From the sequence record MZ956763.1: a stretch of DNA of 64,000 nucleotides. The stretch is one strand, 5' to 3'. Origin of the DNA: a phage. Every line of letters starts with the position of its first letter. Within the stretch, counting starts at the first letter, position 1. Both the position numbers and the translations under genes were made by a program. Shown here in pieces: positions 1 through 64,000 of the stretch. Below the pieces are notes generated by a model. That model saw nothing but the letters and a program-made list of their open reading frames with translations, was not told the origin of the DNA and did not search any database.

Positions 1-93
1 GGTAACTGTAGTGTACTTTATCACGTTGTAGACCCTGCAAAATGCAAATCTGCAATGGCAGTAACAAACGTAACTTTTGATTGAGAGAAAATT

Positions 94-549
94 ATGATTT
101 TTTGCAGCTTCCAAAAAAGAATTATTGAGATTCTATACAATAAGTTTGGGACAGATAACACATTTGACTCAAATGAAGCTATCGAAGCCCTACAAGAAGG
201 AAGTGATTACATCAAAAAACAGCCAATAGCCAACATCAGATACTACTTGACTCAGATGAGAAAGTGGGGTGTGCTCATCGTGGTAGGACAGATTAAGCAA
301 CAAGGGAGGATGCTCATCAACCAATTAAATAGAGGTTTTATTGAGAAGCACATTCAGCTAGACTATTTACTTAAAGAGCCACGAAATCAACGTGAAGAGC
401 AGCAAAAAGACTTAAGTGATGGTGTAGGTGTGTCTCCAGACATAAAATTCTTTATTGGTGAGTTGATGTTTGATACACTCCAAGATGCTGTTGAACACTG
501 CAAAAAGTATATTATCAAAGTAAAACGTGCAAAAATTATTTGGGAGTAA
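94..549 (+). CDS. hypothetical protein, tandem paralog family (copy A1)
   Basis: ORF 151 aa; paralogous to 971..1435; C-terminus ends ...EHCKKxxIxxKRxKxIWE as in the three following genes. Confidence 0.6.
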   Translation: MIFCSFQKRIIEILYNKFGTDNTFDSNEAIEALQEGSDYIKKQPIANIRYYLTQMRKWGVLIVVGQIKQQGRMLINQLNRGFIEKHIQLDYLLKEPRNQREEQQKDLSDGVGVSPDIKFFIGELMFDTLQDAVEHCKKYIIKVKRAKIIWE

Positions 550-553
550 TAAC

Positions 554-949
554 ATGTTTGAGCTTCTGAAGGTTCTGTATATAAATTTTGGCTATGATAA
601 AACATTTTCTGGCTCACAGCTAACTAAGGTTTTTAATAAATATCTACCACATGCTTCAATCAGGGATAAAGCTAATTGGTCTCACAGATTACGTAAAAGT
701 GGGTATATTAGCGTTGTTGGAGCGACAGGCTTTAATAATGAGTATCTTATGAGAATCAATGAAAGCAAAGCTAAAAAGGTGCTTTTAAATTGTAATAACC
801 ATCAACAAAAGGATGAAGAGGTTAGTGTAGGTGAAGTAGGGTACTTCATAGGTGACATACACTTTACCAGTATGGAGGCAGCAGTTGAGCATTGTAAGAG
901 AACGGTTATCCAAACAAAAAGAAAGCGTATTGTTTGGGAAGAAGTTTAA
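554..949 (+). CDS. hypothetical protein, tandem paralog family (copy B1)
   Basis: ORF; start moved to ATG at 554 (MFELLKVLY..) behind GGGAG RBS; paralogous to 1440..1820. Confidence 0.55.
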   Translation: MFELLKVLYINFGYDKTFSGSQLTKVFNKYLPHASIRDKANWSHRLRKSGYISVVGATGFNNEYLMRINESKAKKVLLNCNNHQQKDEEVSVGEVGYFIGDIHFTSMEAAVEHCKRTVIQTKRKRIVWEEV

Positions 950-970
950 ACATTTGATTAGGAATACACT

Positions 971-1435
971 ATGATTTTTTGCAATTTACAGAAGCACGTA
1001 ATAGAGATTTTATACAAAACCTTCGGGACAGAAAACACTTTTGACTCTAATGAAGCAATTGACGCATTAAGAGAGAATAGCCTCTTTATACGAGGCCAGT
1101 CAATCAGTAATACCCGTGGGTATCTAACAATGTTAAGACAGTCTGGTGTACTACTGACTGTAGGGCAGGTAAAAAGCAAAGGTAGACTAAGTATTAATCA
1201 ATTAAATCGAGCCTTTATGGAGAAGCATATACAACTGTCAAGGATGCTAGATAATACGCGTGAAGAGTTGGGGAGTTCACAAAAAGCAAGTTCATCTGAT
1301 GTTAAAGATGTGGATGTACAACCTGATGTAAGATACTTTATTGCTGATGTTATGTTTAAAACACTCGATGAAGCTATTGAGCACTGCAAAAAGCACCTTA
1401 TTAAAGTTAAACATGCAAAAGTTATTTGGGAGTGA
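971..1435 (+). CDS. hypothetical protein, tandem paralog family (copy A2)
   Basis: ORF 154 aa, N-terminus MIFCNLQKHVIEILYKTFGTENTFDSNEAI nearly identical to copy A1. Confidence 0.6.
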   Translation: MIFCNLQKHVIEILYKTFGTENTFDSNEAIDALRENSLFIRGQSISNTRGYLTMLRQSGVLLTVGQVKSKGRLSINQLNRAFMEKHIQLSRMLDNTREELGSSQKASSSDVKDVDVQPDVRYFIADVMFKTLDEAIEHCKKHLIKVKHAKVIWE

Positions 1436-1439
1436 TGCT

Positions 1440-1820
1440 ATGATTGAACTGTTAAAAGTCCTATATAATGAGTTTGGTTATGATAAAACTTTTACTTGTT
1501 CACAGATACGTAGTATCCATGATAAGGAATTTCCAAATGTATCCAAGACAAACAAGTCAACTCGGTTCAATCGTCTTCGCCAGAGAGGTTACATTAAAAT
1601 AGTTGGATACAAGAATAACTCTTTCGAGTATGTAATGCAGATTAACAGAGAAGTTTCAAGTAAAATACTTGAAGAGCCAACAGCCGAAGAACAAAAGATA
1701 CAAGATGGTGAAGTTCGCTTCTTTGTGGAGAAGGAAAGTTTTGGGTCAATAGATGAAGCTATCGAATATTGTAAAAAGAACATTATCCAGATAAAGCGTA
1801 GAAAGGTTATTTGGGAATAA
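1440..1820 (+). CDS. hypothetical protein, tandem paralog family (copy B2)
   Basis: start at ATG 1440 (MIELLKVLYNEFGYDKTF) right after stop of previous gene; paralog of 554..949. Confidence 0.55.
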   Translation: MIELLKVLYNEFGYDKTFTCSQIRSIHDKEFPNVSKTNKSTRFNRLRQRGYIKIVGYKNNSFEYVMQINREVSSKILEEPTAEEQKIQDGEVRFFVEKESFGSIDEAIEYCKKNIIQIKRRKVIWE

Positions 1821-1837
1821 AGAGAGAGAGAGAAACT

Positions 1838-2719
1838 ATGAAAACATCTATCCGTGTTACAGTTCATTCACCGACTAAAGGGACTCACGAAGAAGAGTTT
1901 AACATTATCCAATTCCCTTCTGGTGAGATTGGTGGACACTTTTCACAAGAGCTTGTTGATTTCACTGCTTATGCAGCATCATCTATCAACAATGTAATCA
2001 TGATTGTGAAAGGTTATGATAAGGACACATTGTTTGCTGTGGCACTCGCTAAAGAAGCAATTGATGATTTAATTCCTCATGATTATGCCTTAAAGACTGT
2101 CATCTTTTACTACTTACCAAATGCACGATATGACCGTCACATGTTTAAAGGTGATGCAGCAGCTTTGAAGGTTTTTGCTAAACAGGTTAATGCAATGGGG
2201 TTTGGTGCAGTCTGTGCAGTTGACCCTCACAGCTATGTACCAGATAACCTGTTTAACTGCTTCCAAAGTATTCCTCAAAATGAAATTGCAGTCCACTATG
2301 CAAATGACCCACTGGTTGATTACTTAGTAGCCCCAGATGCAGGTGCTGCTAAGAAGATTGCAGAGACTGCTAAAGAGGTGGATAAACCATATATCACAAT
2401 GTCTAAGGTGCGCAACCTTAAGACTGGCGAAATTACTGGTATGCGAATCCTTGATGATGTTGATTTGACAGATAAAACCGTCATGATTCTGGACGATATC
2501 TGTGATGGCGGTCGAACATTCATAGAAGCAGCTAAACATCTTCGTGAAGCAGGTGCAAAACGTGTGGAACTCTATGTAACACATGGTATCTTTTCTAAAG
2601 GTGTTGAAAACCTTCTTGACAATGGTATTGACCACATCTACACTACAAACTCTTTAGGGGAAGCTAAAGACCGTGGTTTAACACATTATGGTCAAGTTAC
2701 TGTAGCAAACCTTGATTAA
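1838..2719 (+). CDS. ribose-phosphate pyrophosphokinase (PRPP synthetase)-like protein
   Basis: type-I PRTase/PRPP-binding motif VMILDDICDGGRT; size ~290 aa; hairpin terminator downstream. Confidence 0.7.
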   Translation: MKTSIRVTVHSPTKGTHEEEFNIIQFPSGEIGGHFSQELVDFTAYAASSINNVIMIVKGYDKDTLFAVALAKEAIDDLIPHDYALKTVIFYYLPNARYDRHMFKGDAAALKVFAKQVNAMGFGAVCAVDPHSYVPDNLFNCFQSIPQNEIAVHYANDPLVDYLVAPDAGAAKKIAETAKEVDKPYITMSKVRNLKTGEITGMRILDDVDLTDKTVMILDDICDGGRTFIEAAKHLREAGAKRVELYVTHGIFSKGVENLLDNGIDHIYTTNSLGEAKDRGLTHYGQVTVANLD

Positions 2720-2765
2720 AACTTTATAGGGGGCTTTTAAGCCCCATTTTGAGAGAGATTAAAAG

Positions 2766-4547
2766 ATGACTAAATCACTTTATGCAGTACCAGCAGGTTT
2801 AAACGCAGATGCTTACAAATCTGGTCATGTTTACCAGTACCCTAGTGCAACAGATTACTTGATGTTTAACCTGACACCACGTAGTGATAAATGGTTTAAC
2901 AGCCCTTTAGCAATTGATGGTGTAGTAGCTTTTGGTATTCAACGTTTTGTTAAAGATTACTTGATAGACCACTGGAACGCCACCTTCTTTGAACGTGACA
3001 AAAAAGAAGCAATTGACGAAATCTTAGAAGTCATGAACGGTGTTCTGGGTAAAGATGCTATTGGTCGAGAACATTGGGAAGCACTTCACGACTTAGGTTA
3101 TCTACCAGTTGAGGTATACGCTGTAGAAGAAGGTACAGTTGTCCCTATGCGTGTTCCAATGATTGTATTCCAGAACACTGTTTCAGGTTTCCATTGGGTA
3201 GCGGGATATCTGGAAGATGCTTTCTCTGCTGAGATTTGGAAGGCTTGTACCATTGCAACTATTGCATTGCACTACAAACGTATCTGTAAGAAGTGGTCTG
3301 ACCTTACTTGTGACAATGACTTGCATTTACCTTATCAGTGCCATGACTTCGCTATGCGTGGTATGTCCGGCTTTACCGATGACGCATTTAACGCTGTAGG
3401 TCACTTAACCAGCTTTAAAGGGACTGATAGCTTCCCTGCTGTGTATACAGCTAAACGCATCTATGGGCAGTCCTATCCAATTTCAGATATTGGTGGCTCT
3501 GTACCAGCCACTGAACACTCTGTCATGTGTGCAAACATTGCTTGGGAAGGTGGGGATGAGTTGATTGAAGAAGAAAGACGCTTTAAAGGTGAGTTACAAA
3601 CCTTCCGTCGTTTCTTAACAGAAACTTACCCAACTGGTATTGTAAGTATTGTTTCAGATACTTATAATTTCTGGAGAACTGTATCAGTGATACTACCAGA
3701 ACTCCGTAAAGAGATTATGGAACGTGATGGCAAACTGGTAATTCGTCCTGACTCTGGAGACCCTGTACATATTGTCACAGGTTATAAAGCAATACATTTA
3801 GAGTGTGCTAAAAAGGCTTATTACGAACACCTAAGCAAGCTGGAAGCCAGCGACACAATGTTGAATGCTGTTCTGAACATGAAGCTTGAAAACATTAGCT
3901 ATGGTATTGCTGGGTGGCTACTGTCAGAAGGCTACGAAATGGTTGTTGACAGAGAAGACTTTGAAGTTGCTGATACAGTGATGTTGAAAAACGCTTATAT
4001 GGTTGGTTCTGCAAACGTTGTAACACGTCCTGTAGCAGAGATTGATGGAGCTATCAAGACACTGTATCACATCTTTGGAGGAACTATCAACTCTAAAGGT
4101 TTTAAAGTACTGGATGAGCACATTGGCCTTATTTATGGTGACTCTATCACGTTGGAACGTGCAAACGAAATCCTGAAGCGTTTGTATGAAATGGGTTTTG
4201 CAAGCTCTAACGTAGTGTTTGGTGTAGGTTCTTACACTTACCAGTACATGACTCGTGACACCTTTGCATTTGCTGTCAAAGCAACTCTTGCAAGCATTGG
4301 TGGTAAAGAGATTATGCTTGCAAAAGACCCTAAAACAGATAGTGGTGTTAAGAAATCTGCCTTTGGTGGTGTAGCACCTATGTGGGATGGTGATAAGCTG
4401 AAAGCTGTAGATGGCTATGGATTCCAGAGTTTTGCAGATGTACTTGACCACCCAGCTTGTGCCTTACGTTTAGTCTTTAGTGACTCTGAGCAGTTCGGTT
4501 ACACGACTCTTGGTGATATTCGAAATAATATTGACAAGCAGCTTTAA
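2766..4547 (+). CDS. nicotinamide phosphoribosyltransferase (NAMPT)-like protein
   Basis: 593 aa; N-terminal ADAYKSGHVYQYP resembles NAMPT TDSYKVTHYKQYP; adjacent to PRPP-synthetase-like gene. Confidence 0.75.
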   Translation: MTKSLYAVPAGLNADAYKSGHVYQYPSATDYLMFNLTPRSDKWFNSPLAIDGVVAFGIQRFVKDYLIDHWNATFFERDKKEAIDEILEVMNGVLGKDAIGREHWEALHDLGYLPVEVYAVEEGTVVPMRVPMIVFQNTVSGFHWVAGYLEDAFSAEIWKACTIATIALHYKRICKKWSDLTCDNDLHLPYQCHDFAMRGMSGFTDDAFNAVGHLTSFKGTDSFPAVYTAKRIYGQSYPISDIGGSVPATEHSVMCANIAWEGGDELIEEERRFKGELQTFRRFLTETYPTGIVSIVSDTYNFWRTVSVILPELRKEIMERDGKLVIRPDSGDPVHIVTGYKAIHLECAKKAYYEHLSKLEASDTMLNAVLNMKLENISYGIAGWLLSEGYEMVVDREDFEVADTVMLKNAYMVGSANVVTRPVAEIDGAIKTLYHIFGGTINSKGFKVLDEHIGLIYGDSITLERANEILKRLYEMGFASSNVVFGVGSYTYQYMTRDTFAFAVKATLASIGGKEIMLAKDPKTDSGVKKSAFGGVAPMWDGDKLKAVDGYGFQSFADVLDHPACALRLVFSDSEQFGYTTLGDIRNNIDKQL

Positions 4548-4564
4548 AAGTATATGATAAGAGG

Positions 4565-4586
4565 CTCCTACGGGAGCCTTTTTTAA
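4565..4586 (+). terminator. intrinsic terminator
   Basis: GGCTCC-TACG-GGAGCC hairpin followed by TTTTTT. Confidence 0.7.
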
Positions 4587-4601
4587 TTTCTGGAGAATGC
4601 T

Positions 4602-4946
4602 ATGGACAACCTTTCCATATGGTTTAACAAGAAACCTGTGCAACCGAAATACTTACAAGTTGCCTATACAGACATCCTTGAAGTTCTCGGTAAAGAAAAG
4701 TTTGAAAAGTTTTGTGAAGGTATCTACAATCACCACTGCCAATTTGCTACAAAAGAGGGTATGTTTGTCATAGAACAGTTCTTTGGCAGAGACCAAGATG
4801 ACTATGAAGAGATTAGCTTTGTAATGAAATACATGATAGAGTATATTGAAAATCGTGGATTCGAAGTTAATCCTGAATTTTATGAACATGAGGGTGTACC
4901 TTTAGCAAAAGGTTTCGATGGCATACTCGTTAACTGGACTTGGTGA
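4602..4946 (+). CDS. hypothetical protein
   Basis: ORF 114 aa. Confidence 0.5.
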   Translation: MDNLSIWFNKKPVQPKYLQVAYTDILEVLGKEKFEKFCEGIYNHHCQFATKEGMFVIEQFFGRDQDDYEEISFVMKYMIEYIENRGFEVNPEFYEHEGVPLAKGFDGILVNWTW

Positions 4947-5287
4947 AAATTATGAAAATCAAAGAGATGAACATCAACATTGTCTTAGAAGAACGTTGGG
5001 AGAACATTAAGAGAACTGAGGACGGTCATAAGTTCCTCAACAAAATCTTAGTAGCAGCTAAAGAAGAACTGACTGGGAAGATTGCAGCAGCAATCACAAT
5101 AAAGGTGTGTGTAAAAGGTCTTCCAGACAATCACCAATTTGCACTTGACGAGTTTAAAGAGAGCTTCTACAATCCAAACAAACAGATGCTTGAAAGTAAC
5201 TTTGCAGTGTCTACAAGTATCGTCCATGACAGAAGCTTTATCCTTTACAAGAATATGAGAGGTGAGCCATGCAAGCATATTGGATAG
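4940..5287 (+). CDS. hypothetical protein
   Basis: ORF 115 aa, overlapping stop/start with neighbour. Confidence 0.5.
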   Translation: MVKIMKIKEMNINIVLEERWENIKRTEDGHKFLNKILVAAKEELTGKIAAAITIKVCVKGLPDNHQFALDEFKESFYNPNKQMLESNFAVSTSIVHDRSFILYKNMRGEPCKHIG

Positions 5288-5448
5288 AAATTTTACTGTC
5301 ACTTGGTAGTGTAGCAGTATTTGTATACCTTCTTTGCAAGTACTATGCAGAGCACAAAAAATGTGACTTCTGTGATGGAGAAGGGTACACAAGAGCAGGT
5401 TGTTGCCCTATGTGTGGTGGTTCTGGTAAAATGTTTAATAAGTAATTT
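5269..5448 (+). CDS. small membrane-anchored zinc-finger protein (59 aa, below ORF-track cutoff)
   Basis: hand translation MQAYWIEILLSLGSVAVFVYLLCKYYAEHKKCDFCDGEGYTRAGCCPMCGGSGKMFNK; GAGG RBS; N-terminal hydrophobic helix, two CxxCxGxG-like motifs. Confidence 0.4.
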
Positions 5449-5473
5449 AACAGTAAACTAAGAGGAAAGTATT

Positions 5474-7840
5474 ATGCGCATGGTAAACGACCACGCAGAA
5501 GTGATTAAGAGTTCAACTTCTTTAGAGACGTCTCAAGCACAGATTACAATGACACCTGAAATGTTCAGCCTTTTGAGTTCAGGTGTATACACATTCAAAG
5601 AAAGGGCAGTGATTCGTGAACTGTCATGTAACGCAGTAGATGCTCAAAAAGAAGCTGGAAAAGAGAACATCCCATTCCATGTGCATTTACCTACTCGTTT
5701 TGAGCCTTACTTTGAAGTTCGTGATTTTGGAACTGGTTTAACCCATGACAAAGTAATGAGTTTGTATCTGAACTACGGGGCTTCTACGAAGAATGACTCT
5801 AATGATTACATTGGTGCAATGGGTATCGGCTCAAAATCCCCATTTGCAATTGCTCAGTCATTCACAGTATCTAGCTATGTTGATGGTGTTGCTAATAAGT
5901 ACTCTGTTTACCTTGAGAATGGTATCCCTCAAGTAACTAAGCTTACTACCAACCAAACAAATGAACCCAATGGTTTAGCTGTACGTGTAGCAGTTGCTGA
6001 CCATCGTATTTCAAAGTTCTTTGAAGAGGCTGGTCACGTATACTCATACTTTGCTGTAAAACCAGAAAGTAACATTGTATATGATGATGTATTAGCAGAT
6101 ATGAATGTCATTGCCCGTGAAGAGGGTGTTTATGATGCTATGATTCATAAGCAAAGCTGGCGTTCTAGTGGCAACAGGACAGAGTTTAATGTGGTGATGG
6201 GTAATATTGCCTACCCAGTGAACATGGAAGCATTACTTGGTGATGATTTCTTCAAAGTCTTGCCAGAGTTTTTCCGTAGGAGCGTAGACCTTGTAAACAT
6301 CTACATGCCTATTGGTTCAGTGGCTATTGCAGCTTCTCGTGAAGCATTGCAGATGAATGACACGACAAAAAATGTTATCATTGAGGCTACTAAAAAGATA
6401 ACTGAAGCCATTACAAAGGATGTTATCAAGAAAGTTAATAGCCAACCTACACTCATGGATGCTGCACAGGCTTATGCTGAGTTACGTTTGAACTCACGAG
6501 AGATGTTTAATGCTGTGTGTCCAAAGCTAGAGTGGGGAGGCGTTAAGCTTGATTCTCTGGAAGAAGAATTACTAAATATTCGTCGTGGAATTATCTACGC
6601 AGAAGACGGCTCAGTCATTTATGAACGTGACGGTAAAGGTAATATTAAGGTTGATAGGAACGGGAACAATATCCCTAAAGTAGATTATCTTTATGACCCA
6701 GTTGCTTATGTCAAGTTCAACTCTTTAGAGAGTAAGATTCGTGCAACATCGCTTTCCTACACTCAAGAGGCAAGTATGTTCAATATCTTTGGCGCAATGC
6801 GTAAAAGCCAAATTGAACAGTTTTTGTTTGTTATCAATGACCGTCGCAATAAAAATGGTACTGAGAAGACTGTAGGACGCAATCAAATCTTGCGTGGTGC
6901 ATGTCGAGACTATGCCAGTGAGTCAAATCTGTTTCACAGATACAACGGTATTGTCTTTGTATTCTCTACTGAGAAAGAGTTAGACGACTTAATCAATCTG
7001 CACAAACTTGATAAAAGCTTGTTAAAGATTGTGAAGATGTCTGATAAGGAACACCATTATCAGCGTAAAGAAGCTGTAAGAGGTGTTGTAAAACTCTGGA
7101 AAGCTGTTCCAGCAGAAGGTGTAGCTTCATACACAGAGGTGTCAGAAGACTTAGACACAATTGAAGAGCCTCAACTTTATATCAAGGCAGTAGGTGATAC
7201 TGTTGATGGTGAATGTTTTTGCTCATCTCCAGATGATGTAGCTAAGTCAGTTGCCAATGTCATTGGAAAGACAGTCTATGTTTTCCGAAAAGCAAATTGG
7301 AAAAAGATACCAGAAGACTGGATTGAAGTAGATGAGAAGCTCTTGAACGACAGCTTAACTGATGTTCACTGGATTAACCATAACAGATATATGACACGTA
7401 TCTACATGAATGGTGTCCTTGACCTCACAAGCAGTTGGATTATTGCCAGAAACTTTACGTTCAATAACAAGAAGATTTCTCGTGGCTATTGCTATTCACG
7501 AGACACAAACAAAACTATCTTCTTAGAAGGTAATGAAGATGCTGTTGATGCAATGTTTGGTAAAATCCAATACGTTGCTGCACCGTTTGCATACACTTAC
7601 ACTATTAGCGTGTTGCAAGATTTGAAAAGTTGTCTTGATAATGATACAAAGCTTTACAAGAAAATTAAGAAAGCTGGTGACCGCATGGTCATTAAGGTGA
7701 CAAACTACCTTTCAAAAAGAAAACAAGAAAACTTCTTGCTTTCTCATTTAGATTGGAATAAAGTGTCACCCATCGAAGTGAGTAAGTTCTTAGGCTTTGA
7801 TGTGAAGTGTGTTCCAGAAGGGACTACAATTTACGATTAA
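5474..7840 (+). CDS. rIIA: rIIA-like protein with N-terminal GHKL (HATPase_c) ATPase domain
   Basis: 788 aa; Bergerat-fold motifs ELSCNAVDA (ExxxNxxDA), DFGTG, GAMGIGSKS near N-terminus; size/architecture like T4 rIIA. Confidence 0.5.
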   Translation: MRMVNDHAEVIKSSTSLETSQAQITMTPEMFSLLSSGVYTFKERAVIRELSCNAVDAQKEAGKENIPFHVHLPTRFEPYFEVRDFGTGLTHDKVMSLYLNYGASTKNDSNDYIGAMGIGSKSPFAIAQSFTVSSYVDGVANKYSVYLENGIPQVTKLTTNQTNEPNGLAVRVAVADHRISKFFEEAGHVYSYFAVKPESNIVYDDVLADMNVIAREEGVYDAMIHKQSWRSSGNRTEFNVVMGNIAYPVNMEALLGDDFFKVLPEFFRRSVDLVNIYMPIGSVAIAASREALQMNDTTKNVIIEATKKITEAITKDVIKKVNSQPTLMDAAQAYAELRLNSREMFNAVCPKLEWGGVKLDSLEEELLNIRRGIIYAEDGSVIYERDGKGNIKVDRNGNNIPKVDYLYDPVAYVKFNSLESKIRATSLSYTQEASMFNIFGAMRKSQIEQFLFVINDRRNKNGTEKTVGRNQILRGACRDYASESNLFHRYNGIVFVFSTEKELDDLINLHKLDKSLLKIVKMSDKEHHYQRKEAVRGVVKLWKAVPAEGVASYTEVSEDLDTIEEPQLYIKAVGDTVDGECFCSSPDDVAKSVANVIGKTVYVFRKANWKKIPEDWIEVDEKLLNDSLTDVHWINHNRYMTRIYMNGVLDLTSSWIIARNFTFNNKKISRGYCYSRDTNKTIFLEGNEDAVDAMFGKIQYVAAPFAYTYTISVLQDLKSCLDNDTKLYKKIKKAGDRMVIKVTNYLSKRKQENFLLSHLDWNKVSPIEVSKFLGFDVKCVPEGTTIYD

Positions 7841-7850
7841 AGTGTTTGAC

Positions 7851-7870
7851 AAGGGGCTTCAAAGCCCCTT
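7851..7870 (+). terminator. hairpin (terminator-like, no clear U-tract)
   Basis: AAGGGGCTTCAAAGCCCCTT palindrome right after stop. Confidence 0.4.
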
Positions 7871-7919
7871 AGAATAGCCTTACAAAATGATTTATTAACT
7901 AACAAGAGAGAGTAATAAG

Positions 7920-9029
7920 ATGACTACTAAAACTAAAGCACAGATTGACGCAGAAATTTACGAACTGGTTAAAGAAGGTAAGCTGACTAAAACAGCTATT
8001 GCACAGAAGTTCAATACTTCAACCCGTTCAGTTGGTCGTGCTGTAGAGCGTCACGAAGCAACCTTAAAAGGGAAGAAGAAGGTGACTTCTAAGCCAGCTA
8101 AGAAGACTTTGAAGCAAGTTGCTAAATCAGTTAAAAAGAAAGCTGACAAACCAGTTGAAAAGGCCGTTAAAGACGCTGTACAGAAAGCTCCAGTAAATAA
8201 ACTGCATGAAGCTATGCAGAAAGATGACAAGATTGAGTACATGATTACTGGTGACTCTGTAATTATGACTTACGGTTCAGAATCTGAAATTGTTGAGTCT
8301 ACTCATCCGAACTATCAAGAGATTGTAGTTCATGTTGTGAAAGGTGAGTTCAAGAAAGCATTTGAACTGATGAACATTCGTAAGTCTATCGAAAACTTCA
8401 CTCAGGGTGCTATCACAATCAAAGGTGACAAGCTCTTCTACGGTGCTGTTGAGATGCGTTCTACTCTGGTTGACCGTATTCTTCATATGATGAAAACTGG
8501 TGATAAAGGTTTTGAACGACTTGTAATGTTCTTCGAAAAACTGATGGAAAACCCATCTAAAGATTCTGTAGAACAACTTTGGGGATTTGTATCACACCTT
8601 GATGTTGAAATTGATGAAGAAGGCTACATCATTGGTTGGAAGAAAGTCTCTACTCGTGAAGGCAAGCTGGTTGACTCTCACACCTACAAAGTGCCTAATG
8701 ATTTGGGTAACATTGTAGAGATGCCACGTTGGATGGTTGATAACAACCGTAACGTAACTTGCTCTCAAGGTCTTCATGTTGGTGCTTGGGATTATGTTCG
8801 TTGCTTCTCAGGTGATACCATCCTGAAGGTTCGTGTCCATCCACGAGATGTTGTATCTGTTCCGACTGATTACAACGATATGAAGATGCGCTCCTCTCGT
8901 TATGAAGTTGCAGCAATCGTTGATAATCAACGTAAAGTGCTGAAAGCATGGGATGGTAAGACTGAAGCTTTGCATGTCATCGTTGGCACTGCTGGTGAAC
9001 TCATCTCTCAACGTAAACGTGAAATCTAA
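7920..9029 (+). CDS. hypothetical protein (possible rIIB-like, by position after rIIA-like gene)
   Basis: ORF 369 aa; lysine-rich N-terminal region; position only. Confidence 0.4.
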   Translation: MTTKTKAQIDAEIYELVKEGKLTKTAIAQKFNTSTRSVGRAVERHEATLKGKKKVTSKPAKKTLKQVAKSVKKKADKPVEKAVKDAVQKAPVNKLHEAMQKDDKIEYMITGDSVIMTYGSESEIVESTHPNYQEIVVHVVKGEFKKAFELMNIRKSIENFTQGAITIKGDKLFYGAVEMRSTLVDRILHMMKTGDKGFERLVMFFEKLMENPSKDSVEQLWGFVSHLDVEIDEEGYIIGWKKVSTREGKLVDSHTYKVPNDLGNIVEMPRWMVDNNRNVTCSQGLHVGAWDYVRCFSGDTILKVRVHPRDVVSVPTDYNDMKMRSSRYEVAAIVDNQRKVLKAWDGKTEALHVIVGTAGELISQRKREI

Positions 9030-9045
9030 TAAGTAATTTCTTAAA

Positions 9046-9070
9046 AGGCTGCTTCGGCGGCCTTTTTTAT
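9046..9070 (+). terminator. intrinsic terminator
   Basis: GGCTGCTTCGGCGGCC hairpin + TTTTTTAT. Confidence 0.65.
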
Positions 9071-9098
9071 TTGTATTTTGTGCAGAGTGCTGTATAAT
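9071..9098 (+). promoter_or_regulatory. sigma70-like promoter TTGTAT-16-TATAAT
   Basis: perfect -10 TATAAT at 9093-9098, upstream of 9130 gene. Confidence 0.5.
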
Positions 9099-9129
9099 TG
9101 TTGACACGATAAACTAAACAGGAGAACCA

Positions 9130-9678
9130 ATGAAGAAATTGATTCTAGGATTGTGCTTAATGTTTACAGCACATTTATCTTATGCAGTTGACTGCCCAGA
9201 GCTATCAATTAGCCAAAAAGTTAACATGTTAAAAGCTTACCAGTATGGTGAGAACAACATGGGGAAAGGCTGGGGTATTACTCTAGCAGCTATAGCCTTA
9301 CAAGAGTCAGAGTTAGGTCTGAAGGTAGAGAATAAAAAGACACATGATTATGGTATTTTCCAGAATCACTTGAAGACTGTTGTAAAGCGTAACAAAATTA
9401 GTCCTAATGTGGCTAAAAAGAAACTCTTAAAAGACTTTGACTATGCTGCGAAGGAAACCCACAAAGAGCTTGAGTTTTGGACTAAGGTGCATGGTCACCC
9501 GAAGTCAAAGAAGACTTTACAAAAAGTTTTAGCATCATATAATGCTGGGTATTCGTACAGAATCCCTAAAGCTAAGAAATATTCTCAAGATGTCTATAAC
9601 AACATGAAAGTTATTGCTCAATGTGAATTTGCAACAAACATTTCTAAGGTAAACCATGAAAAAATTAAGAAAGTTTGA
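9130..9678 (+). CDS. secreted soluble lytic transglycosylase (SLT)-domain protein
   Basis: signal peptide MKKLILGLCLMFTAHLSYA; ...QESELGL...YGIFQ and AYNAG-like (SYNAGY) motifs typical of SLT family. Confidence 0.5.
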   Translation: MKKLILGLCLMFTAHLSYAVDCPELSISQKVNMLKAYQYGENNMGKGWGITLAAIALQESELGLKVENKKTHDYGIFQNHLKTVVKRNKISPNVAKKKLLKDFDYAAKETHKELEFWTKVHGHPKSKKTLQKVLASYNAGYSYRIPKAKKYSQDVYNNMKVIAQCEFATNISKVNHEKIKKV

Positions 9679-10351
9679 CGAAGTGCTGTGTCATGCTTAT
9701 GACTTACATCCCCATGAATTAGGTATTGATTCTGACATATGGACTCCAGAGCAGTGTAGAGACTTTGAAGATACTGCAAGAGAGGTTGTATGCTCACTTG
9801 AAGAGTTCCACACACCGGAGCCAATTGTGAATGTTATCGATAAAGAGACTGGGAAAGCCATAGGTGTAAGACGTGATAGTCTAGTCATAGTCAATAAAGA
9901 CCTTGTAGAGAAAGGAAATCTTATCCTAGCAGATATTGATGGTGTTCTAACATATTTTAATCACGAAGCTTACTCAGCAGAGTTGACTGATGGGTCATTT
10001 TCACAGTACACCAACTTACTTGATGCTGTAAGAGCAAAACCAACATATGTTTTCCACATCATTGATGCAATTGCAAATCATGCAGCCGTTGGGTTCTTGA
10101 CAGCAAGAGGTGAGACTCAGAGAATACCTACTGAGATGTTTTTAAGACACAATATAGAACATGATTACTTGCTTTTTATGCGTGGCTTTGGAACAAATTC
10201 TCTAAGTGCAGAAAGTTTAAAGGTTAGGATGATTCAGTCTTGCATTCTTCCTTATTTTAATATAGTATGTTTTATAGAAGATACAGAGAAGAATGTTCAG
10301 AAGGTAAACAGAATCCTTCCACACATCAAAACCATGTTAGTTAAACATTGA
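9656..10351 (+). CDS. hypothetical protein, possible HAD-like hydrolase
   Basis: 231 aa; LILADIDGVLTYF resembles HAD motif I (DxDG[TV]). Confidence 0.4.
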   Translation: MKKLRKFDEVLCHAYDLHPHELGIDSDIWTPEQCRDFEDTAREVVCSLEEFHTPEPIVNVIDKETGKAIGVRRDSLVIVNKDLVEKGNLILADIDGVLTYFNHEAYSAELTDGSFSQYTNLLDAVRAKPTYVFHIIDAIANHAAVGFLTARGETQRIPTEMFLRHNIEHDYLLFMRGFGTNSLSAESLKVRMIQSCILPYFNIVCFIEDTEKNVQKVNRILPHIKTMLVKH

Positions 10352-10361
10352 GAGAAAACTT

Positions 10362-10826
10362 ATGAACAATATCATTACGGTAGCACTGGACGTTACGGCA
10401 AACAAATCTGAAGTGGTTCGTAACATTATCAAGAACAACTTCGAGGGTAAAATCTTTCGTGCTGTCAACGTAAAAGCAGACGGTAACGTTCGAGAGTATC
10501 GTGCTCTTTTGAATGTTAAGAAACACGTAAAAGGTTCTGGCTCAACGACAGCACACAAAGAAAACCTGATGACTATCTATGATATGGGTATGGCTTCAGA
10601 ATTAGGTGCTGAAGGTATTGTTAAAGAAGGTGCTCCGTATCGCTCTTTCAATCTGGAAACTGCTCTCATGCTTTCCTTTACAAGTGGTTCTAAAACAACC
10701 ACTTATCTCTTTACTGATGCTGCAACGGTATCTGCTATTAAGGATAGCACTGTCAAAGCTGGCGTAGTTGCTGCTGCAAAAGCTTCTTCGATGGCTGCGA
10801 ATATCCTTGCTAAAGTCCTCGGTTAA
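10362..10826 (+). CDS. hypothetical protein
   Basis: ORF 154 aa followed by terminator. Confidence 0.5.
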   Translation: MNNIITVALDVTANKSEVVRNIIKNNFEGKIFRAVNVKADGNVREYRALLNVKKHVKGSGSTTAHKENLMTIYDMGMASELGAEGIVKEGAPYRSFNLETALMLSFTSGSKTTTYLFTDAATVSAIKDSTVKAGVVAAAKASSMAANILAKVLG

Positions 10827-10837
10827 GGTTAAGATAC

Positions 10838-10860
10838 AGGCTCCTTCGGGAGCCTTTTTC
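10838..10860 (+). terminator. intrinsic terminator
   Basis: AGGCTCC-TTCG-GGAGCCT + TTTTT. Confidence 0.7.
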
Positions 10861-10878
10861 ATTTCAGGAGATTGTTAA

Positions 10879-11226
10879 ATGACATTTAAAGAGTTCTGTC
10901 AAGCTACTTTCATAATTGTTTTCTTAGTTGGGGCAGGTGTCTGGGGAGGATACTCTTACAGAGACTACCAAGTTGCTGAAACTGAGCTAAACAATCAAAA
11001 GCTCATAAGTGTTGCTAAAGATGCTTATCAGGAAGGATTAGTCACACTGAGCACCAATTACAAAAATGATTTGAAAGATGTGCTTGCTAAGAATAAGCAT
11101 ACAAAAGAGGTACTAACATATGAAAAAACTAAGCCAGAGTTTTATAATGTTTGTGTTACTGATAACTATGTCAGGGTGTTCAACGAACAAAGTGAACAGT
11201 ACATTCAAAAACTCCCAAGTAAGTGA
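10879..11226 (+). CDS. membrane protein, possible i-spanin (Rz-like)
   Basis: N-terminal TM helix FIIVFLVGAGVWGGY then charged helical region; overlaps downstream lipoprotein gene. Confidence 0.35.
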   Translation: MTFKEFCQATFIIVFLVGAGVWGGYSYRDYQVAETELNNQKLISVAKDAYQEGLVTLSTNYKNDLKDVLAKNKHTKEVLTYEKTKPEFYNVCVTDNYVRVFNEQSEQYIQKLPSK

Positions 11227-11389
11227 GAGTGATAAGTACACTCAAGAAGAGACAAGATTCATTGTCAAAGGTAATACTGGCAGTGATGTGGCAGCAGCCC
11301 TTGAGTTTTATCGTGATGGTTTTTACCAGTGCACAATAAAAGCTAATAACCTTATTGATATGATTTTATTAGGAAACAAACAGCAATGA
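11120..11389 (+). CDS. lipoprotein, possible o-spanin (Rz1-like) or surface-exclusion lipoprotein
   Basis: lipobox LITMSGC after signal peptide; overlaps 3' end of 10879..11226 in another frame. Confidence 0.35.
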   Translation: MKKLSQSFIMFVLLITMSGCSTNKVNSTFKNSQVSESDKYTQEETRFIVKGNTGSDVAAALEFYRDGFYQCTIKANNLIDMILLGNKQQ

Positions 11390-11655
11390 CAGATAATGAA
11401 GACACTTTCTATGTAGAAGGGTACTTACTGCTACCACGACCAAAAGAAACTTATATGCGGTTTGATTTCTCACCAACCATTATGGATAATGTGATGTGTC
11501 ATATCTTTATGCAAGGTGTCACAGCACAGCTTAAGCATGTTGGTAAAGAGTGCAAAATAAAGGTTGACACTCATCCAGAAATCAAAGAGAATCACTACAC
11601 GTGGTTCTTACCAGACTCTAAAGAAATCTTAGCAGTTCTTAAAACGAGGAAGTAA
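11386..11655 (+). CDS. hypothetical protein
   Basis: ORF 89 aa. Confidence 0.45.
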   Translation: MTDNEDTFYVEGYLLLPRPKETYMRFDFSPTIMDNVMCHIFMQGVTAQLKHVGKECKIKVDTHPEIKENHYTWFLPDSKEILAVLKTRK

Positions 11656-11657
11656 CT

Positions 11658-11984
11658 ATGCAGATTAATGGAAGAGACTTTGTAGCCGTTTACTACGAGA
11701 AAGATAAAGAAGTTGGCGTAGCACAAGTATCTTATGGCAATGGTAAGTGGCTATATGGAACAATTGCAGTAGTCGGAACAAGGAGCGATACAAAAACTTT
11801 CAAAGATTGTGTTGACCTTCTTGAAGAATCCATACAGAATCATTGGTGTCTGATATGGATGACTGATAACGAAGTGATGGAGCGTTTCAAAAAGATTGAT
11901 ATCAACATTGACAGTATTGAGCATGTTGATTTATATGAGCTAACTGAGAAGGTAAACTATGAAAGTAATACTAGCCAGAGATAA
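11658..11984 (+). CDS. hypothetical protein
   Basis: ORF 108 aa. Confidence 0.45.
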   Translation: MQINGRDFVAVYYEKDKEVGVAQVSYGNGKWLYGTIAVVGTRSDTKTFKDCVDLLEESIQNHWCLIWMTDNEVMERFKKIDINIDSIEHVDLYELTEKVNYESNTSQR

Positions 11985-12186
11985 AAAGACACGAAAGCTT
12001 ATCAGGTCAGCAGTGTTCATTGGACGAAACGAGGTCATCCCATTTACAGCAAATGATGTGATAGCTTACAGGGAGAACTTAGTATTCACTGACTGCTTAC
12101 GTGGCTTCATCTCTGAACCATTGGAAGATTTTAAAAGTCGTTGTGGTAAAGGTATCATCATTCAAGAGGCAATTATTCATGGCTGA
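11959..12186 (+). CDS. hypothetical protein
   Basis: ORF 75 aa. Confidence 0.35.
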   Translation: MKVILARDKKTRKLIRSAVFIGRNEVIPFTANDVIAYRENLVFTDCLRGFISEPLEDFKSRCGKGIIIQEAIIHG

Positions 12187-12379
12187 TTTCTGCAAGAAGT
12201 GTGCAATAGAACATTTTGGTGTTGATACAGGGGACTTGAAAGGTCTCTTCACCAAAGAAGAGTTTGAATCTGGTTCAGCTATGCCAGTTATCTGTGAAGG
12301 TTGTGGTGCAGGTTATGTAGACCATGAGGGTAACCGTGTAAAACCATCCGAAGACATGCAACGTTGGGAGTATTATTAG
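12179..12379 (+). CDS. small Cys-rich (zinc-ribbon-like) protein
   Basis: start at internal ATG (MADFCKKCAIEHFG...CEGCGAGY); CxxC...CxxC. Confidence 0.4.
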   Translation: MADFCKKCAIEHFGVDTGDLKGLFTKEEFESGSAMPVICEGCGAGYVDHEGNRVKPSEDMQRWEYY

Positions 12380-12380
12380 T

Positions 12381-13166
12381 ATGGGTATTGTAAAAATTAT
12401 TAACGGTGATATCTTTTCAGCATTTGATAAAGGTAAGTTTGACATCATCGGTCAGGGTTGCAACTGTATGAATTTAATGGGTGCAGGTATCGCTGACAAG
12501 ATTTCTAAACTTTACCCAAAAGCATATGAGACCGATACAGAAGTTTATCTATATGCAGGTGGCATTCGTCACAAACCCTGTGAAAATTTACTGGGTAATT
12601 TCTCTGTAGCACGTTTAAAACAAGGTCGTATAGCTAACCTTTACACCCAACTTCATACTGGTAAAGATGCCCGATACAGTGCTTTAGAGTCATCTTTGAA
12701 GCAACTTAACAGATACTGTGAAGTCAATCAGTTGAAGAAAGTTGGTCTGCCTATGATTGGTGCAGGTATCGGTGGACTTGACCCTCAAGCTGTCACAGTT
12801 ATCATTAATCAGGTGATGAAGGGTGTAGATGTATATCTGTATGTCTACGAGACAGAGATGTACAACGAGTTACACTCAGGTTGGAAGAACTACTGTGAAC
12901 CAGAATACTTTGCAGGTGTAGCAGTGTTCACAGATAACGCAGTTACCCTCTTCAGACGAAGAAAAGGTAAGATACATCAAAGTAACCCTCCGGTTGAAAA
13001 GATGTCTCTAAGTAACGCTCTAGTTACCCACCTGTCGAAGAGCAATCACAGGATTGCAGTAACATTTGGCAGTGATGCAGATGCTTACATCTATGCAAGA
13101 ACTGATGAGGATATCGAGACGATTTTCTCTTCACCAGAAGTTACCTTCTTAGACGCAAAGAACTAA
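12381..13166 (+). CDS. Macro-domain (ADP-ribose binding/processing) protein
   Basis: N-terminus IINGDIFSAFDKGKFDIIGQGCNCMNLMGAGIADKI matches macrodomain GDIT...DAIVNAAN..GGG pattern; second Gly-rich loop GLPMIGAGIGGLDP. Confidence 0.65.
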   Translation: MGIVKIINGDIFSAFDKGKFDIIGQGCNCMNLMGAGIADKISKLYPKAYETDTEVYLYAGGIRHKPCENLLGNFSVARLKQGRIANLYTQLHTGKDARYSALESSLKQLNRYCEVNQLKKVGLPMIGAGIGGLDPQAVTVIINQVMKGVDVYLYVYETEMYNELHSGWKNYCEPEYFAGVAVFTDNAVTLFRRRKGKIHQSNPPVEKMSLSNALVTHLSKSNHRIAVTFGSDADAYIYARTDEDIETIFSSPEVTFLDAKN

Positions 13167-13240
13167 GAAACTCTGTAAAATATTCACAATAGACTAAGCC
13201 TTTCTTATCTGGTAAATTTTTCAGGTAAGGAGGGCTTTTT

Positions 13241-13419
13241 TATTTCAGAATTGTGCAGGTAGAGTTCTGTAGAGAAATCTGTAGAGAAAATTTTGAACTC
13301 CAAAGGGAAAATTCATTTTCAAGTTGTGCAGGTAATCTCCAAAGAGCTTTTTCATTTTCAAAACGTGCAGAGAAAAATCAGGTCGGGCAAGAAAAATCAT
13401 TTTAGAATTGTGCAGGTAG
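13241..13419. repeat. four direct repeats of ~22 nt (cATTTTCArNTTGTGCAGGTA) in non-coding region
   Basis: copies at ~13241, 13311, 13351, 13393; plus tandem 12-mer TCTGTAGAGAAA x2 at 13266-13290. Confidence 0.7.
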
Positions 13420-13594
13420 GTGGGTGTAGGTGGGGATGTCGCCATTTCTCACAAGGCTACCACATCCGAAAAGAAAAGTCAACAGAAAAATTTGTAGCGG
13501 ATTGAAAAATAATTCTTGATTTGTGTTCTGTTTTGTGGTATTCGCGCGCACCCGTTTCATTACATTTTTGCCAAAAATATTTTTAAAATTTTTC

Positions 13595-13623
13595 TTGACT
13601 ATTCGAACGGGGTTATCTAGTAT
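13595..13623 (+). promoter_or_regulatory. sigma70-like promoter TTGACT-17-TAGTAT with downstream leader hairpin
   Basis: consensus-like hexamers; followed by CAACGGGGCGACAAGCCC hairpin and TAGGAG RBS. Confidence 0.5.
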
Positions 13624-13675
13624 TTGCATCAACGGGGCGACAAGCCCGATAGCCTTAAACTAGGAGAATCTAAAA

Positions 13676-13882
13676 ATGCTATACGGTCGTGAATTGATGG
13701 TTACAACTAACGTTAACACAAATGTAAAACGTTTTTACATGCAAATTTGTGGCGTATGGTCTAGAATATCAGAGGCTGACTATTGCAACTATGTAGAAAC
13801 GGCAATCAACTCTGATTGCTACCTTACAAGGAATACAAGAAAGCACATAAGACAGACAGCAGTTTACTACTACGATATCTAA
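13676..13882 (+). CDS. hypothetical protein (early)
   Basis: ORF 68 aa behind conserved RBS cassette. Confidence 0.4.
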   Translation: MLYGRELMVTTNVNTNVKRFYMQICGVWSRISEADYCNYVETAINSDCYLTRNTRKHIRQTAVYYYDI

Positions 13883-13884
13883 TA

Positions 13885-13970
13885 AAGTACTTTACAAGGG
13901 GCTTAAAAGTTGATATCTTAAGCCCCAGATAAAGAGCTTTATCAACAACCTTAAACTAGGAGATTCAAAA
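13885..13970 (+). repeat. reiterated intergenic module (hairpin GGGGCTTA..TAAGCCCC + CCTTAAACTAGGAGATTCAAAAATG)
   Basis: near-identical copies at 14352, 14700, 15767, 16562. Confidence 0.8.
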
Positions 13971-14351
13971 ATGGCATATCGTGCACCTAAATTCATCAAT
14001 AAAGACAATTTCCGCAATGCACTGGAAAAATCACTTGATGAGAATTTTACAGGTCGGGTTATTGTTGTACACGCATTCAATTTTAAGTATGATATTAACG
14101 GGAATAAAATCAACCATTACACGGCAACCATGTTAGATGGTGCGCTTTCAAGTGAAAAAGCCGTACTGAATGCACTTGCTGGACGTGGTAAAAACCTGAT
14201 AAAATGCAATAAGAGACGTTATCAGGGCGGCGCATATGGTTACGATGATGCTGTTTATCATCTTGAGAATATGGGCTATTCAGTGGAAAAAGCTGGAGCG
14301 CCGCAAATCATTGGTAGCGATGGTTATGTAACAATTTTCAAAATTAAATAA
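13971..14351 (+). CDS. hypothetical protein (early)
   Basis: ORF 126 aa. Confidence 0.5.
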   Translation: MAYRAPKFINKDNFRNALEKSLDENFTGRVIVVHAFNFKYDINGNKINHYTATMLDGALSSEKAVLNALAGRGKNLIKCNKRRYQGGAYGYDDAVYHLENMGYSVEKAGAPQIIGSDGYVTIFKIK

Positions 14352-14441
14352 TAAAGTACTTTACAGGGGGCTTATAGTTCGATAAAGTAAGCCCCAGATA
14401 AAGAGCTTTACCACTAAATCCTAAATTGGAGAATCTGAAAA
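14352..14441 (+). repeat. reiterated intergenic module (hairpin + RBS)
   Basis: GGGGGCTTATAGTTCGATAAAGTAAGCCCC hairpin, then conserved AGATAAAGAGCTTTACCACTAAATCCTAAA..GGAG. Confidence 0.8.
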
Positions 14442-14699
14442 ATGGCTATTATCAAAAACGTTGTAGTTCCTGCAAAAACTCGTGATGACGCTCGCGTTAT
14501 GGCTAAAAAGTTATGTGGGAGAGTGGTTGACAACGGGAAACAATCTGCTGTAAGATGGGGTGTAAAGGTTGATAAACATTTAACCTTAAAACGTAGTTCA
14601 AACAACCTTTTTAAAGGTGTAAAATCACTCGGTAAAGTGAACGTTTTTACCAAAAAAGGTTATAAAATGCACTTATCATTAACTGGCAATTTAATCTGA
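14442..14699 (+). CDS. hypothetical protein (early)
   Basis: ORF 85 aa. Confidence 0.45.
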   Translation: MAIIKNVVVPAKTRDDARVMAKKLCGRVVDNGKQSAVRWGVKVDKHLTLKRSSNNLFKGVKSLGKVNVFTKKGYKMHLSLTGNLI

Positions 14700-14787
14700 T
14701 AAAGTACTTTACAAGGGGCTTAAAAGTTGATATCTTAAGCCCCAGATAAAGAGCTTTACCACTAAATCCTAAACTGGAGATTCAAAA
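14700..14787 (+). repeat. reiterated intergenic module (hairpin + RBS)
   Basis: same module as 13885. Confidence 0.8.
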
Positions 14788-15084
14788 ATGAAATTATCAA
14801 ATAAAGTTAGGGAAAACCTTAGCAAATTACTCAATAAAATTGATTTTATCGAGACATCAAGAAATAGTCATGATGTTATGGAATGGTTACACGGCAAAAT
14901 AAAAGGCCGTCGTGTGGTGATTTGCTTATGGAATAGTTGCAGGGAGTATAAAAAACCTGTATTACAAGTTAATATATACGATAATACTTTTAAAAGCCCT
15001 GTAAAGTCTAAAAGCGATTTATTAGAATCTTATGAGATATCTGTAAATGGTAAAGTATCACGTAAAGAGGTAACACCATGCTAA
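14788..15084 (+). CDS. hypothetical protein (early)
   Basis: ORF 98 aa. Confidence 0.45.
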   Translation: MKLSNKVRENLSKLLNKIDFIETSRNSHDVMEWLHGKIKGRRVVICLWNSCREYKKPVLQVNIYDNTFKSPVKSKSDLLESYEISVNGKVSRKEVTPC

Positions 15085-15410
15085 TGACTGGCATCACCGC
15101 AATCATAGCCATTATAGCACTTTATAAGGCATATAAAGCCTATAATCTGGCAAGTAAGGCAATCACGCAGCAGGTTAGCAATAGCCTTGTAGAGAGCTTT
15201 CTAGGGCGCCTCAGTGATGAGCAAATAAAGCGGCTAGAGATGAGCTTCAGATATAAAGCGAAAACCTATCAGATAAGTGACATCTTCAAAGATGATTTTC
15301 AGCTTGTCGATGATTATAATGCTCTGATAAATGCTTTAAATATCAGTGACTTAAAAGACTACTACGCTGTAATTGTTCAAGAACTGAGCAAACGAAAACA
15401 AAATGCTTGA
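15078..15410 (+). CDS. hypothetical membrane protein (early)
   Basis: ORF 110 aa, N-terminal hydrophobic helix. Confidence 0.45.
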   Translation: MLMTGITAIIAIIALYKAYKAYNLASKAITQQVSNSLVESFLGRLSDEQIKRLEMSFRYKAKTYQISDIFKDDFQLVDDYNALINALNISDLKDYYAVIVQELSKRKQNA

Positions 15411-15434
15411 CACTGGTTTTTAGATAGATTAAAT
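15406..15434 (+). promoter_or_regulatory. sigma70-like promoter TTGACA-17-TAAATT
   Basis: followed by conserved leader CATCAACGGGGGGCGATAACCCC hairpin and RBS. Confidence 0.55.
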
Positions 15435-15494
15435 TACACATCAACGGGGGGCGATAACCCCACTACATAAAGCCCTTAAACTAGGAGATTCAAA

Positions 15495-15767
15495 ATGTAT
15501 ACTACTAACAACGGTCGCACCTTAAACGTAACCCTACGCCACTATGTAAACGGGGTGATGCACTTCGAGGATTTACGGGCTGAACAGCATATTTTGGATT
15601 GGCAACTTGCAGGACTCCAAAAAACTGCTACAGGATACGGGAAAAAGATTTCAACTAGTTGGAAAGTATACTACGAGGGACGTTTGCGCAGAATTTATCA
15701 AGATGTGTACAGTAATAGCGCATCAAGTTACATCATGGTAAAAGGTAAAAAACTGCATTTAGTATAA
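15495..15767 (+). CDS. hypothetical protein (early)
   Basis: ORF 90 aa. Confidence 0.45.
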   Translation: MYTTNNGRTLNVTLRHYVNGVMHFEDLRAEQHILDWQLAGLQKTATGYGKKISTSWKVYYEGRLRRIYQDVYSNSASSYIMVKGKKLHLV

Positions 15768-15852
15768 AGTACTTTACAAGGGGCTTATAGTTCGATAAAG
15801 TAAACCCCAGATAAAGAGCTTTACCACTAAATCCTAAATTGGAGATTCAAAA
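15767..15852 (+). repeat. reiterated intergenic module (hairpin + RBS)
   Basis: same module as 14352. Confidence 0.8.
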
Positions 15853-16257
15853 ATGGCTATTAATAACCGTGAATTATCAATCTTAAAAGCACGTTTGACC
15901 GTCAACCGGATTAATGTTATTACATCATCAGCCCCAGACGAAACACTGCAAAACATTATTGGGAAGATTCAAAGTGTTATCTTAGACGTTGAAAGCGTAA
16001 AAAACTCACTGGCTGACGTTGCAGCAGGTATCACGCTAGACGGTGCACAATATGAAATGACCGACATGTTAGGCAAATCTAAGGTAATTAATAGGGAGTT
16101 AGATTTGAAAATGTTTCGTTTTGCTGTTAAAGTGTGGCTATCTGTCGAGTATGACGCAAATTTTGCAATCGCTGACTTTTTTGCAACATGGTTGCAACGT
16201 AATTTAACAAATCACGATTTTCGTGATATCTGCGATGTAATTTACGCAGAACTATAA
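15853..16257 (+). CDS. hypothetical protein (early)
   Basis: ORF 134 aa. Confidence 0.5.
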   Translation: MAINNRELSILKARLTVNRINVITSSAPDETLQNIIGKIQSVILDVESVKNSLADVAAGITLDGAQYEMTDMLGKSKVINRELDLKMFRFAVKVWLSVEYDANFAIADFFATWLQRNLTNHDFRDICDVIYAEL

Positions 16258-16265
16258 AATTTCTC

Positions 16266-16294
16266 TTGATTTTGTTTTTTAAAGCAAGTAAATT
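16266..16294 (+). promoter_or_regulatory. sigma70-like promoter TTGATT-17-TAAATT
   Basis: followed by conserved leader ACTAATCAACGGGAGG... hairpin. Confidence 0.55.
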
Positions 16295-16357
16295 ACTAAT
16301 CAACGGGAGGTCATCACCTACCCACTACATAAAACCCTTAAACTAGGAGATTCTAAA

Positions 16358-16561
16358 ATGGCTATTATTAACGGTTTAAACATTGAGACTACTCACATCA
16401 AAGATATCAAAGTCGGTGATATAGTCCTTTTTCACGGCGTAGAAAAAACCGTCACGGCGAAAGATATCAAGGAGGATTCATTCATGGGCCGAACCCTCTT
16501 CGGTGATTCCTATTGCTTAGGTTACCTTGCAGTTTTAAAAGTTGTCAAAAATAATCGTTAA
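16358..16561 (+). CDS. hypothetical protein (early)
   Basis: ORF 67 aa. Confidence 0.4.
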   Translation: MAIINGLNIETTHIKDIKVGDIVLFHGVEKTVTAKDIKEDSFMGRTLFGDSYCLGYLAVLKVVKNNR

Positions 16562-16648
16562 AGTACTTTACAAGGGGCTTATAGTTCGATAAAGTAAGCC
16601 CCAGATAAAGAGCTTTACCACTCAATCCTTAAACTAGGAGATTCAAAA
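16562..16648 (+). repeat. reiterated intergenic module (hairpin + RBS)
   Basis: same module as 14352. Confidence 0.8.
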
Positions 16649-17191
16649 ATGAAATGCTTTCACGGTACTACTCAAGAAAACTTCATCAACCTGATTAATA
16701 ACGGTGATAAGCCATCAGGTGCATGGAATTGTTCGGATATGGACGGCAATTTTTACGTGTATCCAGAGAATAAAATCTATGGCGACGATGAGGAAGAGAT
16801 AACATCTGAAGGCATCCAGCAAGCGTTAGGCAATGCCACTATCACGGCAGCTTTCCAGATGAAAACCCAAAATATTGTTATCTTAGAACTTGATATCCCA
16901 GAGGATGACCTGAATGATGATTATTCTTGCGATAATATGTCTGGCGTAGCAAGTTTTACAGAATACTTCGATTTGAATTGGATTAAAAAGGTTTACGTAA
17001 CTGAGTTTAATGCGATGTTTTCGCCTTTTTGTCTTCCTTCATTGGATAACCCAAATTTAAACTATCTTGACGAGTCTCTGGAACTTCTTGCTAAAAGTGT
17101 TCAACAGTCGGACAGTATTCAGGTTTTTTGTGACATCATGGATACACTAACGGGAAACATCGCAGAAGAGGATTTAAAGAGCTTTTTTTAA
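16649..17191 (+). CDS. hypothetical protein with PARP/ART-like HG[ST]..N..I..G N-terminal motif
   Basis: MKCFHGTTQENFINLINNG resembles H-Y-E class ADP-ribosyltransferase motif (cf. PARP LLWHGSRTTNFAGILSQG); tentative. Confidence 0.4.
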   Translation: MKCFHGTTQENFINLINNGDKPSGAWNCSDMDGNFYVYPENKIYGDDEEEITSEGIQQALGNATITAAFQMKTQNIVILELDIPEDDLNDDYSCDNMSGVASFTEYFDLNWIKKVYVTEFNAMFSPFCLPSLDNPNLNYLDESLELLAKSVQQSDSIQVFCDIMDTLTGNIAEEDLKSFF

Positions 17192-17232
17192 AAACCTATG
17201 CAATCACCTTATAAACACTAATCAGCCCCTTA

Positions 17233-17253
17233 CAGGGGCTTTTAAGGGGCTTA
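17233..17253 (+). terminator. intrinsic terminator
   Basis: AGCCCCT-TAC-AGGGGCT + TTTT. Confidence 0.6.
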
Positions 17254-17257
17254 AATC

Positions 17258-17491
17258 ATGCTTATAACCGTTTATCTTATCCTTTCTATTTGTAATGGCC
17301 ATTCATGTGATTTTAAAGGGCTTGAGGAGTTCACAGGAAGTAAAGAAAATGCTGTTCAGGTCTGTCAGATAGCAAGGCAAGACTACCCCGCCAGTGATGA
17401 CATACAATGTTATTTTAAGACAGAAGATGAAGATGGTATCTATTTCGATAGTGTAGACGGTCAATATGAAATAATTATAGAAAAAGACTAG
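17258..17491 (+). CDS. hypothetical small protein with N-terminal hydrophobic segment
   Basis: ORF 77 aa. Confidence 0.4.
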   Translation: MLITVYLILSICNGHSCDFKGLEEFTGSKENAVQVCQIARQDYPASDDIQCYFKTEDEDGIYFDSVDGQYEIIIEKD

Positions 17492-17517
17492 ACAAGCCTG
17501 ATAAAAATCTGTAAATT
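17489..17517 (+). promoter_or_regulatory. promoter TAGACA-17-TAAATT with conserved leader hairpin GGGAGGGATGACCTCCC
   Basis: same cassette as 18050, 18646, 18975. Confidence 0.5.
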
Positions 17518-17579
17518 GTCAATCAACGGGAGGGATGACCTCCCAACTAAACAAAGTCCTTAAACTAGGAGATTCAAAA

Positions 17580-17921
17580 ATGGCTTATGTAACCGTAATT
17601 ACCAATAAAGAAGATTCATCTTGGTCAACTCAAGTAAGTGACAAGATGTCACCTATGCAGTGCCTAAAATACTTTGAGCAATGGAACAAAGGTGAGGAAA
17701 CAAGCCCCTTTCAAGTAATGCAGATTATTCATACAGACAACGAAGGGAATAAAACTGTTTTGAATAGTGAGTACTATGCAACCAGATTAGAAACGAGAAG
17801 TAAAGCAATGAAGCTCTTACGTGAATCCGGTTATTCTCATATTGCCGCGCTAATCTGGGATGACCTCCTAAAAAGTCAGCGTATCAGCTATGTAAAACCT
17901 GAAAAAATATTCATCAGTTAA
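17580..17921 (+). CDS. hypothetical protein (early)
   Basis: start placed at ATG after conserved RBS (MAYVTVITNK...); ORF-track N-terminal extension is translated leader. Confidence 0.45.
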   Translation: MAYVTVITNKEDSSWSTQVSDKMSPMQCLKYFEQWNKGEETSPFQVMQIIHTDNEGNKTVLNSEYYATRLETRSKAMKLLRESGYSHIAALIWDDLLKSQRISYVKPEKIFIS

Positions 17922-18049
17922 TCAATAACTTACAAAAAACTTTTAAAAAAATGTTGACAATCCCTCTTGACATTGGTAACTTTGTTCGAGGGGGCTTATC
18001 TAAAAGGGATTCACTTAAAAGATTCTTTATAGATAAGCTCAAAAATTGC

Positions 18050-18078
18050 TTGCAATCAGCTATCAAAACAAGTAAATT
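18050..18078 (+). promoter_or_regulatory. promoter TTGCAA-17-TAAATT with conserved leader hairpin
   Basis: leader CAACGGGAGGGATAACCTCCCC, then TAAACTAGGAGATTCAAAAATG. Confidence 0.55.
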
Positions 18079-18140
18079 ACTAATCAACGGGAGGGATAAC
18101 CTCCCCACTAAGTAAAGTCCTTAAACTAGGAGATTCAAAA

Positions 18141-18671
18141 ATGAACAAGTTCAAAGCTATCAACTTCATTCGTTCAAATAGTGTTATGTCTAAGCCTGTT
18201 AAAGACACCTATGAATTTCGTTGTAATGGTGTACACTTTGCAACCATCACTAAATCAGAAAACGGGGCTTATTACATTCATCGTCGTAATGTTGCAACCG
18301 TTGTAGTCTCTCACTTTATGCAAGCCGTTGCGGAACTCCTCCCGATGTTTTTAGGGCTTTACTTAGATGAGTGTAAAAACGTTCACAATCACGTTAAAAA
18401 CCTTTTAAACAGTTATAAAATGGCTTATGAACGTTCTATCAAGTCCTTAAACAAGTTCTATAAAGCCCCTGTAAATACTGTTTCAATGGCCTACGCTGCA
18501 AATGGTGAAAGAGTAAGCCTATCCGATGTGGAAGATATCGAGCTTTACGACCATCGTCCTAACGGTTACTCTCAGACCCTCGGTGAAGGTTTATCATTCA
18601 ATATCAAGAACTTAGAAAAAACTTTAAAAGATATTGAAAAAGATATTGACGAGACAATCAAAAATCTGTAA
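18141..18671 (+). CDS. hypothetical protein (early)
   Basis: ORF 176 aa. Confidence 0.5.
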   Translation: MNKFKAINFIRSNSVMSKPVKDTYEFRCNGVHFATITKSENGAYYIHRRNVATVVVSHFMQAVAELLPMFLGLYLDECKNVHNHVKNLLNSYKMAYERSIKSLNKFYKAPVNTVSMAYAANGERVSLSDVEDIELYDHRPNGYSQTLGEGLSFNIKNLEKTLKDIEKDIDETIKNL

Positions 18672-18674
18672 ATT
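18646..18674 (+). promoter_or_regulatory. promoter TTGACG-17-TAAATT with conserved leader hairpin
   Basis: overlaps 3' end of previous gene; leader GGGAGGGATGACCTCCC. Confidence 0.55.
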
Positions 18675-18736
18675 ACTAATCAACGGGAGGGATGACCTCC
18701 CTACTAAATAAAGTCCTTAAACTAGGAGTTATCAAG

Positions 18737-19000
18737 ATGGAAAACGTAGAATTAACCACACTTTTACAAATTGCAACCGACAAAGAAAACGTAGCATTAA
18801 TTCACCGCATCGAAAGTGATTTGTTCAATGGTGAAATCATCAAAGAGTCTTACGAAGTTGTCGGATTCAAAGATGGTAAAACGTTTGGATTCTTTGACCT
18901 CGAAAAAGGCAACGCTATTACAAAATATGATGTTNTATCTTGTGAGATTCTTACAAAATACAACGAAAAAAGGCTTGCAACATACGCNAACATGCAGTAA
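18737..19000 (+). CDS. hypothetical protein (early; contains ambiguous bases)
   Basis: start at ATG after GGAG (MENVELTT..); two N in sequence. Confidence 0.4.
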   Translation: MENVELTTLLQIATDKENVALIHRIESDLFNGEIIKESYEVVGFKDGKTFGFFDLEKGNAITKYDVXSCEILTKYNEKRLATYXNMQ

Positions 19001-19003
19001 ATT
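18975..19003 (+). promoter_or_regulatory. promoter TTGCAA-17-TAAATT with conserved leader hairpin
   Basis: -10 overlaps stop codon of previous gene. Confidence 0.5.
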
Positions 19004-19065
19004 ACTAATCAACGGGAGGGATGACCTCCNTACTAAATAAAACCNTTAAACTAGGAGATTCAAAA

Positions 19066-19314
19066 ATGGCAACTATCCGCGCAACCGTTAACNAATTNNG
19101 CTTCTACTCTCTGGATGTTAAATTTGACCTTGTGGGCACTGATAACGCCTTTGAAATGGTGAAAGGTCTTATCAGTCAGACCATCAAAGACTATAATCCT
19201 TCTGATGAGTTCTGGAAAGAAACAAAACAGGAAGTTCTTAAAGATGGTTATTCTTTTCACTATTGGGGTGAAAAAATTGTCTCTCTGTACTACGATAAAG
19301 AAGGCACTAACTAA
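19066..19314 (+). CDS. hypothetical protein (early; contains ambiguous bases)
   Basis: start at ATG after conserved RBS (MATIRATV..). Confidence 0.4.
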   Translation: MATIRATVNXXXFYSLDVKFDLVGTDNAFEMVKGLISQTIKDYNPSDEFWKETKQEVLKDGYSFHYWGEKIVSLYYDKEGTN

Positions 19315-19352
19315 ACGCCGCAGCGGGGCTAAATAGCCCCAGATACCTTTAC

Positions 19353-19377
19353 AGCCCCTCTGAATAGGGGCTTTTTT
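19353..19377 (+). terminator. intrinsic terminator (second of two tandem hairpins)
   Basis: GGGGCTAAATAGCCCC then AGCCCCTCTGAATAGGGGCT + TTTTTT. Confidence 0.7.
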
Positions 19378-19379
19378 AC

Positions 19380-21010
19380 GTCTTATACAATCCTTATACA
19401 AACCCTTTCCCTTTCCTTCCTAGAATCTTACTAGACCTTAAAAGCAATAACTCTATAGTCTACTCTATAGCCTTTTATCAAATCAACTTAAATATAAGCC
19501 CATAACCCGAAAGGGAAGGGCAACCATTTAAACGCTCTATAAAGCCCTATAACAACCTTATTAACCCAACTTAAGGGATTGCATTATCTCACCCTTAAAA
19601 GCCCTTTATAAAGCTTCCTAGAGCCTTAAAAGAATCTTATAAGGGTGTAAGCTTTATTATCTCGTTAGCTATCTTGTGAATAACTAAAAAGGGCTATGAG
19701 ATAGATTCTATCGAATCCTATTGTTAGTGTCTTAAAAGTATGTTATAGGGGCTATGAAGTAGCTTAAAAGTTGCTTAAAAGTTACGTAAAAGAGGTTATA
19801 AAGTTACGTAAATGCTAGCCCCCTTAACATTTTCTTAACAATTTCTTAACAATCCCTACATAGTTATGCTTTTAAGGCACTTGTTAGCAACTTGTTAGCC
19901 CCTTGTTAAATCTCTGTTAAGACCACGTAAAAGCCTTGTAAGAGTCTTTGACATAGCCTTAAAAGCTCCTGTAAAGCCCTATAAAGAGCTATCCATACAG
20001 TTGAGGGGTAGATACTAGGAAGAGACTTAAAAGGGCTTATAAGGGGCTATAGAGAGCTTTTAAGAGATATGTTTAGAGATTCACTAAGAGGAAAGGGAAT
20101 GATAAGAAAAGAGATAGTGACCATGTTAATAGCTTGTTAAAAAGATTAAACACTTGTTAGGAACTTGTTAATTATCTTTACAAAATAACCCTTAAAAATT
20201 AACTTGTTAGCTCTTGTTAGTCATCTGTTAAGATTCTGTAAAGCCTATTCAGTACTTGTTAGAAAACTGTTACAACCTTGTTAGTTCTGTTAAGAATATG
20301 TTAAGACCTCTGAAGAGATGTTAAAGAGATGTAGCAACTGTTAAGAGATTGTTAATGATATTTTAAAATTTTGCAAAGGGGGTGTTAAGGGGCTGTTAAG
20401 GGCTACCAAGCAGATATACATCCTAATCAGATATTTTTGAGTTCCTTCAAAGACCCTAAAAAATGACTTGATAGTCCTATTTTATAAAAATTTTAAAATT
20501 CTGAATAATTACCTATACAGTCTTCTAAAAATACAGGCATAAACAGGCTTATAAGATACCTTGTTAGTACCGTGTTAGACCTTGTGAGATAAGGTCTGTA
20601 AAGATATTCCTGTTAAGTTTGCTAAAACAGTCTATATAGAGGCTTAGTAATACCTAGTGAACATCTATAGAGGGTATCATAGGTAACCTAGAGATTAAGA
20701 GGTGTATAGGAGCTTCTAAGAGGGTATAGAGAGGTGGTTAAGGTGATTGTATAGGTTGTTAAGAAGGCTTGTTAGGAGAGTGTTTAGAAGGCTTGTTAGA
20801 GGGCTAGTTAGAAGGGTTATACAGAGGGGCTATTAAGACCACTAGATAGTTACTAAGATACTATATAGTACTATATAACTATATAGAGAGTAAGATTAAG
20901 AAGGTTGTTAAGAAGGATAGATATTTTATTCACATATGATGGTGACCCAGAGGTTGGGACAACCGATAAAATTTTATAAAAATTAAAAAGCCCCCAATTA
21001 AGGAGGCTCT
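19380..21010. repeat. 1.6 kb ORF-free region densely packed with short reiterated motifs (YTGTTAR, CTTAAAAG, CTTATAAG, TATAG)
   Basis: no ORF >60 aa; about 30 copies of CTTGTTAG/CTGTTAAG-like words, many CTTAAAAG/TATAAAG words; lies between convergent gene blocks. Confidence 0.8.
20985..21009 (-). terminator. probable intrinsic terminator for leftward block
   Basis: minus-strand hairpin (AGCCTCC/GGGGGCT) followed by T-run. Confidence 0.45.
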
Positions 21011-21019
21011 TAAGATATT

Positions 21020-21613
21020 TTAAATCAGTGTTTCCAGAACTGTTTTTAATGATGACTTGGTTGTCTGATAAAAATGAGTAAATCCATTGTTGTTATCAAA
21101 TACCTGCATCATGATATCATCTCCCTTGATTGGGTACACTCGGATATCATAGTGGAAACCGTTAAAGACACAAGAACCACTACAGAATGCTCTAAAATCA
21201 TCCACTGAGATATACTCTTCATGACCTGTGATTTTTATACAAACACCTTTACTCGGCCTCTTAGGGTTGATATCTTCCATCACAGACATATTCTGCCCAC
21301 CAAGAGATACCATAGTGACCACTTTACGGTTCTTCTGTTTAAAGTACATTTTAACTTTCTGTAAAGTGTCTTCATAGAACGGATAAGACTTCTCTACAAA
21401 GATTCCTTCTAATGGCTCTTTACCGTTTACAATACCTCTGGTATGACGTACTGAGAAGATAAGTTGCTCTAGTATGTCAAGGCTTTCTTCGGAGAGTGCT
21501 TCCCGAATATCATTCCAGTCAAGTACTAGGTAGTTACCTTCAACTTCTTTTAAGTTATCTTTTTCCATATCTATCACGCCATTATCGTAAAACTTGGTAA
21601 GCTGGAACTGCAA
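21020..21613 (-). CDS. hypothetical protein
   Basis: ORF 197 aa. Confidence 0.5.
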   Translation of the reverse strand: MQFQLTKFYDNGVIDMEKDNLKEVEGNYLVLDWNDIREALSEESLDILEQLIFSVRHTRGIVNGKEPLEGIFVEKSYPFYEDTLQKVKMYFKQKNRKVVTMVSLGGQNMSVMEDINPKRPSKGVCIKITGHEEYISVDDFRAFCSGSCVFNGFHYDIRVYPIKGDDIMMQVFDNNNGFTHFYQTTKSSLKTVLETLI

Positions 21614-22046
21614 ACTTGTTGCCGTTGTTCTTAATGAGGTCTTCTTCTGTTACTAAGAATGTAATCCCACACAAGTGTGTGTAGTGGCTATCATACTCAA
21701 ATATTTTAAGTAAGTATTTACCATCGTGATAAACAGACTCTACTACACCTTTTGCAACAATCTTTCCAGTCTTGAAATCTTTAAGAGGGTATGTATTACC
21801 GACTCTAGGGACTGTTTTCATCTCAGGCTCTTTTAGCTTATCACCAGCTTCTACATCACCTAGCAAGTGAGAACTTTCAAACGCTACATATTGCATATAG
21901 GCTTCTGAGCATTCCCAGATAAAGCAATGTACAAGAACCTTAGCAGCATGTCTTGAACAATTCAACTTATCACAAATCTCTTTGTACATTTCATCTTTAA
22001 TTGAGTTGTCAAGCATTGCTTTTTGGACTACTTCTTTAATTTTCAT
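21582..22046 (-). CDS. hypothetical protein
   Basis: ORF 154 aa. Confidence 0.5.
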   Translation of the reverse strand: MKIKEVVQKAMLDNSIKDEMYKEICDKLNCSRHAAKVLVHCFIWECSEAYMQYVAFESSHLLGDVEAGDKLKEPEMKTVPRVGNTYPLKDFKTGKIVAKGVVESVYHDGKYLLKIFEYDSHYTHLCGITFLVTEEDLIKNNGNKFAVPAYQVLR

Positions 22047-22098
22047 TTCGCTACCTTCTAAGTTTCTACAAAGGGGCTATCAAGTAACCCCTAAGCTA

Positions 22099-22323
22099 TT
22101 ACTCAGACTTTTCAGTCTTCTTATCGGATTTCTTACTAGTCTTCTTCTCAGCTTTCTGCTCAGGTTCCTTCTCAGAAGTTGCCTTGATAACCATATCAAG
22201 AAGCTCTGATAAGTCACTCTTCAGCAAAGTAACAGGCTGCTCGTTGTAGAAGTTTTTGTCAAGATAAACTTTAAACTCTTCTATAGAAGGAAATCCAAAA
22301 ATTGGTACAGGTGTCTTAATCAT
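22099..22323 (-). CDS. hypothetical protein (Lys/Glu-rich C-terminus)
   Basis: ORF 74 aa. Confidence 0.4.
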   Translation of the reverse strand: MIKTPVPIFGFPSIEEFKVYLDKNFYNEQPVTLLKSDLSELLDMVIKATSEKEPEQKAEKKTSKKSDKKTEKSE

Positions 22324-22399
22324 TACTTAGTTTCTCCATAGGCATCTTTTAAGATTGCCTTGTTAATCATTTCAGCGATTGCAAAACGAACACATATAG

Positions 22400-22933
22400 C
22401 TATAATTGTAGGTTGCATTCTTTACTTACCTCTTCAAGTTTAACCTCAGAATCCTTAAGTCGTTTCTTATGAACTCTGAACCTTATTAGTGAGATGATGA
22501 TACCAGCTAAAGGAACAGCATACAAGTACCAGATATCATGTACCTTTGCAGTAATCTGTGTAATGGTCAAATCTTGAGCTATGCAGCTTATTGCTGATAC
22601 TGCCAGTAACATTGCTAAGAAGAACGCCAGTACCATAACAATACTTAGGCAACCTCTGGCATGGTGTTCATGCTTAATGCACTTATTCTTTTCGTCAACA
22701 ACTCTGTTGTAGTCATTTGCAAAGTCTCTGTAGAAAGCTTTCAGGTATTCTTGAGTGTAGCCTTCAAAGCAACCTGTACCATACCAATAATCACCACCAA
22801 AATGTGCTATGATACCAGTCTCTCCATTTGGTTTCGTCACTCTTAAAGAAGTATGATGGCAAGTATCCTGAAAATCTATCTTGTATCTTTCTTCGTAAAT
22901 CATTTTCAAACCCCTCTCAATCGTTTGTTCCAC
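22400..22933 (-). CDS. hypothetical membrane protein
   Basis: 177 aa, two predicted TM helices (VMVLAFFLAMLLAVSAI; VPLAGIIISLI). Confidence 0.5.
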   Translation of the reverse strand: MEQTIERGLKMIYEERYKIDFQDTCHHTSLRVTKPNGETGIIAHFGGDYWYGTGCFEGYTQEYLKAFYRDFANDYNRVVDEKNKCIKHEHHARGCLSIVMVLAFFLAMLLAVSAISCIAQDLTITQITAKVHDIWYLYAVPLAGIIISLIRFRVHKKRLKDSEVKLEEVSKECNLQL

Positions 22934-23201
22934 TCAAGGTCAACAAGTCTTTGCAGGACTTTCCCTCTAGGTGTTACGCCTTTTAAATCTGCATCATAGC
23001 AACGGTAAAAGTCACCTTCAGCGTGTTTACCATAGCATTTTCTGATATTCTGGCTTCTACGATACTGTTCTAACAGGGAAAGTTTGTAGTAATCTTCAAC
23101 TGTAGTTAACTTTTTCATTCTTTTACCATGTCTCTTATCTAGAAACTAAAAAGGGAACTACCTCTCGATAGCTCCCATCATAGTCAATATTGTATACTCG
23201 G

Positions 23202-23783
23202 TCAAGAGTATTTTTTAGGCAGTAATGCACTGCGTTTGTTACTCTCTTCACTCAATAGTGCAATGAAGTCATCACTTTTACCTTTCCACGGGCTGAATGA
23301 AGGGATATGTTCACGGATAGCCTCAATCACTGTTTTAAGTGCTGTGTTCTTCATCCACCAATCAGAATCTGCTGATGCTACCACGTAGTATCCACCGTCA
23401 TCAGTTAAAATTGGCTCTGAAATACATGGTGAAATCAAAGTGGTGATAATTGAACCATTGTTCATGTAGTATGTACGCTTCATAACCTTTTCAAGAAGCT
23501 TGTGAAGGTCACCAAACAGTGTTACAAGTTCTTTGTGGTCGATGTCTTTTTCTAGGCTTGCTCGGTACTTCAATAGTGCAGCATCAACCTCTCTGTCATT
23601 AAACTTGAAATATTGAACTTCATCAACAAGGCAAACACTGATGTTGTTAACATTCATAGTCAGCTTGCAAACTTTTGCAGGAGAGTTGATGCTTGGTTGA
23701 AAAAGTGCAACACATCCTTCAATATTTCCAAAGTGTTGTACAAGTGTAACTTGTGGAATGATATCCTGTTGCTCTTCGGACAT
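23202..23783 (-). CDS. hypothetical protein
   Basis: ORF 193 aa. Confidence 0.5.
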   Translation of the reverse strand: MSEEQQDIIPQVTLVQHFGNIEGCVALFQPSINSPAKVCKLTMNVNNISVCLVDEVQYFKFNDREVDAALLKYRASLEKDIDHKELVTLFGDLHKLLEKVMKRTYYMNNGSIITTLISPCISEPILTDDGGYYVVASADSDWWMKNTALKTVIEAIREHIPSFSPWKGKSDDFIALLSEESNKRSALLPKKYS

Positions 23784-24127
23784 TACAGTTTCCTCATTAA
23801 ATACTTTTTAAGTTGTGTGTTAGGTTTCTCAAAAACTTCTATAGAAGATATCTTAACAGACTCACCACGCATACCTGTATGTTTGAATATGTAGTACTCT
23901 AACATCCCTATATACTTTGCTGGTAAGTCATGCTTGACATATACCGTCACAGAATCTTCAAATTCAACAACCTTTGTACCATCTTTGTAGTTAAACTCTT
24001 TAGGATGGTTGTAGTTATCTATGTCATACATTAAAAAGAGTCTTTTACGTTGTAAGTCAAGCTTATTTGTTAAAGACTCTTTGATATCTGAGAAGTTTTT
24101 GTAAACTGTGACATGGAGCTTACTCAT
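23783..24127 (-). CDS. hypothetical protein
   Basis: ORF 114 aa. Confidence 0.5.
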   Translation of the reverse strand: MSKLHVTVYKNFSDIKESLTNKLDLQRKRLFLMYDIDNYNHPKEFNYKDGTKVVEFEDSVTVYVKHDLPAKYIGMLEYYIFKHTGMRGESVKISSIEVFEKPNTQLKKYLMRKL

Positions 24128-24413
24128 CGTTAAACTCTCTGACGAAGAAATAGTTGACTTTGTTATTGCCTACCATAAGGTCAAAGCAGGTATTCTCAAA
24201 AGGTTTGTTGTAGGCATCATATGAAACATATGGGTCAGCTACTTGCTTAGTGCTTAACTTCTTACTTGATGGGTTTAAGAGGCCACCATATAGTTTCTTG
24301 ATAGCCTCTTCTACAACAGACCAGATAATTTCGTCAGTAATTTCTTCGTACAGGTCAAGTTCACGCTCTAGTGAGAAGTCACAAATAGGGAAAACAACCT
24401 GTACTTTACTCAT
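24120..24413 (-). CDS. hypothetical protein
   Basis: ORF 97 aa. Confidence 0.5.
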   Translation of the reverse strand: MSKVQVVFPICDFSLERELDLYEEITDEIIWSVVEEAIKKLYGGLLNPSSKKLSTKQVADPYVSYDAYNKPFENTCFDLMVGNNKVNYFFVREFNDE

Positions 24414-24808
24414 TAACGAATAACCTGTGATACTTGAATTGCTTCAGTTACAGACAAATCACCAACTTTCTCTTCTTTGATAAAAGTGAAGGTGATTTCA
24501 ACAGGCTCTTGCTCTTCTTGCTCAACTGGAATGCCATTAAGCTCATCAAAGATTGACTGAGTTGTCCAGTCTTCTCCACCATCTGGATAGTGGATTGCAT
24601 AAAGAGGAAACTCTAAATTATACCAAGCAAAAACAGGGCAACCATCGGCATCATCTCGGCATCTGTGGAGATATGTGTTTGTACCTTCAAAATGCAAATG
24701 CAGATTGCCATTCTTCTCAAATAGAAGAGCATCTTGCAGGTCTAGCTCCTCATTTTCGCTGTAACGACTAACATCAACTTTAACGTGGATATGACTGTTA
24801 TTATTCAT
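24413..24808 (-). CDS. hypothetical protein
   Basis: ORF 131 aa. Confidence 0.5.
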   Translation of the reverse strand: MNNNSHIHVKVDVSRYSENEELDLQDALLFEKNGNLHLHFEGTNTYLHRCRDDADGCPVFAWYNLEFPLYAIHYPDGGEDWTTQSIFDELNGIPVEQEEQEPVEITFTFIKEEKVGDLSVTEAIQVSQVIR

Positions 24809-25199
24809 AAAAACCTCTCTCTGCTTGTTCGATTTTTGCTCTTAAAGCTTCGCAATGTTGTAAATGGTAGTTAGCTTCTTGTTCATGTGTTGCTAACTGC
24901 CTTTCAAGAACAGTTTTATAATAACCTGCAAGTTGCTCTTTTGTCAATGGGTGCTCTGAAATAATATCAAGTCCACTTTCACCAAGAGGGTTGAATTGTC
25001 CATGTTCGTTGACATTGTAAGTCTCAAACTTGAACAGACCATTGTTCACAGACTCAATAGGTGACAGTTCAACAAGCTCTACAGTAAATCGTGTATACAC
25101 CTTATCACCTCTTGAAACTACATTGTTTCCAACAATGCGTACAAGCGAGCCATTACGAGTGTACTTAAAAGTTCCAAAGTCACTAGCCCAAAGTTTCAT
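24801..25199 (-). CDS. hypothetical protein
   Basis: ORF 132 aa. Confidence 0.5.
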   Translation of the reverse strand: MKLWASDFGTFKYTRNGSLVRIVGNNVVSRGDKVYTRFTVELVELSPIESVNNGLFKFETYNVNEHGQFNPLGESGLDIISEHPLTKEQLAGYYKTVLERQLATHEQEANYHLQHCEALRAKIEQAERGFYE

Positions 25200-25214
25200 A
25201 GTTTTCTCCTTAGA

Positions 25215-25240
25215 AAATAAAAAAGGCTCCCGAAGGAGCC
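25215..25240 (-). terminator. intrinsic terminator (minus strand)
   Basis: GGCTCC-TTCG-GGAGCC hairpin with T-run on minus strand, downstream of endolysin gene. Confidence 0.6.
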
Positions 25241-25250
25241 TATGAAGATA

Positions 25251-25715
25251 TTACTTTGGATATACACTGTCAAGATAAATGTCAGCTTCCATTCTACGTC
25301 TGTTTTTCAGACCGTTTGAAGTGACCTTCTTACCTTTGACTGTAACCTTGTTCCACCATTGCATAGCTTCTGCACAACCTGCCTTATTACCATCGTTGTG
25401 GCGCTTGATAAATGTAGAGTCCTGCATAGCTGTGATGCCAATGTTGTATGTTTCACTTACAAGTGCATCAAACTCGTTCTGAGAAGTTGGAACCTTGACG
25501 GATTTATTCACTGCTGCAACGAACTTTTCAACATCTGCGAGAAGATACTGTTCAGCTTGTTCAGCCGTGATTCTCATACCCATCTTAACAGGTTTACCAG
25601 CAATACGGATTGTCCCATACCCAATTGTAGGGATTCCGGCAGAATCTTCGTAAGCCTCTAGCTTAAGACCTTCAAAGAACTTAATAGCTTCTAAGCCTTT
25701 TCTTGAGAGTTGCAT
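25251..25715 (-). CDS. endolysin, T4-type lysozyme (GH24)
   Basis: FFEGLKLEAYEDSAGIPTIGYG carries the Glu/Asp/Thr catalytic triad spacing of T4 lysozyme family. Confidence 0.85.
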   Translation of the reverse strand: MQLSRKGLEAIKFFEGLKLEAYEDSAGIPTIGYGTIRIAGKPVKMGMRITAEQAEQYLLADVEKFVAAVNKSVKVPTSQNEFDALVSETYNIGITAMQDSTFIKRHNDGNKAGCAEAMQWWNKVTVKGKKVTSNGLKNRRRMEADIYLDSVYPK

Positions 25716-27100
25716 TATGCCTCCCCTGCTGGGTTAACTGTAACTGTTGCCGCATTAGATGTTACAGAGCCACCTGCACCAGTCACTACACAAGTGTAGC
25801 TTCCTGAATCAGCAGTGGTTGCACCTTCTTTGGTGTAAGTTGCAGCAGTTGCATCGAGGATGTCTTCCTCACCTTTCTTCCACTGGTAACCTGTCGCACC
25901 TGTTGCCGCAACATTCAGCGTTAAGGTCTCACCTTCAGTGATTTCTTGATTGGTTGGCTGTTGAGTGATTACTGGAAGTGCATTCACAGTAACCGTTGCT
26001 GCGTTAGATGTGACTGTTGTACCACCAGCACCAGTAACTACACAGGTGTAGGAACCAGCATCGGCAGGAACTGCGTTAGCTTTCGTGTAAGTCGCACCAG
26101 TTGCGCTAGGGATGTTCACATTGTCCTTTTTCCACTGGAAACCTTCCGCACCTGTCGCCTCAACACTCAGTGTCAAAGAGTTGCCCTCATTAACTACCTG
26201 ATTGGTTGGCTGCTTGGTAATAACTGGCAAAGCATTTACCGTGACAGTTGCAGGGCTAGAAGTAACAGAACCACCTGCACCTGTTACAACGCAAGTATAT
26301 GAACCTGCATCTGCTGGAAGCGCACCAGACTTGCTATAGGTAGCGTTTGTAGCTGAAGGAATGTCAGAGCCATCTTTCTTCCATTGGTAACCTGTTGCAC
26401 CTGTTGCAGTCACTTCCAAGTTGATGTTCCCACCCTCATTAACGGTCTGACCAGAAGGCTGCTGTGTAATCACAGGCAGTGCGTTGACAGTAACTGTTGC
26501 CGCATCTGAGGTAACACTTGTTCCAGCCTCTCCAGATACAACACAAGTGTATGAACCTGCATCAGAAGGTAATACAGACTGTTTTGTGTAGGTTGCAGAG
26601 GTGGCACTAGTGATATCCTCACCACCCTTTTTCCATTGATATCCAGTGGCATTCGTTGCAACAACACTTAGGGTAAGCGTACCACCTTCATTTACTGTTT
26701 GATTGGTTGGCTGCTGAGTGATTGCTGGTGGCTTGATAGCATCCTTCAACTTAGCATTCAACATTGAGAATGGTTTAACTCTTGCCAGCCATTCACAATA
26801 AACTGTATCAACATCTTTACCATTGATAATTGCATATTGTAAGTCCATGAAGAAGTCAGAAGTTCTCATTTGAGCACCAATGCTGTAAAGCAACTCATCA
26901 CTAAATGGAACTTTGTAGTCTGGTTTGTAGTCAAACTCCTCAACTTCTGCAATATCAGCTTCAGGCCAATACGAACTATAGGTAAGCGGTAAAATAGCCT
27001 CTTGATATGTTCTAAAATCATATCTCTTACCAGCTTTTACGTTTGCAATGAAGCCCTTCACAAACTCTTTGAAGTCTGGGTAAGTCTTTGCTTTAATCAT
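25715..27100 (-). CDS. protein with N-terminal domain plus tandem Ig-like (I-set-like) repeats
   Basis: repeated ~95-aa units NALPVITQQPTNQ..GATGYQWKK..ATYTK..ADAGSYTCVVTGAGG..TS.AATVTV; N-terminal ~120 aa paralogous to 27097..27468. Confidence 0.7.
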   Translation of the reverse strand: MIKAKTYPDFKEFVKGFIANVKAGKRYDFRTYQEAILPLTYSSYWPEADIAEVEEFDYKPDYKVPFSDELLYSIGAQMRTSDFFMDLQYAIINGKDVDTVYCEWLARVKPFSMLNAKLKDAIKPPAITQQPTNQTVNEGGTLTLSVVATNATGYQWKKGGEDITSATSATYTKQSVLPSDAGSYTCVVSGEAGTSVTSDAATVTVNALPVITQQPSGQTVNEGGNINLEVTATGATGYQWKKDGSDIPSATNATYSKSGALPADAGSYTCVVTGAGGSVTSSPATVTVNALPVITKQPTNQVVNEGNSLTLSVEATGAEGFQWKKDNVNIPSATGATYTKANAVPADAGSYTCVVTGAGGTTVTSNAATVTVNALPVITQQPTNQEITEGETLTLNVAATGATGYQWKKGEEDILDATAATYTKEGATTADSGSYTCVVTGAGGSVTSNAATVTVNPAGEA

Positions 27101-27468
27101 TTCTTTTTAGCCTCTAAATGTGCGTTTAGTCTAAAATAACCTTTGTGATGCGGAGATACGTCACCAACAACAATACCTTTCACCTTATAACCTTTACCAA
27201 TTACATACTGGATATCCATAAGAAATCTTCCAAGACCAACAATATGGAACATTGGATATAATAGATTCTCAGAGTCTGGAATATTGATTTCAGGTTTGTA
27301 GGTGCGTTGTTCGCTTGTTGGTGTAATATCTTCTTCAGGCCATTTGCTGAGTCTCCATGTCAAAGGTGTTGGTATAACATCATTAAGGCTGTACCTTTCA
27401 CCATTTTGCACGGAATTGATATAGGATTGTAGGAAGCAATAAAAGTCTTTTGCACTCTTAGCTTTCAT
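27097..27468 (-). CDS. hypothetical protein, paralog of N-terminal domain of Ig-repeat protein
   Basis: 123 aa, shared motifs with N-terminus of 25715..27100. Confidence 0.5.
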   Translation of the reverse strand: MKAKSAKDFYCFLQSYINSVQNGERYSLNDVIPTPLTWRLSKWPEEDITPTSEQRTYKPEINIPDSENLLYPMFHIVGLGRFLMDIQYVIGKGYKVKGIVVGDVSPHHKGYFRLNAHLEAKKK

Positions 27469-27515
27469 TAAATATCCTTATAAATAGTTAAAGGGGCATC
27501 AGCCCCTATTCACAC

Positions 27516-28106
27516 TTAAGCTTTGGTCTTAAGTAGGTTCTTAAGTTTTTTAAGATTCATACTCTCATCAAACTTAAAACCAAATCCATTGACATAATCA
27601 ATGAACTCGGATTTCTTACTGAGTGACAATGCGTAACTCATATCAAAGTTCTTACTCGTTTCTGCGTCTGGACTAGAGTTCACATCAAATGAAATTTCTG
27701 TAGGCTCTTGCTTACTTTTCCTCATATTATCAACCAACAAACATGTATAGTTTGCTGGATAGAAGTTTACACTGCCATCAACGTAGCTGTACTTATTATT
27801 ATGGATAAGGTTGGAAAATACCTTAAGGAATGTTTCTGAGTCGTGGCAAACAAGTTTGAATTGGCTGCTCTCTCCAAGCGCAACTAATGAGTACGGACTT
27901 TCACTATCAAAGTTATAATTTGGATTTGATGCCGTCACTGTTACACGCATCAAGTTATTAGCAATAGTCTTCTGTTTAAAAGAATTTTGAACATAGTGAA
28001 GACCTCTATCACATTGATTGACTAGCTCTTTAAGTAGGTCATTTGCATATGGTGAATTAATTGATACAGAGCCATCACTATTGTAATTAAAACTTACTGT
28101 TAACAT
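27516..28106 (-). CDS. hypothetical protein
   Basis: ORF 196 aa. Confidence 0.5.
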   Translation of the reverse strand: MLTVSFNYNSDGSVSINSPYANDLLKELVNQCDRGLHYVQNSFKQKTIANNLMRVTVTASNPNYNFDSESPYSLVALGESSQFKLVCHDSETFLKVFSNLIHNNKYSYVDGSVNFYPANYTCLLVDNMRKSKQEPTEISFDVNSSPDAETSKNFDMSYALSLSKKSEFIDYVNGFGFKFDESMNLKKLKNLLKTKA

Positions 28107-28333
28107 TTTTCAGTTCTCCTGCGATTTATAATTTTGCTGCAATAGAGAAACGAAGTAAACTCACTGGAAGAAACCATTAAGTGTTGTTCACTAGATTGAG
28201 CCATTGCCCTGAAATACATTCCAGTCAAAGCATCATAGTGACTATTCTTTCCAATTGAGGTTATATAGCCATGACTCTTTGCAGTTTGATATAAATCTAT
28301 AATATCTGCGATTTCTAATTGGGAACTACACAT
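28100..28333 (-). CDS. hypothetical protein
   Basis: ORF 77 aa. Confidence 0.4.
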   Translation of the reverse strand: MCSSQLEIADIIDLYQTAKSHGYITSIGKNSHYDALTGMYFRAMAQSSEQHLMVSSSEFTSFLYCSKIINRRRTEKC

Positions 28334-28725
28334 AGATAATCCTCTTGTCTTCTGTAATTTTGAAAGAACAGGTACAGACCAATTTCAGAGGATGAATAGT
28401 AGATTAACTCTACCCTTTTTGATTCCTTACAGTGATTGGTATTCTTACCTTTCTTCGGTTTATTTGATTTTCTCATTAAGTCTCCTTTGTAGAACAAGGC
28501 AGACCTACAGCTTTAAGTAAGATGGTACAGTAATCCATACAACAAGTCAAGAACTATTGCAAGTTAAAAAAGTTGTTGACAAAGTACTTGACAAGGTGTA
28601 GGCTTATAAATACTTAGAAGATAACTTAAAAGGTTCCTCTAAAAAGGCTATTTAAACAGATATCTTTCTGGATATCTATCTTTTATCTTAAAAGCCTTTT
28701 AAGAGGTCTTATAAGAGGCACACCA

Positions 28726-29097
28726 ATGAAAAACAGAACAAACAAAGGCCAGTTTAAAAAAGGCCAGTCTGGAAACCCATCTGGAAGACCCAAAGGCTCT
28801 CGTAACAAAAGTTCACTCGTAAAAGCTCAACTGACCATTGATAATTCTGCTGAGTTTGCTGCAAAGTTGTTTGAGGCGATTGTTACAAGGGACGCTGCTA
28901 AGCTTGCAGAGTTCGGGTTAAACACAGATGACGTAACCATCAAGAGTATGATTGAGGTCGGTAAAACTATCTTTACTCACTCAGCAGGTGAGATGAAAGC
29001 ACTTGCAGCAGACACTAAGAAGACTCCTGATAATGGTGGTCAACAACAGACAGATAACAAACCAACGTTCTCTGCTGTAGCGACTCTCAAAAAATAA
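28726..29097 (+). CDS. hypothetical protein with N-terminal GNPSGRPKG basic motif
   Basis: ORF 123 aa. Confidence 0.5.
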   Translation: MKNRTNKGQFKKGQSGNPSGRPKGSRNKSSLVKAQLTIDNSAEFAAKLFEAIVTRDAAKLAEFGLNTDDVTIKSMIEVGKTIFTHSAGEMKALAADTKKTPDNGGQQQTDNKPTFSAVATLKK

Positions 29098-29178
29098 TTT
29101 TAAAAGGTGTTGACAGACTCTACAAAGTTACTCTAAAGTCTGTCACATCAAACAACAAATGAGAGAAGAGAGTAAAAT

Positions 29179-30594
29179 ATGAGCGAGTTATTTAAACATG
29201 CGCACCTTCATGCAGGTCGAACTGAAAATGGTGCTGTAAACCATACTTCATCAATGTCTGCTCTGGTAGACTTCTACAAAGCTGCTGGTTCAAGCCGTAG
29301 CAATGTAGAAATCTTACCAGACCTGTTCTACAAAGCTTTGCATGAGGATGTTGATGTTGCAGTTCGTATTTTACTGCATATGCGAGATGTACGAGAAGGT
29401 ATGGGTGAGCGTAAAGCCTTCAGGACTGTTTTGCTTCAAGCAATTGAAGATAAAGTTTTAGAGTCTACACAGGTTCTTCGCATTATGGATAAGATTGCAG
29501 AACTTGGTCGTTTTGATGACTTCAAAATCTTCGTAGGTACTCGCTTCGAGACAGATGCCTTCAAACATTTAGAAGCAGCATTACTAGACCCTGCAACAGC
29601 AGGTTTGGCAGCTAAGTGGTTGCCACGAGTCAAACCACGTCACAAACAGTTTGTAAAACGTTTCTGCAAGTTTGCCAACTTGAGTGAGAAAGAGTACCGC
29701 ACACTGTTGTCTGCACTATCTGATACAGTTGAGCAAAAAATCTCTGCTAATGAGTTTGGCAAGATTGACTACAGCAAGATTCCTTCACTTGCTGCTGCAC
29801 GTTACCAAAAACTGTTTAACCGTAAAGATGGAGAACGCTACAAAGCTTACATTGAGTCTTTATCAAAAGGTGAGACTAAGATTAACGCTGGTGCTGTTTA
29901 CCCATACGATGTGATTAAATCTGTCAAGCATGGTAATGCAGATGTTGCTAATGAGCAGTGGAAAGCACTACCAAACTGGATGGCAGAAGGTGAAAACATC
30001 TTGTGTATGACTGATGTTTCAAGCTCAATGTCTTGGGTGAATTTTGGCTCCATTACTGCTCTGGATATTGGTGTATCACTTGCATTGTATGTGGCAGAAC
30101 GCAATACAGGTTGCTTTAAGAATGAGTTGATGGTTTATTCAACAAACCCTCACTTCATCGAACTTAGTGGTGATTTACGAAACCGCCATCGTCAGGTGAT
30201 GCGACATGTTGAATATGGTTCAACTAACTTACAAGCAGCTTTTGACCGTATTCTTGAGACAGGTAAAAGAAACAACTTGACTCAGAAAGATATGCCAAGT
30301 AAGCTTATCATCTTCTCCGATATGGAGTTCAATCAGGTTGATGGAGCTAACGGTCGTACAAACTTTGAAGCAATTCAGAGTAAGTACAAGAAAGCTGGAT
30401 ACGAAATGCCACAACTGGTATTCTGGTACTTAGCAAACCGTAATGGTACTTGCGAAGTGTCTGTTAAGGATAACGGTGTAGCAATGGTATCTGGTTTCTC
30501 TCCAGCCACTTTAAAAGCTCTGCTTGGTGGTGAGAAGTTTGACCCAATCAGCGTAATGCTCAAAGCAGTAATGATTGACCGCTATATCTGGTAA
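29179..30594 (+). CDS. vWA-domain protein, candidate Ro60/TROVE-like (Rsr-like) RNA-binding protein
   Basis: 471 aa; MIDAS-like DxSxS (MTDVSSSMS) with downstream T and D (IIFSDMEF); ~270-aa helical N-terminal region; placed immediately upstream of tRNA/structured-RNA cluster. Confidence 0.5.
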   Translation: MSELFKHAHLHAGRTENGAVNHTSSMSALVDFYKAAGSSRSNVEILPDLFYKALHEDVDVAVRILLHMRDVREGMGERKAFRTVLLQAIEDKVLESTQVLRIMDKIAELGRFDDFKIFVGTRFETDAFKHLEAALLDPATAGLAAKWLPRVKPRHKQFVKRFCKFANLSEKEYRTLLSALSDTVEQKISANEFGKIDYSKIPSLAAARYQKLFNRKDGERYKAYIESLSKGETKINAGAVYPYDVIKSVKHGNADVANEQWKALPNWMAEGENILCMTDVSSSMSWVNFGSITALDIGVSLALYVAERNTGCFKNELMVYSTNPHFIELSGDLRNRHRQVMRHVEYGSTNLQAAFDRILETGKRNNLTQKDMPSKLIIFSDMEFNQVDGANGRTNFEAIQSKYKKAGYEMPQLVFWYLANRNGTCEVSVKDNGVAMVSGFSPATLKALLGGEKFDPISVMLKAVMIDRYIW

Positions 30595-30613
30595 AAAGTT
30601 TTAAAAAGGGTAT

Positions 30614-30642
30614 TGACAATGTGTTTGATACCCTTTAATATG
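30614..30642 (+). promoter_or_regulatory. sigma70-like promoter TTGACA-17-TAATAT upstream of tRNA cluster
   Basis: near-consensus hexamers with 17-nt spacer. Confidence 0.6.
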
Positions 30643-30759
30643 TTCTACATAGAAACGAAACGAGAGCTTTTCTAAGATACTGAAAAATATTTTAAAAAAG
30701 TTCTTGACAATCACTAAAAAATAATGTTAAAGTGGTTACATAGAGTTTGAAAAGTTTAT

Positions 30760-30836
30760 CTCTGTTTAGCTCAGCTTGGTAGAGCGTTCCGTTTGGGGCG
30801 GTAAGGCCGGAGGTTCAAGTCCTCCAACAGAGACCA
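30760..30836 (+). tRNA. tRNA-Pro (anticodon TGG)
   Basis: acceptor CTCTGTT/AACAGAG, T-arm GGAGG-TTCAAGT-CCTCC, anticodon loop TTTGGGG, CCA encoded. Confidence 0.8.
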
Positions 30837-30843
30837 AATTAAT

Positions 30844-30921
30844 GTTCCAGTAGACAAAATGGTAAAGTCACCACTCTTTCAAAGTGGATATCTGAGGGTT
30901 CAAATCCCTTCTGGAACGCCA
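30844..30921 (+). tRNA. tRNA-Glu (anticodon TTC)
   Basis: acceptor GTTCCAG/CTGGAAC, anticodon arm CCACT-CTTTCAA-AGTGG, T-loop TTCAAAT. Confidence 0.8.
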
Positions 30922-30926
30922 GTTTT

Positions 30927-31003
30927 GACAGAAGACCAATTACAGCAAACTTAATCTTATTCATCTGAAGGTAAATCGGACAAAGAAGAGATTTGGTCTG
31001 GTC
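30927..31003 (+). ncRNA. structured element A (conserved ACAGAAGACC...GGTCTGG terminal stem)
   Basis: 5' GACAGAAGACCAATTACAGCAA, 3' ATTTGGTCTGGTC; family members at 31095, 31576, 31663. Confidence 0.45.
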
Positions 31004-31013
31004 ATTAAGAATT

Positions 31014-31089
31014 GCGGGTATAGAGAAAGGGCGTCTCACATGTCTCATTAGCATGGTATCGGCAGGTTCGACTCCTGCACCCGCCTCCA
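31014..31089 (+). tRNA. tRNA-Met (anticodon CAT)
   Basis: D-stem GAGA/TCTC, anticodon arm CATGT-CTCATTA-GCATG, T-arm GCAGG-TTCGACT-CCTGC; acceptor pairing imperfect by eye. Confidence 0.65.
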
Positions 31090-31094
31090 AATTT

Positions 31095-31160
31095 ACAGAA
31101 GACCGTTTACAGCAATATTTATTAAATTTTTAGCGGAAAAATTGAAAGATACGGTCTGGT
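31095..31160 (+). ncRNA. structured element B (ACAGAAGACCG...CGGTCTGG stem)
   Basis: same terminal stem motif and TTACAGCAA box as element A. Confidence 0.45.
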
Positions 31161-31172
31161 AATACTAAACAT

Positions 31173-31249
31173 GGTTAGGAAGCACATAAGGTATGTGCGG
31201 TCGCCTGTTAAGCGAATGGCACAGGGTTCGAATCCCTGACTAACCGCCA
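31173..31249 (+). tRNA. tRNA-Asn (anticodon GTT)
   Basis: acceptor GGTTAGG/ACTAACC, D-stem GCAC/GTGC, loop CTGTTAA, T-arm CAGGG-TTCGAAT-CCCTG. Confidence 0.8.
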
Positions 31250-31318
31250 AATTTAGGAGAGAAGCGATTGCTCACCGATTTGTAAGGTGCAAGTCCTTAG
31301 CCTGAATAGAAATTAAAT

Positions 31319-31405
31319 GTGTCGTTATCCCGTAGATGGTAGCGGTGGGGACTGTAAATCCCTTGTCATTGAGACTCGGTAGGTTCGACTCCTACACGGC
31401 ACACC
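31319..31405 (+). tRNA. tRNA-Tyr (anticodon GTA), class II
   Basis: acceptor GTGTCGT/ACGGCAC, anticodon arm GGGGA-CTGTAAA-TCCCT, long variable arm, T-loop TTCGACT. Confidence 0.75.
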
Positions 31406-31411
31406 AATAAA

Positions 31412-31489
31412 GGCTATGTAGTTTAATAGGGTTAAAATACTCCCCTGTCACGGGAGATGATGTGAGTTCAAGTCTCATCGTAGCCGCCA
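31412..31489 (+). tRNA. tRNA-Asp (anticodon GTC)
   Basis: acceptor GGCTATG/CGTAGCC, anticodon arm CTCCC-CTGTCAC-GGGAG, T-loop TTCAAGT. Confidence 0.8.
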
Positions 31490-31575
31490 AATTATAATAA
31501 GTATTTCAAAATGATGTTTTGAGAGGGCTATTTAGCCCCTCCCTTAAAGAGTTCTTACGAGTATTCTTTAAAGGA

Positions 31576-31651
31576 GCAGAAGACCAAATACAGCAAGTTA
31601 CTTAAAATTTCAAGCCAATTTAATTTTGAAAAATTTAAAACTTGGTCTGGC
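31576..31651 (+). ncRNA. structured element C (GCAGAAGACCAAATACAGCAA...TTGGTCTGG)
   Basis: same terminal stem motif family. Confidence 0.45.
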
Positions 31652-31662
31652 TCAACAAATTT

Positions 31663-31794
31663 ACAGAAGACCGTTTACAGCAAAACTTAAACAATCTATT
31701 TCTCGGTAAAGAAAAGGAGAAGGTTCGATTCCTTCACTCGGCAGATGTCGAGTTGGTGTAATGGTAGCACTTAAGATGGTAAACAACGGTCTGG
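31663..31794 (+). ncRNA. structured element D with internal permuted tRNA-like domain (candidate YrlA-like Y RNA)
   Basis: terminal stem ACAGAAGACCGTTT/AAACAACGGTCTGG; internal order T-arm (GAAGG-TTCGATT-CCTTC), acceptor 3' strand ACTCGGC, loop AGAT, acceptor 5' strand GTCGAGT, D-arm GTGTAATGGTAGCAC. Confidence 0.5.
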
Positions 31795-31938
31795 TAATTA
31801 TCTTTGTAGATAAGTTATTAAGCTTACCTGTGAGTATGCGACCACAAAGGGTGAAAGGGTAAATTCTAGATTTAAACCCAAAAAGGCACATCGCTACAGA
31901 CCTTAAGCAAGTCTGGGTAGCTTATCTACAAAGATAAT
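31795..31938 (+). repeat. 19-bp perfect inverted repeat flanking a 106-nt segment
   Basis: AATTATCTTTGTAGATAAG at 31795-31813 and exact reverse complement CTTATCTACAAAGATAATT at 31920-31938. Confidence 0.85.
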
Positions 31939-31943
31939 TTAAT

Positions 31944-32019
31944 GGAAGTGTAGCAGAATGGTGATGCGGCAGACTTTTAATCTGACAGGCGATGGGTTCG
32001 AATCCCTCCACTTCTACCA
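31944..32019 (+). tRNA. tRNA-Lys (anticodon TTT)
   Basis: acceptor GGAAGTG/CACTTCT, anticodon arm GCAGA-CTTTTAA-TCTGA, T-loop TTCGAAT; T-stem weak by eye. Confidence 0.65.
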
Positions 32020-32023
32020 AAAT

Positions 32024-32100
32024 GGTTCAGTCGCAGATAAGGTAATGCAAGGGTTTCATAAGCCCTATGAATGTGGGTTCGATTCCCATCTGAACCTCCA
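32024..32100 (+). tRNA. tRNA with CAT anticodon (Met, fMet or Ile-lysidine)
   Basis: acceptor GGTTCAG/CTGAACC, anticodon arm AGGGT-TTCATAA-GCCCT, T-arm GTGGG-TTCGATT-CCCAT. Confidence 0.7.
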
Positions 32101-32102
32101 AT

Positions 32103-32177
32103 TGTGGGTTAGCATAAATGGTAATGCAAACGGCTGATAACCGTTAGAAGAGGGTTCGATACCCTCACCTACAACCA
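32103..32177 (+). tRNA. tRNA-Ile (anticodon GAT)
   Basis: acceptor TGTGGGT/ACCTACA, D-stem GCAT/ATGC, anticodon arm AACGG-CTGATAA-CCGTT, T-loop TTCGATA. Confidence 0.8.
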
Positions 32178-32192
32178 ATTTCAATAGAGTTG

Positions 32193-32221
32193 TTGACATT
32201 GAGATGTGACTACTTTATAGT
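32193..32221 (+). promoter_or_regulatory. sigma70-like promoter TTGACA-17-TATAGT inside tRNA cluster
   Basis: consensus -35, good -10; followed by ~290 nt without tRNA. Confidence 0.55.
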
Positions 32222-32514
32222 AACTAAAATACTTCACAATATGTATAATTCAAACACCAATACATGAGCGTTAGACGTAACACAATGTGGGGAAATTTGT
32301 TGTACATATTCTGAATAGTTTTCGTTGCGTAGCGTCTATTTTGCAAATTTAAAATAAATGCAAACGACAATGTTTTTCTGGCAGTAGCTTGATAGGCTAA
32401 ACACCAGTGAGGTCTTCCAATCCCTCATCAAAGAATTTGGCGTACTCGCCCACGGTATGATTAATAAGGTGGGCATCTTTAAGGGCTTTCTAAGAGAGTC
32501 TTTAAAGATAATTA

Positions 32515-32596
32515 CGGGGCGTATCTCAGCGGTCTTCTAAACCGCCGTTAACCGAGTAAGTGGAGTATGCGGGTTCGAGTCCTGCCGCCTCGACCA
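32515..32596 (+). tRNA. atypical tRNA-like gene, possible tRNA-Arg (anticodon TCT)
   Basis: acceptor CGGGGCG/CGCCTCG + A + CCA, T-arm GCGGG-TTCGAGT-CCTGC, arm GCGGT-CTTCTAA-ACCGC; no canonical D-arm found by eye, 23-nt segment before T-arm. Confidence 0.45.
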
Positions 32597-32738
32597 ATTT
32601 AGTTAGCAGATTACTTAGACGACCTAAGCGGGTCTTCCTGTAGGGAGGTGGTCTGTATCTCATGTTTTCCAGAACATGTAAATAATCTGAGAAGGGGCTT
32701 TACAGTGTTGAGATAATACGGTAAGCTTCGAATTATAG

Positions 32739-32822
32739 TGTGGGACGATGTTAAGACTCTAAGGCATGAGCAACGGCCTCCAAAACCGTTTCAAAGGGGT
32801 TCAACTCCTCCGTCCCATGCCA
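32739..32822 (+). tRNA. atypical tRNA, possible tRNA-Trp (anticodon CCA)
   Basis: acceptor GTGGGAC/GTCCCAT + G + CCA, anticodon arm ACGGC-CTCCAAA-ACCGT, T-loop TTCAACT; D-region ~8 nt longer than canonical. Confidence 0.5.
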
Positions 32823-32835
32823 AAGTCTTATTAGG

Positions 32836-32923
32836 GGTAGGTAGCGGCTAATGGCAGCCAAACAGTCTTGAAAACTGTTGCCACTGTAGAGATACGGTGA
32901 GGGTTCGACTCCTTTACTTACCG
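32836..32923 (+). tRNA. tRNA-Ser (anticodon TGA), class II
   Basis: acceptor GGTAGGT/ACTTACC, anticodon arm ACAGT-CTTGAAA-ACTGT, 20-nt variable arm, T-arm GAGGG-TTCGACT-CCTTT. Confidence 0.7.
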
Positions 32924-33180
32924 CCTAATAAGATTTAAAGCCAAGCTTCATTCGGATGTCGCTTTGGTATCCCGCGTGTATTGTCGTACACACTGATAAA
33001 ACACCTAGTAGGTGTCACGGAGAAGAGATAATATCAAGCTCTCCAAAGGTTCTAGTCACCGGATTAAACAAGACTATGCAAAGACCTTTTTAGGTCTTTT
33101 TAGAGGGCTTCTAAGGTTATTACAGCTTGTTGTGGAACCTTGTTGCTTAGGTTCTTAGAAGTTCTCTAAAAAGATTTAAT

Positions 33181-33258
33181 GGGAGATTGACGGTAATTGG
33201 TAAACCTACCATCCTTAGAAGTTGGTGTTTGAGGGTTCGAATCCCTTGTCTCCTACCA
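33181..33258 (+). tRNA. tRNA with TAG anticodon (Leu by anticodon) but short variable arm
   Basis: acceptor GGGAGAT/GTCTCCT + A + CCA, anticodon arm CCATC-CTTAGAA-GTTGG, T-arm GAGGG-TTCGAAT-CCCTT, variable ~5 nt. Confidence 0.55.
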
Positions 33259-33265
33259 AATTAAT

Positions 33266-33341
33266 GCAGGTGTAGCAAAATGGTTATGCGGCTGACTCTT
33301 AATCAGTAAGACGATGGGTTCAATTCCCTCCACCTGTACCA
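33266..33341 (+). tRNA. tRNA-Lys (anticodon CTT)
   Basis: paralog of 31944 tRNA; acceptor GCAGGTG/CACCTGT, anticodon arm GCTGA-CTCTTAA-TCAGT. Confidence 0.65.
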
Positions 33342-33347
33342 GACATT

Positions 33348-33423
33348 GGGGTCATAGTTTATATGGTTAAAATTCGAGTTTTGCAAACTTGGGAACTGAG
33401 TTCAATTCTCAGTGACTCCACCA
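33348..33423 (+). tRNA. tRNA-Ala (anticodon TGC)
   Basis: acceptor GGGGTCA/TGACTCC, anticodon arm CGAGT-TTTGCAA-ACTTG, T-arm CTGAG-TTCAATT-CTCAG. Confidence 0.8.
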
Positions 33424-33429
33424 ATTAGT

Positions 33430-33504
33430 GCATCCATAGTTTAAACGGGAAAATTACAGTCTTCCAAACTGAGGTTGAGGGTTCGATTCCCTCTGGATGC
33501 TCCA
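33430..33504 (+). tRNA. tRNA-Gly (anticodon TCC)
   Basis: acceptor GCATCCA/TGGATGC, anticodon loop CTTCCAA, T-arm GAGGG-TTCGATT-CCCTC. Confidence 0.8.
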
Positions 33505-33511
33505 AATTAAT

Positions 33512-33587
33512 GCTCCTATCGTATAATAGGCTATTACGGTTGCCTTGTAAGCAACTTATCAGGGTTCGAATCCTTGTGGGAGCACCA
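33512..33587 (+). tRNA. tRNA-Thr (anticodon TGT)
   Basis: acceptor GCTCCTA/TGGGAGC, anticodon arm GTTGC-CTTGTAA-GCAAC, T-loop TTCGAAT. Confidence 0.8.
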
Positions 33588-33590
33588 ATT

Positions 33591-33677
33591 CAGAGGTCAA
33601 GTGAAAGACCGCTGGTGTCAACTGAAGACCGTAACAAATTCCACGGAGTTGAGTTAGCGGCACAACTTCAGACCTCT
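33591..33677 (+). ncRNA. structured element E (CAGAGGTC...GACCTCT stem, internal AAGACCG boxes)
   Basis: inverted repeat AGAGGTC/GACCTCT enclosing ~70 nt containing two copies of the GAAGACCG box. Confidence 0.35.
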
Positions 33678-33681
33678 TTCA

Positions 33682-33757
33682 CACTCGCTTAGTTTATATG
33701 GTAAAACACCACCCTTACAAGATGAAGAAAAAGGTTCAAGTCCTTTAGTGAGTACCA
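33682..33757 (+). tRNA. tRNA-like gene, possibly tRNA-Val (TAC) or pseudogene
   Basis: acceptor ACTCGCT/AGTGAGT + A + CCA, D-stem GTTT/AAAC, T-arm AAAGG-TTCAAGT-CCTTT; anticodon-region CCACC-CTTACAA-GATGA does not pair. Confidence 0.4.
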
Positions 33758-33758
33758 T

Positions 33759-33836
33759 GTTCCAGTATCCCAATTGGCAGAGGATGCAAGCTCAAACCTT
33801 GTATTAGTGACGGTTCGAATCCGTCTTGGAACACCA
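33759..33836 (+). tRNA. tRNA with CAA anticodon (Leu by anticodon) but short variable arm
   Basis: acceptor GTTCCAG/TTGGAAC + A + CCA, anticodon arm GCAAG-CTCAAAC-CTTGT, T-arm GACGG-TTCGAAT-CCGTC, variable 6 nt. Confidence 0.6.
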
Positions 33837-33855
33837 ATTTTAAGAGGCTATTTAG

Positions 33856-34413
33856 ATGAGATATTTGAAGTATGCTTCATGGATTTTCCTAGCTTTACTA
33901 GAGCCATTTGCAGCAACCCTATCAGTCATCTTAGCACCTTTCGTAGTTCCATTCTACAGTGAGAAGAAAGGACACCTACCTTTTGGATTCAGATGGATGG
34001 AGACCTATGACAACCCAATTGATGGTGATGAAGGTCACGTTAAAAGATGGGCTAAGATTAGAAAGATTGGTAAGCTGGGTGTCTACATGCAGAGAGTTGG
34101 ATGGCTCTGGAGAAACAAAGCTTATAACTTCTCTTACCATGTATTAGGAAGAGATGTAAAAGATGTTACTAAGTGGAAAGGTAATATCAACGTAAGTTCT
34201 GACCCTGAAGATAATCAGACAGGTTATCTCCTAATGTGGAACAACAATGCTTGGGGATTATTCGCTTTTATTCCGTCAATTAAAATCTTTGGTAAACAGT
34301 TTTACTGGAGAATTTATGTTGGATGGAAACTAAAAAGTGTTGTCCCAGAAGAAAGAGCATTCTCAAGGGAAAGAGTTATGTTGGCATTCTTTATTCATCC
34401 ACTGAGAAAGTAA
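33856..34413 (+). CDS. hypothetical membrane-associated protein encoded inside tRNA cluster
   Basis: ORF 185 aa, hydrophobic N-terminus (WIFLALLEPFAATLSVILAPFVVPF), Trp/Lys-rich. Confidence 0.45.
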   Translation: MRYLKYASWIFLALLEPFAATLSVILAPFVVPFYSEKKGHLPFGFRWMETYDNPIDGDEGHVKRWAKIRKIGKLGVYMQRVGWLWRNKAYNFSYHVLGRDVKDVTKWKGNINVSSDPEDNQTGYLLMWNNNAWGLFAFIPSIKIFGKQFYWRIYVGWKLKSVVPEERAFSRERVMLAFFIHPLRK

Positions 34414-34421
34414 AGATTTAA

Positions 34422-34497
34422 AGGGGATTAGTTTACAAGGTTAAAACCTCGGTCTTTGAAATCGAAGAAGTTGGTTCAATTCCAACATCCCCAGCCA
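34422..34497 (+). tRNA. tRNA-Gln (anticodon TTG)
   Basis: D-stem GTTT/AAAC, anticodon arm TCGGT-CTTTGAA-ATCGA, T-arm GTTGG-TTCAATT-CCAAC, 3' ATCCCCA-G-CCA. Confidence 0.7.
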
Positions 34498-34499
34498 AT

Positions 34500-34579
34500 G
34501 CTCCATTACTCCAATTGGCAGAGAGGCCAGACTTAAAATCTGTGTTATGTATCGGTTCGAATCCGATATGGAGTACCAA
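34500..34579 (+). tRNA. tRNA with TAA anticodon (Leu by anticodon) but short variable arm
   Basis: acceptor GCTCCAT/ATGGAGT + A + CCA, anticodon arm CCAGA-CTTAAAA-TCTGT, T-arm ATCGG-TTCGAAT-CCGAT. Confidence 0.6.
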
Positions 34580-34584
34580 TTTTA

Positions 34585-34660
34585 GCGGTATAGCATAATT
34601 GGCAATGCAACAGTCTCTGAAGCTGTCCTATTAAGGTTCAAATCCTTATACCGCTGCCAC
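34585..34660 (+). tRNA. tRNA-Gln (anticodon CTG)
   Basis: acceptor AGCGGTA/TACCGCT, D-stem GCAT/ATGC, anticodon arm ACAGT-CTCTGAA-GCTGT, T-arm TAAGG-TTCAAAT-CCTTA. Confidence 0.7.
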
Positions 34661-34691
34661 TTCTAAGGGTTCTTACGAGAGTCCTTAAATG

Positions 34692-34767
34692 TGGCCTTAT
34701 CATAAATGGTAATGACCCATGCTGTGAACATGGTCTATACGGGTTCAAATCCCGTAGGTCACCCCAA
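34692..34767 (+). tRNA. tRNA-His (anticodon GTG)
   Basis: acceptor GTGGCCT/AGGTCAC, D-stem TCAT/ATGA, anticodon arm CCATG-CTGTGAA-CATGG, T-arm ACGGG-TTCAAAT-CCCGT. Confidence 0.8.
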
Positions 34768-34772
34768 TTTAT

Positions 34773-34849
34773 AGTCCAAGTAGCTTATATGGTTAAAGCG
34801 CGTGTCTGAAAAACATGAGAAGAGGGTTCAAATCCCACTGGACTACCAA
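34773..34849 (+). tRNA. tRNA-Phe (anticodon GAA)
   Basis: acceptor TAGTCCA/TGGACTA, anticodon arm CGTGT-CTGAAAA-ACATG, T-loop TTCAAAT; 3' CCA not fully encoded. Confidence 0.7.
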
Positions 34850-34864
34850 TTTCAAAGGTGCTTA

Positions 34865-35599
34865 ATGAAAGAGATGACAGAACAAGGTAAGGAGATTTTT
34901 AATCTCTTAAAAACCGGTAAAGGGTTTTCTAACCCACTTATTACTGGTGCAGCAGTTCTCGGTGGAACCGTAGCTGCCTCTACATCACTTGTAAGCTCTA
35001 TTAGCTCTGTAACAGACCCTACAATGAATGAGAAACTTGTTGCTGCTGGACTTACAACAGTCCTTCTAAACAGCTTTACAACAAGCCTGACAAGCACTAC
35101 AGCAACTACTAAGACCCTAACAGACTATGGTCAAAAGTCTATTGATGAGTTTTCATCACGTATGCAGGTAGCAAAGGGATACTCCAATGTTATGGGTGCA
35201 GCAGGAGAACAAGTTGGTTGTACACCGTTCAGTGGTATTATGGGTGTTGCTACAGAATATGGTCAAAAAGCTATTGATACGATTAACAGTACACTAGAGA
35301 GTGTTAACGATGTATTAAGTGACTTACAAGACGCTATTGACAAGGGTCTTGATACTGTTTCTGATTTAGCTAACCAAGCTGTCAGTAAGATTAATGAAGG
35401 TATCTCAAAGATTACAGCTTATGCAGATGAAGTTGTGCAGATGATTGAAGAAGAAGCTGCCCTTATTGCAGAGTACCTTAAAACGAATATCAATGGGTTC
35501 TTAGCAGGTATCTTACCAGACTGGTTTGATGATGCTTGTAAAACTGGTGTGATTGACACTATTGCAACACCAGAAATGAAGAACGCATTACAGAAATAA
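34865..35599 (+). CDS. hypothetical Ser/Thr/Ala-rich protein (between tRNA-Phe and tRNA-Ser)
   Basis: start moved to ATG 34865 (MKEMTEQG..) because ORF-track start lies inside tRNA-Phe; 244 aa. Confidence 0.5.
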   Translation: MKEMTEQGKEIFNLLKTGKGFSNPLITGAAVLGGTVAASTSLVSSISSVTDPTMNEKLVAAGLTTVLLNSFTTSLTSTTATTKTLTDYGQKSIDEFSSRMQVAKGYSNVMGAAGEQVGCTPFSGIMGVATEYGQKAIDTINSTLESVNDVLSDLQDAIDKGLDTVSDLANQAVSKINEGISKITAYADEVVQMIEEEAALIAEYLKTNINGFLAGILPDWFDDACKTGVIDTIATPEMKNALQK

Positions 35600-35600
35600 T

Positions 35601-35693
35601 GGAAGATTAACCCTAAAAGGTAAGGGAGCAGTTTGCTAAACTGCCAGTAGCTGAGAAATCGGTGTACCAGTTCAAGTCTGGTATCTTCCTCCA
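35601..35693 (+). tRNA. tRNA-Ser (anticodon GCT), class II
   Basis: acceptor GGAAGAT/ATCTTCC + T + CCA, anticodon arm GCAGT-TTGCTAA-ACTGC, 21-nt variable arm, T-arm ACCAG-TTCAAGT-CTGGT. Confidence 0.8.
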
Positions 35694-35697
35694 ATTT

Positions 35698-35773
35698 GAA
35701 TCCGTGACAGAAATGGCTATGTGCCTGTCTGCAAAACAGGTTTATAAGGGTTCGAGTCCCTTCGGATTCTCCA
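35698..35773 (+). tRNA. tRNA-Cys (anticodon GCA)
   Basis: acceptor GAATCCG/CGGATTC + T + CCA, anticodon arm CCTGT-CTGCAAA-ACAGG, T-arm AAGGG-TTCGAGT-CCCTT. Confidence 0.8.
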
Positions 35774-35810
35774 AGTTATTTTACTCTCTCTCAATTAAAA
35801 TAATAATAAT

Positions 35811-35870
35811 GCCCTGCTATAAGTATTCTTCCTTTCGCTACCGAAGAGTATTTTTAGACAGGGCTTTTTT
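35811..35870 (+). terminator. intrinsic terminator closing the tRNA cluster
   Basis: long hairpin GCCCTG...CAGGGC followed by TTTTTT. Confidence 0.65.
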
Positions 35871-35995
35871 ACAGAGTTATACTTTATAAGAAGACTTATA
35901 CAGTATGTCTCTGACGTACATTGTGGTTTCTCCTTGACGGTCTCTGTGCCGTCTTTTTTAAGGAGAAACAAAATTAATTATTTGGAGAAAACATA

Positions 35996-36196
35996 ATGAG
36001 CGAGACCGTTTATAAAGAACTTTATGAAGCTAATAAAAAGCTAGAATTTATGCAGAATACTATCATGGCAATTGCAGACAGATTGTCTGTAGCAACAGGT
36101 ATTGATATTAAAGAAGCATCTATGGATGCACTTCTTGATGCTGTTGATGCAAAGTTCGAAGTTAAGAAAGAAGAGACTGCGACAGACTCTGAATAA
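35996..36196 (+). CDS. hypothetical small protein
   Basis: ORF 66 aa upstream of terminase. Confidence 0.4.
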   Translation: MSETVYKELYEANKKLEFMQNTIMAIADRLSVATGIDIKEASMDALLDAVDAKFEVKKEETATDSE

Positions 36197-36217
36197 TTCT
36201 ATTTGCGGAGGCGCTTA

Positions 36218-37819
36218 ATGGACTTAAATGCTGTTAAGCAGAAGCGAGTGGAAGATGTTAGGAAAGTCCTAGCTGGAGAGTTGGGGCTTTCTGATGAAGT
36301 AAAAGAAATTATCAAATCATTCGGTAAAGACCCCTCTAAATTCCTTCCAACTCAAATTCTGACTTTATTAAGATACACACCAGACCAAGTTCGCCTTATC
36401 TTTAAATTGATGACTGATAAGAACTATGTAGCCCCTCAGCCGGGTTCTCAAGAGGTCTTTTTAAACACTAATGCTGACTTGGTTCTCTATGGTGGTGCTG
36501 CTGGTGCTGGTAAGACTGCTGCATTGTTAATGGACTCTTTAAGATTTATTGAAGACCCTAACTATAATGCTGTGTATTTCCGTCGAAATACAACACAGCT
36601 ACAAGGTGGTTTATGGCCTGCTGCAAAGAAACTATTTGGTAAGTTTGGTGGGGTCCCTCACGAGCAGAAAATGACTATCACATTCCCTTCTGGGGCAACT
36701 ATCAAGTTTACCTACCTAGAACTTGAAAAGCACGCTGAAGGTCATCAGGGTATTGAATACTCAGCTATTTACTTTGACGAAGGTACACACTTCTCCGCTT
36801 CACAGATTTCATACCTACAAACACGTCTACGTTCTGGTGCTGAAGGTGATTCATACATGAAAATTTCCATGAACCCAGACAGAGACCACTTTATTTACGA
36901 TTGGGTAGAACCATTCTTAGATGAAGAAGGTTACCCAGACCCTGAAAAGTGTGGTCGTATTCGTTGGTATGTAATGAATGATGGTGTGATGGTTTCTGAT
37001 TGGGAGAGAGACAAGATTCTTGAAATGTTCCCTCTTGAGATTCCTCAAACATATACATTCATCTCTGGTACGATTGATGATAACCCAATTCTTGACTTCT
37101 TAGAACCAAAGTATCGCGGTAAGTTGGAAAACAACACTCCTGTAAACGTTGCAAGACTTCGTTTCGGTAACTGGAAGGCTCGTGCAGAAGGTTCAAACTA
37201 TTGGCAAAGACAATGGTGTGAAATTGTTGATTCACTCCCAGAAGATGTATTCGATGTCAGAGCATGGGACTTAGCAGCAACTTTACCATCTGAGGTTAAC
37301 CCTAATCCAGACTGGACAGCGGGTGTTAAGATGGGTAAATCTAAAAAAGACGGTTGCTATTATATCATTGATGTAGTAAGATTTAGAGATAGACCCTCTG
37401 GAGTCGAAACACAAATTAATTTGACTGCTGAAAGTGACGGTAAGCGAACTGGTATTTTTATCCCTCAAGACCCAGGCGCTGCTGGTAAATCCTACGCAAC
37501 ATCCCTCATCAGGAAACTTGCCGAGAAAGGCTATCGTGCAAGAGCTAAACCAACAAATAAAGATAAAGTTACCCGATTTGCGGGGTTTTCTGCTGCTTCT
37601 GAAGCTGGACTTGTAAAAGTTTTGAGAGGTAGTTGGAACGAAGCTTATTTCCAAGAGCTTGAAGGCTTTTGTGGTGATGGCAAAACTAAAGATGACCAAG
37701 TGGATGCTACCAGTGATGCTTTCAACAGTCTTAACGAAGTTAAATTATTCAAGCCACCATCAATGGGTGCTCACACAGACTTAGTGAGAGGAAACCCATA
37801 TGAGGGGCTTAGACGTTGA
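36218..37819 (+). CDS. terminase large subunit
   Basis: Walker A LYGGAAGAGKTAAL; size ~530 aa; followed by portal-sized gene. Confidence 0.8.
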   Translation: MDLNAVKQKRVEDVRKVLAGELGLSDEVKEIIKSFGKDPSKFLPTQILTLLRYTPDQVRLIFKLMTDKNYVAPQPGSQEVFLNTNADLVLYGGAAGAGKTAALLMDSLRFIEDPNYNAVYFRRNTTQLQGGLWPAAKKLFGKFGGVPHEQKMTITFPSGATIKFTYLELEKHAEGHQGIEYSAIYFDEGTHFSASQISYLQTRLRSGAEGDSYMKISMNPDRDHFIYDWVEPFLDEEGYPDPEKCGRIRWYVMNDGVMVSDWERDKILEMFPLEIPQTYTFISGTIDDNPILDFLEPKYRGKLENNTPVNVARLRFGNWKARAEGSNYWQRQWCEIVDSLPEDVFDVRAWDLAATLPSEVNPNPDWTAGVKMGKSKKDGCYYIIDVVRFRDRPSGVETQINLTAESDGKRTGIFIPQDPGAAGKSYATSLIRKLAEKGYRARAKPTNKDKVTRFAGFSAASEAGLVKVLRGSWNEAYFQELEGFCGDGKTKDDQVDATSDAFNSLNEVKLFKPPSMGAHTDLVRGNPYEGLRR

Positions 37820-37835
37820 TAGCTAGGTGAGAAGA

Positions 37836-39302
37836 ATGGCAGATATTACAGAAACACAAGAAAGCTTACCACCATTTAGAATGGGTGAAGTAGGTTCTTT
37901 GGGTCTGAAGGTTAAGAATGGAAGAATCTATGAAGAACCTCGTCAGGCACTAAGGTTCCCTGAAAGTATTAAAACTTTCCAATTAATGATGCGTGACCCT
38001 GCTGTAGCAGCATCTGTAAATATTATTAAGATGTTTGTCAGAAAAGTCAACTGGAGATTCGTACCTCCAAAGGGAAAAGAGCAAGACCCTAAAATGCTTG
38101 AAAGAGCAGACTTCTTTAATTCTTTAATGGATGACATGGAGCATGATTGGGCAGATTTTATTAACTCTGTAATGTCATTCTGCACTTATGGGTTCTGTGT
38201 TAACGAGAAAGTTTATAAGAAGCGTCAGGGTAAAAAAGGAAAGTACCAGTCAAAATTTGATGATGGTCTAATTGGATGGGCTAAATTACCAATCAGAAAC
38301 CAATCAACACTTGATAAGTGGTATTTTGACGAAGACTTTAGAAAAGTTACTGGTGTTAGACAGAATCTGAGAAATGTTTCACATATTGCTGGAGCAATTA
38401 ATCTTGGAGAAAGACCACTAACAAGAAAACTTCCACGAGCTAAATTCATGCTGTTTAAGTATGATGATGAGTATGGAAACCCAGAAGGTCGTTCACCATT
38501 ACTTAATGCCTATGTACCGTGGAAGTATAAAGTTCAGATTGAAGAGTACGAAGCTGTTGGTGTTTCAAGAGACTTGGTAGGCATGCCAAAAATTGGTTTA
38601 CCACCAGATTATCTGGATGAAAATGCAGAACCTGAAAAGAAAGCTTTCGTACAATACTGCAAAACTGTTGTTAACGATATGATTGCTAATGATAGAGCAG
38701 GTTTAATCTGGCCTAGATATATCGACCCAGATACTAAAGAGGATATTTTCGAGTTCTCATTAGTTTCTAGACAGGGTGCTAAAGCATATGATACAGGTTC
38801 TATCATTGACAGATATTCCAAGCAAATTATGATGGCATTTATGTCAGATGTTCTTGCTATGGGTCAGTCAAAATATGGTTCGTTCTCTCTTGCAGATTCT
38901 AAGACAAGCCTATTAGCAATGTCAGTAGATATTCTGCTGAAGCAAATTAAGAACGTAATTAACCGTGATTTAGTTGCACAGACTTACGCTCTTAATATGT
39001 GGGATGATGAAGAACATGTACAAATCACATATGATGATATCGAAACTCCAGACCTTGAAGCAATTGGTTCTTATATTCAGAAGACTGTTGCAGTAGGTGC
39101 TTTGGAAGTTGACAAAGAGCTATCTAACAAACTTAGAGAGCATATTGGTCTTCCTCCTGCTGATGAGTCTCAGCCAGTATCTGAAAAGCTTTCTCCAAAT
39201 AGCCAAAGCCGTTCAGGAGATGGTTATAAGACCGCTGGGGAAGGTACTGCAAAGACACCTTCAGCGAAAGACCCAAGCACAGCAAATAAGGCAAATAAAT
39301 AA
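37836..39302 (+). CDS. portal protein (by position and size)
   Basis: ~490 aa immediately downstream of terminase; acidic/Pro-rich C-terminus. Confidence 0.55.
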   Translation: MADITETQESLPPFRMGEVGSLGLKVKNGRIYEEPRQALRFPESIKTFQLMMRDPAVAASVNIIKMFVRKVNWRFVPPKGKEQDPKMLERADFFNSLMDDMEHDWADFINSVMSFCTYGFCVNEKVYKKRQGKKGKYQSKFDDGLIGWAKLPIRNQSTLDKWYFDEDFRKVTGVRQNLRNVSHIAGAINLGERPLTRKLPRAKFMLFKYDDEYGNPEGRSPLLNAYVPWKYKVQIEEYEAVGVSRDLVGMPKIGLPPDYLDENAEPEKKAFVQYCKTVVNDMIANDRAGLIWPRYIDPDTKEDIFEFSLVSRQGAKAYDTGSIIDRYSKQIMMAFMSDVLAMGQSKYGSFSLADSKTSLLAMSVDILLKQIKNVINRDLVAQTYALNMWDDEEHVQITYDDIETPDLEAIGSYIQKTVAVGALEVDKELSNKLREHIGLPPADESQPVSEKLSPNSQSRSGDGYKTAGEGTAKTPSAKDPSTANKANK

Positions 39303-39802
39303 TGGCTGAAGTTATCTCTATTTCAAATGCTACACGAGTGCATTCGTATAGGGGTGTCCTTATCATTACTGACAAGTTATCTGTAGAGGCTGGCTCAAGG
39401 GTCAGCCTTTCAGGTTATGTTAGTGATGGTGGAATCTCTGACGTTTTCACTATTTGCAGGTTACTTGATGCACCAATGAGTGGAAAACCGTTTATTTCAG
39501 GAAATTGTAGTGAAATTGTTAAAATTCCATTTGACAGTTCATGCCTTTTGGGTGTAAAGTTATATAACTGCGAGAATAAACGTATCAATGTTAATAGCAT
39601 TGAAGCCGCTTTCATTACCCTCGATACTGCATTTCAATCTCCAATGACAGTTAATAAAGAAACAAACAGACTTGAATACATTTTTTCACAAAATGATTAC
39701 AAAGTACTTGTCAAAGGCAAAGTATATGATATGATTGTAAATGTGGTAGATGAATCTGGTAACCATTCAACAGTCCTTAAACAAAAAGTAAGGTTTAATT
39801 AA
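39302..39802 (+). CDS. hypothetical protein
   Basis: ORF 166 aa. Confidence 0.45.
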   Translation: MAEVISISNATRVHSYRGVLIITDKLSVEAGSRVSLSGYVSDGGISDVFTICRLLDAPMSGKPFISGNCSEIVKIPFDSSCLLGVKLYNCENKRINVNSIEAAFITLDTAFQSPMTVNKETNRLEYIFSQNDYKVLVKGKVYDMIVNVVDESGNHSTVLKQKVRFN

Positions 39803-40134
39803 TGGGAACATTAACTATTGATGGTAAGAATAAAATCCTCGCCACGCTAACCCCAACGACTATTATTTTACACAATGTAGACCCAACGGCAGACCCTACA
39901 GCAAATAAGGTTACTCAGCCAGTGGCTATTTATTTTTCTGAACCGGATAATGGCTTAATTGCCTCAGAAGACACAGTTAATATTACTGTTCCAGCTTCTG
40001 CAACGGTCTCACACTATAGCTTGTGGGATGCTAACGATAAATGCGTGGCAACTGGTGCTCTTAGCAAACCTCAATTCTTTGCTGAAGAAGGTATCTATGT
40101 TATCTCTTCAGTCTCTGTAGATTTAAACAAATAG
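39802..40134 (+). CDS. hypothetical protein
   Basis: ORF 110 aa. Confidence 0.45.
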   Translation: MGTLTIDGKNKILATLTPTTIILHNVDPTADPTANKVTQPVAIYFSEPDNGLIASEDTVNITVPASATVSHYSLWDANDKCVATGALSKPQFFAEEGIYVISSVSVDLNK

Positions 40135-40145
40135 GGTGAGTAAAA

Positions 40146-41492
40146 ATGAGTTCGAATATCTTCAGACTTGCTGATAGATTATTCAACCAACCTTTACTAG
40201 CCACTGAATCATTAGCTCACTCAGCAGCAACTTATGTGAATAACAGATTGCTGGGTGATGTCCAAGCAGCAGTAAACTTTGATAAACCCAAAGGTGAAGC
40301 AAGAAGTCTTTTAAAAGTAAAAGATGACATTGCTATTATCCCTATCATGGGTGGTTTAACCCATCGTATGACATTCATTGATGCAATGTGTACAGGTGGA
40401 TTAAGCTCTTATGAAGGTTTGCGTAGAGGCTTTGACGAAGCTTTAGCAGATGAGTCAATCAAGACTATTGTTCTGCACATTGATTCTGGTGGTGGTGAAG
40501 CTTCAGGTTGCTTTGAATTAGCACGTCACATTATGGCTTCAAGAGGCCAAAAGAAAATTATTGCTTATGTAGATGAGTTCGCTTGTTCCGCTGCATACGC
40601 TCTTGCATCTTCTGCTGAAGAAATTATTGCATCACCAGATGCAGATGTTGGTTCTATTGGTGTAATTATGGTTCATCAGGAATTAACTAAAGCATTTGAA
40701 AAGAATGGCGTAACAATTAACGTCATCAAAGCTGGTGAGTTTAAAGGTATGGGTTCACCATTCCAAGCACTTTCAGAAGAAAGCAAAGAAAGACTTCAAA
40801 AGAGAATTAATGATACCTACGCAACCTTTACAGGTTTTGTAGCCGAATCTCGTAATCTCTCTGAAGAAGCTGTAAAGAATACTGAGGCGAATGTTTATTC
40901 TGCTCAGGAAGCTCTTGAACTTGGTTTAATTAACTCAATCATGTCTCAAGATGATTTCTTAAATTACTTACAAGGTTCTGAAGAGGCTCCTGTAAGTTTA
41001 AACGTTAACAATTCAGGTGAAGAAATGACTGAACAAGAAAAGCAAGAACTAGAAGCTTTGCGTCTTCAGGTTGCTCAAATGAAAGCTAAAGAACAGGAAG
41101 CTGCTTTGTCAGATTTGACTAATAAGATTTCTGCTTCTGCTGAAGCTTTTGGGTTTGATGCAAAAGAAGCTGCAACGGCTATTTTAGGTGCTGGTCTTGA
41201 TAACCCTCTGAGTGTTCTGTTTATGAATGCTATGGAAGGTGCTAACCAGAAACTTAATGAAACTATCGCGTCCCATGCTTCTGCAATGGAAGAAAAAGAA
41301 TCAGAAATTACCAAGCTGAAAGAAACTGCTGGTGCTGTTCTTGAACATTCCAACGCTATGGAAGAAGTGGGTAATGACGGCGAAGCTGATTTGGTTGAAG
41401 AAGAAAAAGAACCAGCTAAGAATGCTTCCGAAGACACCGCTGAACAACGCAAACTGGCTCTCCAGAATGCTCTAAAATCTCTTATCAAATAA
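40146..41492 (+). CDS. prohead protease (S49/ClpP-like) fused to coiled-coil scaffold-like C-terminus
   Basis: IAIIPIMGGL...IVLHIDSGGGEASG...AYVDEFACSAAYALAS pattern of S49 peptidases; C-terminal E/K/A-rich helical region. Confidence 0.7.
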   Translation: MSSNIFRLADRLFNQPLLATESLAHSAATYVNNRLLGDVQAAVNFDKPKGEARSLLKVKDDIAIIPIMGGLTHRMTFIDAMCTGGLSSYEGLRRGFDEALADESIKTIVLHIDSGGGEASGCFELARHIMASRGQKKIIAYVDEFACSAAYALASSAEEIIASPDADVGSIGVIMVHQELTKAFEKNGVTINVIKAGEFKGMGSPFQALSEESKERLQKRINDTYATFTGFVAESRNLSEEAVKNTEANVYSAQEALELGLINSIMSQDDFLNYLQGSEEAPVSLNVNNSGEEMTEQEKQELEALRLQVAQMKAKEQEAALSDLTNKISASAEAFGFDAKEAATAILGAGLDNPLSVLFMNAMEGANQKLNETIASHASAMEEKESEITKLKETAGAVLEHSNAMEEVGNDGEADLVEEEKEPAKNASEDTAEQRKLALQNALKSLIK

Positions 41493-41503
41493 GGAACACA
41501 ATA

Positions 41504-41881
41504 ATGGCATATCAAGGTTTTACTAAGTTAGGTAAAAGAGAACCTCTGAATGATATCATTCTTTGGGAACAGGTTACCCCAACAGGCCACTCTCGTAAAG
41601 AGTATACTCCACAGGCATCTACAGAATATCGTGTAGGTGAAGTTCTGAAAGCTGATGGTACTAAGGTTACAGCAGGGCAAGAAGCTCAGGCTGATTCAGT
41701 ATGTATCGTTAACTTTTATGCAGACCTGCAACTGTCTTACCACGGTCAGTTGAAAGTTGTTGGTATTTACCGTGACGCAGAACTAAAAGACCTGCTTACT
41801 CTTGAATCAGGTGTTGATGCTGCCGCAGTCAAGACAGCTCTGGCTGCTAAAGGTATTGATTTCGTACCAACTGGCCTGTAA
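41504..41881 (+). CDS. hypothetical head protein (possible decoration protein)
   Basis: 125 aa between protease and capsid genes; position only. Confidence 0.35.
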   Translation: MAYQGFTKLGKREPLNDIILWEQVTPTGHSRKEYTPQASTEYRVGEVLKADGTKVTAGQEAQADSVCIVNFYADLQLSYHGQLKVVGIYRDAELKDLLTLESGVDAAAVKTALAAKGIDFVPTGL

Positions 41882-41914
41882 TAACAATAATAAGACATTC
41901 TGGAGAATTTTATA

Positions 41915-43021
41915 ATGTTGACTAATTCTGAAAAAAGCAGATTTTTCCTTGCTGACCTGACTGGTGAAGTCCAGTCTATCCCAAATACTTATGGGTATAT
42001 TTCCAACTTAGGTCTGTTCCGTTCAGCACCAATCACCCAAACTACTTTCCTTATGGACTTGACTGATTGGGACGTTAGCTTGCTTGATGCGGTAGACCGT
42101 GATAGCCGTAAAGCAGAGACTAGCGCACCTGAGCGTGTTCGTCAAATCAGCTTCCCAATGATGTATTTCAAAGAAGTTGAAAGCATCACTCCTGATGAAA
42201 TTCAGGGTGTACGTCAGCCAGGCACTGCAAACGAACTGACTACTGAAGCCGTAGTACGTGCTAAGAAGCTGATGAAGATTCGTACCAAGTTCGATATTAC
42301 TCGTGAGTTCCTGTTCATGCAAGCTCTGAAGGGTAAAGTTGTTGATGCTCGTGGTACTCTGTATGCTGACCTGTACAAGCAGTTCGACGTTGAGAAGAAG
42401 ACTATTTACTTCGACCTTGACAACCCTAATGCTGACATCGACGCTTCTATTGAAGAACTGCGTATGCACATGGAAGACGAAGCTAAGACTGGCACTGTAA
42501 TCAACGGTGAAGAAATTCACGTAGTTGTTGACCGTGTATTCTTCAGCAAACTGACTAAGCATCCTAAGATTCGTGACGCTTATCTTGCACAGCAGACTCC
42601 ACTGGCTTGGCAGCAGATTACTGGTTCTCTGAGAACTGGTGGTACTGACGGCGTTCAGGCTCATATGAACACTTTCTACTACGGTGGTGTTAAGTTTGTC
42701 CAGTACAACGGTAAGTTCAAAGACAAGCGTGGTAAGGTTCACACTCTGGTGAGCATTGATAGTGTAGCAGACACTGTTGGTGTTGGTCATGCTTTCCCTA
42801 ACGTATCTATGCTTGGTGAAGCTAACAACATCTTCGAAGTTGCATATGGTCCATGTCCTAAGATGGGTTACGCAAATACACTTGGTCAGGAACTGTACGT
42901 ATTCGAATACGAAAAAGACCGTGACGAAGGTATTGACTTCGAAGCTCACTCTTACATGCTGCCATACTGCACCCGTCCTCAGTTGCTGGTAGATGTTCGC
43001 GCTGACGCTCAAGGTGGCTAA
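41915..43021 (+). CDS. major capsid protein (by position)
   Basis: 368 aa after protease/scaffold; strong RBS; opposite-strand 329-aa ORF is a shadow. Confidence 0.6.
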   Translation: MLTNSEKSRFFLADLTGEVQSIPNTYGYISNLGLFRSAPITQTTFLMDLTDWDVSLLDAVDRDSRKAETSAPERVRQISFPMMYFKEVESITPDEIQGVRQPGTANELTTEAVVRAKKLMKIRTKFDITREFLFMQALKGKVVDARGTLYADLYKQFDVEKKTIYFDLDNPNADIDASIEELRMHMEDEAKTGTVINGEEIHVVVDRVFFSKLTKHPKIRDAYLAQQTPLAWQQITGSLRTGGTDGVQAHMNTFYYGGVKFVQYNGKFKDKRGKVHTLVSIDSVADTVGVGHAFPNVSMLGEANNIFEVAYGPCPKMGYANTLGQELYVFEYEKDRDEGIDFEAHSYMLPYCTRPQLLVDVRADAQGG

Positions 43022-43041
43022 TAAACTTAGGAGGGTTATGA

Positions 43042-43491
43042 ATGTGTTATACAGGCGACCCAGCCAATAACCCTCTTGATAGAGTAAGAATCCTCTGCAC
43101 AGACACTAATAATGATGAAATTCTTATTGAGCAGTCTGTGCTAGAGTGGTTCTATCTAGAATCTGGAAAGGATGAAAAGAAAGCAGCCATCAAAGCTCTT
43201 AAATATTTACTCTTTCAAGTAGCCAAGATGGGAGATGAGAAGGTTGGTGGTGTTTATTTACGTAACTCTTCCAGATTCAAATCTCTGAAAGCTGTTTATG
43301 ACGACCTTGTTAAAAGCTCTGTTTCAGGACTACCCTATGCAGGTGGTATTAATCAGTGCGATATTGACATGCGTCGTCAAAATCCTTGCTCTGTCAAGAA
43401 ATACACAGAATATGGTGATGCTGCCAGATACGAAGGTAGAGATTACTGCAACCGTGTTAATGGCGTATTTATTATCGAGCGAGATGAATAA
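43042..43491 (+). CDS. hypothetical head/neck protein
   Basis: ORF 149 aa. Confidence 0.45.
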   Translation: MCYTGDPANNPLDRVRILCTDTNNDEILIEQSVLEWFYLESGKDEKKAAIKALKYLLFQVAKMGDEKVGGVYLRNSSRFKSLKAVYDDLVKSSVSGLPYAGGINQCDIDMRRQNPCSVKKYTEYGDAARYEGRDYCNRVNGVFIIERDE

Positions 43492-43973
43492 TGGTTAAAA
43501 GGGTTATTCACCCCGCTAGAGCAAAATTAGTCGGGGCTATGAAGAACTTGCAAACGGCTAATGCTCAAGTTGGGTATTTTCAAGAACAAGGTCAACATAG
43601 CTCTGGTTTTTCTTATCCTGCTTTAATGTATTTACAAGAAGTTATTGGGGTTCCTTCAGCTTCTGGTAAAGTATATCGTAGGTTGTTTGAAATCACGATG
43701 ATGCTAAACAAACAGGCCTTGTTAGAGCAGACTAAGAAGAATCTATATAAGCAACTTAGCAGTCTCAACACAGACCCTTCAGATACCTTAGAAGCATTTG
43801 CAAAGAATGCTCAAAAGGCAATTAAAAGAGGTTTTGGTAATTCTGCTATCCTCCCTCCTAACGCACCTTCCACAGTCAAGAAAAAAGGCTTTAACGCACC
43901 TCTTGTTGAGACAGGTGACTTAAGAGATAACCTTGCTTATAAAATTTCTACTAAGAAGGGTATTAAGAAATGA
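43491..43973 (+). CDS. hypothetical head/neck protein
   Basis: ORF 160 aa. Confidence 0.45.
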   Translation: MVKRVIHPARAKLVGAMKNLQTANAQVGYFQEQGQHSSGFSYPALMYLQEVIGVPSASGKVYRRLFEITMMLNKQALLEQTKKNLYKQLSSLNTDPSDTLEAFAKNAQKAIKRGFGNSAILPPNAPSTVKKKGFNAPLVETGDLRDNLAYKISTKKGIKK

Positions 43974-44371
43974 GACTCTTAAACAGACACAGCTTTGTAG
44001 TAAAGCGTAAAGTCTCTGAAGACGGTTATTATAATGATGATGGTGATTGGGTAGCTTCACAAGATATTGTAGAGGTTAACTGCAAAGGTAATATCCAGCC
44101 ATATATCAAAGGTTCTGTAAAGAATGGTACACAGATTGCTTTACCGGAAGGTATCAGGCTTACCGATACAAGAATCCTGTATACCACATATAAACTTAGA
44201 ACTTCAGATGATGTAGAGTGGAATGAGTCTGATATTGTTATGATTGATGGTCATGAGTATGAAGTATTTATGACTATGGATTGGTCACAGCAATTAGCCC
44301 ATACATCCCATTATGAATATATCATTATTAGAAGGGATAAAATGAATGCAGTTAGAAACAGCAGAACTTGA
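43970..44371 (+). CDS. hypothetical head/neck protein
   Basis: ORF 133 aa, overlapping stop/start. Confidence 0.45.
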   Translation: MRLLNRHSFVVKRKVSEDGYYNDDGDWVASQDIVEVNCKGNIQPYIKGSVKNGTQIALPEGIRLTDTRILYTTYKLRTSDDVEWNESDIVMIDGHEYEVFMTMDWSQQLAHTSHYEYIIIRRDKMNAVRNSRT

Positions 44372-44945
44372 AAAAGGTCTAGTTAGAACCTTAGTGGATG
44401 TTATTGGTCACAGATTAGCTCGTGATAAAAATAATAGACCAAACGTAATTAGAGCTTACCCTTCTGATAACTCAAATGACAAAGGTTTAAAACCTGACCA
44501 GCCATTTATCACCGTATATTGTCAAGATGCTGCAACACCTTATGGTTGGGTTCTTGATAAGTTTGTTGAGGATGATGTAGTTTGCTACAGAATTGCTTTT
44601 CAGATTCCTGTATTGATTACGGTAAATGGTAAAGGTGCTCACAGTATTATGCTTGAGCTTAAACAACGATTAGAGATGAGTTCAGTCAGAGATTTAATCC
44701 TTGAAGAAACAGGAGCTACAGTACTAGACACTGGAGCTATCCCGAATGACTATACTTATCTCAATACAGATTTCGAAAATTCTGCACCTCTTGTTGTAAC
44801 TCTTGTAAAAAACTCAGTCCTGAAGGATGAACGTGGAAGTATTATTGAGCGTGTCATTGTTGATGGTGAGTTGGTTTATGAAGAAGGACAAGAGCCACCA
44901 GAATATACTATCCATCTAGATGTAGACTCCAAAGGGGTAAAATAA
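44346..44945 (+). CDS. hypothetical neck/tail protein
   Basis: ORF 199 aa. Confidence 0.45.
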   Translation: MQLETAELEKGLVRTLVDVIGHRLARDKNNRPNVIRAYPSDNSNDKGLKPDQPFITVYCQDAATPYGWVLDKFVEDDVVCYRIAFQIPVLITVNGKGAHSIMLELKQRLEMSSVRDLILEETGATVLDTGAIPNDYTYLNTDFENSAPLVVTLVKNSVLKDERGSIIERVIVDGELVYEEGQEPPEYTIHLDVDSKGVK

Positions 44946-46298
44946 ATGTGGAATCCAATTGTTAATGTAGATATTACATTGAACACCGCAGGAACTACAA
45001 GAGAAGGTTTTGGTTTGCCACTATTCTTAGCTTCAACAGATAATTTTGAAGAAAGAGTGCGTGGTTACACTTCCTTAACTGAAGTTGCTGAAGATTTCGA
45101 TGAGAATACTGCTGCATATAAGGCTGCTAAACAACTTTGGAGTCAGACTCCTAAAGTAACTCAGCTTTATATTGGTAGACGTGCTATGCAGTACACTGTA
45201 TCAATTCCTAATGCCGTTGCTGAAAGTACAGACTACTCAATTACTGTAGCTGTTGGTGGTGGAATCTCTCAACCATTCCAGTATACAGCACAAGATTCAG
45301 ACACTGCTGAGGTAGTGTTGCAACAGTTTAAAACACAGATTGAAGCTGACCCAACAATCAAAGATAAGGTTTCTGTGAACGTAACTGGTAGTGCTGGTTC
45401 TGCCACAATGATTATTACCAAAGCTGGTGATAATGACTTTGTGAAAGTAACAACCACAGCGCAGACCGTATATATTGCAAGTACAACTGCCGATACAGCA
45501 GCAACTGCTCTGGCAGCTATCGAAGCTTATTCTACCGACTGGTATTTCATTGCAGCAGAAGACAGAACTCAACAGTTTGTCTTAGCAATGGCTTCTGAGA
45601 TTCAGGCTCGCAAGAAAATCTTCTTTACAGCTAACTCCGATGTAACAGCCCTGCAAGGTACAGAATTAGCTAGTGCAAATGATGTTCCAGCACAGCTTGC
45701 TAAGAATATGTACACTCGTACAGTTTGCTTGTGGCATCACGCAGCAGCAGAAGATTACCCAGAGATGGCATACATTGCTTATGGTGCCCCATATGATGCA
45801 GGTTCAATTGCTTGGGGTAATGCTCAGCTAACTGGTGTAGCAGCTTCTCTACAACCATCTAATCAGAGACCTCTGACAAGTATTCAGAAGTCTGCTTTAG
45901 ATGTACGTCACTGTAACTTTATCGACCTTGATGGTGGTGTTCCAGTGGTTCGTAGAGGGATTACTTCTGGTGGGGAATGGATTGATATCGTCCGTGGTGT
46001 TGACTGGTTAGAATCAGACCTGAAAACTTCTCTAAGAGACTTGCTAATTAACCAGAAGGGTGGTAAGATTACTTATGATGATACTGGTATTACCCGTATT
46101 CGTCAAGTCATTGAAACCTCTCTGCAAAGAGCAGTCAACAGAAACTTCCTGTCATCTTACACAGTTAATGTTCCTAAAGCCTCTCAAGTTGCTTTGGCAG
46201 ACAAGAAAGCACGTATCCTGAAAGACGTTACCTTCGCAGGTATCTTAGCAGGGGCTATCTTGGATGTTGACTTGAAAGGTACAGTGGCTTACGAATAA
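44946..46298 (+). CDS. tail sheath protein (by position and size)
   Basis: 450 aa immediately before small tube-sized gene and strong terminator. Confidence 0.5.
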   Translation: MWNPIVNVDITLNTAGTTREGFGLPLFLASTDNFEERVRGYTSLTEVAEDFDENTAAYKAAKQLWSQTPKVTQLYIGRRAMQYTVSIPNAVAESTDYSITVAVGGGISQPFQYTAQDSDTAEVVLQQFKTQIEADPTIKDKVSVNVTGSAGSATMIITKAGDNDFVKVTTTAQTVYIASTTADTAATALAAIEAYSTDWYFIAAEDRTQQFVLAMASEIQARKKIFFTANSDVTALQGTELASANDVPAQLAKNMYTRTVCLWHHAAAEDYPEMAYIAYGAPYDAGSIAWGNAQLTGVAASLQPSNQRPLTSIQKSALDVRHCNFIDLDGGVPVVRRGITSGGEWIDIVRGVDWLESDLKTSLRDLLINQKGGKITYDDTGITRIRQVIETSLQRAVNRNFLSSYTVNVPKASQVALADKKARILKDVTFAGILAGAILDVDLKGTVAYE

Positions 46299-46313
46299 TA
46301 GAGGTAAATTGGA

Positions 46314-46760
46314 ATGGCTATGTATCAGCAATATTCCCCTAAAGACGTTGTATGTAGCTGGAACGGCATTGCTATTGAAGGCTTTGCTCCAGACTCATTC
46401 TTGCGTCTACAGAGAACATCACCACTTGTGACACCAGTTGTTGGTGCAGGTGGTCAGGTTGCTCTGACAAGAAATGCAGATAAGACAGGTACTATTGAGA
46501 TTGAGCTAATGCAGACTTCTCTCTCTAACCAGATGCTTTCTGCAATTCAAGCTAAACAAGACAATATGGAACTTGAAGAAGATATCTCTTCTAACTTCGT
46601 AATCTACGACCCATCAGGCTCTGTTCTGGCAACTGGTATTAATGCTTGGTTGCAGGAATTGCCACAGATTGAACTTGGTCGTGACCAGAACTCTAAAACT
46701 TGGATTTTTGGTTGTGAGAAGCTAGACTACACTTCTACAATTCCAGCGTCAAGTGTTTAA
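46314..46760 (+). CDS. tail tube protein (by position)
   Basis: 148 aa after sheath candidate; followed by terminator. Confidence 0.45.
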   Translation: MAMYQQYSPKDVVCSWNGIAIEGFAPDSFLRLQRTSPLVTPVVGAGGQVALTRNADKTGTIEIELMQTSLSNQMLSAIQAKQDNMELEEDISSNFVIYDPSGSVLATGINAWLQELPQIELGRDQNSKTWIFGCEKLDYTSTIPASSV

Positions 46761-46772
46761 TAAATCCTATAA

Positions 46773-46805
46773 GGGGGAGACTTTAAAAGGTCTTCCCCTT
46801 TTTTG
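46773..46805 (+). terminator. intrinsic terminator
   Basis: GGGGGAGAC-TTTAAAA-GGTCTTCCCC + TTTTTT. Confidence 0.65.
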
Positions 46806-46833
46806 TTTCTTTTAAAAGTATTAAGGAATCACA

Positions 46834-47232
46834 ATGAAAACAGAATCTAGAGTAATTAATGGTAAGAAAGTAAATATCATTCTGCTTGGGGCAAGAGACG
46901 GTATTAAGATGTCTATGAAGTTGGGTAAAATTGTTGTTCCAACATTTGCACAGATGCTATCAAGTCTTACGGATAAAGATAAGAAAGAAGCTCCAAGGGT
47001 TCCATTTAAAGAACTTGTTGAAGCTTGTTTTGACAGAATTGAAGAAATTAACCTAGAAGAAATGGCTACCCTGCTATTTCAAGGGGCAACTGTTGATGAC
47101 TTCCCACTCAATATTGATACATACTTCCAAGCAAACTACGGGGAATTTATTGATTACTTAGCATTTGCGCTGGAGGCAAACTTCGGAAGTTTTTTCGAAG
47201 CAAGCATTTTCAAAAGCCTAACTTCTCAGTAA
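46834..47232 (+). CDS. tail assembly chaperone candidate
   Basis: 132 aa directly upstream of tape measure. Confidence 0.4.
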   Translation: MKTESRVINGKKVNIILLGARDGIKMSMKLGKIVVPTFAQMLSSLTDKDKKEAPRVPFKELVEACFDRIEEINLEEMATLLFQGATVDDFPLNIDTYFQANYGEFIDYLAFALEANFGSFFEASIFKSLTSQ

Positions 47233-47234
47233 AC

Positions 47235-47473
47235 ATGGGTAACACTCTACAGACACCACTGACTGATGCTGCTGTAGAGGCAACCTATGAAGAAGCAGAC
47301 GAGATGAAATTTGTGCTTGCTATTTATGGTATGGAAGGGTGTAAAGAAACACTTGACCAACTCTTTGCTATGACATTCTCTGATTTATTATCATTGAGAC
47401 AATTTCTTGAAATTCAGAGGTCGTATAAAGAGGAAATTGCTTACAACGAACTTAGAAGAGCAGGAAAAATGTA

Positions 47474-47474
<1 letters not shown>
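47235..47474 (+). CDS. tail assembly chaperone candidate
   Basis: 79 aa directly upstream of tape measure. Confidence 0.35.
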
Positions 47475-55472
<7,998 letters not shown>

Positions 55473-55474
55473 TA

Positions 55475-56623
55475 ATGGCAGTAGGTGAAATTCAAATTAG
55501 TGCCTTGCCTCAAGCAGCCTTACCAATTGACCTTAGTGATATCTTCCATCTTAAGCAGGGTATTGAGGATAAGAGATGTACTCTTGAGCAATTACTTGCT
55601 CCACACTCAAGCCTAAGAAATAACCCTCATGGTGTTACTAAAACACAAATTGGTTTAGATAATGTTATTAATGCTCTTCAGTTAGTTGCTGCAAATAACT
55701 TATCAGATATTGTTAATGTAGCTGAGGCAAGAGCAAATCTACAGATTATGTCTTCAGAAGAGGTCAATAGCCTTATTCAACAGCATATTAATGACAAGAG
55801 CAACCCACACAATACAACTAAGGCACAGGTTGGTTTAAGTAATGTTCAGAACTGGACAACATCTAATCTGTATAACGAAGATGCAGATAAGTATGCTACA
55901 GCAAGAGCAGTAAATAACTTGTACAAGGCTGTTCAGGCTTCTTATCCAGTAGGTACTATCCATCTTTCTATGAATCCTGAAAACCCTTCTACATATTTAA
56001 TTTGTGGAGGTACTTGGGAGTTAGTTTCAAAAGGTAGAGCACTTGTAGGTTATGATAGTGCTTCTAGACCAGTTGGTTCAACGTTTGGTTCACAAACTAC
56101 TGCACTGACAGTTAACAACATTCCTGCACATACCCACTCAGTGTACGTCACTGGTGGTGGTCATACTCATGGTGCAACGGCCTCTATCAGTGCTTTTGAC
56201 TATGGCACTAAAGGGACTACAACGTTTGACTATGGAACCAAGACTGTATCTACTTATGACTATGGCAACAGAACAACAAGTGCTGCTGGCTTAACACAAA
56301 CAACATTCATTAACCGTGGCTATGCTGATGGTGGCTGGAGAGGTTTATCGGTTGAGGGGGCAAGCTATGACCCAAGAGCTACGCTGACAACAGCTAACAA
56401 CCACACTCACTCTGTAGCAATTGGTGCGCATAATCATACGGTTGGTATTGGTGCTCACAGCCATACTGTTGCAATTGGTTCTCACAACCACTCAGCAACA
56501 GTAACAGTAACCGGAGCAGGTGAGCATTCTCACTCTGGCACAACTGGTACAACTGGTTCTGGTCAAGCATTTAGTGTTGAACAACCATCTTTCGTATTGT
56601 ATGTATGGCAGAGAACAGCTTAA
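55475..56623 (+). CDS. tail fibre protein with C-terminal His-x-His repeats
   Basis: [41 protein letters not shown] repeats; Gly/Thr-rich. Confidence 0.55.
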
Positions 56624-56632
56624 TTTCTTTAC

Positions 56633-56653
56633 AGGGGCTATAAAGCCCCTTTT
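56633..56653 (+). terminator. intrinsic terminator
   Basis: AGGGGCT-ATAA-AGCCCCT + TTTT. Confidence 0.55.
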
Positions 56654-56669
56654 AAGAGGAAAATTTATA

Positions 56670-59033
56670 ATGGCAGATTACAAGTTGAGTGAATTAAACT
56701 CAATCGACACAATCCGTTCAGACGACCTTCTTCATGTCAGGGTTAAAAAGAGACCTGAAATGTTAGGTGATGAAGACCGTCGAATGACCTATCAAGACTT
56801 CTTAGCGTCTTTTAAACTTGAGAGATTTGTTCAGATTGCTGGCAGCACTATGACTGGTGACTTAGGTATTGTTAAGTTACTTCACGGTGGTAAGACAGTC
56901 TTTGACCCAACAGGTTCTTCTGAGATTAATATTGGGGATGTTTTAAAGGCTTTTAAAATCAACGCAAATGGTCTTAAACTGACTATTGCAGATGCTTCAA
57001 GGTCTGCAACCGTTTACCATACTCTGAATAAGCCAAGTCCTAATGAACTTGGGATGAGAACTGATGAAGAGAATGATGCAAGATATGCAAGATTAGCTGT
57101 AAATAACACCTTTAGGGTCACTCAGACTATTGTTGCTGACAATGTAGGGTTAACTCTTAAGAATTTGACACAAAATCAACCTTTGTATATCCGTGGCATG
57201 GACACTGCGAATGTACCTAGGTGGTGGTTAGGTGTAGGTGGCGTAGGCTCTACTGATGTAGCCTTAAACAACAGCTTCTCTGGGACACAAATTATCCTTT
57301 CGAGGTCAGTGATTACGGCTAACAAGAATCTCCAAATCACTGGTCAAGTTCAACCTTCAGATTTCTCTAACTTAGATGCTAGGTACTTCACTCAGACAGC
57401 AGCTAATCAGAGATTTGCACAGTTAACTGGTGATAACACATTCAGTGGTGTGAACACATTTAACCAAACTTTATCAATTCTGGCGAATAGTGGAGCCTTA
57501 AGGTTAAAAAATACTGTAGCAGATTCTGCGCTATACATTAAAGCTGAAGCTAATAATGGCTCTGGTAAGTGGTATGTAGGTAATGGTGATAGCACGCCAT
57601 CTGTATTAATCCACAACTATGTGTATGGCTCTAGTCTTAGACTTGATAATGGTTATATTGAAGTTAACAAGCAACTTAAAGTTGTTGGTCAAGTTCAACC
57701 TTCAGATTGGACTAACATCGACTCTAGATACATTCCAGCAGCTACTTTGAGCAATCTTGCTAAGCTAAGTGATGTAAACACTTTCAGGTCTGCGCAAGTT
57801 ATCAACCAGAATGGCTCACTGTTACGGCTAAAGAACACCACACAAGATAATGAGCTATACATTGCTGGTCATAATGCTGATAATGCGAGAAGATGGTACA
57901 TTGGTAGCGGGGAAAGAGACAACCCAACAAGACTTATTATCCACAACGACAGAACTTTAACTACGATTTATATGCAAGATGATTTCTTGCTGAATAAAAC
58001 TGTTAAAATTACTGGTCAAGTTCAACCATCTGATTGGTCTAACTTAGATGCTAGATACTTCACTCAGGCAGCAGCTAATCAGAGATTTATGTATGCAGGT
58101 TCTACAGGAGAAGCTACAGAGCAGAATGCAGATGGTGTGGCATGGAACGCTAAAACAGGCTTATATAATGTAACCTCAACAAATGCTGATTACACAGCAC
58201 TTGTGTTTCAAATGTATCAGGGACAGGGAGTGTCCTCTTCTACTGCCTGTGCGCAATTAAAGTTCCAGTATAAGAACGGTGGGATGTGGTACAGAACATC
58301 TGTAGATAGTAAAGGCTTTGAAGCTAAGTGGTCTAAGATTTACACAGAAGCACAGAAGCCAACACCTTCAGAGCTTGGTGCATACACTAAAACAGAAACT
58401 GACCAGAAGATTGCACAGGCAGTAAGTGACTCTACAGACCTTAATAAAATCTATCCAGTGGGTATTGTGACATGGTTTAACAGTAATGTTGACCCTAATA
58501 CAGCACTGCCTGGTCTAACTTGGACGTACCTCAATAATGGTGTTGGTAGAACTATCAGAATTGCAGCAGCAAACGGTTCAGATGTTGCTACAACTGGTGG
58601 TTCAGACTCTGTGACGTTAGCTGTTGGGAACTTACCTTCACACACTCACAGTTTTTCTGCTACCACTTCATCTTTTGATTACGGTACAAAAAACACTAAC
58701 ACGACTGGTGCTCACACTCACTCTGTAAGTGGCTCTACTTCATCTGCTGGTAACCACAACCACTCTATTTCGTGGATTGGTCAGAACTCACAGCACTATT
58801 CTGGTGGTGGTGGTGCATACGTTGGTTCAGGGCCGGGTTACACTGATGCTAACGGTGCTCACACCCACTCTGTAAGTGGTACTGCTGCTTCTGCTGGTAA
58901 CCACGCTCACTCAGTTGGTATTGGTGCTCACAGCCACACAGTAAGTGGTAACACTGGTGGTACAGGTTCTGGTTCAGCATTTAGTGTTACTAACCAGTTC
59001 TACAAGCTAATGGCTTGGGTGAGAACTGCTTAA
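56670..59033 (+). CDS. long tail fibre protein with internal repeats and C-terminal His-x-His repeats
   Basis: start at ATG 56670 (MADYKLSEL); triple repeat ITGQVQPSD(F/W)(S/T)N(L/I)D(A/S)RY; C-terminal [34 protein letters not shown]. Confidence 0.6.
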
Positions 59034-59112
59034 TCCCTTGTTGACTGATTGTTAAGATGGTGTTAATATTCTTTATGGGTATTCTCACCATCTTGGCTGA
59101 TGAGGTGATTAA

Positions 59113-59310
59113 ATGCCTACAATCCTAGCAATTCTTCTAAAAAATCTAGGTAGCTTCTTCTGGAAACTCGTTTTATCCCTTCTAAGTGAATACATGATTG
59201 AGAAAGTGTTCTTTAGGCTTGCAAGATATCTTGCGAGTAAGACAGACACACCTATTGATGATGAGTTCGTAGATAACTTAGAAAAAGCTTTTAAGGGGGA
59301 GAATAAATGA
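59113..59310 (+). CDS. small membrane protein (holin-like candidate)
   Basis: 65 aa, hydrophobic N-terminal half. Confidence 0.35.
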   Translation: MPTILAILLKNLGSFFWKLVLSLLSEYMIEKVFFRLARYLASKTDTPIDDEFVDNLEKAFKGENK

Positions 59311-59678
59311 AGTGGCTAGAGGAAGCTTTTAAAAATAATATTGGTGCAATTGTAGTTGGTATTTTTAGTGTTATTGGGATGTATACCACCATGCAAGTTT
59401 CGGATGGTAAGCAAGAAGTGTCTATCACAACAAAGTTACAGCAGTTAGATAATTATTCCAAAAGTAATTATTCAGCTATTCGTGATTTACAGTCTGATAT
59501 GAGGCTGCTTCAGCTAGGGATGGAGAACCAGAAAGTCCAGTTAGAGAATGTTAAGGGAGAGAACGCAAAACTTACTAAGACTCTTGATAAATTCTCTGAT
59601 AGTGTGAACAATCTGGCTCAATCAGTATCAGCCCTCCAAGCTATTACTGAAAAGAACACAAAGAATACTGAAAAGTAA
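59307..59678 (+). CDS. membrane-anchored coiled-coil protein
   Basis: 123 aa, N-terminal TM helix (IGAIVVGIFSVIGMY) then helical Q/L/N-rich region. Confidence 0.4.
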   Translation: MKWLEEAFKNNIGAIVVGIFSVIGMYTTMQVSDGKQEVSITTKLQQLDNYSKSNYSAIRDLQSDMRLLQLGMENQKVQLENVKGENAKLTKTLDKFSDSVNNLAQSVSALQAITEKNTKNTEK

Positions 59679-59683
59679 AGTTT

Positions 59684-59710
59684 AAGGCTCCTTTTTACGG
59701 GAGCCTTTTT
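59684..59710. terminator. bidirectional intrinsic terminator between convergent genes
   Basis: GGCTCC-TTTTTAC-GGGAGCC hairpin flanked by A-run upstream and T-run downstream. Confidence 0.65.
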
Positions 59711-59714
59711 TGTT

Positions 59715-60614
59715 TTATTTACCTACTGATAAAGGTGCTTCAATCTTTCCTGCATGTTGGTAGTTACTAATTCCACCAATAAAGTCACTTGCAGTAAGAT
59801 GTTTCAGGTCACTTAAAGTATTAAGTTGTAGACCAATCTCAAAAGTTGGTGCATGGAACTCTTCATTGTTCATCATTTCATAAACCTGCTTCATATGATT
59901 CTGATAAATCTGAGTATCCCCAAAGACACCTATCAAGTATCGTGGAGTGTATCCAGTCATCTTGCAAAGAACTTCTAAGATGAAGCCGTAAGACGCAATG
60001 TTAAATGGAAGTCCTAAAAAGGTGTCTACAGAACGCTGATACCATTGCAAATCTACTTCACCTTCATTAGTGATATAAATCTGAAACAGAACATGGCAAG
60101 GTGCTAAAGCCATCGAGTTTGCTGCAATATCTGCTGCATTCCAAGCATTAACAAGCATGTAGCGGTCTGTGATATCACCCTTCATCTTTGCTACTAAGGT
60201 CTCTAACTGGTCTACAACACAACCATTATGACCTTCAAAGTCTCTCCACTGAACTCCGTAGATTCTTCCACCTGCATCCTCTAACCAATCCTGTTCAGAA
60301 GAATAATTAGAGCTTAACCAGCGTTTAAAATCATCTGACCAGATAGTCCAACGTTCTCCATCATTTTCACCCCAAGTGCGGTAACGGAGTTCACCCAGCT
60401 TATTCTCACCATTCAGGAACCATAAAGCTTCCCCAATAACTTGCCGTGTAAACACCTGTTTAGATGTTAAGAGCGGGAAACCAGTTCGCATATCAAAACG
60501 AAACTGAGGTGGAGCAAATGCAGAGATAACATCTCCAGTTCGTGTAGTACGCAGTTCACCAACTGACAAAACATGGTTTAGGATATTTTTGTAACTCGAA
60601 TCTGCTTGTGACAT
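59715..60614 (-). CDS. thyA: thymidylate synthase
   Basis: RTGTG-like RTTRTGD, active-site ALAPCH, YQRS, FLGLPFNIASY motifs match ThyA family. Confidence 0.92.
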   Translation of the reverse strand: MSQADSSYKNILNHVLSVGELRTTRTGDVISAFAPPQFRFDMRTGFPLLTSKQVFTRQVIGEALWFLNGENKLGELRYRTWGENDGERWTIWSDDFKRWLSSNYSSEQDWLEDAGGRIYGVQWRDFEGHNGCVVDQLETLVAKMKGDITDRYMLVNAWNAADIAANSMALAPCHVLFQIYITNEGEVDLQWYQRSVDTFLGLPFNIASYGFILEVLCKMTGYTPRYLIGVFGDTQIYQNHMKQVYEMMNNEEFHAPTFEIGLQLNTLSDLKHLTASDFIGGISNYQHAGKIEAPLSVGK

Positions 60615-60615
60615 A

Positions 60616-61161
60616 TCAAAATTGTCCTTTTACTTGTGGAACATAAATTTCAAAAGTTGCTTTACCATCCTCTGATGGTTTTGACTGTACCTTTGTAAAT
60701 ACACGGTTATCATACAACTTCTCAAAGAAGTTTTCAAAAGGTAAATGCACAGTGGCCTCTTCAGTAACTTTATGGAAAACTGTATGGAACACTACATCAG
60801 CATACGGTAAAGCGTCGACAAGGACACCTGCACCACCAATTACAAAGACATCTTCATCAATAGAGCTATCAAGATACTTCAAAAATGCTCCAAATGACTC
60901 TTTACTGGCTTTAGCATACATTACATCATCTTTGCCAAAGTCTATGCCTAAGTATGGTACAGAATTTGTTAAGATGAGGTTTGCACGTTCTGGTAAAGGT
61001 TTACTACCCAGAGTCTTGAAAGTCTCATTCCCCATGACTACTAAGTTATTTTTAGTGAGTCTCTTAAACTCTTGCATGTCCTGTTTATGTCGAGGCCACG
61101 GCATACCAGTTGGAGTACCAAACTCACCATTTTCACCACTTGCAAAAATTAGTTTAATCAT
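60616..61161 (-). CDS. folA: dihydrofolate reductase
   Basis: GMPWP, VVMGNETFKTLG, PLPER(A)NLILT, VIGGAGV motifs of DHFR; adjacent to thyA. Confidence 0.85.
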   Translation of the reverse strand: MIKLIFASGENGEFGTPTGMPWPRHKQDMQEFKRLTKNNLVVMGNETFKTLGSKPLPERANLILTNSVPYLGIDFGKDDVMYAKASKESFGAFLKYLDSSIDEDVFVIGGAGVLVDALPYADVVFHTVFHKVTEEATVHLPFENFFEKLYDNRVFTKVQSKPSEDGKATFEIYVPQVKGQF

Positions 61162-61418
61162 TTTATAAACCCTCTCTTAATGAACCAGTTGATAATATTC
61201 TTCACAGCTTTATTGCTATGGTAGATTAAGTGTGGTGTAGGTTGGTATGAACCATAAGCCCAGAATGATAGATGCTCACCACAACCAACACATGTAGTAC
61301 TTTCTTCAGCTATATGACCATTAACAATCACATGAACTTCACCTTGCAAGTCTGTACACCCACAATGTGGACAACGTATAGGTGTTCCATCAGACTCATA
61401 GCAGTGTTCAATTTTCAT
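61158..61418 (-). CDS. hypothetical Cys-rich (zinc-ribbon-like) protein
   Basis: 86 aa; CPHCGC...CVGCGEH. Confidence 0.45.
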   Translation of the reverse strand: MKIEHCYESDGTPIRCPHCGCTDLQGEVHVIVNGHIAEESTTCVGCGEHLSFWAYGSYQPTPHLIYHSNKAVKNIINWFIKRGFIK

Positions 61419-61934
61419 CTATTTAACCTCAAAAACTGGTTCAAGAACCAATATAAAGTCTACACAGTCATCTTCTTCATCCAGAATACCATCAAAGTTC
61501 TTAGGAACGAAGTCGAAGAGGCTCATAACAAAACAGTCAGAAGTAACCCTTATAGTGCCTCCCATATTCTCTACAGTTAATACTGTACGACTCTCTTTTA
61601 CCTCCCTCAGAAGATTACTCACAAAGTCATCTAAGAAGTACTTCATCAGTGACTTAAAACCTTTAGGGTAATCTGTACCAGAGTATGTTTCAATCTGAGG
61701 AACAAGCTTAACATTTATACTAGTCTTTGTTAAGAATGTATTAGAGAACATACTATCAGGTAACTTGCAAACAGTCTTTCCAGTACCTTCATGTTCAATC
61801 TCAACAAAACCAGCTTCGTCGCCACATGTAACTATTTTAAAAGATGCTTCATTCTCATACTGTGAAGCCATAAACTTTTTAAGCATCACTTTAAGGAAGT
61901 CTGCATGAGCATCTTGTAAGAAGATATCAATCAT
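61419..61934 (-). CDS. hypothetical protein
   Basis: ORF 171 aa. Confidence 0.45.
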   Translation of the reverse strand: MIDIFLQDAHADFLKVMLKKFMASQYENEASFKIVTCGDEAGFVEIEHEGTGKTVCKLPDSMFSNTFLTKTSINVKLVPQIETYSGTDYPKGFKSLMKYFLDDFVSNLLREVKESRTVLTVENMGGTIRVTSDCFVMSLFDFVPKNFDGILDEEDDCVDFILVLEPVFEVK

Positions 61935-61947
61935 AGTTAATCACCTA

Positions 61948-62307
61948 TTATGGGAACAGACACTTAATGTCATCGTTTTTGAAAACGAAACTTGTGTAGT
62001 TGTGACCATCAACATCCAACCAAACAGCCTGAACATCTACACCATCAAGATTGTGGTAAAGCTCTTGGATAAAATGGTCTTTTACAATTTTATTACTTGT
62101 TGTCTCCAGTTTAATGTTTGAGATTGCTGAACCTACAGCCATATAACCCATGACACGTTTCTTCTCAGTATGCTTAATCTTACCATCTTTGTAAGCCATA
62201 ATGAGGTTGGAAAGAATCTTAGCACCATAATGTTCTTCAAGGTGAGTAGGTACACCATAAAAGCCTAATGCGAAGTTTTCAGAGTGTATAATGTTTTCAC
62301 GTTTCAT
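61948..62307 (-). CDS. hypothetical protein
   Basis: ORF 119 aa. Confidence 0.45.
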   Translation of the reverse strand: MKRENIIHSENFALGFYGVPTHLEEHYGAKILSNLIMAYKDGKIKHTEKKRVMGYMAVGSAISNIKLETTSNKIVKDHFIQELYHNLDGVDVQAVWLDVDGHNYTSFVFKNDDIKCLFP

Positions 62308-62308
62308 A

Positions 62309-62638
62309 TTAATCTGCCAACCTTAAATTAAAATTAACACCAAATTTTTCGCATACTTCCAACATATACTCAAGGGAAACATTACCAGTGAGGTGGATTA
62401 TGTTGGATACACGAGCTTGAGAGATACCACAAATTTTAGCGACTTGCTCTTGAGAAAGACCTCTGGATTTAATCTCTCTCTTAAAACGATGTGCAACGAA
62501 GTCTCTCATTTCGTCTACATCCATTGGACAAACATAACTCTCCATTTCAGCCTCTCTATCAGCCTCCCAATCATCTTGTGGTGCATAAGGGTCAAAAACC
62601 TCATTCATCTTTCTTCTTCCGTTTGCGTGAAGTGTCAA
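62309..62638 (-). CDS. putative HTH DNA-binding protein
   Basis: LSQEQVAKICGISQARVSNI resembles XRE-type helix-turn-helix. Confidence 0.45.
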   Translation of the reverse strand: MTLHANGRRKMNEVFDPYAPQDDWEADREAEMESYVCPMDVDEMRDFVAHRFKREIKSRGLSQEQVAKICGISQARVSNIIHLTGNVSLEYMLEVCEKFGVNFNLRLAD

Positions 62639-62813
62639 TCAATGAATCTATGTTTGTAGCCCTAACCTTTTCACGTTCATCGTTAAGATAATCATCAAGA
62701 GCCTTTTCAATCTGTGAATCATCTTGACAGATAACTGTAAAGACTGTAAAGCCATCTGTATCATCAATTATCTTACCATAACCGCTTCTGGGATGTAACT
62801 TTTTAAGAGCCAT
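62601..62813 (-). CDS. hypothetical protein
   Basis: ORF 70 aa. Confidence 0.35.
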   Translation of the reverse strand: MALKKLHPRSGYGKIIDDTDGFTVFTVICQDDSQIEKALDDYLNDEREKVRATNIDSLIDTSRKRKKKDE

Positions 62814-62814
62814 A

Positions 62815-63198
62815 TCAAATACCTGTGCAGCTTCTGTTTTCTAAGAAATACTCAACACCATACATAGCTTTTTGCATCAAATCTTCTTTAAACTGGATAC
62901 GATGATTGAGCATAGCCTGTACATCAATATCATCAGGGTGCTTTTCTTTAATATTTGCAGATTGCAGGAAATACTCTGCAAGAACACGATACTGATAGTC
63001 AGTCACCTTATCAGTCATCTCTGTTAAAGACTCTTCAGAGATTGGTTTAAGTAACTCACCATTAGCTAGAGCAACACCTTTAACAATCTGACAAGTGTCT
63101 TCTGGAACACCTGATAAGTCCACATTTGGGAGTTCTGTTGCATTGACTGGTAAATTCATTGCCATAACCATTGCAGCAGCTAATAAAATCTTTTTCAT
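62815..63198 (-). CDS. hypothetical secreted protein
   Basis: signal peptide MKKILLAAAMVMAMNLPVNA. Confidence 0.45.
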   Translation of the reverse strand: MKKILLAAAMVMAMNLPVNATELPNVDLSGVPEDTCQIVKGVALANGELLKPISEESLTEMTDKVTDYQYRVLAEYFLQSANIKEKHPDDIDVQAMLNHRIQFKEDLMQKAMYGVEYFLENRSCTGI

Positions 63199-63470
63199 AA
63201 TGACCTCAAAGTTATATTAAATTTTGTATTACGTTGAGTATAAAAATAAGCTATAACACCTGACTTGTCAACAGATTTTATAGCTTATTTGGCAGATTTT
63301 TTATAAGGCTACTGCCATCCTTCCATACCTTACACTACAAGACCCAACAGCACCGAGCTACACACTACCTCACTTAAAAACCCTCTTAGAAGACTCTTAA
63401 GTGATGCTGGTGAGTACCCGTTGGTCTATGCTGCTCAGTATACTCACCAGATTTTCTATGTCAACAACTT

Positions 63471-63911
63471 TTATTCATAATCTCGTATAACTAGCCCAAC
63501 AGGGAACTGTAAAGACCCCTTACGAGTCATCTTCTGGAACTGAACCGTTAAAGGTTTCCCGATAAACTCTTCAGGATGCTCAGCAAGATACTGTTTCTTC
63601 TCATGAGTAGTCTTCCATGAGACATCTACAAAGACGTTAGGAAGAGTCTCTACAACGAACTTACCATGACCACGTTTATCGGTCTTGACACCAGTCACTT
63701 TAAACTCTTCAGTGTGCATCTTCTTGTGCTTAATCAAGAAGTATGAACGGTGACAACACTCATAGAAGGAGTCTTCAGAGATTGAACGGTACATTGCACC
63801 TTCAAACTTAGCTTCAACCCACTTATCATGAGCTTCATCAAACTCTTCCCAAGAATTTACACGACGAGACTTAACAGGGACAACTTTACAGCCATCTCTA
63901 AAGTCATTCAA
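63471..63911 (-). CDS. hypothetical protein
   Basis: ORF 146 aa. Confidence 0.45.
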   Translation of the reverse strand: MNDFRDGCKVVPVKSRRVNSWEEFDEAHDKWVEAKFEGAMYRSISEDSFYECCHRSYFLIKHKKMHTEEFKVTGVKTDKRGHGKFVVETLPNVFVDVSWKTTHEKKQYLAEHPEEFIGKPLTVQFQKMTRKGSLQFPVGLVIRDYE

Positions 63912-64000
63912 TGGTGAAGTCTCAATGATATCTCTACGCTCAGGCCACGTCTTAGTACTGTCACAGATATCATACCAGTAAAACTTGAGTAGGTGTCTGT

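What the first reader, a model, noticed from the sequence alone, without database searches (positions are those of the whole stretch)
13595..19065. Reiterated early-gene cassette: promoter with TAAATT -10, conserved 5' leader hairpin showing compensatory changes, and identical RBS
At least seven small ORFs are each preceded by the same unit: a -35-like hexamer, 17-nt spacer, -10 (G)TAAATT, then ACTAATCAACGG followed by a short hairpin whose stem differs between copies while staying paired (GGGAGG/CCTCCC, GGGGGG/CCCC, GGGGC/GCCC, GGGAGGT/ACCT), then ACTAAATAAAGTCCTTAAACTAGGAGATTCAAAAATG. Compensatory changes imply the hairpin is functional, for example mRNA stabilisation, RNase processing or a regulator binding site. 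The conserved leader also explains spurious N-terminal extensions (MTSQLNKVLKLG...) in the ORF track.
Basis: seen in the sequence. Interest (0 to 1): 0.6.

Follow-up and report, generated by a model that had tools for sequence, protein, structure and literature searches.

The report
Repeated promoter-hairpin-RBS cassettes, Felix-O1-like phage
A Felix O1-type phage expresses about a dozen small genes of unknown function from two families of repeated promoter + stem-loop + ribosome-site cassettes, the same kind of shuffling-prone regulatory module known as PeSLs in T4-like phages, so the finding is real but is a new example of a known kind.

Summary
The window is a Felix O1-like phage (Felixounavirus, 90% identical to phage HK3). 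Seven genes between 13.6 and 19.1 kb are preceded by a -35 hexamer, a 17-nt spacer, a TAnnnT -10 (TAAATT), the block CAACGG, a G/C hairpin, an A-rich leader and a GGAG ribosome site. Both types recur in >200 Felix O1-like genomes and in the genera Mooglevirus and (class B only) Kolesnikvirus. Promoter hexamers keep the sigma-70 signature while surrounding bases vary. Stems keep pairing through changed pair types, more than shuffles allow. Whole gene+cassette modules are gained, lost or reordered between relatives, and hairpin variants are swapped between copies. All products are ORFans. This matches the anatomy and behaviour of T4-type PeSLs. The 2010 Felix O1 paper listed the repeats without interpreting them. 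What the hairpin does is not shown: 5' protection of its own mRNA (class A), or punctuation of read-through RNA. It is not a canonical terminator, because no U-tract follows it. No transcription-start data exist.

The parts
13196..13237 (+). Intrinsic terminator closing the upstream operon (after the phosphatase gene)
   Evidence: 17-bp stem followed by TTTTATTT. Equals terminator t13 of Felix O1.
13595..13678 (+). Class A cassette 1 (divergent): -35 TTGACT 13595-13600, -10 TAGTAT 13618-13623, CAAC 13630, hairpin GGGC-GACAA-GCCC 13635-13647, RBS, ATG 13676
   Evidence: The orthologous promoter carries GGGA/TCCC in KPS64 and GGGGAGG/CTTCCCC in Mushroom.
13676..13882 (+). ORF, 68 aa, unknown function (phrog_5293)
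   Evidence: Absent from wV8, Mushroom and others.
13880..13973 (+). Class B cassette 1: stop TAA, long hairpin 13884-13940, -35 TTTACA 13891-13896, -10 TATCTT 13914-13919, RBS, ATG 13971
   Evidence: (-20.4 kcal/mol, z -3.2).
13971..14351 (+). ORF, 126 aa, unknown function (phrog_4495)
14349..14444 (+). Class B cassette 2: long hairpin 14353-14409, -35 14360-14365, -10 TAAAGT 14383-14388, ATG 14442
   Evidence: -22.8 kcal/mol, z -3.1.
14442..14699 (+). ORF, 85 aa, unknown function (phrog_5089)
   Evidence: Absent from Felix O1, L018 and L026.
14697..14790 (+). Class B cassette 3: long hairpin 14701-14757, -35 14708-14713, -10 TATCTT 14731-14736, ATG 14788
   Evidence: In relatives an extra gene (f20, Felix O1 ORF16) with its own class B cassette is inserted here.
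14788..15084 (+). ORF, 98 aa, unknown function (phrog_4401)
15078..15410 (+). ORF, 110 aa, overlaps the previous gene (translationally coupled) and has no cassette. Its TGA stop lies inside the next -35.
15407..15497 (+). Class A cassette 2: -35 TTGACA 15407-15412, -10 TAAATT 15430-15435, hairpin GGGG/CCCC 15446-15461, ATG 15495
15495..15767 (+). ORF, 90 aa, unknown function (phrog_3436)
15765..15855 (+). Class B cassette 4: long hairpin 15766-15822 (inner stem weakened by G->A, TAAACCCC), -35 15773-15778, -10 TAAAGT 15796-15801, ATG 15853
   Evidence: -7.7 kcal/mol inner stem.
15853..16257 (+). ORF, 134 aa, unknown function (phrog_4327)
16266..16360 (+). Class A cassette 3: -35 TTGATT 16266-16271, -10 TAAATT 16289-16294, bulged hairpin GGGAGGT-CATC-ACCT(A)CCC 16305-16323, ATG 16358
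16358..16561 (+). ORF, 67 aa, unknown function (phrog_3623)
   Evidence: Its position is swapped with f29 in some relatives.
16559..16651 (+). Class B cassette 5: long hairpin 16560-16616, -35 16567-16572, -10 TAAAGT 16590-16595, ATG 16649
   Evidence: -22.5 kcal/mol, z -3.3.
16649..17191 (+). ORF, 180 aa, unknown function (phrog_3303)
17224..17240 (.). Plain hairpin AGCCCC-TTACA-GGGGCT between ORFs, not part of a cassette. Annotated as a terminator in wV8.
17258..17491 (+). ORF, 77 aa (phrog_4640), no cassette. Its TAG stop is part of the next -35 (TAGACA).
17489..17582 (+). Class A cassette 4: -35 TAGACA 17489-17494, -10 TAAATT 17512-17517, hairpin GGGAGG-GATGA-CCTCCC 17528-17544, ATG 17580
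   Evidence: (z -2.85).
17580..17921 (+). ORF, 113 aa. The true start is 17580; the ORF-list start 17535 is the in-frame ATG in the hairpin loop.
18050..18143 (+). Class A cassette 5: -35 TTGCAA 18050-18055, -10 TAAATT 18073-18078, hairpin GGGAGG-GATAA-CCTCCC 18089-18105, ATG 18141
18141..18671 (+). ORF, 176 aa (Felix O1 ORF22 homologue). -35 TTGACG and the spacer of the next promoter are inside its coding end, and its TAA stop is inside the next -10.
18646..18739 (+). Class A cassette 6: -35 TTGACG 18646-18651, -10 TAAATT 18669-18674, hairpin 18685-18701, variant RBS AGGAGTTATCAAG, ATG 18737
18737..19000 (+). ORF, 87 aa (true start 18737, not 18692). Absent from Felix O1 and several relatives.
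18975..19068 (+). Class A cassette 7: -35 TTGCAA 18975-18980, -10 TAAATT 18998-19003, hairpin 19014-19030 (one N), ATG 19066
19066..19314 (+). ORF, 82 aa (true start 19066, not 19021). Last gene of the cluster.
19353..19372 (+). Intrinsic terminator closing the cluster
   Evidence: 7-bp GC stem followed by TTTTTACG. Equals t23 of Felix O1.

Best explanation
The 13.6-19.3 kb stretch is the variable ORFan region of a Felix O1-like phage. It is built from self-contained expression cassettes that are the Ounavirinae counterpart of the PeSLs (promoter-early stem-loops) of T4-type phages. Each cassette holds a host sigma-70 promoter, a G-run/C-run stem-loop kept by selection for pairing, an A-rich leader and a strong GGAG ribosome site. 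Two architectures coexist. In class A (7 copies) the promoter often overlaps the end of the upstream gene, with the stop codon inside the -10 or -35. Transcription is predicted to start at the conserved CA of CAACGG, so the stem-loop sits about 3-4 nt from the 5' end of the mRNA. In class B (5 copies) the promoter TTTACA-17-TAnnnT is nested inside a ~57-nt imperfect hairpin. The -10 lies in the loop and the 3' arm lies between the -10 and +1, so that structure can only form in RNA read through from upstream. Most likely mechanism (inferred, not shown): the stem-loops punctuate the RNA between cassettes. They would give the upstream message a structured 3' end or attenuate read-through. In class A they would additionally cap the cassette's own message with a 5'-terminal stem-loop that slows 5'-end-dependent decay. 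The 70-90 nt of near-identity in every intergenic gap serves as substrate for homologous recombination. That recombination adds, deletes and reorders ORFans and homogenises the cassettes.
For: Promoters (shown at sequence level). Class A -35 hexamers lie in gene-specific, often coding, sequence yet match TTGACA >=4/6 at exactly 17 nt in 7/7 copies, against a background of 5.3%. Across 39 distinct class A variants only positions 1, 2 and 6 of the -10 are invariant (T, A, T). In class B the -10 lies in a variable loop, takes 12 different sequences, and keeps TAnnnT at 17 nt from TTTACA; T34, A35 and T39 are invariant in 33/33. A-tracts precede the -35 in 7/7. Hairpins (shown). There are 136 class A copies in 25 sources with 39 distinct hairpins, and 38/39 start at the first nt after CAAC. 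Stem positions 4-7 carry GC, AU, GU, CG and UA pairs. 85.0% of cells pair against 77.2+/-1.1% after shuffling the 3' letters (0/2000). For positions 4-8 the figures are 75.6% against 62.6% (0/2000). Native arms beat chimeric arms, -11.8 against -10.5 kcal/mol, 0/10000. The orthologous first promoter carries GGGC/GCCC, GGGA/TCCC or GGGGAGG/CTTCCCC in different phages. For class B, 92.2% of cells pair against 88.5% (0/500), slid controls give 33-57%, and compensatory pairs are GC->UA at 7-57 and 20-44. Fold z-scores are about -3.2. U.G wobbles favour the + strand (-13.75 against -11.91 kcal/mol). Conservation: class A and B occur in Mooglevirus KPS64, and class B in Kolesnikvirus phiEa21-4 and SeKF_13. 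210 phage records carry the class A unit. Shuffling (shown). Gene-order maps of 27 genomes show whole gene+cassette modules present, absent or reordered. One insertion is bounded by a duplicated RBS block. KPS64 has a 127-bp tandem duplication of a cassette. Hairpin variants are not tied to the downstream gene. ORFans: PHROGs of unknown function and no Pfam hit. PeSL anatomy as published matches point by point (PMC2839356).
Against: No transcription start, half-life or termination data exist for any Felix O1-like phage, so every functional step is inferred. Strand asymmetry of the class A stem is weak (-11.79 against -11.24 kcal/mol; + strand better in 21/39), so an RNA-level role for class A is not proven. 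Some copies have partly broken stems, for example wV8 GGGGAGGCAATAAACACCCC at -7.5 kcal/mol and window 15773. G-run/C-run arms pair promiscuously, so the covariation signal is modest in size. Much of it travels as whole modules, so independent events are few. The predicted 3-4 unpaired 5' nucleotides are at the upper limit for 5'-end protection (from my own knowledge of the ompA-type 5' stem-loop work). No U-tract follows any cassette hairpin (1-3 T in 8 nt, against 5-7 at the real terminators), so classical termination is unlikely. Felix O1 RT-PCR timing of homologues is mixed, 5 and 25 min.
Confidence: 0.7

Rival explanations
1. The stem-loops are primarily transcription terminators or attenuators that insulate each cassette from upstream transcription. 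This is the reading given for T4-type PeSLs. The 5' leader position in class A would be incidental.
For: They sit 10-60 nt after the upstream stop codon. In class B and in all Kolesnikvirus cassettes the structure cannot be in the cassette's own transcript. A T4-type PeSL stem-loop reduced downstream lacZ as much as rrnB T1.
Against: No U-tract follows them: 1-3 T in the 8 nt after the stem in all 39 class A and 92 class B variants. The two terminators that bound the cluster have 5-7. The consensus scan flags none of the cassette hairpins. The phage uses canonical terminators where it needs them.
Confidence: 0.3
2. The structures are RNA processing sites. The ~57-nt class B hairpin (9 bp + 3x3 internal loop + 9 bp) would be cut by RNase III like the intercistronic sites of T7 early RNA. 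Alternatively, RNase E would cut the A/U-rich stretch just 3' of the stems. Either cut would convert read-through RNA into monocistronic messages with protective hairpin ends.
For: Class B folds at -20 to -23 kcal/mol with z about -3.2. Covariation occurs in both helices, and the Felix-type variant loses the palindromy of the flanks yet keeps inter-flank pairing through G.U and U.G. A conserved A/U-rich single strand follows both stem types.
Against: Class A stems (4-8 bp) are far too short for RNase III. Outer-helix covariation in class B rests on essentially one lineage, and recombinants break it (4 unpaired cells at pair 7-57). There are no cleavage data.
Confidence: 0.2
3. The conserved block (CAACGG + hairpin with loop RAURA; in class B the TAAAGnnCTTTA near-palindromes flanking the promoter) is the binding site of a phage or host protein. 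That protein would co-regulate the whole ORFan set, for example by shutting off early expression.
For: CAACGG is invariant in 39/39 variants across two genera. The loop is mostly GATGA, AATGA or GATAA. TAAAGTACTTTA is a perfect 12-bp palindrome that overlaps the class B -35, and a near-copy lies at about +2 to +13.
Against: Hairpin loop and stem sequences differ widely in Mooglevirus (GGGGC-AAGTTAGAA-GCCCC, GAGA loop). The Felix-type class B variant is not palindromic. Invariance of CAACGG is also what a start-site context plus gene conversion would give. No candidate regulator was identified.
Confidence: 0.12
4. The repeats have no function beyond the promoter and RBS. The hairpin would be a passenger inherited by duplication and spread by gene conversion.
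For: Copies are homogenised within genomes, and the dominant hairpin GGGGAGGGAATGACCTTCCCC occurs upstream of almost every gene family somewhere. Some copies are partly broken.
Against: Pairing is kept above shuffle expectation with several pair types per position. A stem-loop at or around the promoter is kept in three genera although its sequence and exact position changed.
Confidence: 0.07
5. The ~23-nt conserved block TAAATTACTAATCAACGGGAGGG is a promoter for a phage-encoded RNA polymerase (T7-like), or a hairpin promoter of the N4 virion-polymerase type.
For: It superficially resembles TAATACGACTCACTATAGGGAGA. A hairpin lies next to the start site.
Against: Felix O1 encodes no RNA polymerase (PMC3185647). 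-35 hexamers are kept at 17 nt in non-repeated sequence. Only the TAnnnT positions of the block are invariant upstream of CAAC.
Confidence: 0.02

Closest known systems
PeSLs (promoter-early stem-loops) of T4-type phages RB49/phi1, T4/PST and KVP40/nt-1 (Arbiol et al. 2010, PMC2839356; Comeau et al. 2014, PMC4122927)
   Same: The layout matches: upstream stop codon and A/T-rich stretch, sigma-70-like -35/-10, a stem-loop with G-run and C-run arms and G.T pairs placed between, over or just after the promoter boxes, then SD and ATG. The elements are about 90 nt long, clustered in a hyperplastic region of ORFans, and gene gain, loss and replacement between relatives occurs at the elements.
   Different: The phage lineage differs (Ounavirinae, ~87 kb, not T4-type). 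No sequence similarity was detected: all sampled blastn hits of the unit are 81-90 kb Felix-like genomes. There are only two sharply defined architectures. Class B is a two-helix ~57-nt hairpin enclosing the whole core promoter. Class A places the stem after the predicted start. Promoter and terminator activity and mini-circles are untested here.
Direct repeats listed in the Felix O1 genome paper (57-bp and 39-bp repeats between genes 15/16, 19/20, 18/19, 20/21; PMC3185647) and repeat_region DR_1-DR_9 in the wV8 GenBank record
   Same: These are the same sequences: the 57-bp repeat is the class B core and the 39-bp repeat is the class A promoter.
   Different: They were reported only as repeats. 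The promoters of this region were not recognised (the paper lists five other promoters), and no hairpin, covariation or shuffling was described. The wV8 paper does not discuss them.
5'-terminal stem-loop mRNA stabilisers of E. coli (ompA 5' UTR type; from my own knowledge, not checked in the library)
   Same: A stable hairpin lies within a few nucleotides of the predicted 5' end, followed by an unstructured A/U-rich leader and a strong SD.
   Different: The 5' end is not mapped, 3-4 unpaired nucleotides are predicted, and no half-life data exist. The class B and Kolesnikvirus cassettes cannot work this way.
Intercistronic RNase III sites of T7 early mRNA (from my own knowledge)
   Same: Class B is an intercistronic imperfect hairpin of two ~9-bp helices separated by an internal loop.
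   Different: It is shorter than typical substrates, encloses an active-looking promoter, and cleavage is not shown. Class A is much too short.

Membership tests
PeSL (promoter-early stem-loop cassette) | Sigma-70-like -35 and -10 boxes in every element | tested here: met
   Sequence level only. Class A has 7/7 -35 hexamers at 17 nt from TAnnnT. Class B has TTTACA-17-TAnnnT with 12 different -10 hexamers.
PeSL (promoter-early stem-loop cassette) | Stem-loop with polyG/polyC arms (G.T pairs allowed) next to or overlapping the promoter boxes | tested here: met
   Class A has 4-8 bp G-run/C-run stems with 16 G.U pairs in 253. The class B inner stem GGGGCTTA/TAAGCCCC spans the spacer to the discriminator.
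PeSL (promoter-early stem-loop cassette) | Upstream gene's stop codon and an A/T-rich stretch at the 5' edge; SD and start codon at the 3' edge | tested here: met
   Stop codons lie inside or just before the -35 or -10. A-tracts precede the -35 in 7/7. GGAG lies 7-9 nt before the ATG.
PeSL (promoter-early stem-loop cassette) | Concentrated in a hyperplastic region rich in ORFans | tested here: met
   All 12 copies lie in 13.6-19.1 kb and none elsewhere in 64 kb. Products are PHROGs of unknown function with no Pfam hit. Gene content is variable.
PeSL (promoter-early stem-loop cassette) | Insertions, deletions and replacements between related phages are bounded by the elements | tested here: met
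   Module-wise presence, absence and reordering is seen in 27 genomes. Junction sequences include a duplicated RBS block. Hairpin modules are exchanged between copies.
PeSL (promoter-early stem-loop cassette) | Promoter and terminator/attenuator activity in reporter assays; formation of PeSL mini-circles | not testable with these tools
   Needs lacZ fusions and inverse PCR as in PMC2839356.
5'-terminal stem-loop mRNA stabiliser | Stem-loop begins within about 0-4 nt of the transcript's 5' end | tested here: inconclusive
   The stem starts 10-11 nt after the -10 in 38/39 variants, so about +4 if initiation is at the usual distance. No TSS data exist.
5'-terminal stem-loop mRNA stabiliser | Removing the stem shortens mRNA half-life | not testable with these tools
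   Experiment required.
Intrinsic (Rho-independent) terminator | G+C-rich stem-loop | tested here: met
Intrinsic (Rho-independent) terminator | U-tract immediately 3' of the stem | tested here: not met
   There are 1-3 T in the 8 nt after the stem in all variants, against 5-7 at the terminators 13196-13237 and 19353-19372.
RNase III processing site (T7 early type) | About two helical turns of (interrupted) duplex RNA | tested here: inconclusive
   Class B has 9-11 bp + internal loop + 9 bp, with 92% of cells paired. Class A has 4-8 bp and fails.
Single-subunit phage RNA polymerase promoter (T7-like) | Phage encodes its own RNA polymerase | not tested
   Not searched here. The Felix O1 genome paper states that no RNA polymerase is encoded.
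Single-subunit phage RNA polymerase promoter (T7-like) | Contiguous conserved ~20-bp block with no -35 requirement | tested here: not met
   Between the -10 and CAAC only the TAnnnT positions are invariant, and -35 hexamers are maintained in non-repeated sequence.

The most novel reading that the evidence does not exclude
The stem-loops may not be passive punctuation. They may be the handle of a dedicated post-transcriptional regulon. A phage (or host) factor would recognise the invariant CAACGG-hairpin of class A RNAs and the promoter-in-hairpin of class B read-through RNAs. It would then process, stabilise or silence the whole ORFan set together. The class B element would serve as a dual-use sequence, in which the same 57 nt is a promoter as DNA and a processing or silencing signal as RNA. 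The small SD-covering stem (UCCU/AGGA, with a linked T+A insertion in 117 against 143 against 0 copies) would be part of that control.
Probability: 0.12. Interest if true: 0.65.

Novelty: new member of a known kind. Interest (0 to 1): 0.4.

Why it matters
It extends the PeSL concept from T4-type phages to an unrelated myovirus subfamily, Ounavirinae (Felixounavirus, Mooglevirus, Kolesnikvirus). In that concept, portable promoter/stem-loop/RBS cassettes both express ORFans and shuffle them. This suggests a general solution for maintaining a fast-evolving accessory gene pool in virulent phages. It also assigns a function to repeats listed without comment in the Felix O1 reference genome. It supplies about a dozen missing promoters for a region where the genome paper found none. 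It corrects start codons (17580, 18737, 19066) that ORF callers extend through the hairpin loop. Finally, it marks the set of likely host-takeover ORFans in a phage group widely used for Salmonella and E. coli biocontrol. The cassettes are also compact, apparently strong expression modules.

Tried and rejected
1. A column-wise covariation count on a MAFFT alignment of class A (A1) failed. G-run indels put the arms out of register. I replaced it with base-anchored pair counts and arm-swap energies in Python.
2. The strand test for class A (+ against - strand folding energy) was not decisive: -11.79 against -11.24 kcal/mol.
3. An Rfam scan of 13.0-21.5 kb found nothing relevant.
4. The literature gave nothing direct. 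No TSS or transcriptome study of Felix O1-like phages was found. No paper links PeSLs to them. The wV8 paper is silent on the repeats. The phiEa21-4 genome paper is not held, so I cannot exclude that it comments on the class B repeats.
5. A T7-like or N4-like phage-polymerase promoter was rejected (see rivals).
6. A T4 MotA-box reading of GGGGCTTA in class B was rejected by inspection: the box-to-(-10) distance is 7 nt, where about 12 would be needed.
7. A 5' SD-like 'STAB-SD' ribosome-binding stabiliser (GGGAGG) was rejected. The motif is sequestered in the stem and is replaced by GGGGC or GGGA in Mooglevirus.
8. Anti-SD pairing of the 3' arm CCUCCC with the downstream SD is not conserved in the GGGC, GGGG and GGGGC variants.
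9. A purely palindromic operator reading of the class B flanks is weakened. The Felix-type variant loses palindromy but keeps flank-to-flank complementarity through wobble pairs.

Full report
IDENTITY OF THE WINDOW. Megablast of 13500-19400 against the phage collection hits 257 records, all Felix O1-like myoviruses. The best is Escherichia phage HK3 at 90% identity over the full length (taxonomy Ounavirinae, Felixounavirus). The region follows a macro-domain 'phosphatase' gene and its terminator (13196-13237). It holds 14 small + strand ORFs and ends at a terminator (19353-19372). A 1.6-kb non-coding stretch and a convergent - strand cluster follow. The 24 tRNA genes lie further on.

THE OBSERVATION. 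The repeated unit is real. TAAATTACTAATCAACGG occurs 6 times at <=3 mismatches (0.10 expected). The RBS block CCTTAAACTAGGAGATTCAAAAATG occurs 7 times (0.00 expected). All copies lie between 13.6 and 19.1 kb, and these are the largest non-coding repeat families in the 64 kb. There are seven class A copies, counting the divergent first one (TTGACT-17-TAGTAT TTGCATCAACGG). The canonical copies give z-scores of -2.1 to -2.9 for the leader, and the two divergent ones give -1.1 and -1.6. The loop ATG (GGGATGACC) is in frame with the true start 45 nt downstream in three copies and yields MTSQLNKVLKLG.... In wV8-type leaders the same frame runs into TAA, so the extension is spurious.

Five other genes (ATGs 13971, 14442, 14788, 15853, 16649) use a second cassette, class B: TAA-AGTACTTTACA-AGGGGCTTA-N11-TAAGCCCC-AGATAAAGAGCTTTACC-...-RBS. 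It gives 5 matches against 0.00 expected. It shares only the RBS part with class A. The consensus scan finds TTTACA-17-TAAAGT or TATCTT in all five. RNA folding gives a long imperfect hairpin with an outer helix AAAGUACUUUA/UAAAGAGCUUU, a 3x3 internal loop and an inner helix GGGGCUUA(U)/(G)UAAGCCCC. Energies are -20 to -23 kcal/mol and z is about -3.2. The -35 sits at the internal loop and the -10 in the terminal loop. The 3' arm of the inner helix lies between the -10 and +1. RNA started at this promoter therefore cannot contain the structure. Only read-through RNA can.

ARE THEY PROMOTERS? There are three sequence-level arguments.

- In class A the repeat identity starts at the -10. The -35 and spacer lie in gene-specific sequence, often in the coding end of the upstream gene. 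The stop codon lies in the -10 at 18669-71 and 18998-19000, and in the -35 at 15408-10 and 17489-91. Even so, all seven have >=4/6 matches to TTGACA at exactly 17 nt, where 5.3% of window hexamers would. That is about 1e-9 by chance.
- Among 39 distinct class A variants from 25 genomes, only positions 1, 2 and 6 of the -10 are invariant. Mooglevirus KPS64 uses TAAAGT, TAGAGT, TAGTAT and TAATAT.
- In class B the -10 lies in an otherwise free loop. It takes 12 different sequences but keeps TAnnnT at 17 nt, with two exceptions among 42 distinct cores: one TAAAGC and one with an 18-nt spacer. Columns T34, A35 and T39 are invariant in 33/33.

A-tracts precede the -35 in 7/7 class A copies. Felix O1 encodes no RNA polymerase (PMC3185647). 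Initiation is therefore predicted, not shown, at the invariant CA of CAACGG. This puts the class A stem at about +4.

IS THE PAIRING SELECTED? I collected 136 class A copies (39 distinct hairpins without N) and 106 class B copies (42 distinct cores) from HK3, Felix O1, wV8, Mushroom, KPS64, phiEa21-4, SeKF_13 and 19 IMG/VR contigs.

For class A:
- The stem starts at the first base after CAAC in 38/39 variants and has 4-8 pairs.
- Positions 1-3 are G-C.
- Position 4 is GC 20, AU 10, GU 5, CG 1. Position 5 is AU 19, GC 9, GU 2, CG 2. Position 7 includes UA and CG.
- With ungapped, base-anchored pairing, 85.0% of cells pair against 77.2+/-1.1% after shuffling the 3' letters (0/2000). For positions 4-8 the figures are 75.6% against 62.6+/-1.9% (0/2000).
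- Swapping 3' halves between variants costs 1.3 kcal/mol on average (0/10000 permutations reach the native mean).
- The orthologous first promoter carries GGGC/GCCC (window, HK3), GGGA/TCCC (KPS64) or GGGGAGG/CTTCCCC (Mushroom).

For class B (alignment A2):
- 92.2% of cells pair against 88.5+/-0.5% (0/500).
- The covariation score is 0.138 against 0.082 (0/500).
- Slid controls give 33-57%.
- Compensatory pairs are 7-57 (GC 22, UA 6), 20-44 (GC 28, UA 4, the Kolesnikvirus GGTG/CACC) and 26-38.

Caveats:
- G-run/C-run arms pair promiscuously, so the effect sizes are modest.
- Sequences are related, and hairpins move between copies as modules (below).
- Some copies are partly broken.
- The + strand is only weakly favoured for class A (-11.79 against -11.24 kcal/mol). 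It is favoured more clearly for class B (-13.75 against -11.91; -12.6 against -7.1 in KPS64).

RECOMBINATION AND SHUFFLING. Gene-order maps built from all-against-all blastp families show that genes come and go as gene+cassette modules.
- Gene w13676 is present in 9 sources and absent in about 10. Where it is absent, the first promoter is fused to a canonical class A leader in front of the next gene.
- The Felix O1 ORF16 family (f20) is inserted between two class B cassettes in about half the genomes.
- Genes w14442, w16358, w18737, f29, f45, f53 and f79 vary likewise. f29 and w16358 occur in either order.
- Kolesnikvirus has homologues in a different order.
- In L012 an extra ORF is bounded by a duplicated 24-nt RBS block.
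- KPS64 carries a 127-bp tandem duplication of a class A cassette.
- The hairpin variant is not tied to the downstream gene. For example, the w18141 promoter carries five different hairpins in different genomes, and the dominant hairpin sits upstream of almost every gene family somewhere. HK3 has its own class B flank variant in three copies. These patterns indicate gene conversion.
- All products are PHROG families of unknown function with no Pfam hit.

WHAT THE HAIRPINS ARE NOT. They are not canonical terminators. There are 1-3 T in the 8 nt after the stems, against 5-7 at the two terminators bounding the cluster, and the scan flags none of them. They match no Rfam family. Class A is too short for RNase III.

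COMPARISON WITH WHAT IS KNOWN. The Felix O1 genome paper listed a 57-bp repeat (the class B core) and a 39-bp repeat (the class A promoter) purely as direct repeats, and found no promoters in this region. The wV8 record annotates them as DR_1-DR_9, and its paper does not discuss them. The published description of T4-type PeSLs has these features: upstream stop codon in an A/T-rich stretch, sigma-70 -35/-10, and a polyG/polyC stem-loop with G-T pairs in one of five positions, including between the boxes, over the -10 and just downstream of it. It adds SD and ATG, clustering with ORFans in hyperplastic regions, and indels bounded by the elements (PMC2839356, PMC4122927). That description fits both classes here feature by feature. 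No paper in the library connects PeSLs with Felix O1-like phages. Blastn of the unit finds only 81-90 kb Felix-like genomes among the sampled hits. This is therefore an analogue, or a very distant relative, and not a transferred copy.

MECHANISM AND CONFIDENCE.
- Shown: the repeats, the promoter signatures, maintained pairing, module-wise gene turnover, and conservation in three genera.
- Inferred: initiation sites; RNA-level action; class A as a 5'-terminal protective stem; class B and Kolesnikvirus stems as structured 3' ends, attenuators or processing sites for read-through RNA; recombination driven by the repeats.

I put 0.7 on the PeSL-like cassette model as a whole. Within it I put roughly 0.35-0.4 on 5' protection being a real function of the class A stem.

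Timing: Felix O1 RT-PCR places the homologues at 5 min (ORFs 16, 20, 21, 22) or 25 min (17, 19, 23) and none late. 'Early/middle' is fair, and 'early' alone is not established.

VERDICT. This is a new member of a known kind (PeSL-type cassettes in Ounavirinae). Interest is moderate.

Noticed in passing
window 19400-21000: A 1.6-kb non-coding stretch lies between the ORFan cluster and the convergent - strand cluster. It is packed with short motifs phased at 10-12 bp (CTTGTTAG, CTGTTAAG, CTTAAAAG, CTTATAAG, CTATAGAG; TRF arrays at 19757-19908, 20026-20064, 20376-20402, 20756-20815, 20859-20887). An equivalent gap exists in Felix O1 (ORF23-ORF24), wV8 and KPS64. It may be an origin, a packaging site or a protein-binding array.
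   Followed up: no
window 13240-13420: Three to four copies of ATTTTnRAAnTGTGCAGGTA, 40-85 nt apart, lie in the 510-nt non-coding gap between terminator 13196-13237 and the first promoter (13595).
   Followed up: no
window 13653-19068 (RBS part of all cassettes) and related loci: The RBS block exists as two alleles, CCTTAAAYTAGGAG (117 copies) and CCTAAAYTGGAG (143 copies). The extra T and extra A always occur together, with 0 one-sided forms in 27 sources. They would add a U-A pair to a small predicted stem (UCCU/AGGA) that covers the Shine-Dalgarno sequence. This could be a translational control element, or simply two alleles spread by gene conversion.
   Followed up: partly
L005 (Shigella phage KPS64) 7243-7496: A 127-bp tandem duplication contains a complete class A cassette plus the 3' end of gp112. 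This is a fresh example of cassette-associated rearrangement.
   Followed up: partly
window 17922-18140: A 219-nt intergenic piece before the class A cassette of the 176-aa gene has two TTGACA hexamers and the motif TTCGAGGGGGCTTATC. It is conserved in Mooglevirus (L005 6970-7140). The 54-aa ORF 17951-18115 there is probably not a gene.
   Followed up: no
window 15408-15410, 17489-17491, 18669-18671, 18998-19000: Stop codons of upstream genes are embedded in the next promoter: TGA in TTGACA, TAG in TAGACA, and TAA in TAAATT twice. The -35 TTGACG at 18646 is encoded by Ile-Asp codons of the 176-aa gene, and this is conserved in KPS64.
   Followed up: partly
window 30921-30954, 31088-31121, 31656-31689: Three copies of CAAATTTACAGAAGACCGTTTACAGCAA lie between tRNA genes. 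They may be tRNA-cluster promoters or processing signals.
   Followed up: no
window 25730-26767: There are four tandem ~250-nt coding repeats (63-71% identity). The homologous position in relatives is annotated as a tail protein with an Ig-like domain.
   Followed up: no
L007 (phiEa21-4) 11362-16220: Kolesnikvirus has further cassette types in which the stem arms embrace the -10: TTGCAA-AGGGGTTAT...GATTAT-AACCCC, and TTGACA...GAGGGG-TTAAAAT-CCCCTC followed by CATCAAC. It has a different RBS block (CCTTATAAAGGAATC), which also pairs CCUU with AAGG.
   Followed up: partly
window 18935-19100: Several N characters (for example in the seventh hairpin at 19031 and in the RBS block at 19045) show that the window comes from a lower-quality assembly. 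One stem position of copy 7 cannot be read.
   Followed up: no

What the first reader, a model, noticed from the sequence alone, without database searches (positions are those of the whole stretch)
13885..16648. Second reiterated intergenic module: conserved hairpin in two co-varying versions followed by a fixed RBS context
Five intergenic regions carry AAGTACTTTACAAGGGG then a hairpin, either GGGGCTTAAAAGTTGATATCTTAAGCCCC or GGGGCTTATAGTTCGATAAAGTAAGCCCC, then AGATAAAGAGCTTTACCACTAAATCCTAAA(C/T)T(A/G)GAG..ATG. There is no U-tract, so these look more like RNA processing (RNase III-type) sites or attenuators than simple terminators; they may also mark recombination joints used to shuffle early genes.
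Basis: seen in the sequence. Interest (0 to 1): 0.5.

Follow-up and report, generated by a model that had tools for sequence, protein, structure and literature searches.

The report
Promoter-hairpin cassettes between phage early genes
Five near-identical ~88-base spacers between small early genes of a Felix O1-like phage each combine a host-type promoter, a conserved RNA hairpin wrapped around it and a standard ribosome-binding leader, and related phages gain, lose and swap genes at these spacers; this design is known from T4-like phages and appears here in a different phage group.

Summary
Exactly five copies of an 85-90-nt module fill the stop-to-ATG gaps between small ORFan genes at 13883-16648 of a Felixounavirus window. 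The -10 hexamer sits in the hairpin loop and 3' arm, and the predicted start is at the first bases after the hairpin. In 83 unique copies from relatives, found by anchoring on the flanks and not the stem, TAnnnT at 17-18 nt is kept in 82, with 14 different hexamers. The 9-bp stem is kept through compensatory changes, and G.U wobbles outnumber A.C 138 to 6. This points to sense-strand RNA, not a DNA operator. A 12-bp outer helix extends it to a ~59-nt two-tier hairpin with no U-tract. Homology breakpoints between relatives fall in the modules (23 of 34 clusters; p=6e-9). Deletions leave one hybrid module, and module variants are swapped in front of the same gene. Best reading: a PeSL-like promoter/stem-loop cassette, as described for T4-like phages, that starts transcripts, marks the ends of read-through RNA (attenuation or RNase III-type processing, unresolved) and serves as a recombination joint. 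It is a new member of a known kind, of moderate interest.

The parts
13883..13970 (+). Module copy 1 (version A), filling the whole gap between the 68-aa ORF stop (13880-13882) and the ATG at 13971
   Evidence: CM hit of 93.8 bits
13883..13941 (+). Copy 1 two-tier hairpin: outer arm TAAAGTACTTTA (13883-13894), CAA, inner hairpin, AGA, outer arm TAAAGAGCTTTA (13930-13941)
   Evidence: RNA fold -22.3 kcal/mol, z -4.97, 0/200 shuffles; pair counts
13898..13926 (+). Copy 1 inner hairpin GGGGCTTAA / 11-nt loop / TTAAGCCCC
13891..13896 (+). Copy 1 -35 hexamer TTTACA
13914..13919 (+). Copy 1 -10 hexamer TATCTT with TGn extension; predicted start about 13926-13928
   Evidence: the start site is inferred from spacing
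13959..13973 (+). Copy 1 Shine-Dalgarno GGAG, 8-nt spacer and ATG
14352..14441 (+). Module copy 2 (version B): two-tier hairpin 14352-14410, inner hairpin 14367-14395, -35 14360-14365, -10 TAAAGT 14383-14388, GGAG 14428-14431, ATG 14442
   Evidence: (89.1 bits)
14700..14787 (+). Module copy 3 (version A): two-tier hairpin 14700-14758, inner hairpin 14715-14743, -35 14708-14713, -10 TATCTT 14731-14736, GGAG 14776-14779, ATG 14788
   Evidence: 92.4 bits
15765..15852 (+). Module copy 4 (version B, C.A mismatch in stem pair 5): the outer arm starts in the stop codon TAA (15765-15767); two-tier hairpin 15765-15823, inner hairpin 15780-15808, -35 15773-15778, -10 TAAAGT 15796-15801, GGAG 15841-15844, ATG 15853
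   Evidence: 83.5 bits
16559..16648 (+). Module copy 5 (version B): the outer arm starts in the stop codon TAA (16559-16561); two-tier hairpin 16559-16617, inner hairpin 16574-16602, -35 16567-16572, -10 TAAAGT 16590-16595, GGAG 16637-16640, ATG 16649
   Evidence: 86.0 bits

Best explanation
Each module is a self-contained gene connector of the PeSL (promoter-early stem-loop) type, and it works at three levels. (1) As DNA it is a host sigma70 early promoter: -35 TTTACA, a 17-nt spacer, and a -10 TAnnnT that often carries a TGn extension. Transcription is predicted to start at the first bases after the hairpin (AGAUAAAG...). The resulting ~44-nt standard leader carries a fixed Shine-Dalgarno context for the next small gene. 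(2) In RNA that reads through from the upstream gene, the same sequence folds into a ~59-nt two-tier hairpin that begins at or in the stop codon: a 12-bp A/U-rich outer helix, a 3x3 internal loop, a 9-bp G/C-rich inner stem and an 11-nt loop. It has no U-tract, so it is not a classical intrinsic terminator. It most likely defines or protects the 3' end of the upstream message and insulates neighbouring cassettes, either by attenuating or pausing polymerase or by RNase III-type processing. Processing would leave a protective hairpin upstream and a 5' end close to the promoter's own start. (3) Because the ~90-nt module is repeated, it serves as a homologous-recombination joint at which [module + ORFan] cassettes are deleted, inserted, replaced and re-paired among Felix O1-like phages. 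Shown here: the repeat, the conservation pattern of the promoter elements, selection for pairing in the sense strand, and the recombination signatures. Inferred: promoter activity, the start site, and what the hairpin does to RNA.
For: Promoter. All five copies match TTTACA-17-TATCTT or TAAAGT. In 83 unique copies from the window, 8 GenBank relatives and IMG/VR contigs, collected by flank anchors, TAnnnT lies 17 nt (73 copies) or 18 nt (9 copies) after TTTACA in 82 of 83. There are 14 different hexamers, positions 3-5 are nearly random (0.07-0.27 bits), G at -14 is present in 71 of 82 and TGn in 49 of 82. The T and A of the hexamer are invariant columns inside an otherwise variable loop. In Felix O1, ORFs 16 and 20, which follow the same 57-bp repeat, were maximally expressed at 5 min by RT-PCR (PMC3185647).

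Hairpin. Stem pairs 1-9 are paired in 93-100% of unique copies against 23-37% for the next two positions. Compensatory changes include G-C<->U-A at pair 3 (9 copies), U-A<->A-U at pair 7 (17), A-U<->U-A at pair 8 (13) and five pair types at pair 9. For the whole structure, 95.6% of cells are paired and the covariation score is 0.130 against 0.068, with 0/500 shuffles reaching either value; slid controls give 31-56% paired. The outer helix shows G-C<->U-A (10 copies) and U.G->U-A or C-G (9 copies). There are 138 G.U cells against 6 A.C cells, so the fold is selected on the + (sense) strand. Mean free energy is -11.8 kcal/mol for the inner hairpin and -21.2 for the full structure, with z about -4.9. 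Erwinia phage phiEa104 keeps the element with GGTG...CACC stems.

Recombination. 23 of 34 homology-breakpoint clusters fall in the intergenic modules, which cover 21% of the region (p=6e-9). Four junctions (VpaE1, REP8, Alf5, Felix O1) have overlapping homology of 27-110 nt, equal to one module or its shared RBS part, which leaves one hybrid module. The same downstream gene is preceded by up to 9 different module variants (hexamer plus stem arms) in different phages. All flanking genes are ORFans. The anatomy matches the published PeSL description (PMC2839356).
Against: No transcript 5' or 3' ends are available for any Felix O1-like phage, so promoter use, start site and hairpin function are all inferred. 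A generic sigma70 scan of the region is not enriched over shuffles (26 found, 21.5 expected), so the promoter case rests on the conservation pattern. Both hexamers are imperfect (9 of 12 matches). Breakpoints at gene boundaries are expected in any viable mosaic, because selection removes breaks inside genes, so enrichment alone does not prove that the modules cause the exchanges. The unique copies are related by descent and by exchange, so covariation counts are not independent events. Part of the outer helix is also constrained by the -35 hexamer, by the stop codon and by my search anchors.
Confidence: 0.7

Rival explanations
1. The hairpin's specific job is RNase III processing, as at the T7 early sites. 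Read-through polycistronic RNA would be cut in or near the 3x3 internal loop. The upstream mRNA would end in a protective hairpin, and the downstream RNA would start at about the same base as promoter-initiated RNA. This is compatible with the promoter and recombination parts of the best explanation; it is a rival only to the attenuator reading.
For: The two-tier geometry (12-bp lower helix with one mismatch, 3x3 internal loop, 9-bp upper stem, about 59 nt, about -22 kcal/mol) is similar in size and energy to my folds of T7 early intergenic regions (upper stems of 9-13 bp with flanking lower pairing, -17 to -20 kcal/mol). The lower helix shows covariation, which a simple attenuator stem would not need. 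No U-tract appears in 83 variants, while canonical hairpin-plus-T-run terminators exist nearby at 13196-13237 and about 19355-19380. T7 also pairs promoters with such hairpins in its early intergenic regions.
Against: There are no cleavage data. RNase III determinants and antideterminants were not tested. The T7 site coordinates came from memory, because the record does not annotate them. Rfam has no matching family. The lower helix overlaps the -35 hexamer and the stop codon, which may explain part of its conservation.
Confidence: 0.3
2. The hairpin is a transcription terminator or strong attenuator for upstream transcription, as proposed and reporter-tested for T4-type PeSL stem-loops, so that each cassette is a separate transcription unit.
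For: It is a G/C-rich 9-bp stem placed immediately after the stop codon. A PeSL stem-loop reduced lacZ expression as much as rrnB T1 did (PMC2839356). Terminators coupled to promoters are common in bacteria (bioRxiv 10.64898/2026.08.19.745784).
Against: The sequence after the stem is AGAUAAAGAGC in all variants, with no U-tract, and the terminator scan does not call these sites. The loop is long at 11 nt. The geometry differs from the bacterial coupled elements, where the stem-loop DNA acts as the -35 hexamer and the -10 lies just after the T-tract.
Confidence: 0.25
3. The inverted repeat is a DNA operator. A dimeric phage or host protein binds GGGGCTTA-N13-TAAGCCCC, and/or the TAAAGnnCTTTA palindromes, across the promoter to switch early transcription off.
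For: It is a perfect dyad overlapping the spacer and -10. The two flanking 12-bp near-palindromes lie at -35 and at about +4 to +15. Terminator palindromes can double as transcription-factor sites (section title only).
Against: Arm sequences change through compensatory substitutions rather than being conserved. G.U wobbles outnumber A.C 138 to 6, which makes no sense for double-stranded DNA. In variants with T at column 12 and A at column 65, each flanking palindrome is broken internally while the inter-flank pairing is kept.
Confidence: 0.08
4. The module has no function beyond a promoter and RBS. The hairpin and the repeat are by-products of recent duplication and gene conversion of one intergenic sequence.
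For: The five window copies are 85% identical, and module variants clearly spread by exchange.
Against: The stem is maintained through at least five covarying positions and into a different genus (Erwinia phage phiEa104), while the loop positions between the -10 anchors drift freely. Slid-partner controls collapse to 31-56% paired.
Confidence: 0.07

Closest known systems
PeSLs (promoter-early stem-loops) of T4-type phages RB49/phi1, T4/PST and KVP40/nt-1 (Arbiol et al. 2010, PMC2839356; Comeau et al. 2014, PMC4122927)
   Same: [quoted passage not shown] Both have an A/T-rich 5' end, sigma70-like -35 and -10 hexamers, a GGGG...CCCC stem-loop between the boxes or overlapping the -10, and an SD plus start codon at the 3' end. 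Both cluster among ORFans in a variable early region, and indels and replacements between close relatives are flanked by the cassettes.
   Different: The host lineage is Ounavirinae (Felix O1-like and Erwinia phiEa104-like), not T4-like, and there is no sequence homology. The stem-loop here is extended by a 12-bp outer helix into a two-tier hairpin that spans the whole promoter, from about -45 to +15. Pairing here is supported by covariation and by wobble strand asymmetry. Promoter and terminator activity and mini-circles were shown experimentally for PeSLs but not here.
T7 early-region RNase III processing sites (R0.3, R0.5, R1, R1.1, R1.3; Dunn & Studier 1983, cited from my own knowledge)
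   Same: Both are hairpins of about 55-65 nt between successive early genes, with an upper stem of about 9-13 bp, an internal loop or mismatches, a lower helix and no U-tract. Both lie close to promoters, and their predicted stabilities are similar.
   Different: There is no sequence similarity, the loop here is much larger (11 nt against 3-5), and the promoter here lies inside the hairpin rather than beside it. Cleavage is not demonstrated.
Promoter-coupled terminators in bacteria (Fletcher et al. 2026 preprint, 10.64898/2026.08.19.745784)
   Same: In both, one DNA stretch encodes an RNA stem-loop for the upstream unit and a promoter for the downstream unit, with the RNA end and the start site only a few bp apart.
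   Different: In the bacterial elements the stem-loop DNA serves as the -35 hexamer, a T-tract fills the spacer and the -10 follows. Here the stem-loop encloses the spacer and the -10, and there is no T-tract.
The 57-bp direct repeat reported in the Felix O1 genome paper (Whichard et al. 2010, PMC3185647)
   Same: It is the same element: CTTTACATGGGGCTTAAAAGTCTGTAAAGTAAGCCCCAGATAAAGAGCTTTACCACT, located between genes 15/16 and 19/20.
   Different: The paper lists it only as a direct repeat. It does not identify a promoter or a hairpin, and it states that how transcription is organised and timed is not known.

Membership tests
PeSL (promoter-early stem-loop cassette) | [quoted passage not shown] | tested here: met
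   Five copies each fill an 85-90-nt stop-to-ATG gap
PeSL (promoter-early stem-loop cassette) | sigma70-like -35 and -10 hexamers at proper spacing | tested here: met
   TTTACA-17-TATCTT or TAAAGT; TAnnnT at 17-18 nt in 82 of 83 unique relatives
PeSL (promoter-early stem-loop cassette) | Stable stem-loop, typically GGGG...CCCC, between the boxes or overlapping one of them | tested here: met
   GGGGCTTA-N13-TAAGCCCC spans the spacer and the -10; mean free energy -11.8 kcal/mol; covariation
PeSL (promoter-early stem-loop cassette) | Shine-Dalgarno sequence and start codon at the 3' extremity; A/T-rich 5' part | tested here: met
   GGAG 8-10 nt before the ATG in all five copies; TAAAGTA upstream of the -35
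PeSL (promoter-early stem-loop cassette) | Clustered among genes of unknown function in a variable region, with indels and replacements between relatives flanked by the motifs | tested here: met
   All 10 neighbouring proteins match PHROGs of unknown function and no Pfam family; breakpoints and hybrid modules
PeSL (promoter-early stem-loop cassette) | Demonstrated promoter and terminator/attenuator activity; mini-circle formation | not testable with these tools
   Requires reporter fusions, in vitro transcription and inverse PCR
PeSL (promoter-early stem-loop cassette) | Occurrence in T4-type phages (the family as originally delimited) | tested here: not met
   The window and its relatives are Ounavirinae (Felixounavirus; Erwinia phage phiEa104). 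I therefore file it as a PeSL-like analogue, not as a homologue.
sigma70 promoter | The conservation pattern expected of a -10 element (T-12, A-11 and T-7 fixed, middle positions free; optional TGn) | tested here: met
   Hexamer positions 1, 2 and 6 kept in 82 of 83 copies, positions 3-5 at 0.07-0.27 bits, G at -14 in 71 of 82
sigma70 promoter | A mapped transcription start and dependence on the -10 and -35 hexamers | not testable with these tools
   No TSS data found for Felix O1-like phages. The only indirect evidence is RT-PCR timing in Felix O1.
Intrinsic (Rho-independent) terminator | G/C-rich hairpin with a short loop, followed immediately by a U-tract | tested here: not met
   AGAUAAAGAGC follows the stem in all variants and the loop is 11 nt; the terminator scan does not call these sites, whereas it does call 13196-13237
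RNase III processing site (T7 type) | About two helical turns of interrupted double-stranded RNA: an upper and a lower stem around an internal loop | tested here: met
   12-bp outer helix, 3x3 internal loop and 9-bp inner stem, supported by covariation
RNase III processing site (T7 type) | Absence of antideterminant base pairs in the proximal and distal boxes; actual cleavage by RNase III | not tested
   I could not recall the rules reliably enough to apply them, and cleavage needs an enzyme assay or a comparison of rnc+ and rnc- hosts
Palindromic operator for a dimeric DNA-binding protein | Half-site sequence conserved, with no strand asymmetry | tested here: not met
   Compensatory arm changes, and 138 G.U cells against 6 A.C cells
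Rfam families | A match to any curated RNA family | tested here: not met
   Only one chance-level hit in 13000-20000, outside the modules

The most novel reading that the evidence does not exclude
One 59-nt sequence is read twice. As DNA it is a sigma70 promoter. As read-through RNA it is an RNase III-type two-tier hairpin whose cleavage in the 3' side of the internal loop yields the same 5' end (AGAUAAAG...) as the promoter's own start. Every cassette would then give the same leader and a hairpin-capped upstream message, whether it is transcribed on its own or by read-through. The element would be kept uniform across Ounavirinae by gene conversion.
Probability: 0.25. Interest if true: 0.65.

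Novelty: new member of a known kind. Interest (0 to 1): 0.45.

Why it matters
Felix O1-like phages are widely used for Salmonella and E. coli typing, biocontrol and therapy, yet how their early transcription is organised was stated to be unknown in the genome paper. These modules give a concrete and testable map of early promoters and RNA boundaries. They also explain why the ORFan content of this region differs between otherwise ~90% identical phages. They extend the PeSL idea, in which regulatory cassettes double as recombination linkers, beyond T4-like phages. That supports its being a general solution in large virulent phages. The embedded hairpin, backed by covariation and wobble strand asymmetry, is a clean case of one sequence under simultaneous DNA-level (promoter) and RNA-level (structure) selection. 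The modules are also natural, portable insertion points for phage engineering.

Tried and rejected
1. Rfam scan of 13000-20000 at E<=1 found nothing relevant.

2. The generic promoter/terminator scan is not enriched over shuffles for promoters and does not call the module hairpins as terminators. I used it only for coordinates.

3. Literature searches for a Felix O1-type transcriptome, TSS map or earlier interpretation of the repeat found only the bare 'direct repeat' listing in PMC3185647. Two of these searches were too loose to be informative.

4. The MAFFT alignment A3 puts a gap in the 3' arm of the 29-nt hairpin class, so pairs 7-9 are undercounted. The end-anchored counts are the better figures for those pairs.

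5. The T7 RefSeq record does not annotate RNase III sites. I folded the intergenic regions using site positions from memory, so that comparison shows resemblance only.

6. Operator/palindrome reading: rejected on covariation and wobble asymmetry.

7. Flanking 12-mers as independent palindromic protein sites: disfavoured, because the T12/A65 variants break each palindrome but keep the inter-flank pairing.

8. A second promoter using the TTTACC of the downstream arm: no TAnnnT lies at 16-18 nt, by inspection of the sequence.

9. The weak 17-mer match at 28582 has no properly spaced -10 and no hairpin, so it is not a member.

10. The first Python call was an incomplete script and produced nothing.


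Full report
**What the window is.** The region 13500-17100 matches 253 phage records. The best are Escherichia phages REP5, HK3 and VpaE1 at about 90% identity, all Felixounavirus (Felix O1-like myoviruses, subfamily Ounavirinae). The finding lies in a run of small same-strand genes downstream of a phosphatase gene and a canonical terminator at 13196-13237. All ten neighbouring proteins belong to PHROG families of unknown function and have no Pfam domain.

**The observation.** It is confirmed. The 17-mer occurs five times with at most 1 mismatch against 0.2 matches expected, and the 30-mer occurs four times against 0 expected. The five copies are 85% identical over about 110 columns. [quoted passage not shown] A covariance model built from relatives finds only these five in the 64 kb (83.5-93.8 bits), plus one weak relative at 7831-7886. 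Copy 2 has one substitution in the 17-mer. Copy 4 has a C.A mismatch in the stem. Copies 1 and 5 differ in the 3' third. No copy has a U-tract.

All five copies read TTTACA, then 17 nt, then TATCTT (with a TGn extension; copies 1 and 3) or TAAAGT (copies 2, 4 and 5).
- The -35 hexamer sits immediately 5' of the hairpin.
- The spacer is the 5' arm plus most of the loop.
- The -10 hexamer occupies the last four loop bases and the first two bases of the 3' arm.
- With normal spacing, the start falls on the last base of the hairpin or on the A/G just after it. This is an inference.
- Transcripts started here would therefore begin AGAUAAAGAGCUUUACC... and would lack the hairpin.

A generic scan does not make this significant (26 sites found, 21.5 expected). 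The conservation pattern does. I collected copies from 8 GenBank relatives and from IMG/VR contigs with a pattern anchored on the flanks only (CTTTACA-N28-32-AGATAAAGAGC). This gave 187 instances and 83 unique cores. TAnnnT lies 17 or 18 nt after TTTACA in 82 of the 83, with 14 different hexamers. Hexamer positions 3-5 carry only 0.07-0.27 bits. G at -14 is present in 71 of 82 and TGn in 49 of 82. The T and A are invariant columns in an otherwise variable loop. This is the signature of a sigma70 -10 element.

The Felix O1 genome paper lists the same 57-bp sequence as a direct repeat between genes 15/16 and 19/20, without interpretation. It reports that ORFs 16 and 20 were maximally expressed at 5 min (PMC3185647). 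That is weak but consistent support.

**The hairpin is real and selected in sense-strand RNA.** Because the copies were found by their flanks, the stem can be tested fairly.
- Counting from both ends, pairs 1-9 are paired in 93-100% of unique copies and the next two positions in 23-37%.
- Compensatory changes occur at pair 3 (G-C to U-A, 9 copies), pair 7 (U-A to A-U, 17), pair 8 (A-U to U-A, 13) and pair 9 (five pair types). Pair 5 alternates C-G, U.G and U-A.
- The pair-count tool gives 95.6% paired cells and a covariation score of 0.130 against 0.068, with 0/500 shuffles reaching either value. Slid partners give only 31-56% paired. A3 misaligns pairs 7-9 for the 29-nt class, so one search is better for those pairs.
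- G.U cells outnumber A.C cells 138 to 6. The fold is therefore favoured on the + strand, the sense strand of the genes. That argues against a double-stranded operator or a cruciform.

These copies are related by descent and by exchange, so the counts are not independent events. The sign of the evidence is nevertheless consistent at several positions and in two genera: Erwinia phage phiEa104 carries GGTGTTTAG...CTAAGCACC.

**A larger, two-tier structure.** The 12-mer TAAAGTACTTTA overlaps the stop codon and the -35 hexamer. It pairs with TAAAGAGCTTTA at +4 to +15 after the hairpin. Together they give a 12-bp outer helix (one A.A mismatch and one U.G pair), a 3x3 internal loop, the 9-bp inner stem and an 11-nt loop.
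- The whole structure is about 59 nt at about -22 kcal/mol, with z about -4.9 and 0/200 shuffles folding as well.
- The outer helix shows G-C to U-A at one pair (10 copies) and U.G to U-A or C-G at another (9 copies).
- In the U-A variants each 12-mer stops being a palindrome on its own, yet the inter-flank pair is kept. This favours the long hairpin over two separate protein-binding sites.
- Part of this helix is also constrained by the -35 hexamer, the stop codon and my search anchors, so I treat it as supported but less firmly than the inner stem.

**What the hairpin does.** It can exist only in RNA that reads through from the upstream gene, and it begins at the stop codon. It is not a classical intrinsic terminator. 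AGAUAAAGAGC follows the stem in every variant, and the loop is long. The phage does use ordinary hairpin-plus-T-run terminators close by. Two RNA-level readings remain, and I cannot separate them.
- Attenuation or pausing, as proposed and reporter-tested for T4-type PeSL stem-loops (PMC2839356).
- RNase III-type processing, as at the T7 early sites, whose folded geometry and stability are similar (the site positions came from memory).

Under the processing reading, a cut on the 3' side of the internal loop would leave a hairpin-capped upstream message. It would also leave a downstream 5' end almost identical to the promoter's own start. That is attractive but speculative.

**Recombination joints.**
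- Gene content in this block differs between relatives by whole cassettes.
- BLAST of 13241-19100 against all loci of at least 6 kb gave 34 clusters of internal homology breakpoints. Of these, 23 lie in the intergenic modules, which cover 21% of the region (p=6e-9), and several of the rest lie within a few nt of a module.
- Four junctions show overlapping homology equal to one module or to its shared RBS part. Alf5 lacks the two genes between copies 1 and 3 and has one hybrid module (94-nt overlap). Its upstream flank resembles copy 1 and its 3' part resembles copy 3. REP8 lacks the gene between copies 2 and 3 (110-nt overlap). VpaE1 lacks the 68-aa gene, with the crossover in the 27-nt RBS context shared with the sibling module. 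Felix O1 lacks three genes between two sibling modules (68-nt overlap).
- Felix O1 and EC6 carry a different 513-nt gene at a module-bounded position.
- The same downstream gene is preceded by different module variants in different phages, for example 7 variants before the MKCFHG gene. The modules themselves are therefore exchanged.
- Phage E9 has two modules in tandem with no gene between them.

One caveat applies. Breakpoints at gene boundaries are expected for any viable mosaic. The hybrid modules and the variant swapping are the stronger evidence.

**Comparison with what is known.** The anatomy matches the published definition of PeSLs almost point for point: stop codon, A/T-rich stretch, sigma70 boxes, a GGGG...CCCC stem-loop between the boxes or over the -10, SD and ATG, ORFan neighbourhood, and indels flanked by the motifs (PMC2839356, PMC4122927). 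PeSLs were described only in T4-like phages, and I found no paper applying the idea to Felix O1-like phages. There is no sequence homology, so this is an analogue in another subfamily, that is, a new member of a known kind. Its own features are the two-tier hairpin that spans the whole promoter and the unusually clear covariation and strand-asymmetry evidence. A sibling module in the same block (TTGACx-17-TAAATT, then a covarying hairpin just after the predicted start, then the same RBS context) and the element at 7831-7886 (hairpin wholly within the spacer) correspond to other PeSL subclasses.

**Verdict.** The best explanation is a PeSL-like promoter/RNA-hairpin/leader cassette that also acts as a recombination linker (confidence about 0.7). 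Promoter activity, the start site and the hairpin's biochemical role are inferred and need transcript-end mapping. Interest is moderate (0.45).

Noticed in passing
window 13595-13675, 15407-15494, 16267-16357, 17489-~17581, ~18050-18140, 18646-~18735, ~18975-19066: A sibling repeated module with seven copies: TTGACx-17-TAAATT or TAGTAT, then CAAC plus a G/C hairpin just after the predicted start, then the same RBS context CCTTAAACTAGGAGATTCAAAAATG. The hairpin varies with compensation (GGGAGGgatgACCTCCC, GGGGGGcgataaCCCC, GGGAGGTcatcACCTaCCC). The ORF listing starts at 17535 and 18692 are artefacts, because that ATG lies in the hairpin loop.
   Followed up: partly
window 7831-7886: A weak relative of the module (21.7 bits): TTGACA, then the hairpin GGGGCTTcaaAGCCCC wholly inside the spacer, then TAGAAT. 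It looks like another promoter/stem-loop subclass.
   Followed up: partly
window 13240-13590: About 350 nt with no convincing ORF between a canonical terminator (13196-13237) and the first promoter module. It contains three exact copies of TTGTGCAGGTA at 13251, 13324 and 13408 (spacing 73 and 84 nt).
   Followed up: partly
window ~19400-21000: About 1.6 kb without long ORFs, packed with degenerate short repeats at 10-11-nt spacing (CTTGTTAg..., TAAAAGnnCT...). It corresponds to the gap between ORF23 and ORF24 of Felix O1. It could be an origin, a genome-end region or a protein-binding array.
   Followed up: partly
window 19321-19380: GGGGCTAAATAGCCCC-AGATACCTTTACA-GCCCCTCTGAATAGGGGCTTTTTT: a short hairpin followed by AGATA and TTTACA, like a scrambled remnant of the module, and then a canonical hairpin-plus-T-run terminator that closes the early block.
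   Followed up: no
window 17192-17257: This intergenic gap has no promoter module. It carries CAGCCCCTTACAGGGGCTTTT (terminator-like), followed by AAGGGGCTTAAATC and the ATG.
   Followed up: no
window ~19030-19100: Several ambiguous bases (N) in the window sequence, inside the last sibling module and at the start of the next gene.
   Followed up: no
L008 (Escherichia phage E9) 3933-4090: Two copies of the module lie in tandem. The first is truncated just before its Shine-Dalgarno sequence and there is no gene between them. This is a gene-less 'solo' module, probably the scar of an illegitimate deletion.
   Followed up: partly
L010 (IMGVR_UViG_2974556886_000001) 2441-7294; L003 (Felix O1): Copy number of the module varies widely between genomes, from 3 in Felix O1 to at least 9 in one 90-kb IMG/VR contig. 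The copies are always clustered in the same early block.
   Followed up: no

Follow-up and report, generated by a model that had tools for sequence, protein, structure and literature searches.

The 180-residue protein encoded at positions 16649-17191 of the phage DNA studied here is, with a probability that we put at about 0.6, a small, standalone, acidic phage ADP-ribosyltransferase (ART) with an H-Y-D active site, which mono-ADP-ribosylates a host-cell target and provides an accessory, host-dependent advantage. It belongs to phrog_3303, a large, phage-encoded and previously unnamed family within the well-known ART superfamily. The whole stretch analysed (the window; 64,000 nucleotides, sequence record MZ956763.1) comes from a Felixounavirus (Felix O1-like myovirus, Ounavirinae); the region shares 91-93% DNA identity with more than 100 such phages, and the reading frame is recorded as a 'hypothetical protein' in every such Felixounavirus among the matches listed. 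The original prediction, which raised a possible ART from an HGT-containing N-terminus followed by an aromatic YVYPE segment, placed the reading frame exactly (+ strand, 180 aa), and both elements are present in the translation, with MKCFHGTTQENFINLINNG at the N-terminus and FYVYPE at residues 35-40.

An AF2 model built from a deep alignment reached a pLDDT of 97 (a shallow alignment of 23 sequences gave an unusable model, pLDDT 56, and the deep-alignment model was used instead), and its structural matches are almost exclusively ARTs. Tpt1 is the closest structural relative, and diphtheria toxin, exotoxin A, RES domains, and AcrIF11 are also among the matches; the model contains the split beta-sheet core of the ART fold, superposable on solved ARTs. 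Foldseek matches in the PDB were weak, the sole four above noise being ART-fold proteins, and the best matches in BFVD are uncharacterised phage proteins, one phage DarT, and several proteins of Bacillus phage G. At least seven phage G proteins match the ART-like model in BFVD (Gp336, Gp532, Gp233, Gp568, Gp141, Gp251, and Gp610), which suggests that paralogous small ART-fold proteins may have expanded greatly in this phage.

Weak matches to known ART models recur across the family, in an alignment of 145 members from which all conservation counts given here were taken (mean column identity 18%; members mostly 25-40% identical to the window protein). Sub-threshold matches to Pfam PARP occur in 33 members (best E 6e-4, covering 55 residues, HGT strand through Tyr strand), to Tpt1/KptA in eight (Pfam), and to RNA 2'-phosphotransferase in 21 (NCBIfam); one member matches Pfam 2CompART at E 2e-4 over the region containing D91, and the top PDB profile match is a Tpt1, aligned at an lFHGT..n...Il..G motif. 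The best PARP score (PF00644) is 19.8 bits, below the gathering cutoff of 26.7. Remote-homology search and structure prediction, two of the checks proposed with the original prediction, thus led to a related rather than an unrelated fold, and the pLDDT-97 model together with the family-wide PARP, Tpt1, and 2CompART matches bears out the call at the level of the fold, with the ART fold predicted as firmly as prediction allows. The predicted parts of the protein are listed below (window coordinates).

16649-17011, + strand: ART-like core, residues 1-121
16661-16669, + strand: codons of H5-G6-T7, predicted strand-1 motif of the NAD+ site; aligned with HGT in KptA, in a Tpt1 structure, and in Arr-3
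16724-16735, + strand: codons of W26-N-C28-S29, family-specific loop that follows strand 1/helix 1 and leads to the Tyr strand
16754-16756, + strand: codon of Y36, predicted nicotinamide-stacking Tyr; aligns to Arr-3 Y52 (Arr-ms Y49)
16919-16939, + strand: codons of D91-Y-S93-C94-D-N96-M97, the D-x-S-C-x-N-M segment with the predicted catalytic Asp
17012-17188, + strand: C-terminal helical region, residues 122-180, family-specific and less conserved

The modelled core runs through a strand (residues 2-8), a helix (9-16), the Tyr strand (35-39), a long helix (48-70), a strand (74-82), a loop (83-101), and two further strands (102-104 and 112-120); residues 122-180 are a candidate target-recognition module. 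H5-G6-T7 on strand 2-8 provides the strand-1 His/Arg followed by Gly and Ser/Thr that marks an NAD+ site, and Y36 on strand 35-39 the aromatic/Ser residue of the second NAD-site strand. In the strand-1 motif, [YF]-H5-G6-T7-[TS], H is kept in 142, G in 139, and T in 130 of the 145 members, and Y36 in 143, so a motif call that had rested on a few residues turns out to be far above chance. The loop before the Tyr strand is also conserved (W26 in 145/145, S29 in 140/145, and C28 in 104/145), as is the segment [E]-D-D91-x-S93-C94-x-N96-M97, in which D91 and S93 are invariant (145/145 each) and C94, N96, and M97 are kept in 129, 128, and 139 members, respectively.

The acidic position departs from the H-Y-E class to which the motif had been likened. 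E80, on the following strand, is the sole candidate for the Glu of an H-Y-E triad, and we rejected it, as it is kept in just 87/145 members. Because D91, past the strand-4 loop, is invariant and aligns to the catalytic Asp of Arr, albeit in a weak alignment (P 0.017), the triad is most likely H5-Y36-D91, putatively arranged as in the minimal ART Arr. In Arr-ms, HGT (H19-G20-T21, at the end of beta-1), Y49 (beta-3), and D84, part of a conserved D-P-N-[VL] motif, lie next to one another and are critical by mutagenesis (PMC6092378). For the comparison we built an Arr profile, with an Arr-3 sequence that matches annotated plasmid genes at 100% identity. The best local hhalign alignment places the long helix, IVILELD, and N89-D90-D91 of the window protein onto the helix, IYIVE, and E-D-D of Arr, and a permissive alignment is collinear throughout, pairing H5-G6-T7 with Arr-3 H22-G23-T24, Y36 with Y52, D91 with D91, and N96 with N93; H22, Y52, and D91 of Arr-3 correspond to H19, Y49, and D84 of Arr-ms. 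This alignment is weak (score 19.7, probability 2.7%), although just one of 100 column-shuffled Arr profiles reaches that score (mean 12.5, sd 2.4), and we therefore infer the H-Y-D equivalence with Arr; a global hhalign run gave no meaningful alignment of the two.

Although the apparent layout is the same, the two proteins share no significant sequence similarity and differ in several parts. Unlike Arr, the window protein has an 18-residue W-x-C-S loop inserted before the Tyr strand, the W26-N-C28-S29 segment sitting where the NAD-binding loop of Arr is described (PMC6092378); its substrate loop reads D-Y-S-C-D-N-M (D-x-S-C-x-N-M in the family) in place of the rifamycin-binding D-P-N-[VL], and it carries an additional C-terminal helical region of 60 residues. 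The Arr model PF12120 does not match the protein at E <= 10 and is absent among the 25 families listed for the 145 members. Arr is bacterial or integron-borne, whereas the family is phage-encoded, and nothing points to rifamycin as a phage substrate.

The family is also set apart from the R-S-E clade, with His in place of Arg, C-S in place of S-T-S, and an acidic segment, [E/N]-D-D, in which an Asp takes the catalytic position. T4 Alt, ModA, and ModB belong to that clade (Arg/Ser-Thr-Ser/Glu-x-Glu), whereas the window family has His/Tyr/Asp, and neither these early or injected phage ARTs nor the anti-CRISPR ART AcrIF11 shows any detectable sequence relationship to the protein; AcrIF11 is an anti-CRISPR, whereas no anti-defence phenotype is reported for the Bas63 ortholog, gp107. 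The cholera/pertussis-toxin-like toxins and the Rhs toxins TreX and TreTu also have the R-S-E set, are secreted or delivered, and are 3-12% identical to the protein; TreX and TreTu have cognate immunity proteins, whereas no immunity-like neighbour accompanies the family at the loci examined.

The protein matches phrog_3303 ('unknown function') at E 4e-91, and all 145 aligned members fall in this phrog, none of them with a source name or a precomputed Pfam domain. A word-indexed search returned relatives solely of the Ounavirinae type, and an HMM search run exhaustively over 1.84 billion cluster representatives recovered 322 proteins at E <= 1e-3 and 138 at E <= 1e-10, nearly all standalone and 170-200 aa long. 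By tblastn, homologs occur in 376 deposited phage genomes and are labelled 'hypothetical' in all those listed; the carriers are Ounavirinae of Escherichia, Salmonella, Shigella, and Citrobacter, Erwinia phages, about 80 Pseudomonas PAK_P1/Pakpunavirus phages, and Vibrio phages of about 137 kb. A 242-aa member with a longer C-terminus is encoded at 8001-8729 of a 273,941-bp contig (ENA ERZ12593158 NODE_10), which may be a jumbo phage, and the family is therefore not confined to phages of 85-140 kb.

No model in Pfam, NCBIfam, or PADLOC covers the family; the window protein has no Pfam match at E <= 10, and a PDB sequence search and a shallow-profile PDB search were both empty. Four members match Pfam DUF6912 (best E 7e-5), and we treated single-member Pfam matches to Tad6 (E 5.5e-3), CARDS_D3, and others as chance. 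PavP (PaoP5_160) was considered as a characterised homolog and rejected, as it is an 84-aa protein outside the family.

The gene has its own regulatory surroundings, as follows.

16536-16651, + strand: D1-type regulatory module upstream of the coding sequence, a 116-nt direct repeat, one of five copies
16567-16595, + strand: sigma70-like promoter candidate TTTACA-N17-TAAAGT, from a consensus scan
16636-16640, + strand: ribosome-binding site AGGAG, 8 nt 5' of the ATG, read from the sequence, within a leader conserved in eight copies
16649-17191, + strand: coding sequence of the 180-aa ART-fold protein of phrog_3303, with ATG at 16649 and a stop ending at 17191
17224-17240, strand not assigned: GC-rich hairpin AGCCCCTTACAGGGGCT directly 3' of the gene, a candidate terminator from a terminator-like scan

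The D1 copy at 16536-16651 combines a promoter-like element, an embedded hairpin (GGGGCTTA...TAAGCCCC), and the conserved leader CCTTAAACTAGGAGATTCAAAAATG, and the 29-mer of the promoter candidate also occurs at 14360 and 15773, identical or near-identical, with essentially the same spacer and an ORF downstream each time. In phage Barry, a 'potential terminator' is annotated at the equivalent site after the ortholog. We infer early status for the gene solely from its position, because it lies in a same-strand block downstream of rIIA/rIIB with repeated sigma70-like promoter cassettes.

More generally, the early region (window 13600-19100, + strand) consists of gene cassettes, each behind one of two repeated regulatory modules. 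D1 modules precede early-region ORFs, with TTTACA-N17-TAAAGT overlapping the hairpin, and D2 modules (82 nt, five copies) carry GTAAATTACTAATCAACGGGAGGGATGACCTCCC; both kinds terminate in near-identical copies of the same leader, eight in all, and have hairpins inside or beside their promoters. Mechanically called ORFs at 17535, 18692, and 19021 (+ strand) have a common N-terminus, MTSQLNKVLKLGDSKM, which is a read-through of the shared D2 leader (translating as KLGDSKM), and their true start is probably a conserved ATG further downstream. N bases at about 18900-19100 give X residues in several ORF translations, which looks like an assembly or consensus-quality issue. The ORF directly upstream of the gene (16358-16561, + strand, 67 aa, phrog_3623) also contains LFHGVEK; the PhageMaP label for its Bas63 ortholog, g106, is 'prohead assembly scaffold protein*', a role that seems improbable for an early-region protein of 65 aa.

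We compared six loci: the window, three metagenomic phage-like contigs (one of 274 kb), Pseudomonas phage PaGz-1, and Vibrio phage 184E37-2. In each of them the gene is one of a series of small, unannotated ORFs on the same strand, and an all-against-all BLAST of the flanks of five loci found nothing in common except the gene itself. The window also contains the following genes.

1811-2719, + strand: PRPP-synthetase-like (Prs-like) gene, Pribosyltran/Pribosyl_synth
2766-4547, + strand: NAPRTase/NAMPT-type gene adjoining the Prs-like gene
12381-13166, + strand: Macro-domain protein, 261 aa (PF01661, E 1.4e-7)

The ART had been proposed to complete a writer/eraser/NAD+-supply set with Macro and NAMPT-like genes. 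These genes, and a Prs-like one, do exist in the window, but they do not look like a dedicated system. Phage records with a Macro homolog (T4 Tk.4 type) number 2,847, as against 376 with a member of the window family, and include T4-like phages that lack the family, and neither a Macro nor a NAMPT gene lies near distant family members at the loci examined. We rejected the Macro protein as a dedicated eraser partner on these record counts. The genes at 1811-2719 and 2766-4547 look like an NAD+-reconstitution pair (Adps plus Namat, NARP1) rather than a plain NAMPT. Their Bas63 counterparts, g79 and g80, are validated counters of the NAD+-depleting Sir2-HerA system, under which their deletion lowers plating efficiency by 10^4-10^6, and they also counter the Ec86 retron and hhe defences (PhageMaP; bioRxiv 10.1101/2024.10.10.617714). 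As for the Macro protein itself, which corresponds to Bas63 g95, residues 1 to about 160 are common with T4 Tk.4-type phage macro proteins, and the C-terminal 100 or so residues, which have no assigned domain, are covered solely in Felix O1-type matches; matches are full-length in Escherichia and Citrobacter phages and reach about 60% coverage elsewhere, including in an Erwinia phage, and the names given by depositors vary between phosphatase and O-acetyl-ADP-ribose deacetylase.

Knockout data are available for a close ortholog, bas63_0107 (gp107) of phage Bas63/JohannRWettstein, which is 98% identical (176/180) to the window protein. PhageMaP reports genome-wide Bas63 knockouts, in which g107 is one of four genes 'more essential' on E. 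coli S17-1 and is not among the reported counters or triggers of 12 defence systems (bioRxiv 10.1101/2024.10.10.617714). PhageMaP gene numbers correspond to locus tags, as checked with genes 65, 73, 74, 80, 123, and 124. The replicate scores of the g107 knockout are 0.11, 0.31, and 0.34 on S17-1; 0.72, 1.03, and 0.91 on MG1655; 0.73, 0.70, and 0.60 on a TerY-P strain; and 0.66, 0.87, and 0.97 on an AVAST type 4 strain. The essentiality line lies at zero and every score is above it, and g107 is therefore dispensable, with a modest, reproducible cost of its loss on S17-1. In the two of the ten PhageMaP defence-panel sheets that were sampled, g107 has no effect.

What the protein might modify is constrained by its charge. 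It has a pI of 4.05 and a net charge of -24; across the family the median pI is 4.29, with no basic protein among the 145 members. This uniform acidity speaks against direct binding to nucleic acids as in DarT or Tpt1 and favours a protein (possibly basic or nucleic-acid-binding) or a small molecule, which we consider more likely targets than DNA or RNA. We consider it very unlikely that the protein is a nucleic-acid ART or RNA-repair enzyme, whether Tpt1/KptA-like (2'-phosphate removal or 5'-phosphate capping) or DarT-like (acting on DNA bases). KptA has a pI of 9.4 and its HGT at residues 104-106 of 184, whereas only four residues precede the HGT of the window protein, which is therefore without the whole Tpt1 N-terminal RNA-binding lobe, the part that carries the catalytic Arg-His-Arg-Arg tetrad. 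Against E. coli KptA, hhalign aligned just the 21-residue HGT motif, and we claim no homology; the Tpt1/KptA model PF01885 does not match the protein, and the two members examined score 11.9-12.5 bits against a cutoff of 26. The 145 members have no significant DarT match in Pfam or in PADLOC, the latter giving nothing significant at all, and their acidity speaks against a basic DNA-binding surface. We give the least credence to a role as toxin in a toxin-antitoxin pair, although Iyer et al. 2022 predicted such a pair, made up of a 'p0068-like' H-Y-[EDQ] ART and a Dmd antitoxin, for phages of Escherichia, Shigella, and Salmonella, a host range that fits the family, and rank p0068-like ARTs among the most frequent viral ARTs (PMC9503650). 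A small ORF does lie 3' of the gene in most loci examined, but no neighbour is conserved between distant loci, and each flanking ORF of the six loci belongs to a different unannotated phrog, none to phrog_2102, that of T4 Dmd. With no Pfam Dmd match in these ORFs and no Dmd-like sequence in the window by tblastn, we rejected the link to Dmd. T4-like phages are the ones known for carrying dmd, and tblastn found no homolog of the window family in them.

Two further explanations accept the ART fold and differ over what it does, and we regard both as improbable. The protein could be a small-molecule ART or an NAD+-processing enzyme. Instead of modifying a macromolecule, it would, like Arr, act on a compound of low molecular weight (an antibiotic-like toxin or an immune signalling nucleotide), or it would hydrolyse NAD+ or turn it into a soluble derivative of ADP-ribose. 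In favour of this, Arr, which gives the best collinear match to the active site, is itself a small-molecule ART and has the H-Y-D layout too; the protein is also small and single-domain, has no partner gene at the loci examined, and is acidic, as is Arr (pI 5.2). Its closest structural relative, Tpt1, presumably sits together with Arr in the RNA-repair ART clade. Small-molecule modification and soluble ADPr products are among the roles assigned to that clade in a 2022 survey (PMC9503650), in line with such an activity. The Arr model is nevertheless unmatched, the Arr D-P-N-[VL] is replaced by D-x-S-C-x-N-M and followed by the helical extension, a general NADase would oppose the phage's own validated g79/g80 pair, and the two defence strains sampled show no tie to signalling-based defence; we thus hold this explanation to be unlikely. 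We would put a little lower still the chance of a non-catalytic ART-fold protein, either a binder or sensor of NAD+ or ADP-ribose or an acidic decoy in stoichiometric complex with a basic host protein, in which the conserved residues would serve ligand binding or fold stability. The strong negative charge recalls phage proteins that act as mimics or decoys, a canonical catalytic Glu is missing (E80 being 60% conserved), the g107 knockout phenotype is weak, and standalone NAD+-binding sensor domains have been proposed for phages (PMC9503650). What speaks against it is that D91 and S93 are invariant, and H5, G6, and Y36 nearly so, in very divergent sequences, which is the pattern of a catalytic site. 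Inactive ARTs such as PARP13 typically shed the H/Y/acid positions, and Asp is proven catalytic at the equivalent position of Arr (PMC6092378).

For the preferred reading, a mono-ADP-ribosylating ART with an H-Y-D site, we propose the following course. The gene, in the early/accessory region, would be expressed from a sigma70-like promoter cassette of its own. Y36 and the H5-G6-T7 strand would hold NAD+, and D91 in its D-x-S-C-x-N-M loop would activate the ribose-nicotinamide bond, leading to nicotinamide release; S93 and the C-x-N-M loop would, together with D91, position the acceptor, so that one ADP-ribose could be moved from NAD+ to a host-cell target, probably selected by the C-terminal helical region (residues 122-180). 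The gene lies outside the core replication machinery, and the modification would bring a host-dependent accessory benefit, in host takeover or counter-defence.

We also entertain, tentatively and as a possibility with the odds against it, that phrog_3303 is a second widespread class of enzymatic counter-defence ARTs after AcrIF11, which modifies an immunity or exclusion factor of the host or of a mobile element. On S17-1, which we take to carry integrated RP4-2/Mu/Tn7 DNA, the candidate target would be something encoded on that DNA. Counter-defence of this kind would account for the gene being dispensable on laboratory strains of K-12 yet contributing to fitness on S17-1. In a more radical variant, an Arr-like small-molecule ART would inactivate an immune signalling nucleotide.

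The likeness of Bas63 gp107 to the NAD+ lobe of Tpt1 has already been mentioned in a preprint, and our literature searches found no earlier description of the extent of the family, its ART assignment, its H-Y-D site, its acidity, or its absence of partner genes. The family is common in phages that are therapeutic candidates, namely, Felix O1-like phages of Salmonella, E. coli, and Shigella, PAK_P1-like Pseudomonas phages, and Erwinia and Vibrio phages. The ART assignment with the H-Y-D site (H5, Y36, and D91) provides a concrete, mutable predicted active site, and together with the Bas63 knockout library this offers a tractable route to what these phages ADP-ribosylate. It also sets the gene apart from the NAD+-reconstitution genes of the same phage, whose anti-defence role is validated. 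The family would widen the set of phage ARTs past the T4 Alt/Mod type and AcrIF11, and may represent an Arr-type, Asp-based minimal ART architecture in viruses.

What the first reader, a model, noticed from the sequence alone, without database searches (positions are those of the whole stretch)
19380..21010. 1.6 kb coding-free region built from short reiterated words between convergent gene blocks
No ORF above 60 aa on either strand. The sequence is a mosaic of recurring words: about 30 copies of (C/T)TGTTA(G/A) (often as CTTGTTAG or CTGTTAAG), many CTTAAAAG, CTTATAAG and TATAAAG/TATAG words, and local tandem duplications (for example TACTATATAGTACTATATAACTATATAG near 20860). Such large iteron-like tracts in phages usually mark a replication origin, a packaging/terminal-repeat region, or an array of binding sites for a DNA-binding protein. 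A fused genome-end junction is also possible.
Basis: seen in the sequence. Interest (0 to 1): 0.7.

Follow-up and report, generated by a model that had tools for sequence, protein, structure and literature searches.

The report
Phage genome ends with repeat-word array
The 1.6-kb gene-free tract is where the two physical ends of a Felix O1-like phage genome were joined by the assembler: one collapsed copy of a ~590-bp direct terminal repeat, surrounded by about 60 short words spaced one DNA helical turn apart. This is an ordinary kind of feature (a packaging and end-processing region), though an unusually large one.

Summary
Window 19402-21019 has no ORF of 40 aa or more and lies between convergent terminators. 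It is packed with oriented words: CTTGTTAG occurs 10 times against 0.07 expected, and the general form CTNNNNAG 63 times against 5. Periodicity is about 11 bp (z 12.8).

The window is a Felixounavirus (Felix O1-like myophage). Four independent GenBank relatives carry 100%-identical direct terminal repeats of 581-651 bp. All start GCCCCCTTAACA (window 19818) and end TGTTAAGGGCTACC (window 20407). One of them (Pr103Blw) has its repeat annotated, and its paper reports it from PhageTerm.

The tract is therefore a concatemer-type junction: right-end unique DNA, one repeat copy, then left-end unique DNA.

The tract is better conserved than its flanking genes across four genera. In the most distant one, Erwinia phage phiEa21-4, only the two repeat edges still align.

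T7 and SP6 ends carry analogous oriented word arrays.

What the words do is inferred: probably a binding platform for the packaging and end-cutting machinery. One candidate binder is a DUF5681 protein (28726-29097) that sits in the small-terminase position in other phages.

Novelty is modest: a new, large member of a known kind.

The parts
19353..19372 (+). Intrinsic terminator closing the rightward gene block, just before the right genome end
   Evidence: Annotated as a terminator in the relatives ASO1A and Mordin.
19380..19817 (+). Right-end unique non-coding DNA. Array of CTTAAAAG, CTCTATAG, CTTCCTAG and CTATAAAG words with C-rich spacers.
   Evidence: Lies outside the repeat in the four records that carry terminal repeats. 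The sub-stretch 19680-19770 varies by gain or loss of roughly 11-nt units.
19798..19851 (.). Left-edge block of the terminal repeat. The physical left end lies at 19817|19818 (GCTA|GCCCCCTTAACA).
   Evidence: Nearly invariant in 23 Felixounavirus sequences and conserved in SUSP1, Mordin and SFPB. One of only two substantial blocks still alignable to Erwinia phage phiEa21-4 (E 8e-5).
19818..20407 (+). Direct terminal repeat, present once here. In the virion it would be at both ends.
   Evidence: Exact repeats of 581, 591, 651 and 613 bp at both ends of Pr103Blw, ZX4221, NBEco005 and SeKF_63 map to these coordinates. Annotated as a repeat_region in MW481326. Present once in the window.
19823..19853 (-). 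Three CTTAACA words at 11-bp spacing. These are the only reverse-oriented TGTTAAG words in the tract, and they start 5 nt inside the left end.
   Evidence: Copy number is 2-5 among relatives.
20124..20400 (+). Dense array of 17 TGTTA(A/G) words in the right part of the repeat. It ends with GTGTTAAGGGGCTGTTAAGGGCTACC at the right end.
   Evidence: Inverted-repeat pairs I6, I14 and I23/I24 link it to the left edge.
20356..20420 (.). Right-edge block of the terminal repeat (ATTTTAAAATTTTGCAAAGG...GGGCTACC|AAGCAGATATACA). The physical right end lies at 20407|20408.
   Evidence: GGGCTACCAAGCAGATATACA is invariant in all 23 Felixounavirus sequences and in SUSP1, Mordin and SFPB. Best-conserved block against phiEa21-4 (E 2e-11).
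20408..20545 (.). Word-poor, AT-rich core (24% GC) immediately inside the left-end repeat copy. Function unknown; candidates are a packaging site, an unwinding element or a promoter.
   Evidence: 97-99% column identity among 23 Felixounavirus sequences. Composition.
20545..20985 (+). Left-end unique non-coding DNA. Array of CTTGTTAG, CTATATAG and GGTATAGAG words with G-rich spacers.
   Evidence: Mean conservation of 0.93 over 20408-20985, equal to or above the adjacent coding sequence.
20986..21011 (-). Intrinsic terminator closing the leftward gene block
   Evidence: Annotated as a terminator in ASO1A and Mordin.
28613..28715 (+). Cluster of six CTNNNNAG words between a sigma-70-like promoter and the DUF5681 gene. 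The link to the end tract is tentative.
   Evidence: A similar three-word cluster lies upstream of the homologous gene gp42 in phiEa21-4.
28726..29097 (+). 123-aa DUF5681 protein: a candidate small terminase or word-binding protein (inferred)
   Evidence: Pfam PF18932, 54 bits. Distant homologues lie immediately upstream of, and overlapping, large-terminase genes (PMC8954984). Invariant GNPxGRPxGSxN motif. The model shows a disordered N-terminal arm followed by a helical hairpin.
36203..37819 (+). Large terminase, the enzyme expected to cut at the repeat edges
   Evidence: phrog_979, E 8e-234.

Best explanation
The tract is the junction of the two physical ends of a Felix O1-like (Felixounavirus) genome, as it exists in a replicative concatemer or in a circularised assembly.

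**Anatomy (shown).**
- 19380-19817 is the non-coding tail of the right end.
- 19818-20407 is a single copy of the ~590-bp direct terminal repeat.
- 20408-20985 is the non-coding head of the left end.

**Mechanism (inferred by analogy with T7-type phages).** The terminase recognises this junction and nicks opposite strands at the two conserved repeat edges. Strand-displacement synthesis then duplicates the repeat, so each packaged genome carries it at both ends.

**Role of the words (inferred).** The roughly 60 CTNNNNAG-type words fill the repeat and both flanks. They have AT-rich cores and sit one helical turn apart, so all lie on one face of the DNA. They most likely form a cooperative binding platform for the packaging and end-processing proteins. 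One candidate binder is the DUF5681 protein at 28726-29097, which carries an AT-hook-like arm.
For: **Identity of the ends**
- Megablast places the tract in 257 Felix O1-like phage records.
- Pr103Blw, ZX4221, NBEco005 and SeKF_63 each carry a 100%-identical repeat at both record ends. All start at window-equivalent 19818 and end at 20407.
- Pr103Blw's repeat is annotated, and its paper reports it from PhageTerm as a 581-bp direct terminal repeat.
- In the sample of records listed, those whose ends fall inside this tract mostly break within the repeat. Contig ends there show fold-back or duplication artefacts.

**Constraint**
- The tract is 73-77% identical and 96-99% alignable to SUSP1, Mordin and SFPB. 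The flanking genes are only 37-78% alignable, and the neighbouring protein is 47-57% identical.
- The tract stays at 35% GC across these genera. SUSP1's genus is about 47% GC overall, judging from its genus-mate mistaenkt.
- Against phiEa21-4, only the two repeat edges align at length.

**Array architecture**
- The 11-bp periodicity is found in all five genomes examined, from four genera.
- Indels are mostly multiples of about 11 nt.
- The only three reversed words sit at the left edge, mirroring the right edge.

**Analogy.** T7 has 13 oriented CCTAAAG words in and beside its 160-bp repeat. SP6 has 12 oriented CTTAGT words.

**Candidate binder.**
Against: - No reads or virion DNA are available for this isolate. 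The termini are transferred from relatives that are 87-92% identical across the aligned tract.
- The two edges are not perfectly symmetric. The shared GCCC(CC)TTAACA motif is offset by 4 nt relative to the two ends.
- No experiment links the words to any protein.
- The AT-hook resemblance is not statistically significant (E 0.22).
- The DUF5681 model has only moderate confidence and matches no solved small terminase.
- The same words occur, more sparsely, elsewhere in the genome, so they are not exclusive to packaging.
- The function of the analogous T7 arrays is, to my knowledge, unproven.
Confidence: 0.8

Rival explanations
1. The tract is, or also contains, the phage replication origin. The phased words would act as iterons for an initiator, and the 24-25% GC stretches as unwinding elements.
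For: - Iteron-like phased direct repeats.
- Two very AT-rich 100-nt stretches, at 20120-20220 and 20420-20520.
- Two one-mismatch DnaA-box-like sites, at 19675(-) and 20926(+), against 0.27 expected for TTWTNCACA.
- From my own knowledge, T7 has secondary origins next to its left-end repeat array.
Against: - No initiator-like gene flanks the tract. All eight neighbouring proteins have unknown function in PHROGs, and the seven of them scanned against Pfam gave no significant match.
- There is no ordered DnaA-box series of the kind reported for T5.
- The cumulative GC-skew turn here coincides with the switch in transcription direction, so it is uninformative.
- The deepest conservation is at the two repeat edges, not at the AT-rich stretches.
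Confidence: 0.2
2. The word array is mainly structural. It would be intrinsically curved, or a wrapping track for a host nucleoid protein or an end-protection or ejection-control factor. It would act when the ends enter the cell rather than in packaging.
For: - A helical-repeat period of 10-12 bp with AT-rich cores is the classic signature of curved DNA or one-face binding.
- Unrelated coliphages T7 and SP6 also carry oriented, AT-cored words at their ends. This could point to a shared host-side or physical cause.
- The T5 untranslated repeat region has been proposed to control DNA entry.
Against: - Curvature was not computed.
- No matches to the IHF or Fis consensus were found.
- The vocabulary differs between phage groups (CCTAAAG, CTTAGT, CTTGTTAG), and partly within Ounavirinae (CTTAAAAG against CTTCTAAG). 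That fits phage-encoded recognition better than one host factor.
Confidence: 0.15
3. The words are non-functional by-products of slippage and unequal recombination at recombinogenic genome ends. Only the two cut sites would matter.
For: Copy number of 11-nt units varies between close relatives, and repeat length ranges from 581 to 651 bp.
Against: - The tract is better conserved than the flanking genes across genera.
- Word orientation bias is extreme (28 forward, 3 reverse) and is conserved.
- Tract length (1.4-1.7 kb), GC content and period are maintained across four genera.
- Indels preserve helical phase.
Confidence: 0.05
4. The tract hides small genes or a non-coding RNA.
For: Some depositors annotate small 'hypothetical proteins' inside it. 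Sigma-70-like matches are mildly enriched (14 against 7.9 +/- 2.9).
Against: - No ORF of 40 aa or more.
- No codon periodicity, in contrast to control coding sequences.
- No Rfam match with an E-value below 0.25.
- The promoter-like hits are made from the words themselves (TTAACA).
Confidence: 0.05

Closest known systems
Bacteriophage T7 concatemer junction (160-bp terminal repeat with flanking short-repeat arrays)
   Same: - A short direct terminal repeat with fixed ends.
- One-orientation short words (13 CCTAAAG plus CATAAAG and CTTAAAG) lie inside the repeat and on both sides of it, spaced 12-13 bp apart.
- The words have a similar flavour (...TAAAG). T7 even contains CTTAAAAG and CTTGTTGTTAG.
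- The expected maturation route is staggered cuts at the repeat edges followed by repeat duplication (established T7 model, from my own knowledge).
   Different: - The repeat is about four times longer, and the array about five times larger (roughly 60 words over 1.6 kb).
- The period is 11 bp rather than 12-13 bp.
- The edges carry mirrored word triplets.
- Genes on both sides point towards the ends and are closed by terminators, so there are no early promoters or genes at the entering end as in T7.
- The virus is an unrelated myovirus with an unrelated terminase.
Salmonella phage SP6 left end
   Same: Twelve oriented CTTAGT(G) words with none reversed and a period of about 12 bp. They lie near the left end of the genome; SP6's terminal repeat is about 174 bp from my own memory and was not checked here.
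   Different: Different word, a much smaller array, 49% GC, and a podovirus.
Phage T5 untranslated repeat region / injection stop signal in the 10-kb terminal repeat
   Same: A conserved gene-free region of 1-2 kb at the inner edge of a terminal repeat, full of repeats and inverted repeats.
   Different: - T5 has a different repeat vocabulary (for example TGTGCAAATCCGAC).
- It shows no CTNNNNAG excess (4 against 6.4 expected) and no clear 11-bp period.
- It has an ordered DnaA-box series and a nick site.
- Its role is tied to two-step DNA transfer, which is not known for Felix O1.
Plasmid partition centromeres made of phased 10-11-bp repeats (for example R1 parC bound by ParR)
   Same: Arrays of short direct repeats at helical spacing that nucleate a cooperative protein filament on one DNA face (from my own knowledge).
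   Different: No partition genes were detected nearby. The virus is lytic and linear. The array is about ten times longer, and it coincides with mapped genome ends.

Membership tests
Direct-terminal-repeat (DTR) genome ends of a fixed-end packaging phage | The same sequence is present, in the same orientation, at both ends of the linear virion genome | tested here: met
   Four relatives carry 100%-identical repeats of 581-651 bp at both record ends, all mapping to window 19818-20407. One (Pr103Blw) is annotated, and its paper reports the repeat from PhageTerm. This was shown for relatives, not for this isolate.
Direct-terminal-repeat (DTR) genome ends of a fixed-end packaging phage | Ends are fixed (not permuted) and lie at conserved positions | tested here: met
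   Four records deposited independently share identical first and last bases. The edge blocks are invariant or nearly so across three genera and alignable in a fourth.
Direct-terminal-repeat (DTR) genome ends of a fixed-end packaging phage | Two-fold read coverage over the repeat and pile-ups of read starts at both edges | not testable with these tools
   No sequencing reads are available for the window's source.
T7-type concatemer junction with short-repeat arrays | Oriented short words inside and flanking the terminal repeat, at about one-helical-turn spacing | tested here: met
   Window. T7. SP6.
T7-type concatemer junction with short-repeat arrays | The junction sequence is necessary and sufficient in cis for packaging by the phage terminase | not testable with these tools
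   Needs a plasmid-transduction or in vitro packaging assay.
Iteron-type replication origin | Iterons next to a gene for their initiator, plus an AT-rich unwinding element and host-factor boxes | tested here: inconclusive
   AT-rich stretches are present. Two near-consensus DnaA boxes were found. No recognisable initiator is nearby.
T5-type injection stop signal | An ordered series of DnaA boxes and large palindromes inside a long terminal repeat | tested here: not met
   Only two scattered DnaA-like sites. The repeat is 0.6 kb rather than 10 kb. The T5 repeat vocabulary is absent.
Small terminase (for the DUF5681 protein at 28726-29097) | Gene immediately upstream of the large terminase gene | tested here: inconclusive
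   This holds for the distant homologues P0053 and P0046 and for STGO-35-1. In this window, however, the gene lies 7 kb upstream of the large terminase, separated from it by the tRNA cluster.
Small terminase (for the DUF5681 protein at 28726-29097) | Fold: a DNA-binding N-terminus plus a helical oligomerisation core resembling solved small terminases | tested here: not met
   The model shows a disordered basic arm and a helical hairpin (pLDDT 69). Foldseek found no PDB match, and a profile search of PDB sequences found none either.
AT-hook DNA-binding motif (for the same protein) | A GRP core flanked by basic residues that matches the AT-hook profile significantly | tested here: inconclusive
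   GRP is invariant in 33 homologues. PsGRPKGSrNks aligns to HMGA PRGRPKGSKNK, but only at E 0.22. There was no Pfam AT_hook hit.

The most novel reading that the evidence does not exclude
Across the four Ounavirinae genera examined, the ~145-turn array of helically phased, AT-cored words may be the loading track for a previously unrecognised class of small terminase. These would be DUF5681 proteins, which lack a helix-turn-helix and instead reach into successive minor grooves with an invariant AT-hook-like GNPxGRPxGS arm. DNA would wrap around an oligomer, positioning the large terminase at two mirrored cut sites 590 bp apart. The same protein would regulate its own gene through the word cluster in its leader. 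This would supply the small terminase that Whichard et al. (2010) could not find in Felix O1.
Probability: 0.2. Interest if true: 0.6.

Novelty: new member of a known kind. Interest (0 to 1): 0.35.

Why it matters
**Practical.**
- Most of the ~250 deposited Felix O1-like genomes are opened arbitrarily, usually at rIIA, with the terminal repeat collapsed and this tract left unannotated.
- Knowing that 19818 and 20407 are the ends allows correct genome orientation and length.
- It also matters for engineering these phages, which are used in Salmonella and E. coli diagnostics and biocontrol. Inserts must not disrupt the junction.

**Biological.**
- The tract is a large, conserved example of the short-word arrays that accompany terminal repeats in T7 and SP6.
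- To my knowledge the function of those arrays is still unproven.
- This tract offers clear edge motifs and a candidate binding protein to test.

Tried and rejected
- **First guess from memory.** I first suspected a T5-like injection-stop region. The BLAST identity (Felixounavirus) and the absence of the T5 repeat vocabulary or a DnaA-box series ruled that out.
- **RNA families.** Rfam gave nothing meaningful.
- **Flanking genes.** PHROGs, Pfam and NCBIfam found no replication, partition or DNA-binding function in them.
- **Literature.**
  - The Felix O1 genome paper and the wV8 paper do not mention the tract.
  - The Bas63 gene-essentiality paper does not mention it either.
  - The Danish wastewater phage paper does not discuss the tract or Felixounavirus terminal repeats.
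  - A search for papers on the T7 CCTAAAG repeats returned only irrelevant hits.
- **DUF5681 protein.** Structure prediction and Foldseek did not link it to known small terminases.
- **Host-factor motifs.** IHF and Fis consensus scans were negative.
- **Not attempted.** I considered computing DNA curvature but did not. I could only have used wedge parameters recalled from memory, and the result would not have changed the verdict.
- **GC skew.** It is uninformative here because the skew turn coincides with the switch in transcription direction.

Full report

Yes. Between 19402 and 21019 there is no ORF of 40 aa or more on either strand. The tract is bounded by terminator-like hairpins that face each other, at 19353-19372(+) and 21011-20986(-).

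The words are hugely over-represented and strongly oriented:
- CTTGTTAG occurs 10 times with none reversed, against 0.07 expected from the rest of the window.
- CTTAAAAG occurs 8 times against 0.28, and CTGTTAAG 6 times against 0.12.
- TGTTA(A/G) occurs 28 times forward and 3 times reversed.

Most words fit one frame, CTNNNNAG. It occurs 63 times in 1606 nt, against 5.0 +/- 2.3 in shuffles.

Sequence autocorrelation peaks at lag 11 (z = 12.8), with harmonics at 21-22 and 31-33. There is no 3-nt codon signal (z = -2.0), whereas control coding sequences generally show positive lag-3, -6 or -9 signals and, with one exception, no lag-11 signal. The tract is thus roughly 145 helical turns of 8-bp words separated by 2-4-bp spacers.

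**2. What is it?**

Megablast places the tract in 257 Felix O1-like phage records. In 189 of them a single match covers at least 80% of the query, mostly at 80-93% identity. The window is a Felixounavirus, and its gene content fits: rIIA, nicotinamide phosphoribosyltransferase, 24 tRNA genes and a large terminase.

Nobody annotates the tract beyond 'repeat_region' or 'terminator'. The Felix O1 and wV8 genome papers do not mention it.

The decisive lead came from records that begin inside the tract. Pr103Blw, ZX4221, NBEco005 and SeKF_63 each carry a 100%-identical repeat at both record ends, of 581, 591, 651 and 613 bp. All four start GCCCCCTTAACATTTTC (window 19818) and end TGTTAAGGGCTACC (window 20407). 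Pr103Blw's repeat is annotated as a short direct terminal repeat, and its paper reports it from PhageTerm.

A fifth record, MET-P1-301, has a trimmed 544-bp version in the opposite orientation. In the sample of records listed, those whose ends fall inside this tract mostly break within the repeat. Humlepung and a metagenomic contig show fold-back or duplication artefacts right at the left edge. Both are typical behaviour of assemblers at real ends.

The window holds the repeat only once. The tract therefore has three parts:
- 19380-19817, right-end unique non-coding DNA.
- 19818-20407, one collapsed copy of the direct terminal repeat.
- 20408-20985, left-end unique non-coding DNA.

This is the form the sequence takes in a replicative concatemer.

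**3. Is it under constraint?**

Among 23 distinct Felixounavirus sequences, mean column identity to the window is as follows:

| Segment | Mean column identity |
|---|---|
| Right-end unique part | 0.82 |
| Terminal repeat | 0.90 |
| Left-end unique part | 0.93 |
| Coding flanks | 0.77 and 0.93 |

Other genera tell the same story:
- SUSP1 (Suspvirus) and Mordin and SFPB (Mooglevirus) have the same 1.6-1.7-kb gene-free gap.
- Their tracts are 96-99% alignable to the window and 73-77% identical.
- The flanking gene blocks are only 37-78% alignable, and the neighbouring 182-aa protein is 47-57% identical.

Word counts (58-61 CTNNNNAG), orientation bias, the 11-bp period and about 35% GC are all retained. 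SUSP1's genus is about 47% GC overall, judging from its genus-mate mistaenkt.

Erwinia phage phiEa21-4 (Kolesnikvirus) has a syntenic 1.2-1.4-kb gap with the same period (z = 8.8) and the TGTTAAG word. On its left side, however, the word is CTTCTAAG rather than CTTAAAAG.

In that deepest comparison, only two blocks align at length (54 and 128 nt), and they are the two repeat edges: window 20294-20420 (E 2e-11) and 19798-19851 (E 8e-5). The other hits are 17-27-nt matches of repeated words (E 0.001-0.003). This predicts a repeat of about 440 bp in phiEa21-4.

Indels inside the tract are mostly multiples of about 11 nt (11, 22, 33, 66, 99, 110), so helical phase is preserved when units are gained or lost.

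**4. Fine anatomy**

- **Mirrored edges.** The only three reversed words (CTTAACA three times, 11 bp apart, 19823-19853) begin 5 nt inside the left end. They mirror the TGTTAAG words that run up to the right end. Read from the outside in, both ends look alike: 5'-GCCCCCTTAACA on the left and 5'-GGTAGCCCTTAACA on the right, offset by 4 nt.
- **Spacer composition.** Spacers are C-rich over most of the left part and strongly G-rich in several stretches to the right, but GC skew fluctuates and there is no single switch point.
- **Word-poor core.** A 24%-GC stretch at 20408-20545, just inside the left-end repeat copy, is 97-99% identical among Felixounavirus sequences.

**5. How it most likely works**

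*Shown.* These are the genome ends and the terminal repeat. The two edges are the most conserved elements. The array is phased, oriented and conserved.

*Inferred from the established T7-type model (my own knowledge).* Concatemers carry one repeat per junction. The terminase nicks opposite strands at the two edges, and displacement synthesis duplicates the repeat. The mirrored edge motifs are what such two-fold-symmetric nicking would need.

*Inferred more weakly.* The words form a one-face binding platform for the packaging machinery.

Whichard et al. found no small terminase in Felix O1. The 123-aa protein at 28726-29097 is a candidate:
- It is a DUF5681 family member.
- Its distant homologues sit immediately upstream of, and overlapping, large-terminase genes in two metagenomic phage contigs. 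One also sits there in Salmonella phage STGO-35-1.
- Its invariant motif K-G-x-S-G-N-P-x-G-R-P-x-G-S-x-N resembles the HMGA AT-hook PRGRPKGSKNK. At E 0.22 this is a lead, not a test.
- The model has a disordered basic arm followed by a helical hairpin.
- It matches no solved structure.
- Its own leader carries six of the words in 110 nt, and the phiEa21-4 homologue's leader carries three.

**6. Comparison with what is known**

I checked T7 and SP6 directly. T7 has 13 oriented CCTAAAG words, plus CATAAAG and CTTAAAG, inside and beside its 160-bp repeat, with a 12-13-bp period. SP6 has 12 oriented CTTAGT words. The Felix O1-type junction is a much larger member of the same kind.

The T5 untranslated repeat region differs in vocabulary, lacks the period and has a DnaA-box series, so it is not the same thing.

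A replication origin is not excluded. AT-rich stretches and two near-consensus DnaA boxes are present. Nothing specifically supports it, and it could coexist with the end function.

**7. Verdict**

The identity of the tract is ordinary: the terminal repeat is already annotated in at least one relative. As far as I could find, the size, phasing and symmetry of the word array and the candidate small terminase are undescribed. Interest is moderate to low (0.35), and the finding is a new member of a known kind.

Noticed in passing
window 1-64000; also L050 (phiEa21-4, 1-50000): GATC is completely absent from the whole 64-kb window (0 sites against about 225 expected). It is also absent from 50 kb of Erwinia phage phiEa21-4. 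CCGG (16) and CGCG (11) are also rare in the window. The Felix O1 genome paper does not mention GATC.
   Followed up: partly
window 28726-29097 (+), with its leader at 28613-28715: A 123-aa DUF5681 protein with an invariant AT-hook-like GNPxGRPxGSxN motif. Its distant homologues occupy the small-terminase position next to large-terminase genes. Felix O1 was reported to lack a small terminase. Its leader carries six CTNNNNAG words downstream of a strong sigma-70-like promoter.
   Followed up: partly
window, outside 19300-21100: CTNNNNAG is about two-fold over-represented genome-wide: 579 sites in 62 kb, against roughly 300 expected from dinucleotide frequencies. CTTAAAAG recurs in several other intergenic spots, for example 9040, 18014 and 56638-56649.
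   Followed up: partly
window 13870-13940 and 14690-14760: Two copies of the long intergenic repeat noted by Whichard et al. Each is a hairpin, GGGGCTTAAAAG...CTTAAGCCCC, flanked by CTTTACA motifs. By eye it could read as a sigma-70-like promoter overlapping a stem-loop; no promoter scan was run on these coordinates.
   Followed up: no
just right of window 20421 (alignment): A 24-nt insertion (ATGAGGTAGATTCTACCGAATCAA or a near variant) lies about 14 nt beyond the right repeat edge. It is present in some Felixounavirus genomes (L016, L031, L033) and in the Mooglevirus SFPB, but absent from most. This presence/absence polymorphism is shared across genera.
   Followed up: no
L047 (humlepung, 1-70) and L029 (IMG/VR contig end): The assemblies end with an inverted copy of window 19903-19971 fused at 19835, or with stuttered duplicates of the left repeat edge. 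These look like assembly artefacts at a physical DNA end.
   Followed up: yes
window 22046-22180: A second local hot spot of CTNNNNAG (CTTCTCAG and CTGCTCAG at a 12-nt period). It falls largely within the 3' part of the small ORF 22099-22323(-), so the repetition may be coding rather than a binding array. The ORF was not translated to check.
   Followed up: no
window 19031-19099: Seven ambiguous bases (N) lie in the last gene before the tract, 19021-19314 (+). This suggests low-quality base calls in the source record.
   Followed up: no
window 35996-36196 (+): A conserved 66-aa ORF (phrog_4397, function unknown) ends 7 nt before the large-terminase start. It is an alternative candidate for a small packaging partner.
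   Followed up: partly
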